Below, piece after piece: positions 1 through 64,000 of a DNA stretch of 64,000 nt (its first letter is position 1; every line of letters starts with the position of its first letter). The DNA comes from Eledone cirrhosa (Eukaryota). The position numbers were made by a program, and so were the translations under genes. Where the stretch lies: positions 20,770,001 through 20,834,000 of the forward strand of contig OZ024740.1 in assembly GCA_964016885.1 (NCBI GenBank). Direction: 5' to 3'. The notes under the pieces are model-generated. The model was given only the letters and a program-made list of their open reading frames with translations. It was not told where the DNA came from and ran no database searches.

Positions 1-408
1 GGGGCACTGGGATATGTTAGTAACTGCCTCAATACAAATCTTGAGAAGCTAGGCTTCACAGGAACAGAAAGAACACAACTAGTTAGGAAATTACAAGTAC
101 AATCCATTAATGGAACAGTAAAAATATGTAAAACATTCCCAAAATGTTGCATCTAATAACTGCATATACACATGTACAGATACAAAGCATATACACATGC
201 ACACATACAACTCAAAACATCCACATCCACACATACAATAACATCCATATCTACACATGCATGCATGCAGACATACATACATATCTACCTAGTTGATGTT
301 GTGTAAATTCCAATGAGAGAATCTTGTGTCTATGTTAGAAACCGACTCTCTTTCTATTGGTAAAACTTTGTGAAATTATAAAACCAGAAGAACATACATA
401 CACATACA

Positions 409-760
409 TGATGGCTGCCCTCTCGTTATCGAGTATGGCCCTTGCACGATATACCATTATTACTAATTATTAATTAATTCTATCGGGCAATGCCTGTACG
501 TGAAGATATTTTTTAAAGTGAGGAAAGACTGTGCACTGAGTCAATCCCACTCTCTGAGCGACAGTAGCTATAACCCGAAAAGAAAAAAGATCAACATCAT
601 CGGTAACTACTGAGCCGCAGGTTTTATATCGGAGTTATCCCAGTTTCCTAAGTTACCTTCTCCTAGAAGAATGCCCTGACAAATGCTAGGGGTCCTTCAC
701 TCCCAGTGGTTTAACCGCGCGATCGGGTGTCCAACCCGACTATTTCTATGTCCCCGCGCA
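409..760 (-). mobile_element. Non-autonomous ~350-bp repeat (family A) resembling an RTE-LINE 5' UTR; copies at 2819-3170, 4984-5337 and 43127-43404 (opposite strand)
   Basis: Four homologous copies in the window. The minus strand contains ctaggagaagg(c/t)aact, a motif seen in RTE 5' UTRs. Always abuts (TACA)n/(TATG)n. Confidence 0.5.
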
Positions 761-842
761 TACATACATACGTACATACATACGTACATACGTACATACA
801 TAGATACATACATACGTACATACGTACATACGTACATACATA

Positions 843-1405
843 ACAGACCAGATATAATGTTATGGGACAGGGAAAAGAAAGCATGCACAGTAGTGGAAAT
901 TAGCTGCCCAGCAGATGCCAATATAATATTAAAGATTAGCGAAAAGGAGAATATTTATGCAGAAGTAATGAGAAATCTGCAGATACTCCACCCTGATTAC
1001 ACCTTCAGATTTATGCCTGTGATTATTGGGGTACTGGGGCATGTTAGTAACTGCCTCAATACAAATCTTGAGAAGCTAGACTTCACAGGAACAGAAAGAA
1101 AACAACTAGTTAGGAAATTACAAGTACAATCCATTAATGGAACAGTAAAAATATGTCAACAAATTTTGCATAAAATAATTGCATATACACATGTACAGAT
1201 ACAAAGCATATATACATGCACACATACAACTAAAAACATACACATCCACACATACAATAACATCCATGCCTACACATGCAGACATACATACATATCTACC
1301 TAGTTGATGTTGTGTAAATTCCAATGAGAGGGTCTTGTGTCTATGTTAGAAACAGTCTCTCTCTCTATTGGCAAACATTTGTGAAATTATAAAACCAGAA
1401 GAACA
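843..1405 (+). mobile_element. 3' fragment of an RLE-type non-LTR retrotransposon (R4/Dong-like): endonuclease C-terminus plus 3' UTR; copy at 3253-3815
   Basis: Translates NRPDIMLWDREKKACTVVEISCPAD..KENIY, a PD-(D/E)xK-type restriction-like endonuclease. Ends in ataaaaccagaagaa followed by (CATA)n. Confidence 0.85.
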
Positions 1406-1446
1406 TACATGCGTACGTACATACATACATACATACATACATACAT

Positions 1447-2803
1447 ACAACACAGGAAACTTCCACATCAACAGTGACATAGACCGCTTTTACTTGAAAC
1501 GTAAGCAGGGAGGCAGAGGCCTAACATCAGTCCAGACAACATTTGAATGTCGCATCATATCTCTCCGACAACATCTACGAACCTCGAAGCGTAGGAGCCC
1601 GTTTCTCGAGCAAGTCTATCTGCATGAAACAGATAAGATTATGAGAGTTGGGAAGGAACTCTTCGAGAGATATTCCCTGTGTCATAATCACAAACTCACA
1701 CCCAGGGAAGTCGCTCAGCAGTATCGCAGTGAATCCAAGGATGAAAAACTGCATACTTATCAGCAAAAAATCATGCATGGATATGTTGCCAGGAAGCTCC
1801 TGGGTGAGAGTAATATATATAAGGAAAGTAGTCTGTCTTGGACCAACAACCGCTATATTGGCTCCCACTTTGAAGGATACGCTTTTGCAATCCAAGAACA
1901 GGAGATTAGCACGAAATACCTGATTCACAAAAGAGATAGGGATGCAGGCAAAACAACTAGATGTGATAACAAGTGCAGACTCTGCAGAACTAACATCGAG
2001 GATATCACCAATGTCATCAGCAGCTGCCCAAAGATGTCATCGCGGTACTATCTACCTATGGGGCATGATGTAGTGGCCAAAACACTGTACAATGCAGTTC
2101 GTAAAAAAGATAGCCCCGATAATAAACACATGAAAAGCTACAACAATGTGGAAGACATCCATGTACATAATATGAAAGAGTACTGGTGGAATGTTTCAGT
2201 AAAAACCCCAATAAAATGCAGGCAAACAGACCAGATATTATGATATGGGACAGGGAGAAGAAAACATGCACAGTAGTGGAAATTAGCTGCCCAGCAGATG
2301 CCAATATAATATCAAAGATTAGTGAAAAGGAGAATATTTATGCAGAACTGATGAGAAATCTGCAGATACTCCACCCTGATTACACCTTCAGATTTATGCC
2401 TGTGATCATTGGGGCACTGGGATATGTTAGTAACTGCCTCAATACAAATCTTGAGAAGCTAGGCTTCACAGGAACAGAAAGAACACAACTAGTTAGGAAA
2501 TTACAAGTACAATCCATTAATGGAACAGTAAAAATATGTAAAACATTCCCAAAATGTTGCATCTAATAACTGCATATACACATGTACAGATACAAAGCAT
2601 ATACACATGCACACATACAACTCAAAACATACACATCCACACATACAATAACATCCATATCTACACATGCATGCATGCAGACATACATACATATCTACCT
2701 AGTTGATGTTGTGTAAATTCCAATGAGAGAATCTTGTGTCTATGTTAGAAACCGACTCTCTTTCTATTGGTAAAACTTTGTGAAATTATAAAACCAGAAG
2801 AAC
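1447..2803 (+). mobile_element. 5'-truncated, frameshifted RLE non-LTR retrotransposon (R4/Dong-like): post-RT region, CCHC zinc knuckle, RLE and 3' UTR
   Basis: R4-type post-RT motif DIDRFYLKRKQGGRGL; AIQEQEI; CRLC..EDI.(H/N)VISSC knuckle; (R/G)HDVVAK; RPDI..VEISCP in the next frame (2186-2566). Flanked by (TACA)n. Confidence 0.88.
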
Positions 2804-3856
2804 ATACATACACATACATGATGGCTGCCCTCTCGTTATCGAGTATGGCCATTGCACGATATACCATTATTACTAATTATTAATTAATTCTATCGGGCAA
2901 TGCCTGTACGTGAAGATATTTTTTAAAGTGAGGAAAGACTGTGCACTGAGCCAATCCCACTCTCTGAGCGACAGTAGCTATAACCCGAAAAGAAAAAAGA
3001 TCAACATCATCGGTAACTACTGAGCCGCAGGTTTTATATCGGAGTTATCCCAGTTTCCTAAGTTGCCTTCTCCTAGAAGAATGCCCTGACAAATGCTAGG
3101 GGTCCTTCACTCCCAGTGGTTTAACCGCGCGATCGGGTGTCCAACCCGACTATTTCTATGTCCCCGCGCATACATACATACGTACATACATACGTACATA
3201 CGTACATACATAGATACATACATACGTACATACGTACATACGTACATACATAACAGACCAGATATAATGTTATGGGACAGGGAAAAGAAAGCATGCACAG
3301 TAGTGGAAATTAGCTGCCCAGCAGATGCCAATATAATATTAAAGATTAGCGAAAAGGAGAATATTTATGCAGAAGTAATGAGAAATCTGCAGATACTCCA
3401 CCCTGATTACACCTTCAGATTTATGCCTGTGATTATTGGGGTACTGGGGCATGTTAGTAACTGCCTCAATACAAATCTTGAGAAGCTAGACTTCACAGGA
3501 ACAGAAAGAAAACAACTAGTTAGGAAATTACAAGTACAATCCATTAATGGAACAGTAAAAATATGTCAACAAATTTTGCATAAAATAATTGCATATACAC
3601 ATGTACAGATACAAAGCATATATACATGCACACATACAACTAAAAACATACACATCCACACATACAATAACATCCATGCCTACACATGCAGACATACATA
3701 CATATCTACCTAGTTGATGTTGTGTAAATTCCAATGAGAGGGTCTTGTGTCTATGTTAGAAACAGTCTCTCTCTCTATTGGCAAACATTTGTGAAATTAT
3801 AAAACCAGAAGAACATACATGCGTACGTACATACATACATACATACATACATACAT

Positions 3857-4925
3857 ACAACACAGGAAACTTCCACATCAACAGTGACATAGACCGCTTT
3901 TACTTGAAACGTAAGCAGGGAGGCAGAGGCCTAACATCAGTCCAGACAACATTTGAATGTCGCATCATATCTCTCCGACAACATCTACGAACCTCGAAGC
4001 GTAGGAGCCCGTTTCTCGAGCAAGTCTATCTGCATGAAACAGATAAGATTATGAGAGTTGGGAAGGAACTCTTCGAGAGATATTCCCTGTGTCATAATCA
4101 CAAACTCACACCCAGGGAAGTCGCTCAGCAGTATCGCAGTGAATCCAAGGATGAAAAACTGCATACTTATCAGCAAAAAATCATGCATGGATATGTTGCC
4201 AGGAAGCTCCTGGGTGAGAGTAATATATATAAGGAAAGTAGTCTGTCTTGGACCAACAACCGCTATATTGGCTCCCACTTTGAAGGATACGCTTTTGCAA
4301 TCCAAGAACAGGAGATTAACACGAAATACCTGATTCACAAAAGAGATAGGGATGCAGGCAAAACACCTAGATGTGATAACAAGTGCAGACTCTGCAGAAC
4401 TAACATCGAAGATATCACCCATGTCATCAGCAGCTGTCCAAAGATGTCATCGCGGTACTATTTACCCATGAGGCATGATGTAGTGGACAAAACACTGTAC
4501 AATGCAGTTCGTAAAAAAGATAGCCCCGATAATAAACACATGAAAAGCTACAACAATGTGGAAGACATCCATGTACATAATATGAAAGAGTACTATTGGA
4601 ATGTTCCAGTAAAAACCCCAATAAAATGCAGGCATGCAGACCAGATATTATGACATGGGACAGGGAGAAGAAAACATGCACAGTAGCGGAAATTAGCTGC
4701 CCAGCAGATGCCAATATAATATCAAAGGAAAATATTTATGCAGAACTGATGAGAAATCTGCAGATACTCTACCCTGATTACACCTTCAGATTTATGCCTG
4801 TGATTATTGGGGCACTGGGATATGTTAGTAACTGCCTCAATACAAATCTTGAGAAGCTAGGCTTCACAAGAACAGAAAGAACACAACTATTGGTAAAACT
4901 TTGTGAAATTATAAAGCCAGAAGAA
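3857..4925 (+). mobile_element. Second copy of the R4/Dong-like fragment with an internal deletion near the 3' end
   Basis: ORFs 3778-4653 and 4596-5048 show CRLC..HVISSC, RHD and RPDI. A deletion joins ~4888 directly to the 3' terminus. Confidence 0.85.
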
Positions 4926-4951
4926 CATACATACATACATACATACATACA

Positions 4952-4984
<33 letters not shown>

Positions 4985-5849
4985 GATGGTTGCCCCCTCG
5001 TTATCGAGTATGGCCATTGCACGATATACCATTATTAATAATTATTAATTAATTCTATCGTGCAATGCCTGTGCGTGAAGATATTTTTTTAAATGAGGAA
5101 AGACTGTGCACTGAGCCAATCCCACTCTCTGAGCGATAGTAGCTATCACCCGAAAAGAAGAAAAGATCAACATCATCGGTAACTACTGATCCGCAGATTT
5201 TATATCGGAGTTATCCCAGTTTCCTGAGTTGCCTTCTCCTAGAAGAATGCCTTGACAAAGTTTAGGGGGTCCTTCACTCCTAGTAGTTTAACCGAGCGAT
5301 CGGGTGTCCAGCCCGACTAATTCTATGTCCCCGCGCATATACATACACATTCACCCATGTATATACACATATACATATACATACATATGTACATGTTTAT
5401 ATACATATTTACACATTTTTGGATGGCCGTTGACTCTATGAGTTCTTCCTACCGATGTGCTGAACGAGTGTGACTTTTTAGTCCAGCCAGCAACTTGAAA
5501 ACTCTGGTACAATCACTACACCTGTGACAATTATTGACACATAGTGCTGGGCCCTTGGTACCATGTGACGACAAGTGCAAAGAGATCTCCAAATATAAAG
5601 CAATGCCTGTGCCGTGAAGCTTTTATAGTGAGCAAAGGCACTGCACAAAGCCAGTCCCACTCTCTTAACCAAGATGATATTTACCAAAAAAGAAGAACAA
5701 GTCAACAGCATTGGATACCATCAGAGTTTTCCTACTCCTAGAATTCTGCCTTGACAAAGGCTAAGGGGTCATCTCTCCCGTACACACATACATATATACA
5801 TACGTAGATACATACATACATACGTACATACATACGTACATACATGTGT

Positions 5850-6562
5850 ACATAAATGGAACTCGAAAAATACTAAACAACACAGGAAACTTCCACATCA
5901 ACAGTGACATAGACCGCCTTTACTTGAAACGTAAGCAGGGAGGCAGAGGCCTAACATCAGTCCAGACAACATTTGAATGTCGCATCATATCTCTCCGACA
6001 ACATCTACGAACCTCCAAACGTAGGAGCCCGACTCTCGAGCAAGTCTATCTGCATGAAACAAATAAGATCATGAGAGTTGAGAAGGAACTCCTTGAGAGA
6101 TGTTCCCTGTGTGATAATCAAAAACTCACACCCAGGGAAGTCGCTCAGCAGTACCGCAGCGAATCCATGGATGAAAAACTGCATGCCTATCAGCAAAATA
6201 TCATGCATGGATATGTTGCCAGGAAGCTCCAGAGTGAGAGTAATATAGATAAGGAAAGTAATCTATCTTGGACCAACAACCGCTATATTGGCTCCCACTT
6301 TGAAGGATACGCTTTTGCAATCCAATTTTGGATCTAATAACTGCATATACACATGTATAGATACAAAGATATACACATGCACACATACAACTCAAAACAT
6401 ACACATCCACACATACAATAACATCCATATCTACACATGCATGCATACATAATCTATCTAGTTGATGTTGTGTAAATTCCAATGAGAGGGTCTTGTGTCT
6501 ATGTTAGAAAACGACTCTCTCTTTATTGGGAAAAAATTTGTGAAATTATAAAACCAGAAGAA
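5850..6562 (+). mobile_element. Internally deleted R4/Dong-like fragment
   Basis: ORF 5846-6337 (TRKILNNTGNFHINSDIDRLYLKRKQGGRGL...) is fused directly to the family 3' UTR and followed by (TACA)n. Confidence 0.82.
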
Positions 6563-6718
6563 TACGTACGTACATACATATATACACACATACATAAATA
6601 CATAGATACATACATACATGCATGCATACATATATATATATATATACGTACATACGTACATATATATATATACATACATTCATACATACATACATATATA
6701 CATACATACATATATACA

Positions 6719-6752
<34 letters not shown>

Positions 6753-6825
6753 CATACATACATATATATACATACATACATACATACATACATACATACA
6801 TACATAGATACATATATATATATAT

Positions 6826-6856
<31 letters not shown>

Positions 6857-7320
6857 CATACATACATATATATACATACATACATACATATATACATACA
6901 TACATATATATACATACATATATACATACGTACGTACATACATATATACATCCATAGTACATACATACAAAATTAAAATTTTAAATGTTAAATTCCTCAT
7001 GGATTTATATATTAACTATGTAAATTAGAACCGACCTGCAGATAATCCTTATATATACATTATATACACACATGATCCCTATATATATATACATTATATA
7101 CACACATGATCATGGGACAGTCATTTAATGAAAGATTCGTCTGGACAATAGTAATAAGAGCATGTATGGGCTTTAATATGTTTGTCCGGTTCTTTCACAT
7201 ACAGTGAAGACTACACATATCCACCCATATCGTGAGAAGAAACAATATATATATATATATATACATGAAAAGTGTCAGGACCCCGACGGCTGAGCTCCGG
7301 CCGTTTTGACAGCTAGATAC

Positions 7321-7420
<100 letters not shown>

Positions 7421-7648
7421 ATAAGAAAAGGAGAATATATGAATATATACTCTGCTCTGTAAAAGCATCGAGTATATATATATATATATATTGGAATAAA
7501 TGCTCTGAAATAGCGATATATATGTGAATATAGACATAGAATATTCGAAAATATTCTGTATGTTTATAATAAACATTTTGAAGACCTAATCGCTATAGAA
7601 TAGAATACGTCACGTATTACAATTAGATTCTCGATAAAAGCAAGGGAA

Positions 7649-7691
7649 GTAATCTACGCGTTTCATTCTTGTTAGAAATCATCAGGACTAC
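7649..7691 (-). ncRNA. Minimal type I hammerhead ribozyme; also at 7959-8001, 8269-8311, 8579-8621 and 8889-8931 (all minus)
   Basis: Minus strand reads GTAGTC-CTGATGA-TTTCTAACAAGAAT-GAAA-CGCG-TA-GATTAC: stem I GTAGTC/GATTAC, CUGAUGA and GAAA cores, palindromic short stem III (ACGCGT), GUA cleavage triplet. Confidence 0.88.
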
Positions 7692-9143
7692 ATATCCAGT
7701 GCTTTTATCGAGAATGACACAGCTAGAGACTTATAGAATACTTAGCTGTGTACAGGAACTGGTTTGAAAGAGCGGTTGCCGGTCCGGCAGAAATTAGAAA
7801 TTGGAATAAATGCTCTGAAATAGCGATATATATGTGAATATAGACATAGAATATTCGAAAATATTCTGTATGTTTATAATAAACATTTTGAAGACCTAAT
7901 CGCTATAGAATAGAATACGTCACGTATTACAATTAGATTCTCGATAAAAGCAAGGGAAGTAATCTACGCGTTTCATTCTTGTTAGAAATCATCAGGACTA
8001 CATATCCAGTGCTTTTATCGAGAATGACACAGCTAGAGACTTATAGAATACTTAGCTGTGTACAGGAACTGGTTTGAAAGAGCGGTTGCCGGTCCGGCAG
8101 AAATTAGAAATTGGAATAAATGCTCTGAAATAGCGATATATATGTGAATATAGACATAGAATATTCGAAAATATTCTGTATGTTTATAATAAACATTTTG
8201 AAGACCTAATCGCTATAGAATAGAATACGTCACGTATTACAATTAGATTCTCGATAAAAGCAAGGGAAGTAATCTACGCGTTTCATTCTTGTTAGAAATC
8301 ATCAGGACTACATATCCAGTGCTTTTATCGAGAATGACACAGCTAGAGACTTATAGAATACTTAGCTGTGTACAGGAACTGGTTTGAAAGAGCGGTTGCC
8401 GGTCCGGCAGAAATTAGAAATTGGAATAAATGCTCTGAAATAGCGATATATATGTGAATATAGACATAGAATATTCGAAAATATTCTGTATGTTTATAAT
8501 AAACATTTTGAAGACCTAATCGCTATAGAATAGAATACGTCACGTATTACAATTAGATTCTCGATAAAAGCAAGGGAAGTAATCTACGCGTTTCATTCTT
8601 GTTAGAAATCATCAGGACTACATATCCAGTGCTTTTATCGAGAATGACACAGCTAGAGACTTATAGAATACTTAGCTGTGTACAGGAACTGGTTTGAAAG
8701 AGCGGTTGCCGGTCCGGCAGAAATTAGAAATTGGAATAAATGCTCTGAAATAGCGATATATATGTGAATATAGACATAGAATATTCGAAAATATTCTGTA
8801 TGTTTATAATAAACATTTTGAAGACCTAATCGCTATAGAATAGAATACGTCACGTATTACAATTAGATTCTCGATAAAAGCAAGGGAAGTAATCTACGCG
8901 TTTCATTCTTGTTAGAAATCATCAGGACTACATATCCAGTGCTTTTATCGAGAATGACACAGCTAGAGACTTATAGAATACTTAGCTGTGTACAGGAACT
9001 GGTTTGAAAGAGCGGTTGCCGGTCCGGCATCCAATTTCTAATTTCTGCCGGACCGGCAACCGCTCTTTCAAACCAGTTCCTGTACACAGCTAAGTATTCT
9101 ATAAGTCTCTAGCTGTGTCATTCTCGATAAAAGCACTGGATAT

Positions 9144-9186
9144 GTAGTCCTGATGATTTCTAACAAGAATGAAACGCGTAGATTAC
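9144..9186 (+). ncRNA. Minimal type I hammerhead ribozyme; also at 9454-9496 and 9764-9806
   Basis: gtagtc ctgatga tttctaacaagaat gaaa cgcg ta gattac, enclosed by the 16-bp inverted repeat attctcgataaaagca/tgcttttatcgagaat. Confidence 0.88.
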
Positions 9187-9926
9187 TTCCCTTGCTTTTA
9201 TCGAGAATCTAATTGTAATACGTGACGTATTCTATTCTATAGCGATTAGGTCTTCAAAATGTTTATTATAAACATACAGAATATTTTCGAATATTCTATG
9301 TCTATATTCACATATATATCGCTATTTCAGAGCATTTATTCCAATTTCTAATTTCTGCCGGACCGGCAACCGCTCTTTCAAACCAGTTCCTGTACACAGC
9401 TAAGTATTCTATAAGTCTCTAGCTGTGTCATTCTCGATAAAAGCACTGGATATGTAGTCCTGATGATTTCTAACAAGAATGAAACGCGTAGATTACTTCC
9501 CTTGCTTTTATCGAGAATCTAATTGTAATACGTGACGTATTCTATTCTATAGCGATTAGGTCTTCAAAATGTTTATTATAAACATACAGAATATTTTCGA
9601 ATATTCTATGTCTATATTCACATATATATCGCTATTTCAGAGCATTTATTCCAATTTCTAATTTCTGCCGGACCGGCAACCGCTCTTTCAAACCAGTTCC
9701 TGTACACAGCTAAGTATTCTATAAGTCTCTAGCTGTGTCATTCTCGATAAAAGCACTGGATATGTAGTCCTGATGATTTCTAACAAGAATGAAACGCGTA
9801 GATTACTTCCCTTGCTTTTATCGAGAATCTAATTGTAATACGTGACGTATTCTATTCTATAGCGATTAGGTCTTCAAAATGTTTATTATAAACATACAGA
9901 ATATTTTCGAATATTCTATGTCTATA

Positions 9927-9993
<67 letters not shown>

Positions 9994-10069
9994 ATATGGG
10001 TTATATATATATATATATATAATTGATGTGGGGTAGGCCGTTTGGGCACTCGATGTTTTTACAGAGTAT

Positions 10070-10649
10070 ATAGCGCACTGTATATCTCTCTCTAGTGTGT
10101 TACCTTTTCAACATATTATATTTTAAAGAGCTCAGGATTTCTTCTCCTTTGAGAACATTATTGACAGGAAATGGCGAGGGTCTATGGCTCCGTTAATTTA
10201 TCGTGATATTTAGCTCCTTATAACAGTCTTTCCTACCTTACTCTGTTTGGTTGAGCACACTTCTCTGATTGGTTTTGGGCTGCCCTTTCTAGCAGCTCGT
10301 CCCTCAGAAGCCACTGGTTCACTGCCCTTAAACACGATGTGACTTCTCTCTCCCACGTGTAGCTGGACGGTTACTTTTAAAATTCTCTTAGTGTTGTCTG
10401 AAATGTATAGCCTTACACACGCTGAGGAACCGAGGTTATTCCATTTCTGTGAACAACTTACTAGCGAAACAGATCTCTTTGGATTTGTACGCGTGTTATG
10501 TAGTTATAGAGGTATTTATTTACGCTTTAATTTATATTTTTAATTATCGTGTCTATAGTCTGCCTTTTTTCCATACACTGGTGGTCTTTCCCTGTTTTAT
10601 TGATAGCGCACTGTATATCTCTCTAGTGTGTTACCTTTTCAACATATTG

Positions 10650-10656
<7 letters not shown>
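10070..10656 (+). mobile_element. Non-autonomous PLE-like element with a ~55-bp terminal direct repeat (partial pLTR) and an internal HHR
   Basis: atagcgcactgtatatctc..tagtgtgttaccttttcaacatatt at 10070-10125 and 10603-10656. Contains ggttgagcac, also found in the 5' leader of the 36-41 kb PLE. Ends in (TA)n. Confidence 0.6.
10415..10496 (+). ncRNA. Type I hammerhead ribozyme with a long, imperfect stem II
   Basis: acacacg-CTGAGGA-(stem II aggttattc/gaacaactt)-GAAA-CAGATC tctttg GATTTG-TA-cgcgtgt. Confidence 0.65.
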
Positions 10657-10738
<82 letters not shown>

Positions 10739-10939
10739 TATGTACACGTACATACATATATGTATACAGACGTACAGTAGTATGTATATATATATACATA
10801 CATGCACACATATATATATGTACGTATGGATTCACCGAACATTTATTATAATGCTCGGTGTGTTTGTAAACAAACATCCCGTATTAGGCCGCAGCGTCTA
10901 GTAACCATCGTTGCTCGTTTGTTCAACACTGACAAAGGA

Positions 10940-10982
10940 ACGCTGTACTAGTTTCAAGCTTATTAGCTATCGTCAGCAACGT
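10940..10982 (-). ncRNA. Minimal type I hammerhead in a ~370-bp repeat (10740-11110; inverted copy 19820-20175)
   Basis: Minus strand: acgttg-CTGACGA-T AGCT aata AGCT T-GAAA-CTAG-TA-cagcgt, with palindromic stem III ACTAGT. Confidence 0.82.
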
Positions 10983-11483
10983 ATACCCTCCTGCCAGATT
11001 GTTGAACGTATATACTTACCTTATGCATATTAACGGCTGAGTAGCCCAATTTGCATATCGAGTGGGTTAATCGGCCGGGTGCACCGAAAACGATAAACGG
11101 AAAAAATGAAACGAAATTTATTAACGGCTGAGTAGCCCGTTTATCGTTTTCGGTGCACCCGGCCGAATATATATATATATGAAAATGGCGTGCTGCGTTG
11201 TTGCAAATGGGATACATATGAATAAAATTCGAACAGATGATAAGGCGTCCGTCATCAGTGATCTTCCAGCGGTCGTTGGTATTTCTTCGCATTAAAGATC
11301 ATATACCTCTGGCTGGTGCGAGCAATAACTAAAAAAAAAAGTTATTGGGACACGTAGAATTGGGTGAAGCGGGCGAGACATGTAAACAAACAGAGATGGT
11401 AATGCAACGGAAAGAGAGCAAGAGGAGAAACAAGTCCGTGATACCTGTGAACTTAAGTTCGATCAAATCACGGACGAAAGACA

Positions 11484-24579: not shown

Positions 24580-25950
24580 ATATGTGTCTATATAGGTATA
24601 TGTCTGTGTATATATGTGTCTGTATAGGTATATGTCTGTATATATATGTGTCTGTATAGTTATGTCTGTATATATATATATATATGTGTCTGTATAGGTA
24701 TATGTCTGTGTATATATATATGTGTCTGTATAGGTATATGTCTGTATATATATAAATATGTGTCTGATGATATGGGATCGATTGTGCATTGGATATCGAA
24801 TGCTCTACTAAATATATAATATTATAGATGTAGCGAGATCTAGGCAAATTGATGTCTATTGAAACGTACGTAAGAACCGAATAAATCTCTTTTACTGCAT
24901 CTTTCTGTTCTTTTTAATTCTTTATATATATATATATATATATTATATATATGTGTGTGTCTGTATAGGTATATGTCTGTATAGGTATATGCCTGTGTAT
25001 ATATATGTCTGTATAGGTATATGTCTGTGTATATATATATATATATATATGTGTCTGTATAGGTATATGTCTGTGTATGTGTCTGTATAGATGTATGTCT
25101 GTATATATATATATGTGTCTGTATAGATATATGTCTGTATATATATGTGTCTGTATAAGTATATGTCTGTGTATATGTGTGTCTGTATAGGTATATGTCT
25201 GTGTATATATATATGTGTGTGTGTCTGTATAGGTATATGTCTGTATAGGTATATGTCTGTGTATATATATATGTGTGTGTCTGTATAGGTATATGTCTGT
25301 ATAGGTATATGTCTGTGTATATGTGTCTGTATAGATATATATCTGTATATATATGTCTGTATAGGTATATGTCTGTGTATATGTGTGTCTGTATAGGTAT
25401 ATGTCTGTATATATATGTGTCTGTATAGATATATATCTGTATATATATGTCTGTATAGGTATATCTCTGTATATATGTGTCTGTATAGATATATGTCTGT
25501 ATACATATGTGTCTGTATAGGTATATGTCTGTATATATATGTGTCTGTATAGGTATATGTCTGTGTATATGTGCCTATATAAGTATATGTCTGTGTATAT
25601 GTGTGTCTGTATAGGTATATGTCTGTGTATATGTGCCTATATAAGTATATGTCTGTGTATATGTGTGTCTGTATAGGTATATGTCTGTGTATATGTGCCT
25701 ATATAAGTATATGTCTGTGTATATGTGTGTCTGTATAGGTATATGTCTGTGTATATGTGCCTATATAAGTATATGTCTGTGTATATGTGTGTCTGTATAG
25801 GTATATGTCTGTGTATATGTGCCTATATAAGTATATGTCTGTGTATATGTGTGTCTGTATAGGTATATGTCTGTGTATATGTGCCTATATAAGTATATGT
25901 CTGTGTATATGTGTGTCTGTATAGGTATATGTCTGTGTATTATAGGTATT
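24580..25950. repeat. Minisatellite (gtctgtataggtatat-based) becoming a regular 62-bp higher-order unit at ~25560-25940
   Basis: Repeating ctgtgtatatgtgcctatataagtatatgtctgtgtatatgtgtgtctgtataggtatatgt. Confidence 0.9.
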
Positions 25951-26119
25951 TGACTGTGTGTATGTGTCTATATTGCTATATGTCTGACTATCTGTTTGTC
26001 TATACGTCCATGTATGTAGGTGGTCGGCTGATTGGTAGAAGCGGTTAGTAGGTCGTTATGGTTGATAGCTAGATTGGTAGGTTGTTAGTTCATAAATAGG
26101 TTGTGATTGCTTTGCAAGA

Positions 26120-28085
26120 AGAGTGATAGGTGGGTAAGTTGCTAGGTGGGGGGTGGGGGGTAAAGTTGCTAGGTGGGTAAGTTGCTAGATAGGAGGTTAA
26201 GTTGATAGGTGGTTAAGTTGATAGGTGGTTAAGTTGATAGGTGGGGAAGTTGCTAGATAGGAGGTTAAGTTGATAGGTGAGTAATTTGATTGGTGGGCAA
26301 GTTGATAGGTGGATAAGTTGATAGGTGGGCAAGTTGATAGGTGGGTAAGGTGATAGGTGGGGAAGTTGCTAGATAGGAGGTTAAGTTGATAGGTGAGTAA
26401 TTTGATTGGTGGGCAAGTTGATAGGTGGATAAGTTGATAGGTGGGCAAGTTGATAGGTGGGTAAGGTGATAGGTGGGGAAGTTGCTAGATAGGAGGTTAA
26501 GTTGATAGGTGGGTAATTTGATTGGTGGGCAAGTTGATAGGTGGATAAGTTGATAGGTGGGCAAGTTGATAGGTGGGTAAGGTGATAGGTGGGGAAGTTG
26601 CTAGATAGGAGGTTAAGTTGATAGGTGGGTAATTTGATTGGTGGGCAAGTTGATAGGTGGATAAGTTGATAGGTGGGCAAGTTGATAGGTGGGTAAGGTG
26701 ATAGGTGGGGAAGTTGCTAGATAGGAGGTTAAGTTGATAGGTGGTTAAGTTGATAGGTGGTTAAGTTGATAGGTGGTTAAGTTGATAGGTGGGGAAGTTG
26801 CTAGATAGGAGGTTAAGTTGATAGGTGAGTAATTTGATTGGTGGGCAAGTTGATAGGTGGATAAGTTGATAGGTGGGCAAGTTGATAGGTGGGTAAGGTG
26901 ATAGGTGGGGAAGTTGCTAGATAGGAGGTTAAGTTGATAGGTGGTTAAGTTGATAGGTGGTTAAGTTGATAGGTGGGGAAGTTGCTAGATAGGAGGTTAA
27001 GTTGATAGGTGAGTAATTTGATTGGTGGGCAAGTTGATAGGTGGGGAAGTTGATAGGTGGGTAAGGTGATAGGTGGATAAGGTGATAGGTGGGGAAGTTG
27101 CTAGATAGGAGGTTAAGTTGATAGGTGGGTAATTTGATTGGTGGGCAAGTTGATAGGTGGATAAGTTGATAGGTGGGCAAGTTGATAGGTGGGTAAGGTG
27201 ATAGGTGGGGAAGTTGCTAGATAGGAGGTTAAGTTGATAGGTGGGCAATTTGCTAGATAGGTGGGTAAGTTGCTAGGTGGATAAGTTGCTAGAGATGTGG
27301 GTAAGTTGATAGATAGGTGGGTAAGTTGATAGGTGGGTAATTTGATTGGTGGGTAAGTTGCTATGTCGGTAAGTTGCTAGATAGTTCGGTAAGTTGATAG
27401 GTGGTAAGGAGATAGGTGGGCAAGTTGATAGGTGGGCAAGTTGATAGGTGGGTAAGTTGATAGGTGGGTAAGTTGGTAGGTGGGTAAGTTGCTAGATAGG
27501 TAGGTGGGTAGGTAAGTTTCTAGATAGGTGGGTAAGAAGCTAGGTGGGTAAGTTGCTAGATAGGTAGGTAAGTTGATAGTTGGGTAAGCTGCTAGATAGG
27601 TGGGTAAGTTGCTAGGTGGGTAAGCTGCTAGATAGGTGGGTAAGTTGCTAAATAGGTGGGTACGTTGCTAGGTGGGTAAGTTTCTAGATAAGTGGGTAAG
27701 TTGCTAGATAGGTGGGTAAGTTGATAGGTGGGCAAGTTGATAGGTGGCTAGGTAAGTTGCTAGATAGGTGGGTAAGTTGATAGGTGGGTAAACTGCTACA
27801 TAGTTGGGTAAGTTGCTAGATAGGTGGGTACGTTGCTAGGTGGGTAAGTTGCTAGATAAGTGGGTAAGTTGCTAGATAGGTGGGTAAGTTGATAGGTGGG
27901 TAAACTGATAGATAGGTGGGTAAGTTGCTAGGTGGGTAAGTTGCTAGATAGGGGGGGGGGTAAGTTGCTAGGTGGGTAAGCTGCTAGATAGGTGGGTAAG
28001 TTGCTAGGTGGGTAAGCTGCTAGATTGGGGGGGGGGGTAAGTTGCTAGATATCTGGGTAAGTTGCTAGGGGAAGGTAGGTTGCTA
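26120..28085. repeat. G-rich 16-bp minisatellite (aagttgataggtgggN) with 116-bp higher-order repeats
   Basis: Visible periodicity; the near-identical minus-strand ORFs ending 26448, 26564 and 26680 are spaced 116 bp apart. Confidence 0.92.
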
Positions 28086-29049
28086 GACAGGTTAGAAGGC
28101 CGATAGACAAGTGGTTGGCTGGAAGAATGGAATGTAACTAGAGGATGAGTATTGAAAGACTCGATTAACAGAACAGCTTAATTATGAAATTAACATGCAA
28201 GCAGGTCTGGATTTAATGGGAAGAAAAGGGGTAAATTATCCTGGGTCCCCTGCAGTGAGAGACCTCACCAGCGATGGCCGTAGCAATTTATTTGTGCCCT
28301 CAGCTGGTCTTTTTAGTTTTAGGATGGTTATAATTGTTTTAATTCAATACCTGTCTGTATAACTTTTCAATTCCAATTACTTGCACCAAGCTAACTTTGA
28401 TATGTAAAATTGGGGGAAAGGGGGTGGGGGCTGTGTATTCTAATTTGTTGTGTATGAGGGGCCCCCAAACCTGAAGTGACCCCCAAGGTCTAAATTCAAA
28501 CCCGTACCTCTAATGTAATTCTTATGTAAACTCAGCTTCATATGTGTGACAAGGGTACCCCTTTGCATTACAGAAACAGTCCATCTGACAGGCTTCTAAA
28601 CAATTTCTGCCTATCCAATTTTACTTACAAGATTTGAATTGACCCGCGGTTATGGTAAATGTCACGTGTGTACTTGTGGTGGCGTTCACACGGGGTCGGT
28701 TGATTCGAAGGAATTTACGGTATAAATTTATTTCAATGGAGTTTCTTCGGGCAATTGGTTTCACAAGCTGTGTCCAGCAGGTATATTCACTTTAGGATAA
28801 TGCCATCCAAGCATTGCATTGGTTGGTGGAGCCAGTACCGTACTGGGACACATGGGAGGGAGTTTGGCTGGCAGAGGTGGTAAACACAACCTATTTGAGC
28901 CATTTTGTAGGCCAGCAGGAGTTCACCCCACTGTCCATCTCAAGCTTACCGACCCTCGGCACCAAATGACACGTACCCAAGATGTAATACAGTAGGATGG
29001 AAATCAGAATATTATGTTAGCTAAGAAATCTTCTTAACAATTCAGCCGT

Positions 29050-29880
29050 CAAGAGATGGTTGGTAGGTTGTTGGTACCACTTGATAAGTTGGTGGTTGGT
29101 AGGTTGTTTGTACCACTTGGTAAGTTGGTGGTTGGTAGGTTGTTGGTAGGTTGTTGGTACCACTTGGTAAGTTGGTAGTTGGTAAGTTATTGGTAGGTTG
29201 TTGGTACCACTTGGTAAGTAGGTGGTTGGTAGGTTGTTGGTAGGTTGTTGGTAGGTTGTTGGTACCACTTGGTAAGTAGGTGGTTGGTAGGTTGTTGGTA
29301 GGTTGTTGGTACCACTTGGTAAGTTGGTGGTTGGTAGGTTATTGGTAGCTTGTTGGTACCACTTGGTAAGTAGGTGGTTGGTAGGTTGTTGGTAGGTTGT
29401 TGGTAGGTTGTTGGTACCACTTGGTAAGTAGGTGGTTGGTAGGTTGTTGGTAGGTTGTTGGTACCACTTGGTAAGTAGGTGGTTGGTAGGTTGTTGGTAG
29501 GTTGTTGGTAGGTTGTTGGTACCACTTGGTAAGTAGGTGGTTGGTAGGTTGTTGGTAGGTTGTTGGTACCACTTGGTAAGTAGGTGGTTGGTAGGTTGTT
29601 GGTAGGTTGTTGGTAGGTTGTTGGTACCACTTGGTAAGTAGGTGGTTGGTAGGTTGTTGGTACCACTTGGTAAATATGTGGTTGGTAGGTTGTTGGTAGA
29701 TACCACTTGATAAGTAGGTGGTTGGTAGGTTGTTGGTAGATACCACTTGATAAGTAGGTGGTTAGTAGGTGGTTGGTACCACTTGATCAATAGGTGGTTG
29801 GTAGGTTGTTGGTAGGTGGTTGGTACCACTTCATAAATAAGTGGTTGGTAGGTTGTTGGTACCACTTGATAGCTGATTGG
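29050..29880. repeat. Minisatellite of ggtaggttgtt (11 bp) interspersed with ggtaccacttggtaagt
   Basis: Direct inspection; the ORFs here are repeat translations. Confidence 0.9.
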
Positions 29881-31305
29881 TTAGTAAGCTTCATTTTTAT
29901 ATATTTGTTTTTATTTGTATTTCATGGTTTTCTTGACAAACTTCCCTACCAAACTTACAAAGGAGTTTATCTAGTTGTTGTGTTTAGCCACAGACCAGAC
30001 ACCATCAATATTTTGAAGCTATAGATATCGCGTCTGTAGCTTCATCATTATGTAATATATCATTCCTGTTATTTTTTCTTAAAAACTGTTGAGTATGATT
30101 TGAGAGAAATTTGGTTGCTATTTTTAGCAGGTCAAGCGACTCCGTAGAGTTCTTTTTTAAACTCGATATACAATTTCTCTTTGGTATTTATGTGTTACAG
30201 TGGACAATGTTTTGTCTATTCTACATTTACCTTTTAAACTATATTATTGGTATAGTCTACCTTAGCTTTAGGTTAACCAAAATGTTGTGTAGGAAATTTG
30301 GTAGACTGAAACAATGTGGAAGACCGTTGGAGGAACCATTCTTCTCGTTGCGTGGTAGTTGACAAGAAACGTATTTTTTGTTTCTAACAAAGAGACTCAT
30401 CAAGCTGGAACATCACCTATCAGCAACTGTAACTGTATATTTTCAAAACAGGACTGTACAGCGACGAGAGACTGACACAGTGACACACACTTCATTGTTT
30501 CCCAAGATATATCGAAGCTAGCATTATAACTCTTTGGCTGGGACGCTAGTCCCTTCATAAGGTTAATCCTAGATACTGTTAATGGTACTCATTTCCCCAG
30601 ATGAGTTGACTGAAGCAGCATTAAATGCACCGTAGTCTCAGGAGATGGAATACACAACCATATGATCCTGAACCCAACACGTTAACCACTTAGCCAATGA
30701 AGTCTACCTTAATGGTAGACTAATCCAAATAGGCTGTAGTTGGAAATCTGTCTGATATTTAGCATTACGGTGACAATTTCGGACATATTTCGGTCTAATT
30801 AGACCTTTTCAGAAAAGCATTGTTTTCTCATTACTTTCTAGATCTAAATTCATTAACATATAGAAGCTCTGAATATTAGTCCATTGATAGTCATGAAGGC
30901 AGGTTTTCTTCTGCAAGTGTTTGTTGTTATGGTGACTGATGTAGAGTCAGTTTGTTGCCAAACTGGGTTTATATTCAAAGACATCGCCTGATGATTATCC
31001 CCTCCCCACACCAACAAAAAAACATCTCTAACAATCTCAATCATTTGATTATTCTATTATCTTCTCGTCTATTTGATGAGTTTATTTCTGGTCTCTAATG
31101 ACCAGTGTAGGTCTTAACATAACAATACAGCACAGAAGACACTAATTGCACAGAAGCCATCTGCATCTTTTACATTTCAGATATGCTGCAATATTATTTC
31201 TTTGTTCTCAGAGTCGCCAGATCAATTTCATAGAAAAGCAGTTTGAAATTTCATAAACTAGAACATTATATTATAAACTAGCCTACAACAAAAATTATAT
31301 ATAAT

Positions 31306-31605
<300 letters not shown>

Positions 31606-31843
31606 TTATATATATATATATATATATATATAAACAAAATCTAAAATTTTAACTCTTCGTATTATTAATTTTTATTAATTTTTATTAATATTAATCAACA
31701 TTTGAAAAGATGGCTTTTGCAGACCCATCGAAACCGGTCATTTTTTATACCCTTTATTATTTCCTTACCTTATAGAATTATATGTTTTTTCACAAAAAAG
31801 TATTCTGTCTCTTATATATTCCATGTGCCATTACCAACCTCAA

Positions 31844-31951
<108 letters not shown>

Positions 31952-32082
31952 CGAAGGAAATGTGGTAAGGAACCAGGTGGACCATATATATATATATCAA
32001 AGGTATATATTGAGTTAGGAACGAACTCAAAATAGTCTCTTACAACAAATAGCTCTAAGAAAGAGATATTTCCGAGCCGTAT

Positions 32083-32268
32083 ATTATAATTGAATATAAA
32101 AGAAAAACGAACACAGATATATACATATATGCGTTCAAATTGTAAGGGACCAGATTCGTTAAGGTAAAAAGTTAGTATTCTTTTCACCTTAGCGAATCTG
32201 CTCCCTTACGATTTGAACGCATATATGTATATATCTGTGTTCGTTTTTCTTTTATATTCAATTATAAT
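32083..32268. repeat. ~185-bp imperfect palindrome next to (TA)n
   Basis: attataattgaatataaaagaaaaacgaacacag...aaggt matches its reverse complement ...ctgtgttcgtttttcttttatattcaattataat. Confidence 0.85.
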
Positions 32269-32272
32269 TATA

Positions 32273-32322
<50 letters not shown>

Positions 32323-32331
32323 TATATATAA

Positions 32332-33250
32332 CTACCAGTAAAGCCCGACTTTGCTCGGGGCTGCTCAGTAGCTGTGTTAAAGTTACAATGTTAAGTTCCT
32401 TTCTTGGCTTAAAAACTGTAGAGTCTACAGTGTAGACTTTCATGTGGTACTTTTGATTAATATTCCCTCAACCAACAGTATGCCTTATGAAGTTAAGAAA
32501 ACATAACCATAACTCGAATGTTAAAACAAAAGAGGATGCTGGGAATAAAAACTGCACTGGTAATCTATTAACAAAAATCGAAAATGTAAACACAGCAACA
32601 CTTGTCTCAGAGAAAAACAGCAGCGTAACCAAACTATCAGTTATTTTGAAACAAAGAAATTGGATGGACGTGAACCCCCCCCCCCCCCCCCCAAATGCAA
32701 TTTTATCGCCTATATCACCTCTCTCCGCAACTGTATGTCTGCACAACTTTATCTCCTATATCACTTCTCTGCACGACTGTCTGTCTACATGCCTCCATCG
32801 TCTATCAGCCCGACTGTCTGTCTGCACAACTTTATCGCCTATATCACCTCTCTGAACGACCGTCTGTCTGCACAACTTTATCGCCTATAGCAGTAAAGCC
32901 CGGCGTTGCTCGGGGCTGCTCAGTAGCTGTGTTAAAGTTACAATGTTAAGTTCCTTTCACATTCATCTGTAGAACAAACGTAGCCCATGTGAAAATGTAG
33001 TTTTGTGAAAATCGGTTGCGAACTCCAGAAGTTATGACGTTTTGTTGCATTGCACTGCAGTGCTTCAGTCGACTCCAAGAAAGTGGTTAAAGGGGGTTAT
33101 CTGCCGGGAGGCGCTATAATCAATATCTGGAAAAATGAAAGTGCCCATGACCATACGGAGTACATAAGTAACCTATGTCTTAAGTTTGGTGAAAATACTC
33201 TAGAAATGCATAAGGCTTACACACACACGCGCGCGCGCGTGTGTGTTTTT
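32332..33250 (-). mobile_element. Non-autonomous Helitron-like element with a duplicated 3' hairpin end (~32335 and ~32888)
   Basis: Minus strand gccccgagcaa(cg/ag)(c/t)cgggctttactg(g/c)ta hairpin end appears twice, similar to the Helitron ends at 35128 and 42561. Confidence 0.55.
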
Positions 33251-33479
33251 ATGTATATGTATGTGTATGTCCGTCGGCGCATACGTATGTACTGGTCTAA
33301 ATCTTCACTATTTACTTTTACTATTTTAAGGCAAAGTTAAAATCCCGTCGAGGTTAACTTTGCCTTTCATCCTTACGGGGTTGATAAAATAAAGTACCAG
33401 TAATGTACTGGGTAATTGCTGGCCTTGTGCCAAAAGTAGAAACAACTATTTTAATAACCTCTGTCCTTTTCGTTTACAA

Positions 33480-33805
33480 TTTTATTTACATCATTCTTAA
33501 ACTCCGGTGCTGGAAATCATTCGGTTATTTTAAATAGAATATTAGTCTAACGACTCCATTTACACCATAAACTTGGTCTTGTCTTCGCATGAAATTTTTC
33601 TTCTCGGTCCACATAACGACGTATTATCCTCGCTTTTTTTTCGTTCATTGCCAGGGAACGTCTTCACGAACCAAAATATCGTCTTCCTGTTTTCCTTCGG
33701 TTGCAACGTTTCTCGAAACATTTAATTCTGCGTTCACAGATTGAATTTTTTAATTTAAGAAGATCCCGTTAAGGGTGAAAGCAGCGATTCTTTGCTTAAA
33801 GTTTC
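33480..33805 (+). mobile_element. Diverged PLE 3'-end fragment; similar pieces at 34525-34855(+), 42565-42682(-) and 20270-20402(-)
   Basis: Homologous to 40580-41044, including the agatcccgttaagggtgaaagcagcgattctttgcttaaa motif. Confidence 0.8.
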
Positions 33806-35127
33806 TTTCTTTCTCAACCTCCTCCCTTTTTTCTCATACCCTCTCTCTCTCTCTTTCTCTCTCTCTCTCACTCATACCCCCTCTCTCTCTCTTCCTCTAC
33901 AGAATGGAGAACAATAAAGAACGCGCAGATCTCTCTCTCTCTCTCTCTCTCTGATTATCTTGTACCTCTCTCTGTATAACGACCTATCTCACTCTCCCAC
34001 TCTACATCTCCCTTTCTCTCTTTAGATGTATATGTATATATGTGTGTGTGATATATATATATATATAGAGAGAGAGTTTCAACATGTATGTAGTTTCATA
34101 GATTTTTTAGGGCAGTAGTGAGAGGAATTAAGCGTGTAAGAGAGAGGGTTACAGCATGTATTTAGTTTTATCGATTTTGTTTTCATAGAAGCAGGAACAT
34201 TTTGGTAGATTTAGAGCACATTGAAAGAAAAATCATCAAAATCGGTAGAGAAATGTGGAAATGCATAAAGATCATACACACACACAGACAGACATCTTCC
34301 GTTTTATATATATAGAGAGATTATGTAATAAACAACATAAGACAATTATTCCATTTAACATAAGACAATAAACAACATAAGACAATTATTCCATTTAACA
34401 TAAGACAATAAACAACATAAGACAATTATTCCATTTAACATAAGACAATTATTCCAATTATTCCATTTACCAAATAATTACATAAGAGAATGCAACTAGA
34501 AATATATACACACACGTTCAACTAATTTATTTACATGATTCTTAACTCCGAAGCCGAGAATCATTCGGTTTCCTAAATAGAATATTAGTCTAATGACCCC
34601 TTTTATACCATAAACGTGGTTTTGTCTTTGCGTGTATTTGTTCTCACCGCTCCACATAACGACGTATTATCTTCGCTTTTTTCCGAACATCTTCACGAAC
34701 CAAAGTATCGTCTTCCTGTTTTCCTTCAGTTGCAACGTTTTTCGAAATATTTACTTCTGCGTTCACAGATTGATTTATTTTAGATTCAGAAGATCCCGTT
34801 AAGGGTGAATGTAGCGATTCTTTGCTTAAACTTTAATCTGTTATTTTAATAAATTAATATATATATAAATATAATATGAGTTTTTCGAATATTAATAATA
34901 ATATTCAATTCGTTTACAATTATGCAAACAGCCTCATTTTAAAAGCCATCTCAGTCGAATGAGCCACTACAGACACTAATGTCTCTGAGTATTACTCAGA
35001 AACATTAGTGCCTGCAGTTCTGTTTACATGCCAACACAAGAGCAAGAATCAAGGGTTCATTTTACTGACAAGGCTTTAAAAATAAGGCTGTTTACATAAT
35101 TGCAAACGAATCGAATATTATTATTAA

Positions 35128-35639
35128 CTAGCAGTGGTACCCGGCGTTGCACGGGATAAGGTATTGTGAAATATATAACCGCCTTAGCTAAGCTGAGTAT
35201 TGCCACAACTACGGCTGGCAAAGATGTAAGGGTCTGGTGGTACGTAAGTAAACAACACTGTGGCTTAAAATGTGAGGAAGTTGTGTGCACTTACCAACTG
35301 TTTGGGGAATGAGTGTGAGATTTGTCTTGAGCAAGGGTGGCAGAATAACCGGAGGCAGCAGACAGCCAGACAAACAGACAGATATTATAAGGGCGCGACG
35401 TTATATGTATGTATCTATCTAAAAAGAGAAAGACTAAGAATTATATAGAGAGATCGCTAAATCGCCTAATGCAGTCCCTAGGGCATTGAAAATTTGAAAT
35501 TGTTTTGGCTCAGAACACTCTCTGAAACATAAGTATTACATATGTAAAGTTTGAAAACAGTCGGTTGGGTGCTTCTCTAGTTTTAGGGATTCAAAGTCAC
35601 ACACACACAGACAGACATCCTCAGTTTTATATATATAGA
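35128..35639 (-). mobile_element. Complete ~510-bp non-autonomous Helitron
   Basis: Minus strand starts TCtatatatataaaactg and ends cccgtgcaacgccgggt..CTAG. It sits at an A|T site with no TSD, and the rejoined flanks match an empty-site paralog at ~36061-36120. Confidence 0.82.
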
Positions 35640-37258
35640 TATTCGAATACTCAGATTACATTTATTGTATTCAGCCATGTAGGGCGATTATTTAAAGAAA
35701 AATTTATTTGAATATGACAAAGCCGGCCATTGATTGTTCGTATACAGGAAAATAACTGGCCAGTCTGCTCATATGCAAACCTGGCTGATCAGTGGATCTG
35801 CTAATATGCAGATCTCACTGATCAGCCTGTCTGTTTATATGCAAATCAGGCCGATTAGTCACTGCATGTTTTAGGAAATATCATATATTTTCACTAGCTC
35901 TGACAATTGGCAGGTGAACAGTGAGCTGTACTGAGGAAGGGTAATACCCAGAAACATTAGTGTCTGCAGTTATGTTTACATGCCAACATAAGAGCAAGAA
36001 TGAAGGGTTCACTCTACTGACATGGCTTTAAAAATGAGGCTTGTTTGCATAATTACAATTAATCGAATGTTATTATTAATATTAGAAAAACTCAGATTAC
36101 ATTTATTGTATTCAGCCATATAGAGCGATAGTTTGAAAAAAAATATTTTATATATATATATATATATATAGTAATAATAATAAAATTGAAGACTAAAATC
36201 CAAAGAGGGCTCGATAAGGAAAATATATATCAAATATATAAGAACCGTAGAGCAAATATTTATTAAAATAACAGATTAAAGTTTAAGCAAAGAATCGCTG
36301 CTTTCACCCTTAACGGGATCTTCTGAAACTAACAAAGTCAATCTGTAAACGCAGAACTGGATATTTGAAAAAACGTTGCAACCGGAGGAAGACAGGAAGA
36401 CGATACTTTGGTTCGTGGTAACGTTCGCTGGCAAAGAACGGGAAAAAACGAATAATACGTCATTAATGGGAGCGGTGAAAAACAATTACGCGCAAAGACA
36501 AAACCACGTTTATGGTATAAAAGAGGTCGTAGACTAATGTTCTCTTAGGTGGTGCATAGAGACGTTCTCTGGCAATGAACGGAAAAACGAAGATAATAAG
36601 TCATATGTGGTGCGTGGAGAACAATAGCACGCAAAGACAAAACCACGTAAATGGTATAGCAGAAATCGTAGACTAAAATTCTAACTAGGAGACCAAATGA
36701 ATCTCCGCTACAGAGTTAAGAACAAAGTAAATAAATACAATACAGAAGTAATAGAAACAAATAAATACATACACGCAAACAGATACGTACATACACAAGC
36801 ATACGCAAAACCTTACCATGGGTATACAAAACCACGCACATATAAATATGTTTGTGTGTGTATGCTTGTGTACAAATAAATAAATAATTATATAAACGTA
36901 TATAAGTAAATAAATACGTATATAACAAGCGCACACGCATACCTACATATAAATACACGAATGTTCGGAGACGTAAGTCAACTAAAACAAGAAGTACACA
37001 TATACACACACCCACCATACGTACGAACCTGCACACTCACGCGGACACAAAACTCCCGTATACACATAGCCAAACCCTAAATACCAGAATATGTAAAAAT
37101 TATACGCTATAACAGTCAAATATACGTACGAGAAGGTATACATACCTTCACAAAACATACGGGTAATATATACTTACCTATGCAAATAAGTAAAGGAATA
37201 AACAAAACATATACTTAGCTCCCACATCAAGACGTAAAATATCCACGTATAGATCGTG

Positions 37259-39388
37259 CTATCCGTTAGGGTATAACGTGGTGCTGTAATACAGGAAAGT
37301 TTTGTGCAATTTATGTTTACAAGCCGAAAATGCCTCGGATTTTTTGTTTAAGATGTGGTCTGTAGCGTAGAGTATTTCCAGGGCCTCAGCGGCGCAAAGG
37401 TCACATGGTCTTTTATTTCCGTTATACGATCTAGCCCTAGCTAGGATCTCTCAGTGTAACTTATATTGGGTGTGGTTGTCTTTTAGACTCCAGATATAAG
37501 CTGAAAGTGACGTCATATTCCTTCTTAGAGGGTAACGAAAAGAATGGGTATGCATGTAAAGACGTTGCTTGAAACTATTGGCGGTTAACCCTATGTAGGC
37601 CCTACGGGACGTGGGTGTTACAACCTTACATTTGTAGACAATGTTACTAGAGAGGCATTTCCCGGATAGGGGGCAATCAGCCCGATTTCTACAATTACAG
37701 TTAGTACTAACTACCGGGTTGCACGTGTTCCTACGGCTAGGTAGTTTAGCTAAATTTGAAGCTGTGATGTTATGTGCAAGGTTAGGAGTCGTAGAGTAAG
37801 AAATTTTAATAGTATTTCTATTAAAAATTTTACTATATTTATGTGTAGGGGAAAATGCTTCGTAATAAGGGAAATAAAGATCTTAGCTAATGGTGTGGCC
37901 ACCTCCATATTATATGGTGGGTTAAACCAACAAATGCGACGGGATCTATTTCTTCTAGGTCTATTTTCGTACTCTGTATATGCTACCTTATCGACAAATC
38001 CACTTCGAGCAAGAGCTTCATTGTAATAAGTGGAATGGTCGTTGAAAATGCGCTCGTTGGTGGAAAGACGGGAAAGCCTCAACGAAACGTTTCTTACCAG
38101 GTTCTTGGTTATGCTGGCAGGATGGTTGGAATGCTTACTTATGTAATTAAGCGTATCATTCGGCTTTCTATACGGGTAATACAACCCATTCAATAAATTG
38201 AGGGTAACGTCGAGGTAATTAACGACCGAGAGATTGGCCTCAACCTGTATAGAGAGGTTGAAGCCTTTAAAGAAGGCTGTGAGTTCTTTTCTGAACCTGT
38301 CGCAAGCACGAGGTCCGCACTTAGTCATGGTCAAAAGACCATCGTCACGGTACAAACCACCGCTCGCGTTGGGGAATTCGTCCTTGATAGAGAAAAGAAG
38401 GAAAAGGCCAATAAGATCAGTAACCTCCGCAGAGTCACTGGCACCCATACTCACGTCGAATGGGGTACTATTGGATTTTTTAATCCAAATAGAGTCGTCG
38501 AAATTAATCACCGACTTTCGGGCATTAAGGATGACATCAACTTCAAAATCCTTAACCACTGTGAGTGTTTTAGCGAAATTGATAGCTCTAAGGAGAAGTG
38601 GTAAAGTGATGGAGGAGTAGTAATTGTTGATGTCGAATTGGATAAAACGGCAATGTTCCTTGTTACATATGCCGTTGAACCAATAAATCACCGCGAAAGA
38701 ATTGTTCCACAGTGCGAGAGGGGCCAAACTTCTAATTTCAGGTATAATTCTATCAAGAATCGTTTTACTAAGTCTACCTAAATCGGACTTCGTAGGGTTA
38801 ATAAGCCGAATAGAGGGGTTGTTCGGAAAATTGGATTTGTGATCCTTCAGGGTAAAGTGGGGAGAGATAGGGTCCAGAGGTTCGGTCCGGTCCAGGATGT
38901 TGAGATCAGATGTGATTTTAAACCCAGCATCGTTGATTTCATTGATGACGCACCGATTAGTTTTACGGTAATCCTTAGTTACAGCATTATGTAGTAGTTG
39001 ATGGTAAGTACTGCGCTCCACTTGATATAGGTTGCCAGTTTTGTCGGAATGGACGTGCACGGCGTTAGAATCCTTAATAGAACGAATTCTATTCTTCAGG
39101 TCTTGCTGGAAGGAATTGCTCCTATTCCGAAATTTGATATTCCGAATGAGTTCCAAGACATCATTTTCAAAAGGGTAGCAATGCTGGGTTCCACGGAGGG
39201 TTATTATAAGTTTTAAATCCAAATTTATCCTGTTTGTTGTCTGCTTTTCGCGGATTATCGAAATAAAAGGCACGCCAACGCAACCTTTTAATGAACGCGT
39301 CTGTTTTCTGTATCAGGAGTTTTAGGTATGTTTTCCTGCTTGGTACGGGTATGTTCTTTGTAGAAATATTCAGATGTTGTTTCTGCAT
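37259..39388 (-). pseudogene. PLE reverse transcriptase / GIY-YIG endonuclease ORF (~710 codons) with 2 frameshifts and 1 stop
   Basis: N-terminus STKNIPVPSRKTY..FIKRLRWRAFYF; RT motifs IRLINP, FIQFDINNYYSSI, FDVSMGASDSAEV, GLYRDDGL, NYLDVTL; C-terminus CNC..CPLSGKC..IVYKC..YIG..FKQR..H..CDLC..E..LNKKSE..CKH. Frameshifts near 39170 (T run) and 37850 (C run); TGA at 37451-37453. Confidence 0.9.
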
Positions 39389-39439
39389 GATGAATATAAG
39401 TCAGTAGAGTGCTCAACCGAAGGAGCCAAATAGTAATAG

Positions 39440-40042
39440 AAGCATTTTCCCCCTACACATAAATATAGTAAAATTTTTAATAGAAATACTATTAAAATTT
39501 CTTACTCTACGACTCCTAACCTTGCACATAACATCACAGCTTCAAATTTAGCTAAACTACCTAGCCGTAGGAACACGTGCAACCCGGTAGTTAGTACTAA
39601 CTGTAATTGTAGGAATCGGGCTGATTGCCCCCTATCCGGGAAATGCCTCTCTAGTAACATTGTCTACAAATGTAAGGTTGTAACACCCACGTCCCGTAGG
39701 GCCTACATAGGGTTAACCGCCAATAGTTTCAAGCAGCGTCTTTACATGCATACCCATTCTTTTCGTTACCCTCTAAGAAGGAATATGACGTCACTTTCAG
39801 CTTATATCTGGAGTCTAAAAGACAACCACACCCAATATAAGTTACACTGGGAGATCCTAGCTAGGGCTAGATCGTATAACGGAAATAAAAGACCATGTGA
39901 CCTCTGCGCCGCTGAGGCCCTGGAAATACTCTACGCTACAGACCACATCTTAAACAAAAAATCCGAGGCAATTTCGGCTTGTAAACATAAATTGCACAAA
40001 ACTTTCCTGTATTACAGCACCACGTTATACCCTAACGGATAG
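39440..40042 (+). CDS. Intact-frame C-terminal GIY-YIG endonuclease portion in the inverted PLE duplicate (5'-truncated, not an independent gene)
   Basis: Open from KHFPPTHKYSKIFNRNTIKISYS through CNCRNRADCPLSGKC, IVYKC/YIGLT to ...TLYPNG*. Has TGG and a 5-C run where the main copy has TGA and a 4-C run. Confidence 0.75.
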   Translation, partial: KHFPPTHKYSKIFNRNTIKISYSTTPNLAHNITASNLAKLPSRRNTCNPVVSTNCNCRNRADCPLSGKCLSSNIVYKCKVVTPTSRRAYIGLTANSFKQRLYMHTHSFRYPLRRNMTSLSAYIWSLKDNHTQYKLHWEILARARSYNGNKRPCDLCAAEALEILYATDHILNKKSEAISACKHKLHKTFLYYSTTLYPNG

Positions 40043-40970
40043 CACGATCTATACGTGGATATTTTACGTCTTGATGTGGGAGCTAAGTATATGTTTTGTT
40101 TATTCCTTTACTTATTTGCATAGGTAAGTATATATTACCCGTATGTTTTGTGAAGGTATGTATACCTTCTCGTACGTATATTTGACTGTTATAGCGTATA
40201 ATTTTTACATATTCTGGTATTTAGGGTTTGGCTATGTGTATACAGGAGTTTTGTGTCCGCGTGAGTGTGCAGGTTCGTACGTATGGTGGGTGTGTGTATA
40301 TGTGTACTTCTTGTTTTAGTTGACTTACGTCTCCGAACATTCGTGTATTTATATGTAGGTATGCGTGTGCGCTTGTTATATACGTATTTATTTACTTATA
40401 TACGTTTATATAATTATTTATTTATTTGTACACAAGCATACACACACAAACATATTTATATGTGCGTGGTTTTGTATACCAATGGTAAGGTTTTGCGTAT
40501 GCTTGTGTATGTACGTATCTGTTTGCGTGTATGTATTTATTTGTTTCTATTACTTCTGTATTGTATTTATTTACTTTGTTCTTAACTCTGTAGCGGAGAT
40601 TCATTTGGTCTCCTAGTTAGAATTTTAGTCTACGATTTCTGCTATACCATTTACGTGGTTTTGTCTTTGCGTGCTATTGTTCTCCACGCTCCACATATGA
40701 CTTATTATCTTCGTTTTTCCGTTCATTGCCAGAGAACGTCTCTATGCACCACCTAAGAGAACATTAGTCTACGACCTCTTTTATACCATAAACGTGGTTT
40801 TGTCTTTGCGTGTAATTGTTTTTCACCGCTCCCATTAATGACGTATTATTCGTTTTTTCCCGTTCTTTGCCAGCGAACGTTACCACGAACCAAAGTATCG
40901 TCTTCCTGTCTTCCTCCGGTTGCAACGTTTTTTCAAATATCCAGTTCTGCGTTTACAGATTGACTTTGTT

Positions 40971-41021
40971 AGTTTCAGAAGATCCCGTTAAGGGTGAAAG
41001 CAGCGATTCTTTGCTTAAACT
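40971..41021 (+). ncRNA. Non-canonical hammerhead-like motif in the PLE 3' UTR; also at 36280-36330(-), 12394-12444(+) and ~42586-42636(-)
   Basis: AGTTT-CAGAAGA-T CCC gttaa GGG T-GAAA-GCA gcgattctt TGC-TT-AAACT, extended by acagatt/aatctgt. All three stems pair, but core position 4 is A instead of U. Confidence 0.6.
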
Positions 41022-41037
41022 TTAATCTGTTATTTTA

Positions 41038-41140
<103 letters not shown>

Positions 41141-41257
41141 TTTATTTGGGTTTGTTGGTTCACCACTGGATAGAACTGATCATTCCGTAAAGTCAACCTC
41201 GATGTAATATTATGGAGAGCACTCAACGTAATGCAACTTCGTCTTCGTTTGTGTATA

Positions 41258-42561
41258 TCTTTATATATATAAAAGTGACGATGTGTGTGCATCTGTGTAC
41301 AACTTTGCATGCTTAAGGCTTTCACAATTACCAACTGAATTTGACAAAGTTTTCTGTGCACGTTGCACAGGTCGCTAAGATTGTCACATCACAAACATTT
41401 TTCAAATCAACCCACGTTGAGCAATAAAAAATCGATATCAAAATTATCGGTATAAAAATTGATGTAAGGGAGATACACTTTATTGACAATCCTTATAAAA
41501 AAGGGAGATAACCAACTTTTACGATCAGCTTTTTCAGCTTCTTCCTGGATGTCCACGGATATATAAATCTATTGATACTGTATGTGATCCACAGGATGCG
41601 GTCAATTATCCAGTTGAATTTCTAAATTCTTTAAATCCTCCTGTTTACCTCCTAATACATTGGTTCTGAAAGAGGGAACACCAGTTATTTTGCTGAGAAA
41701 TATCACTCCTCCAAAACTATGCAATGGTACACGCCTTGTGATTAAAAAACTGTCTCCACTTAGTATTGACGCTACCATTCTATCCGGATGTTGAAAAGGC
41801 GAGGATGTGATAATAACAAAAATTAGCCTGACTACATCAGGCGTGGATACTCTCTTCTCCTTTCGCCGAACCCAATTTCCCCTTCGTGTTGCCTTTGCGA
41901 TGTCCATAAACAAGTCGCAAGGTCAAACTCTGTCCGTCACTGGAATTCACTTGGATGAACCTTGCTTTTCGCACGAACAATTCTACGTTGCCTGCTCACG
42001 AGTTGGCAGTCGAGATAATCTCTTTGCGTTTGTTCCGAAAAGAAAAACAAAGAATATCGTTTCTCCTGAAGTGCTTTAGTGTTAACAAAAAAAAACTTAT
42101 TACAGCTCTGCCTTGACTTCACCTTACTCATTACAAAACATACCAATGAATATGTCATGCAGGATATTTTGGATTATAAGTTAAAAATGTAACCATACAC
42201 AGCAAAAGATGTTCTCAAAGAATAGATTTTCTCTTATTCTACTCTCATTGTTTTTTTTGTTTGTATACAACTCTGCTTTCATTACAACTTTTTGTACTTT
42301 AGCAAAACTGCCTGTTTTTTTTTACAGATTTGCAACGTGTATTGTCTTTAATCATTTGTATAACTACATCCTGTTCAGTGTTTTCCTTCATTATCAGCAT
42401 AGTTTTATGTGTTCAAAGATTGCACTAAATATTCGTTTGCATTAATTATTGAAGACTTCTGCTTATTTTGACAGGTTGGGGACAAATAATGTTCTTCTTT
42501 TACTTCCTAGCTGTATATAGCATACTTTCAAACCCCGAGCAAGGCCGGGTAAATCTGCTAG
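41258..42561 (+). mobile_element. Internally deleted Helitron retaining a PIF1-helicase C-terminal fragment
   Basis: 5' A|TCtttatatatataaaag; 3' cccgagcaaggccgggt hairpin then CTAG|T. 41600-42079 encodes YPVEFLNSL..ILLRNITPPKLCNGTRL..QFPLRVAFAMSINKSQGQTL..FSHEQFYVACSRVG, with stops and frameshifts. Confidence 0.88.
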
Positions 42562-42691
42562 TATATATTAAAATAACAGATTAAAGTTTAAGCAAAGAAT
42601 CGCTGCTTTCACCCTTAACGGGATCTTCTGAAACTAAAATAATAAATCTGTGAACGCAGAAGTAAATATTTCGTAAAACGTTACACACACA

Positions 42692-42837
<146 letters not shown>

Positions 42838-43439
42838 CACACACACACACACCACGTCATAATGACGTAATGCACACAGCCAGGCATACAGACAGATATT
42901 ATAATGGCAAATCCTGCCGAGGTTAACTTTGCCTTTCATCCTTACGGGGTCGATAAAATAAAGTACCAGTAATGTACTGGGTAATTGCTGGCCTTGTGCC
43001 AAAAGTAGAAACAATTAATAAGAAGTACATATAAACAGACTTTGCTTGAATATGTAGAAACAAATGTAGAACAATTATAATGGCGCAACGTTATATCTAT
43101 GTATCTATCTAAAAAGAGAAAGACTAGTCTTTGTCAAGGCATTCTTCTAGGAGAAGGCAACTCAGGAAAGTGGGATAACTCCGATATAAAATCTGCGGCT
43201 CAGTAGTTACCGATGATGATCTTTTCTTCTTTTCAGGTTATAGCTACTGTCACCCAGAGAGTGGGATTGGCTCAGTGCACAGTCTTTCCTCACTTTAAAA
43301 AATATCTTCACGCACAGGCATTGCACGATAGAATTAATTAATAATTACTAATAATGGTATATCGTGCAATGGCCATACTCGATAACGAGGGGGCAGCCAT
43401 CCTCATGTATGTATGTATGTATGTATGTATGTATGTATG

Positions 43440-43470
<31 letters not shown>

Positions 43471-43478
43471 GTATGTAT

Positions 43479-44972
43479 GTTCTTCTGGTTTTATAATTTC
43501 ACAAATGTTTGCCAATAGAGAGAGTCAGTTTCTAATTCATTGGAATGTCTAATTCATTGGAATTTACACATCAACTAGGTAGATATGTATGCATGCCTGC
43601 ATGCATACATGTGTAGATATGGATGTTATTGTATGTGTGGATGTGTATGTTTTGAGTTGTATGTGTGCATGTGCATACACTTTGATCTGTATATGTGTAT
43701 ATGCAGTTATTAGATGCACAATTTTTGGAATGTTTTACATATTTTACTGTTCCATTAATGGATTGTACTTGTAATTTCCTAACTAGTTGTGTTCTTTCTG
43801 TTCCTGTGAAGCCTAGCTTCTCAAGATTTATATTGAGGCAGTTACTAACATATCCCAGGGCCCCAATAATCACAGGCATAAATCTGAAGGTATAGTCATG
43901 GTGGAGTATCTGCAGATTCCTCATTAGTTCTGTATAAATATTCTCCTTTTCACTAATCTTTGATATTATATTGGCATCTGCTGGGCAGCTAATTTCCACT
44001 ACTGTGCATGCCTTCTTCTCCCTGTCCCATATTATAATATCTGGTCTGTTATGCCTGCATTTTATTGGGTTGTTTTACTGGAACATTCCACCAGTACTCT
44101 TTCATATTATGTACATGGATGTCTTCCACATTTTTGTAGCTTTTAATGTGTTTATTATCGGGGCTATCTTTTTTACGAACTGCATTGTACAGTGTTTTGG
44201 CTACTACATCATGCCTTATAGGTAAATAGTACCACGATGACATCTTTGGACAGCTGCTGATGACATGGGTGACCATCTTCGATGTTAATTCTGCAGAGTC
44301 TGCACTTGTTATCACATCTAGGTGTTTTGCCTGCATCCCTATCTCTTTTGTAAATCAGGTATTTCGTGCTAATCTCCTGTTCTTGGATTGCAAAAGTGTA
44401 TCCTTCAAAGTGGGAGCCAATATAGCGGTTGTTGGCCCAAGATAGACTACTTTCCTTATCTATATTACTCTCACTCTGGAGCTTCCTGGCAACATATCCA
44501 TGCATGATTTTTTGCTGATAGGCATGCAGTTTTTCATCCATGGATTCGCTGCGCTAATGCTGAGCGACTTCCCTGGGTGTGAGTTTTTGATTATCACACA
44601 GGGAATATCTCTCAAGGAGTTCCTTCCCAACTCTCGTGATCTTATTTGTTTCATGCAGATAGACTTGCTCGAGAAACGGGCTCCTACGCTTCGAGGTTCG
44701 TAGATGTCGGAGAGATATGATGCGACATTCAAATGCTGTCTGGACTGATGTTAGGCTTCTGCCTCCCTGCTTACGTTTCAAGTAAAGGCGGTCTATATCA
44801 CTGTTGATGTGGAAGTTTCCGGTGTTGTTCAGTATTTTTCGAGTTTTACATCAATTGTTCGGATTTCGTCTATCGTCCAATTGAGTATTCCAAACGTTGG
44901 TGTTAGGACAGACTCAGCAAACACATTGTGAGCCACTGTTTTGTTGTGCGCAGAGAGTTCCGATGATCATAT
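43479..44972 (-). mobile_element. Degenerate R4/Dong-like RLE LINE 3' portion, same family as 1447-2803
   Basis: Minus-strand ORFs 44554-44781, 44209-44541, 44049-44336 and 43571-43999 reproduce the same protein in shifted frames; 3' end abuts (TATG)n. Confidence 0.85.
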
Positions 44973-44974
44973 TT

Positions 44975-45190
44975 TGAAGGTCGGCTGAAACGTTTATAGA
45001 CTGAAAATTCCATAGGCTGACCAAGATACTCTCATGGAATGACTAAATGTGGTTTATTTTTCAACATAGTCGCAAGAAAAGAACAATGCAGTTATTGATA
45101 AGAAGACTTGAAATTAATGCATGCAAGATTTCACAGCTCTAGCATCACTCCTTTATAGTCAGTCTATGGACTTTTCAGTCGACTCTCGTA
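44975..45190. mobile_element. Mariner-like MITE
   Basis: Imperfect TIRs gaaggtcggctgaaacgtttatagactga / tcagtctatggacttttcagtcgactctcgta. Confidence 0.5.
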
Positions 45191-45589
45191 TGTGCAATTC
45201 AAAAATCCAGCCTCGTACACGTGTCTGTGGAATTCTCTACCTACCACTTACATGTAAATTTCAGGGGTAGGTCGTTCCATTGATCGAACAACTTGAACAT
45301 TCATCAACGATACCGACGGAGTCCCATTTTATTCTGCCTTGTCAAACTAGGACTTATAATTGTCTTAAGGCTCCATGTAGTACCGATGTGATTATTCAAC
45401 TAATACAGTCTGTCACCCGCTTTTGTGGCACCCTGATCCTTTCATAAATCAGTGACTATTCCAACTACAAATATCTTTCCGAGGTCGATAAAATACCAGT
45501 AATGCACTAGGGTTAATGTAATCGACTTTCCACACTCAAAAATGTCTGGTCTTGCTCCAAAATTAGAATTCATGGTTTTAGGCAGCATT

Positions 45590-46320
45590 CTTCACCCTAT
45601 GAGATGACATCTGGTGTACCACAGGGATCTGTTCTTAGTCCCCTTTTGCTTGTTGCATATATTAATGATATAGGGAGGAAAGACCCAGAGTTCACATACT
45701 CTCTCCAAAACACTAATATCAAGAAGTCTTCTTGTGAACGGGACCTAGGCATTAATGTCAGCAGCGATTTGTGTTGGACAAAGCACATCTCTAAAATTGT
45801 CAAGAAGGCCGAGGGTATCTTAGCATCACTCAGTAAGACCTTTGTCAGCCGCTCTCCAGCTATCTATTTAAAGTTGTATATAGCTATGGTGTGTCCAAAC
45901 TTAGAATTTGCATCACCAGTCTGGAACCCCTATCTTGCTCATAATATTGACATCCTGGAAACTGTTCAGAGGCATGCAACCAAGCGAATACTCTCCATCA
46001 GGCATCTACCATACTCTTAACGCCTTGCTTCCCTGGGCATGGATACATTGAAGCTCTGACGTCTTGCAACTGACTTGTAGACACCCACAAGATTATTATC
46101 CATCTTGCCAACAACAACCCTGAGTACCTTTTTGATTTCCATGGACATGCTTACAAAATCATAAAACACAGCTCCCGTGACTTTCGGAAACATTTCTTCA
46201 CGCTCAGAGTTGCTGAAACATGGAACAAACTATCTGCATCAGTTGTTAGCTGTTGGGACACTGCATCCTTCAAAACTTGCATGCTTCCCAAAATCCACTA
46301 ACACTACACCTGATATTCCC
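45590..46320 (+). mobile_element. CR1/L2-group LINE RT and C-terminal fragment; further 3' piece at ~49340-49620
   Basis: SGVPQGSVLSPLL..YINDI, ERDLGINV, LYIAMVCPNLEFASPVWNP, LETVQRHATKRI, FFTLRVAETWNKL. Confidence 0.85.
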
Positions 46321-46739
46321 TCTCCATACACACACACGCATGCGCGCGCGCGCGCGTGTCTGTGTGTGCGTGTGTGTGTGTGTGTGTGTGCGTGTGTGTG
46401 TGTGCGTGTGTGTGTGTGTTTATCATGATTCATACACTTACTTTCCTGAGATTTGTACATTATTCTATGTTTTATACATGCCCCTTTGATGAGTTGTAGT
46501 GCACCTGAGCACTGTACACAATAATTTCCATTATATTATATATGTTTGTGTATATAAAGTGTGTATATATAATGTATGTATTATATATACATATATATAT
46601 TGGACAGTCGGCTTCCTGAGGATTTCTCCCGAATGAAACAGTTCTAGACCTGTAGAAGCCTTTTCTATATTAATTTTTTATACTCTTGAGTACCTTACTT
46701 ACTGTGGTTACCCCCGATTGAACCTGGGATAAATCTGGG

Positions 46740-46789
<50 letters not shown>

Positions 46790-47476
46790 CCAAATATTCG
46801 AGGTCTGTGGGTAATCCACTGGCTGGACAGGGTGATCAAATCGAGAAGTCACAAGGTGTGGTTACATATCCAGTTCGAAATACAAAGACTGCTGCGTAAG
46901 CGTGAAAAATATTGTTCAAGGAGACAAAGGAGGTAGAAAATGTCTTATTAGTTTCACTTCCAGTTTCCATATAATGAGTGAAACGAATTAGACCTTTTGT
47001 ACCTCTGTTGTCTCCTTGAACTATATATATGTATACGAGAGAGAGAGAGAGAGAGGAGGGAGGTGGAATCAGAAATAGCAAGGGAAATATATTCAAGGAT
47101 CTGTTTTTCTTTTTTTCTTCTTTGATTCGTCAAGGTGATATTATTGTAAAAATGAGATGGAAAATTCTTTTTAAAAAAGGAGTTTTATAATGTATACAAA
47201 ATATATAAAATATAACCGGTTTCGATGTATCAGTGTGAACCATCATATATATATATACAAAATAATTTTGTTCTGTGAAAAGACACAATTACCAACACTA
47301 ATTCTACTACTACTGCTATGACTAACTCTCTCTGTATATATAAGGCTCCATTTTACGATCGTTTCTAGGATGTATATGTGTGTTGGTATGTATATCATAT
47401 AGATCTATGTAAAAATATTGCAAATTATCAGAGGAAATATACATACCTTAACATATATATGCTGTCTTCAGAAATG

Positions 47477-47520
<44 letters not shown>

Positions 47521-47743
47521 CTTTGTTATATATAAACAATTCCTTTGTTATATATATATATAACAAAGGAATTGTGGTAAGGAACCAGGTGGACCATAAC
47601 GCACCAGAGTACTCAATACTTAGGGTAGTAGAGTAAGAAATAGGAAAAATTATGACCCCCGACGGCAGTGCTCAAACCGTTTCGAATAGTCCAGAAATAG
47701 CCGTCGAAACGGCTTGAGCTCTGCCGTCGGGGTCAGACATTTT

Positions 47744-47923
<180 letters not shown>

Positions 47924-47957
47924 CAGTATATATATATATATATATATATATATACTG

Positions 47958-47992
<35 letters not shown>

Positions 47993-48520
47993 ACATTTAA
48001 ACTAGAAAATTACAGAATTTGAACATATATATATATATATATATAGCAAGGTTAAAGATACTGATGATGATTGCGATGATAATGATGGTGCTGTTGGTGG
48101 TTGTGAGGGTGTTGGGGTGTTGGTGGTGGAGCTGGGTGGGAGGGTTAAATGGGTGCGGTTGTATTGACAGTAGTGATAATGGTGGATGTTCTAGGTATGA
48201 TGGTGGCGGTGATTGTGGTGTGACGTTTGTGCTTCTGGTGATATTTATACAATGACATGAGGTGACAGAAACGGGTGTATGGGGGTGGGGGAGAGATGTA
48301 GTGTATAGAGGGGGTGGACCTAGCGTCGGTGGGTGTAATGTGTGGTTACTAATGCGAGTGTGCTGCTGCTAGCGCCCCTGTGTGTTAGAGAGTGTGTGTG
48401 AGTGAGTGTCACACATACACACATATGCATATATATACATATATGTATACATATGTATACATATGTATATATATTATAAAGAATCGGGAGCTAGAACTGT
48501 GGTAACAGCCAAAGAGTGCT

Positions 48521-48555
<35 letters not shown>

Positions 48556-48573
48556 TACACACACAGAGACTCA

Positions 48574-48631
<58 letters not shown>

Positions 48632-48650
48632 TATGGATAGATAACATGTT

Positions 48651-48690
<40 letters not shown>

Positions 48691-48812
48691 TACACACGCA
48701 GAGACTCAGACACACACACACACACACATACAGATATGTATATATATATGTCGCAAGGCTCTGATACGATCAACACCATAAACAGAGAGCTGGCATATCT
48801 AAGAACTAACTA

Positions 48813-48868
48813 ACTGCCTGATGAGATCATAGCCATTCAATGGCTATCATCGAAATATATATAGCAGT
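48813..48868 (+). ncRNA. Canonical type I hammerhead ribozyme in a short PLE-like 3' end (~48750-48915)
   Basis: actgc-CTGATGA-GAT c ATAGCCA ttcaa TGGCTAT c ATC-GAAA-tatata-TA-gcagt, followed by aataaa and later (TA)n. Confidence 0.85.
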
Positions 48869-49142
48869 AAATAAAGGATTATGAGTTCATGCAATTGACT
48901 TATGTTTCGTCACTATATATATATATATGGGATAAGATGTTATCGTTTTAGGTAATCCAGTTAAGGGTTGTACTATGTACTATGGATAGTTTTAACGTCC
49001 AGTATTCCGATGATTTGATCAGAGACACTGTATTTGAGGTCGGGTGACGCAATTTCCTGTGATTAGCGGCCTTTAGACTCACCTGATCAATGGAACAATT
49101 GTTAATACTGTAAATAAAACCCTTTTTGTACAGCCGAGAGGG

Positions 49143-49173
<31 letters not shown>

Positions 49174-49229
49174 GAGAGAGAGAGAGGGATAGAGAAGGAG
49201 AGAGAGGGTGTGAGAGAGAGAGAGAGAGT

Positions 49230-49274
<45 letters not shown>

Positions 49275-49619
49275 AGAGAGAGGGTGTGAGAGAGAGATAG
49301 AGAAGGGGAGAGAGGGTGTGAGAGAGAGAGAGAGAGATTACCTTCCATCAGCCATCTACCATACTCTGAAATCATTGCTTCACTAGGTATGGACCAATTA
49401 AAGCTCCAACATCTGGCAACTGACTTGGTAGACACCCTCAAGATTCACCATCTTTCCAACAACAACCCTGGACACCTTTTTGAATACCATGTCTAGCACA
49501 CGTGGACATTCCTACAGAGTCAGAAAACAGCACAGCTCCCATCACTTTCGGAAACAATGTTCACACTCAGAGTTGCTGAAGCATGGAACAAACTACCTGC
49601 ATCAGTTGTTAGCTGTCCG

Positions 49620-64000: not shown

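What the first reader, a model, noticed from the sequence alone, without database searches (positions are those of the whole stretch)
7491..9931. Head-to-head retrozyme-like array: eight identical 310-bp units, each with a minimal hammerhead ribozyme
Seen: a non-coding 310-bp unit, 5 copies pointing left and ~3 pointing right, apparently identical, each with GTAGTC-CUGAUGA-stem II-GAAA-CGCG-UA-GATTAC, inserted in (TA)n. Known: metazoan non-LTR retrozymes are tandem units of a few hundred bp with minimal type I HHRs that self-cleave (via dimers, through palindromic stem III) into circular RNAs, and they are proposed to be mobilised by PLEs. Inference: a very recent insertion of a cephalopod retrozyme family by rolling-circle reverse transcription of a 310-nt circRNA (monomer 9181-9490, cut after GUA at 9180/9490/9800). 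Read-through transcription could also form a dsRNA hairpin with a stem of ~0.9 kb.
Basis: partly seen in the sequence, partly recalled or inferred. Interest (0 to 1): 0.9.

Follow-up and report, generated by a model that had tools for sequence, protein, structure and literature searches.

The report
Two-armed Penelope-type hammerhead retrozyme insertion
This is one of roughly 1,200 or more young, near-identical insertions of a 310-base non-coding repeat with a predicted self-cutting RNA motif, almost all sitting in TA microsatellites as two back-to-back arrays that end at two fixed sites 35 bases apart, a footprint that likely records a Penelope-type retrotransposon enzyme copying one RNA (likely often a circle) from both ends of a DNA break at once.

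Summary
Confirmed: arms 7490-9029 (minus, 4.97 units) and 9030-9930 (plus, 2.91 units) match one 310-nt cycle exactly; eight hammerheads (canonical, not 'minimal'); (TA)n flanks. The head-to-head layout is the family rule, not an accident: 4,177 exact hammerhead copies, about 1,200 or more loci. The outer 3' ends fall at two sites 35 nt apart (A, B). 49 of 49 end pairs on one chromosome stretch are one A plus one B, the Penelope-like element (PLE) 'tail'. Both arms share the locus haplotype (50 of 52), inner junctions are not fold-backs, and arms reach 45 units. Best reading: a non-autonomous retrozyme inserted by two-primer reverse transcription of one RNA by a PLE enzyme. A monomer circle is the likelier usual template (33 haplotypes fixed array-wide in 80 loci), but four loci point to multimer templates. 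Partner PLE not found; cleavage, circles and expression untested; 'cephalopod' untested. Hits in other organisms' runs look like trace carry-over in the three tested. The class is known and the PLE link was proposed in print; this footprint was not in the papers searched. The scan noted the same architecture earlier on other DNA.

The parts
7490..9029 (-). Left arm, 4.97 tandem 310-nt units; outer 3' end at unit position 165 (site B), inner 5' end at unit position 176
9030..9930 (+). Right arm, 2.91 units; inner 5' end at unit position 160, outer 3' end at unit position 130 (site A)
7490..7524 (-). 35-nt 'tail' (unit 131-165) present at the left end only: the stretch between the two inferred reverse-transcription start sites
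   Evidence: tail concept from PMC11167929 and 10.1101/2021.04.23.441226
9029..9046 (.). Inner head-to-head junction, blunt (no overlap, no filler); 9030-9045 would be the 16-nt loop of an 885-bp fold-back
   Evidence: sequence
9181..9490 (+). Predicted cut-to-cut monomer (310 nt); unit numbering in this report starts at 9181
9144..9186 (+). Type I hammerhead (stem I 6 bp, stem II 4 bp plus U.U, stem III one A-U pair with CGCG palindromic loop, GUA cut after 9180)
9454..9496 (+). Type I hammerhead, cut after 9490
9764..9806 (+). Type I hammerhead, cut after 9800
8889..8931 (-). Type I hammerhead
8579..8621 (-). Type I hammerhead
8269..8311 (-). Type I hammerhead
7959..8001 (-). Type I hammerhead
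7649..7691 (-). Type I hammerhead
9120..9208 (+). Long extension of stem I (9120-9135 pairs with 9193-9208); 10 of 15 counted pairs change on both sides across families
9239..9335 (+). Conserved hairpin domain around site A (UUCG-capped hairpin 9278-9297; sequence most conserved with the 65-70% identical sister families); inferred enzyme-binding and start-site signal
7473..7489 (.). Left (TA)n target
9931..9989 (.). Right (TA)n target

Best explanation
This is one copy of a young, non-coding hammerhead repeat family whose insertions sit head-to-head in (TA)n with one arm ending at site A and the other at site B, and it was likely inserted by a Penelope-like element (PLE) reverse transcriptase-endonuclease acting in trans, which would cut both strands of the (TA)n target and extend both 3' ends on the same RNA molecule, one from A and one from B. 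Steps: (1) shown: dispersed loci, fixed 3' ends, one A plus one B per insertion, random 5' ends, same haplotype in both arms, TA targets. (2) Inferred: arrays are transcribed; hammerheads cut as dimers in multimeric RNA; monomers are ligated to 310-nt circles. (3) Inferred: a PLE protein, probably a dimer, binds the conserved hairpin domain, and each subunit starts at one of the two internal sites. (4) Inferred: both polymerases run 3' to 5' along the RNA, through the ligated cut site again and again on a circle (usual case, about 55-60%) or along an uncut multimer (best fit for a minority of loci), then stall at random. (5) Inferred: the two cDNA ends are joined by microhomology or end-joining, giving the head-to-head array with a 35-nt tail at one end.
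For: 4,177 exact hammerhead copies, control 0. About 1,200 ends of each class at (TA)n (forward counts 632 and 613; reverse counts are double-listed). 49 of 49 head-to-head end pairs within 20 kb on C1 0-169.7 Mb are A+B, none AA or BB, p 1.8e-15. Of 93 insertions read in full, 80 are two-armed, all minus-then-plus: 76 A+B, 2 A plus a near-B end (155, 157), 2 cut by the fetch or a gap, 0 AA/BB; 73 of 80 have TA on both sides. Both arms carry the same haplotype in 50 of 52 loci against 7.1 expected, maximum 16 in 20,000 permutations. Inner 5' ends are unrelated between arms (9 of 81 within 20 nt, 10.7 expected) and 1 of 88 lies near the cut site; 46 of 81 junctions overlap by 1-16 nt. 33 haplotypes are fixed array-wide among 80 loci, and arms reach 45 units. 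One junction holds 272 nt of a PHD-finger/RT non-LTR element's upstream region in the orientation expected from a polymerase jump. Purified PLE protein cuts and extends both strands, starts at two internal sites that define the tail, and is modelled as a dimer (PMC11167929, parts 1-2 read). Autonomous PLEs in this genome show the same hammerhead, two-end, (TA)n anatomy. Sister families keep A and B at the same spacing despite 30% divergence.
Against: No autonomous PLE sharing sequence with the unit was found. 13 of 93 insertions look one-armed. Against a monomer circle as the only template: unit-specific variants shared in register by both arms in 4 of 63 loci, plus one ambiguous (L059, L073, L178, L191; L077); in L178 both arms switch haplotype after the same two units. 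In vitro the PLE hammerhead is not needed for insertion (PMC11167929), and 28 of 64 sister-family cores are broken although that family spread. The hammerhead combines two weakening features (one-pair stem III, U.U in stem II) and is not the minimum-energy local fold as a monomer. Many fetched loci were chosen from end lists, so end-class counts are enriched; searches are the less biased tests. All fully read loci come from one chromosome.
Confidence: 0.72

Rival explanations
1. Same PLE two-primer insertion, but the usual template is an uncut linear multimer transcribed from existing arrays; the hammerhead and any circles are incidental.
For: In-register shared variants in 4 of 63 loci; L178 mosaic over an 18-unit arm; offset sharing in L060 and the second L033/L034 insertion; hammerhead dispensable in vitro; weak ribozyme features; sister family spread with broken cores.
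Against: Only 10 shared against 60 private variants in 66 kb covered by both arms; 33 array-wide haplotypes in 80 loci need frequent single-unit bottlenecks followed by long arrays; random 5' truncation (median arm 1,042 bp) should shrink arrays each round, yet arms reach 45 units; sister-family arms never exceed 553 bp (0 of 112 over 640 bp). Private variants may be post-insertion or assembly errors, which weakens the first point.
Confidence: 0.3
2. Short PLE-type insertions were expanded afterwards at the DNA level by unequal crossover or slippage, as for satellites (scenario discussed in 10.64898/2026.07.22.740005).
For: Repeated variants at 7-unit spacing in one 19-unit arm suggest some local duplication; would also fix a haplotype along an arm.
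Against: Arms under one unit cannot seed a full cycle, yet both arms are independently long and share the haplotype; 23 of 63 loci have no internal variant at all; the older sister families in the same targets never expanded.
Confidence: 0.1
3. The inversion comes from fold-back self-priming (proposed for PLEs in PMC3846280, passages), not from two primers.
For: The window's own junction is near-palindromic (16-nt loop).
Against: Across 81 junctions the two 5' ends are uniformly distributed relative to each other (KS p 0.99), so the window's near-palindrome is chance-level; fold-back does not explain A at one end and B at the other.
Confidence: 0.04
4. Assembly or fold-back read artefact.
For: Perfect identity and palindromic layout; this junction was not checked in raw long reads.
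Against: About 1,200 loci with fixed biological ends, locus-specific haplotypes and different junctions; the cycle is present in independent runs.
Confidence: 0.02
5. A viroid-like circle spreading between species.
For: 20 runs under 17 organism labels hold 0.76-1.00 of the words; three show a closed 340-nt contig.
Against: Those three hold it at depth 10-34 and also hold other host repeats at low depth (up to about 2,000) against 1e6-2e7 in run X2, the pattern of trace carry-over; raw reads of organism J gave 0 in a 1% sample. Only 5 of 24 listed runs were laid.
Confidence: 0.03

Closest known systems
Metazoan non-LTR retrozymes (Cervera and de la Pena 2020, PMC7229834, parts 2-4 of 6 read plus term search; Li, Clavereau and Pollet 2026, 10.64898/2026.07.22.740005, part 1, Discussion and term search)
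   Same: 150-450-bp non-coding tandem unit, GC under 50% (34%), canonical type I hammerhead in every unit, self-paired predicted circle, thousands of copies, PLEs in the same genome. Stem III resembles axolotl HHR_Amex1 and the U.U in stem II resembles HHR_Amex2.
   Different: Neither main text describes head-to-head arrays, fixed ends or a tail (0 hits for 'inverted', 'tail', 'head-to-head' in PMC7229834; 0 for 'tail' and 'head-to-head' in the preprint). There PLE mobilisation rests on co-occurrence and phylogeny; here it rests on the insertion footprint. Expression and circles were shown there and are untested here. Supplements were not read.
EN+ Penelope-like elements: Poseidon PAc (PMC11167929), Naiad/Neptune (10.1101/2021.04.23.441226), Adineta Penelope (PMC3846280)
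   Same: Inverted 5'-truncated copy giving a head-to-head unit, 30-40-bp tail at one end, (TA)n targets, hammerhead upstream of two internal start sites.
   Different: No ORF; whole-unit tandems up to 45 copies rather than partial tandems; the one-A-one-B rule and the same-template result are counted here (49 of 49; 50 of 52), whereas the papers say the tail is 'usually' or 'optionally' at one end and leave the inversion unexplained or ascribe it to self-priming.
L1 twin priming (recalled, from no call)
   Same: Two target 3' ends prime on one RNA and the cDNAs join by microhomology.
   Different: In L1 the second primer anneals by chance inside the RNA and inverts the 5' part; here both starts are fixed, 35 nt apart, and both arms carry the 3' signal.

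Membership tests
Metazoan non-LTR retrozyme | Tandem unit of a few hundred bp, non-coding, no LTR | tested here: met
   310-bp unit, 34% GC; no long open frame inside arrays of 20 loci other than TA-repeat read-through
Metazoan non-LTR retrozyme | Type I hammerhead with intact core in each unit | tested here: met
   8 of 8 in window; among 32 fixed variants the only core changes are at the free position 7; stem I 6 of 6 and stem II 3 of 4 pairs change on both sides in 12 related sequences (relatedness and a structure drawn from these sequences inflate this)
Metazoan non-LTR retrozyme | Many dispersed genomic copies | tested here: met
   4,177 exact hammerheads; about 1,200 ends per class
Metazoan non-LTR retrozyme | Self-cleavage (as dimer) | not testable with these tools
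   Only a computed 6-bp intermolecular stem III, -9.5 kcal/mol
Metazoan non-LTR retrozyme | Expressed as circular RNA | not testable with these tools
   No run on record as RNA was available
PLE-mobilised non-autonomous element | Inverted 5'-truncated copy, head-to-head | tested here: met
   80 of 80 two-armed insertions are minus-then-plus
PLE-mobilised non-autonomous element | 30-40-bp tail at one end (two start sites) | tested here: met
   Modal ends 130/132 and 165/167; 49 of 49 pairs A+B
PLE-mobilised non-autonomous element | AT-rich or (TA)n target | tested here: met
   73 of 80 with TA on both sides (loci partly chosen by TA-containing patterns); 9 of 9 complete two-armed loci found by the hammerhead alone
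PLE-mobilised non-autonomous element | Sequence shared with the pLTR of an autonomous partner | tested here: inconclusive
   No match in the PLE copies sampled; the genome holds many more families than were read
Autonomous PLE | RT plus GIY-YIG ORF | tested here: not met
   No such frame in the unit or arrays
PLE minimal hammerhead (min-HHR) | Helix II 7-8 bp, helix I 4-5 bp, no helix III | tested here: not met
   Helix I 6 bp, helix II 4 bp, palindromic helix III; definitions from PMC4209133

The most novel reading that the evidence does not exclude
A PLE reverse transcriptase-endonuclease dimer obligatorily primes both ends of a cut (TA)n on one 310-nt ribozyme-made RNA circle, one subunit at each of two start sites, and both roll around it for up to 45 turns; this would be genomic proof of rolling-circle retrotransposition of an animal retrozyme and a general explanation of the inverted-plus-tail structure of Penelope elements.
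Probability: 0.45. Interest if true: 0.8.

Novelty: new variant of a known kind. Interest (0 to 1): 0.56.

Why it matters
Two open questions meet here: which enzyme moves animal retrozymes and whether a circle is the template (proposed in PMC7229834, unproven), and how PLEs form their inverted, tailed insertions (called undefined in 10.1101/2021.04.23.441226). A very young family with over a thousand insertions and many marker haplotypes gives countable answers: one A plus one B end per event, one template for both arms, no fold-back. It names a 310-nt RNA, two start sites and a (TA)n target for a direct in vitro test. It also seeds the genome with kilobase perfect palindromes that could make double-stranded RNA or be unstable.

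Tried and rejected
DNA search of the genome with the whole unit returned nothing (common words are skipped), so patterns were used. Rfam at gathering score: 0 in the window, 0 around the captured insert's source. Run search: no RNA holder listed, no evidence either way. Partner search, all negative: PLE-1 (about 750 aa; 30 + 12 loci), PLE-2 (12 loci), PLE pieces in fetched loci, 70 sister-motif loci, 24 loci of further families with blastn and a profile of alignment A1; a decayed PLE piece next to a sister end in L221 led nowhere. A motif-plus-RT-codon screen could not be run, so the 5,489 sister-motif sites were not screened genome-wide. Testing A+B pairing in PLE-2 found no two-ended locus among those held; a fifth family gave 2 of 2 A+B. 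Pfam missed PLE-1; the atlas gave HTH_animal/GIY-YIG clusters and no taxon. An energy evaluation of the monomer hammerhead failed on an impossible 2-nt loop, and the identity tally crashed. In one search a fixed 2-nt deletion was mis-scored as non-fixed (corrected). L194 gave no arm above the length cut and is not among the 93. A>G excess among fixed variants (10 against 4 U>C; non-fixed 8 against 20; Fisher p 0.019) is post hoc and fits wobble tolerance or editing equally; not used as evidence.

Full report
Observation. The array is as described. The left arm (7490-9029, minus strand, 4.97 units) and the right arm (9030-9930, plus strand, 2.91 units) match one 310-nt cycle without a mismatch, and eight hammerhead motifs lie at the stated places. 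(TA)n flanks both ends. The circular fold has z -4.6 against 100 shuffles. Rfam has no hit at gathering score and a weak one to Hammerhead_HH9 (19.2 bits, E 0.074). By the definitions in PMC4209133 (passages) the ribozyme is canonical, not minimal. It joins a one-pair stem III with a palindromic loop and a U.U at the base of stem II, features of two axolotl ribozymes that cut poorly alone and well as dimers (PMC7229834).

Family. The 43-nt hammerhead occurs 4,177 times exactly in the 3.0-Gb genome, control 0. In the first 100 listed places, loci with both orientations run minus-then-plus. Reading the first 11 other regions showed that the outer 3' ends are fixed: site A at unit position 130 or 132 and site B at 165 or 167, numbering from 9181 (an end at 132 is scored as 139 because it merges with the TA run). 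All 9 complete two-armed insertions in that set, the window included, have one A and one B. Patterns for the two ends give 632 and 613 forward matches (reverse matches are double-listed), so about 1,200 loci at least.

The A+B rule. On C1 up to 169.7 Mb there are 77 A and 75 B ends. 49 head-to-head pairs lie within 20 kb and all 49 are A+B (27 A-left, 22 B-left; p 1.8e-15). 54 ends were unpaired; 40 were fetched specifically. Most proved two-armed with a variant partner end. In all, 93 insertions were read: 80 two-armed (76 A+B, 2 A plus an end at 155 or 157, 2 cut off, none AA or BB) and 13 one-armed, one of them cut by a gap and one with an 11-nt B stub. These counts are enriched by how loci were chosen and come from one chromosome. 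A 30-40-bp tail at one end of an inverted insertion in (TA)n is the PLE signature (10.1101/2021.04.23.441226, passages; PMC3846280, passages). PMC11167929 (parts 1-2 of 4) showed that the tail lies between two internal start sites, that the protein cuts and extends both strands, that it is modelled as a dimer, and that the hammerhead is not needed in vitro.

One template, two primers. In each arm the strand running inward from the flank is the cDNA strand, as expected if both target 3' ends were extended. Both arms carry the same haplotype in 50 of 52 loci with arms of 600 bp or more; permutation gives 7.1, maximum 16. The two exceptions are mosaics in which the arms share both haplotypes. The inner ends are unrelated to each other (9 of 81 within 20 nt, 10.7 expected), which rejects fold-back priming, and they avoid the ribozyme cut site (1 of 88), which rejects single cut monomers read once. 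Junctions show 1-5 nt overlap in 42 of 81, longer overlap in 4, blunt ends in 10, short filler in 24 and one 272-nt insert. That insert is 98% identical to a multi-copy sequence on C25, upstream of PHD-finger and RT frames (the RT hit is below Pfam's cut-off), and it lies in the orientation expected if the right-arm polymerase jumped to that RNA.

Circle or multimer. For a circle: 33 haplotypes are fixed along whole arrays among 80 loci, arms reach 45 units while the median is 1,042 bp, 23 of 63 loci have no internal variant, and only 10 of 70 non-fixed variants in the stretch covered by both arms are shared in register. Against a circle as the only template: those shared variants mark 4 loci (L059, L073, L178, L191; L077 is ambiguous), and in L178 both arms change haplotype after the same two units. 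This fits an uncut multimer, a joint template switch, or later conversion between arms. I put the circle at 55-60% as the usual template.

Relatives in the genome. Sister families, 65-70% identical (5,489 motif matches), keep A and B at the same spacing, often in the same head-to-head layout. An alignment of 3 main and 9 sister sequences gives 92.3% paired cells against 80.9 shuffled and 21 of 37 pairs changed on both sides, including all 6 of stem I; relatedness and a structure drawn from these sequences inflate this. The hairpin before site A keeps its stem while the loop changes from UUCG to GCAA-like. Sister arms are short (median 214 bp, maximum 553, 0 of 112 over 640 bp; blastn segments may fragment) and 28 of 64 cores are broken. 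So the hammerhead is not required to spread, and long arrays are special to the young family.

Partner. The genome holds many PLE families with intact frames. PLE-2 has a GIY-YIG domain, a hammerhead in its 3' repeat and two 3' ends about 45 nt apart at (TA)n, the same anatomy. None of the copies read shares sequence with the unit. The label 'Neptune-like' for PLE-1 rests on its cysteine motif and the passage; no tree was built. The partner is unidentified.

Other runs. Twenty runs under 17 organism labels hold the unit. Three show it as a closed 340-nt contig at depth 10-34, but they also hold other host repeats at low depth, while run X2 holds those at millions. That is trace carry-over, not transfer, for the three tested. 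The taxon was not tested; a repeat at 12560-12700 resembles an octopus SINE from recall only.

Novelty. Retrozymes and PLE inversions with tails are known, and PLE mobilisation of retrozymes has been proposed (PMC7229834; 10.64898/2026.07.22.740005). Term searches of those two main texts found no tail or head-to-head description, and library searches (listings and abstracts) found no paper on two-primer PLE insertion or on cephalopod retrozymes; subscription papers and supplements were not seen. Earlier scan notes describe the same architecture in other genomes and other families of this genome; none matched this sequence. They agree with my reading, which was fixed before I looked, and are not independent evidence. 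Verdict: new variant of a known kind, interest 0.56.

Noticed in passing
window 36170-41051: A PLE with RT-EN coding pieces (minus 39412-37289, inverted piece plus 39440-40012) in head-to-head layout; the right arm ends in (AT)n at 41051 and the left arm runs about 84 bp further: an in-window example of the same two-end footprint. Its 3' region recurs at 11480-12560.
   Followed up: partly
window 10020-10655: The right flank of the array resembles, by eye, the hammerhead-bearing 3' repeat of the PLE in L259; motif starts near 10425.
   Followed up: partly
window 10810-10990 and about 19920-20100: A further hammerhead-like family (stem II with U.U, palindromic stem III) that also forms inverted pairs elsewhere (L046, L051, L061).
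   Followed up: no
window 13135-13225 and 11030-11170: Short inverted (palindromic) elements in (TA)n, probably two-armed insertions of other non-autonomous PLE derivatives.
   Followed up: no
window minus strand near 56870-56918: Hammerhead-like motif with a long stem II; a similar motif follows a PLE frame in L257.
   Followed up: no
L065 7000-7100, L075 5480-5630, L122 1700-1950: Another family whose hammerhead has almost the same stem II as the 310-nt unit but a long stem III; 2 of 2 two-ended copies are A+B. Possible donor of the young family's ribozyme.
   Followed up: partly
L035 2599-2870: 272-nt piece of a PHD-finger/RT non-LTR retroelement clustered at C25 19-24 Mb, captured at an inner junction.
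   Followed up: yes
main-family loci L031-L081, L166-L205: Fixed variants are rich in A>G on the ribozyme strand (10 against 4 U>C) while non-fixed ones lean the other way (8 against 20); A276G recurs on several backgrounds. Wobble tolerance, A-to-I editing or recombination between templates could each explain it.
   Followed up: partly
sister-family loci L112-L141, L209-L248: About 44% of sister hammerhead cores are broken and no sister arm exceeds 1.7 units, against up to 45 units in the young family: a natural contrast for the role of the ribozyme in array length, confounded by age.
   Followed up: partly
window 162-3860: Simple-repeat landmarks recur at a spacing of 2,410 bp (162/2572, 759/3169, 1181/3591, 1403/3813), suggesting a tandem duplication.
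   Followed up: no
window 49621-56435 and 26124-28032: A 6.8-kb CA/CT-rich simple-repeat tract and a 1.9-kb 16-bp minisatellite with extreme strand skew.
   Followed up: no
L056 2940-7252: The same two-armed insertion appears twice 2.75 kb apart next to an assembly gap, probably a local duplication or assembly overlap; it is counted twice.
   Followed up: no

What the first reader, a model, noticed from the sequence alone, without database searches (positions are those of the whole stretch)
40955..41030. PLE 3' UTR has a hammerhead fold with a variant core (CAGAAGA instead of CUGANGA)
Seen: stems I (AGTTT/AAACT plus distal acagatt/aatctgt), II (CCC/GGG) and III (AGCA/TGCT) surround CAGAAGA...GAAA...UU with correct spacing. 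A at position 4 is shared by the copies at 12394, 34787, 36280, 40971 and ~42590, so it is the family consensus and not decay of one copy. Known: U4 is highly conserved in HHRs, and standard motif searches would miss this one. Inference: a natural variant or attenuated ribozyme, or a structural RT-recognition signal.
Basis: partly seen in the sequence, partly recalled or inferred. Interest (0 to 1): 0.72.

Follow-up and report, generated by a model that had tools for sequence, protein, structure and literature searches.

The report
Crippled hammerhead in thriving retrotransposon
A jumping gene with over 20,000 copies in this animal genome carries a self-cutting RNA motif with a changed letter in its catalytic core, which likely cripples the cutting, and many copies begin at the motif's first letter with an extra G that likely comes from an RNA cap, suggesting that the element spreads from uncut RNA and would not need its ribozyme.

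Summary
The motif is real. It is the type I hammerhead of a Hydra-clade Penelope-like element, with A in place of the conserved U4. A4 is the family state: 22,430 exact genomic matches, 21 of 21 motifs beside intact ORFs, an older subfamily, and 8 of 8 other organisms examined. The 725 'CUGA' matches are mostly fold-back junctions (10 of 10 inspected). Related families keep U4 and vary their stems pairwise, so A4 is derived.

Copies starting at the predicted cut site are rare (0 of 89; about 2% genome-wide), but equally rare in a U4 sister family, so this does not measure catalysis.

Best reading: a weak or silent ribozyme kept as promoter/5'-end sequence in a very successful element, a natural test of whether PLE hammerheads are needed. 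Activity is untested.

The parts
40971..41021 (+). Type I hammerhead-like fold with U4A (stems I-III, U.U at the base of stem II, predicted cut 41016|41017)
40976..40982 (+). Variant core CAGAAGA; A4 = 40977 = +7 of the inferred transcript
40971..40971 (+). Inferred capped transcription start (+1, in TTA+1GT), first base of stem I; inferred from other copies of the family
   Evidence: 19 of 24 arms ending here have a 5' G; continuing copies have T in 211 of 218
40955..41030 (+). Distal stem ACAGATT/AATCTGT; can form only in read-through RNA or the 3' copy, because its 5' strand lies upstream of +1
40971..41043 (+). 73-nt block from +1 to the first 3' terminus, identical between young and old subfamily consensus
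   Evidence: 0 of 73 versus 30 of 200 columns upstream
39439..41045 (+). Inverted, 5'-truncated arm of the insertion (endonuclease part, 3' region, motif), ending in (TA)n at about 41043-41132
36170..39440 (-). Main arm of the Hydra-clade PLE, with a tail at about 36170-36256
37259..39388 (-). RT + C-terminal GIY-YIG-type ORF (RWR, DKT, CxCX5C, CxxC, CxH motifs); this copy is broken by two frameshifts and a stop; intact 709-aa copies exist elsewhere
36280..36330 (-). Same motif on the main arm (same insertion event)
12394..12444 (+). Another young copy of the motif
34782..34832 (+). Older-subfamily copy, A4 kept, decayed at A15.1 and stem I
42585..42635 (-). Short older-type copy, A4 kept
33752..33802 (+).

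Best explanation
This is the hammerhead of a Hydra-clade Penelope-like retrotransposon in which the core U4 has been fixed as A; it is likely a weak or silent ribozyme, likely kept because the same bases form the start of the element's RNA. Shown: the layout, the family-wide A4, the intact ORFs, the U4 relatives, and the pile-up of 5' ends with an extra G at the first base of stem I. Inferred: transcription from the pseudo-LTR starts at 40971 and the RNA is capped; the enzyme starts copying at +73-75 or +163, runs through the uncut fold to the cap, and copies it as an extra base. Inferred: the +1 to +73 block is constrained as internal promoter and 5'-end sequence rather than as a catalyst, so U4A was tolerated and carried along with the expansion.
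For: A4 25-mer: 22,430 exact matches. Non-A with stem I intact: 181, first 100 = 40 G, 34 T, 26 C, i.e. background mutation. 21 of 21 motifs printed beside 16 open 708-815-aa ORFs carry A4; 11 intact ORFs differ 0.6-1.6% from their consensus. No change at position 4 in contigs of 8 of 8 other organisms. Relatives keep U4: 26 of 26 Hydra rows of PMC8557442 File S2, sister family B at 53% aa, 4 of 7 metagenome loci, all one family. 5' ends: 21 of 89 tail-bearing copies stop 37-50 nt upstream of the cut site and 0 of 89 at it. Arms ending exactly at +1 have G in 13 of 16 versus 9 of 64 elsewhere (Fisher p = 6e-7), or 19 of 24 in a wider count covering 14 of 18 loci. An untemplated 5' G is read as a copied cap in L1 work (PMC9341517); Penelope has an internal promoter (PMC2377424). 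The invariant block starts at +1 and includes both loops. Single changes in CUGA gave low activity in a mutational scan (PMC9901934). Hammerhead catalytic mutants did not affect insertion by an Anolis PLE in vitro (PMC11167929).
Against: No cleavage assay and no RNA data (no RNA holder listed). Scarcity of ends at the cut site is not diagnostic: the U4 sister family gives 71 of 2,593 (2.7%) against 236 of at least 11,449 (2.1% or less) here, and 3 of 30 sampled copies against 0 of 89. All other core bases and all stems are intact, as a still-selected ribozyme would show. The 0 of 73 block rests on two subfamilies and could reflect recombination. A natural U4C variant is enough for viroid infectivity (PMC3088659). 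Some of the Gs could be templated by the inverted partner arm (5 of 14 loci). 17 truncated arms run a few bases past +1, so there are upstream starts or read-through RNA. The G signal is unclear in family B.
Confidence: 0.6

Rival explanations
1. A functional slow ribozyme: U4A lowers but does not abolish cleavage, ORF protein or the distal stem rescues it, and this low activity is what is selected (for example to cut read-through or tandem RNA while sparing most capped mRNA).
For: C3-G8, G5, A6, A9, G12-A14 and the A15.1-U16.1 pair are all intact, with no stem change between subfamilies. The Anolis PLE hammerhead cut only with protein (PMC11167929). U4C works in vivo in a viroid. A second repeat family here has C4 in 8 of 8 copies seen. 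Stem III is a real 4-bp hairpin, so no dimer is needed.
Against: No covariation inside the family. Proximal stem I is predicted to be barely populated. Family F has the same layout and 5' ends near stem I but keeps U4 and shows a compensatory stem I change, so losing U4 is not needed to spare a cap. No excess of ends at the cut site.
Confidence: 0.25
2. A non-catalytic RNA structure bound by the element's protein (RT loading, packaging or the junction-joining step).
For: The three-way layout is kept, 5' junctions cluster inside it, and many fold back on the TTC-A-GAA palindrome.
Against: 3' termini lie beyond the fold and next to separate GCTC/GAGC hairpins. In family B the junction hot spot falls inside loop II, not at a homologous structural position, so it follows the start site rather than the fold.
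Confidence: 0.1
3. Chance resemblance to a hammerhead.
For: Not the MFE, z near 0, no Rfam hit.
Against: Same position and U...U signature as Hydra hammerheads; column-for-column match to U4 families in this genome; shuffled background about 1e-3 per element end.
Confidence: 0.03

Closest known systems
Hydra-clade PLE hammerheads (PMC8557442; passages, section 11, supplement parts 1, 2 and 52 of 59 read), e.g. Hydra-1_Ajap, Hydra-1_Crog, Penelope-5_HM
   Same: Type I, near the 3' terminus, CxGAAGAU...UGAAA with U on both sides of a short stem II, cut after U, (TA)n targets, same protein motifs
   Different: A4 instead of U4 (26 of 26 listed Hydra rows have U4); stem III has a 9-nt non-palindromic loop instead of 0-2 nt; a different family from Hydra-1_Obim (compared by eye)
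Natural hammerhead core variants: U3-A8 (PMC4209133, parts 1-2 of 4 read), U4C, A6C, U15.1-A16.1, U10.1-U11.1 (PMC3088659, passages and section 8 read; Figure 5 and S7 not seen)
   Same: A single deviation in an otherwise complete core
   Different: U4A is not named in the text read; here it is fixed in an autonomous family with over 20,000 copies
Poseidon_Ac (PAc) of Anolis (PMC11167929, passages read)
   Same: Two RT start sites and a tail; uncut RNA is the main template; no RNA ends seen at the hammerhead site
   Different: PAc has a canonical, protein-assisted hammerhead overlapping the ORF start; the in-vitro mutant result has a natural in-vivo counterpart here
Penelope of Drosophila virilis internal promoter (PMC2377424, passages read)
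   Same: Transcription starts in the pseudo-LTR; promoter lies inside the transcribed region
   Different: No RGACGTGY downstream element seen here; the start site is inferred from junction Gs, not from RACE

Membership tests
Hydra-clade PLE | Single ORF, RT with C-terminal GIY-YIG-type endonuclease | tested here: met
   709-aa ORFs; 515 homologues of similar length; no Pfam hit, so the domain names rest on motifs
Hydra-clade PLE | RWK-like motif, DKT, CxCX5C linker, CxxC and CxH | tested here: met
   RLRWR, SDKTG, CNCRNRADC, CDLC, CKH against section 11 of PMC8557442
Hydra-clade PLE | (TA)n insertion, partial tandem and inverted arms, tail | tested here: met
Hydra-clade PLE | Length under 3 kb | tested here: not met
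   unit is 3,243 nt; the paper says 'generally' short
Hydra-clade PLE | Placement in the RT phylogeny | not tested
   no tree built
Type I hammerhead ribozyme | Three helices in type I order with correct spacing | tested here: met
Type I hammerhead ribozyme | Core CUGANGA | tested here: not met
   CAGAAGA in 22,430 matches
Type I hammerhead ribozyme | GAAA, A15.1-U16.1 pair, NUH cut site | tested here: met
   GAAA 40996-40999, CUU 41014-41016
Type I hammerhead ribozyme | G10.1-C11.1 pair | tested here: not met
   U.U here; common in Hydra elements and tolerated
Type I hammerhead ribozyme | Covariation of stems | tested here: inconclusive
   present across families chosen by the same descriptor, absent within the family
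Type I hammerhead ribozyme | Self-cleavage after NUH | not testable with these tools
   junction mapping is not diagnostic; no RNA run

The most novel reading that the evidence does not exclude
U4A is an adaptive, still-working core variant. The element's capped RNA begins at the first base of the ribozyme's stem I, and A4 throttles cutting, or makes it depend on the element's own protein, so that capped mRNA survives long enough to be translated and copied. This would be a new natural hammerhead core and a protein-gated switch in a retrotransposon.
Probability: 0.2. Interest if true: 0.75.

Novelty: new variant of a known kind. Interest (0 to 1): 0.5.

Why it matters
Whether PLE hammerheads do anything for transposition is open: PMC8557442 asks whether they merely parasitise PLEs, and PMC11167929 finds them dispensable in vitro. 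A canonical C-terminal-endonuclease PLE that reached over 20,000 copies, still has intact ORFs and occurs in at least eight other organisms with a fixed core mutation is a natural in-vivo experiment. One gel (wild type, A4U, G5A, with and without protein) decides between a dead and a new working core. Either result is useful: dead shows dispensability in vivo; active widens the hammerhead consensus and means CUGA-anchored searches miss whole families. The extra-G signature also offers a way to map PLE start sites from genomes alone.

Tried and rejected
1. A younger U4 subfamily: 725 CUGA matches, but 10 of 10 inspected were fold-back junctions read from the other strand. With stem I required, only 181 non-A matches remain, about a third T; at least 2 of the 4 T loci fetched (L044, L051, L052 being the partner of L051) sit at 5' junctions.
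2. An ancient A4 shared with sister family B: a 'CAGAATT' near B's 3' end first looked homologous, but it lies in loop II of B's true U3-A8 hammerhead. Rejected.
3. A hidden canonical or scrambled core elsewhere in the element: the only CUGANGA in the 3,243-nt unit is inside the ORF at +493, without GAAA.
4. 5' ends at the cut site as an activity read-out: not discriminating.
5. 'U4A was needed to spare the cap': weakened by family F.
6. Rfam, Pfam and MFE z-scores gave nothing.
7. No RNA holder listed: no evidence either way on expression.
8. Loose contig ends at GATC and GANTC were taken as library junctions and ignored.
9. A covariance model was not built because the MAFFT alignment misplaced stem III.
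10. A protein search with a 57%-identical homologue returned only this family; no relative between the old subfamily and about 53% aa identity was found, so the origin of A4 is not dated.
11. One search had a reference bug (all zeros) and was replaced.
12. Literature searches for a natural U4A hammerhead (supplement search, file 1 not searchable) found none. The paper cataloguing PLE hammerhead variants (PMC5785218) and the review PMC2271363 were not held, so absence from print is not established.

Full report
Observation. The predicted cut is 41016|41017. Five listed copies exist, but 36280 and 40971 are two arms of one insertion. The fold is not the MFE and Rfam does not detect it. A descriptor with position 4 free found it as the only hit in the element, against 21 hits in shuffled 1.34 Mb.

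The host element. The motif ends a Penelope-like element whose ORF has the Hydra-clade motifs. The window copy is broken. Of 20 regions fetched around long open frames, 16 held open 708-815-aa ORFs, and 11 full 709-aa ORFs differ 0.6-1.6% from their consensus. The unit is 3,243 nt. In tandem copies the core lies 199 nt before the ATG, so the motif is both 3' end and 5' leader. The genome is 3.0 Gb; earlier AI notes call it cephalopod, which I did not test.

A4 is the family state. The A4 25-mer has 22,430 exact matches. The U4 25-mer has 725, but 10 of 10 inspected are perfect fold-back junctions centred on TTC-A-GAA. With stem I required, non-A matches number 181; the first 100 are 40 G, 34 T and 26 C. 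All 21 motifs printed beside intact ORFs have A4, as do 27 of 27 older-subfamily copies picked up by a pattern that left position 4 free, from 30 loci. Contigs from 8 of the 20 runs holding the family, each a different organism label, show no change at position 4.

A4 is derived. All 26 Hydra rows of File S2 in PMC8557442 have CUGA, 14 of them with the same U...U around stem II. In this genome the 53%-identical sister family B has a full hammerhead with the known U3-A8 swap and U4. Of 208 descriptor hits set aside as 'other', 178 have U4; 14 of the 19 A4 hits and 1 of the 4 G4 hits are family copies my filter missed, the other 5 A4 hits are singletons like the shuffled background, and 5 of the 7 C4 hits form one family. 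Ten short-stem hammerheads from seven families, this one included, line up column for column: 105 of 110 stem cells pair, with up to five pair types per column. These were chosen by the same descriptor, so pairing is partly built in; the sequence diversity is not. Four of 7 metagenome relatives, all one family, carry CUGA.

Constraint. Young (18 copies) and old (29 copies) consensus lines differ at 30 of 200 columns upstream and at 0 of 73 from 40971 to the first 3' terminus (p about 7e-6 under uniform change). Loops are as fixed as stems, and there is no compensatory change within the family. Family F, of nearly the same build, varies loop II and changes a stem I pair. That pattern fits a sequence-level constraint better than a structural one, though 14 loop bases alone are too few to decide, and recombination could also produce it.

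Where copies begin. I mapped 5' junctions of copies sampled by a motif downstream of the cut site: 0 of 89 begin at the cut site, 12 at 21-36 nt, 21 at 37-50 nt and 8 at 51-100 nt upstream. In a larger set of 334 arms, 232 ran on upstream and 16 stopped exactly at 40971; 13 of these had G in front, against 9 of 64 at other positions. A wider count gave 19 G, 3 A and 2 C, while continuing copies have T in 211 of 218. Nine of the 14 loci with G cannot be explained by the partner arm, and three have G on both arms. Family C shows the same G at its own 5' hot spot in 5 of 7 truncated copies judged by eye; family B is unclear. An untemplated 5' G is taken as a copied cap in L1 studies (PMC9341517), and Penelope promoters are internal (PMC2377424). 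I infer a capped start at +1 = 40971. The fold is then nucleotides 1-51 of the RNA, and these copies came from RNA that had not been cut. Seventeen truncated arms run slightly past +1, so other starts or read-through RNA also serve. I found no description of this signature for PLEs, which were not exhaustive.

What the junctions do not show. Genome-wide, junctions at the cut site are 236 of at least 11,449 here and 71 of 2,593 in family B (some are G-run slips), with 3 of 30 sampled B copies at the site. Uncut templates dominate in U4 families too, so catalysis cannot be read from them.

Activity. All single changes in CUGA gave low activity in a full mutational scan (PMC9901934). U4C lowers activity considerably yet supports viroid infection (PMC3088659). 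From recall only, U4 substitutions cost minimal hammerheads one to two orders of magnitude. PLE hammerheads are weak to begin with (PMC4209133; PMC6765202 passages), and one cuts only with its protein while its catalytic mutants still insert (PMC11167929). Proximal stem I is AU-rich and predicted to be barely formed. Weak or silent is therefore likely, but unmeasured.

Verdict. A real, family-fixed U4A hammerhead homologue in a highly successful Hydra-clade PLE, most likely a crippled ribozyme retained as the element's promoter-proximal 5' end (0.6). Rivals are a working slow or protein-gated variant (0.25), a protein-binding fold (0.1) and chance (0.03). It works like a PLE terminal hammerhead in position and ancestry; it fails the core-sequence test for membership as an active hammerhead until assayed. 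Searches found no natural U4A in print, but PMC5785218 could not be read. Also seen and not relied on: PMC2837043 and PMC11014351 (passages) and bioRxiv 10.64898/2026.07.22.740005 (part 1 of 5).

Noticed in passing
L086:1822 (+), L100:2905 (-), L217, L240, L188, L356, L362: A second repeat family with a non-U4 core, CCGAAGA (U4C), and a 7-bp stem II, in 8 of 8 copies seen; not counted genome-wide.
   Followed up: partly
L163-L192, L313-L372: Sister Hydra family B (at least 2,593 tail-bearing copies) with a U3-A8 hammerhead and long loop II; its 5' junction hot spot (TCAGT) lies inside loop II, so RNA started there would lack half of the ribozyme.
   Followed up: partly
window 7685-9770: Head-to-head array of about 310-nt units, each with a canonical CUGAUGA hammerhead (5 on minus, 3 on plus): retrozyme-like.
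   Followed up: no
window 10976(-), 18129(-), 18222, 19931, 35931, 46616, 48818, 56912(-): Canonical hammerheads of at least six other repeat families in this window.
   Followed up: partly
window 36170-36256 (-) and 39410-39430 (-): GCTC/GAGC hairpins just past both 3' termini (+73-75 and +163) of this family; similar TTGAG(T/C)AC and ACTCT motifs in the tails of families B and F.
   Followed up: partly
window 40619-40880: Two diverged 139-nt tandem units (81% identical) upstream of the motif; the older subfamily consensus aligns over only one.
   Followed up: no
runs X5, X9, X12-X15, X17, X19: The family is about 90-99% identical in eight other organism labels: recent shared expansion or horizontal spread.
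   Followed up: no
window 49432-62774 and 26000-30000: Long, strongly skewed tandem repeats giving stop-free frames of up to 2,373 aa.
   Followed up: no
window 1-7000 and 43124-44700: Fragments of another retroelement family in several copies, including a 2,410-nt duplication; its CAGAAGA matches are unrelated to the hammerhead.
   Followed up: no
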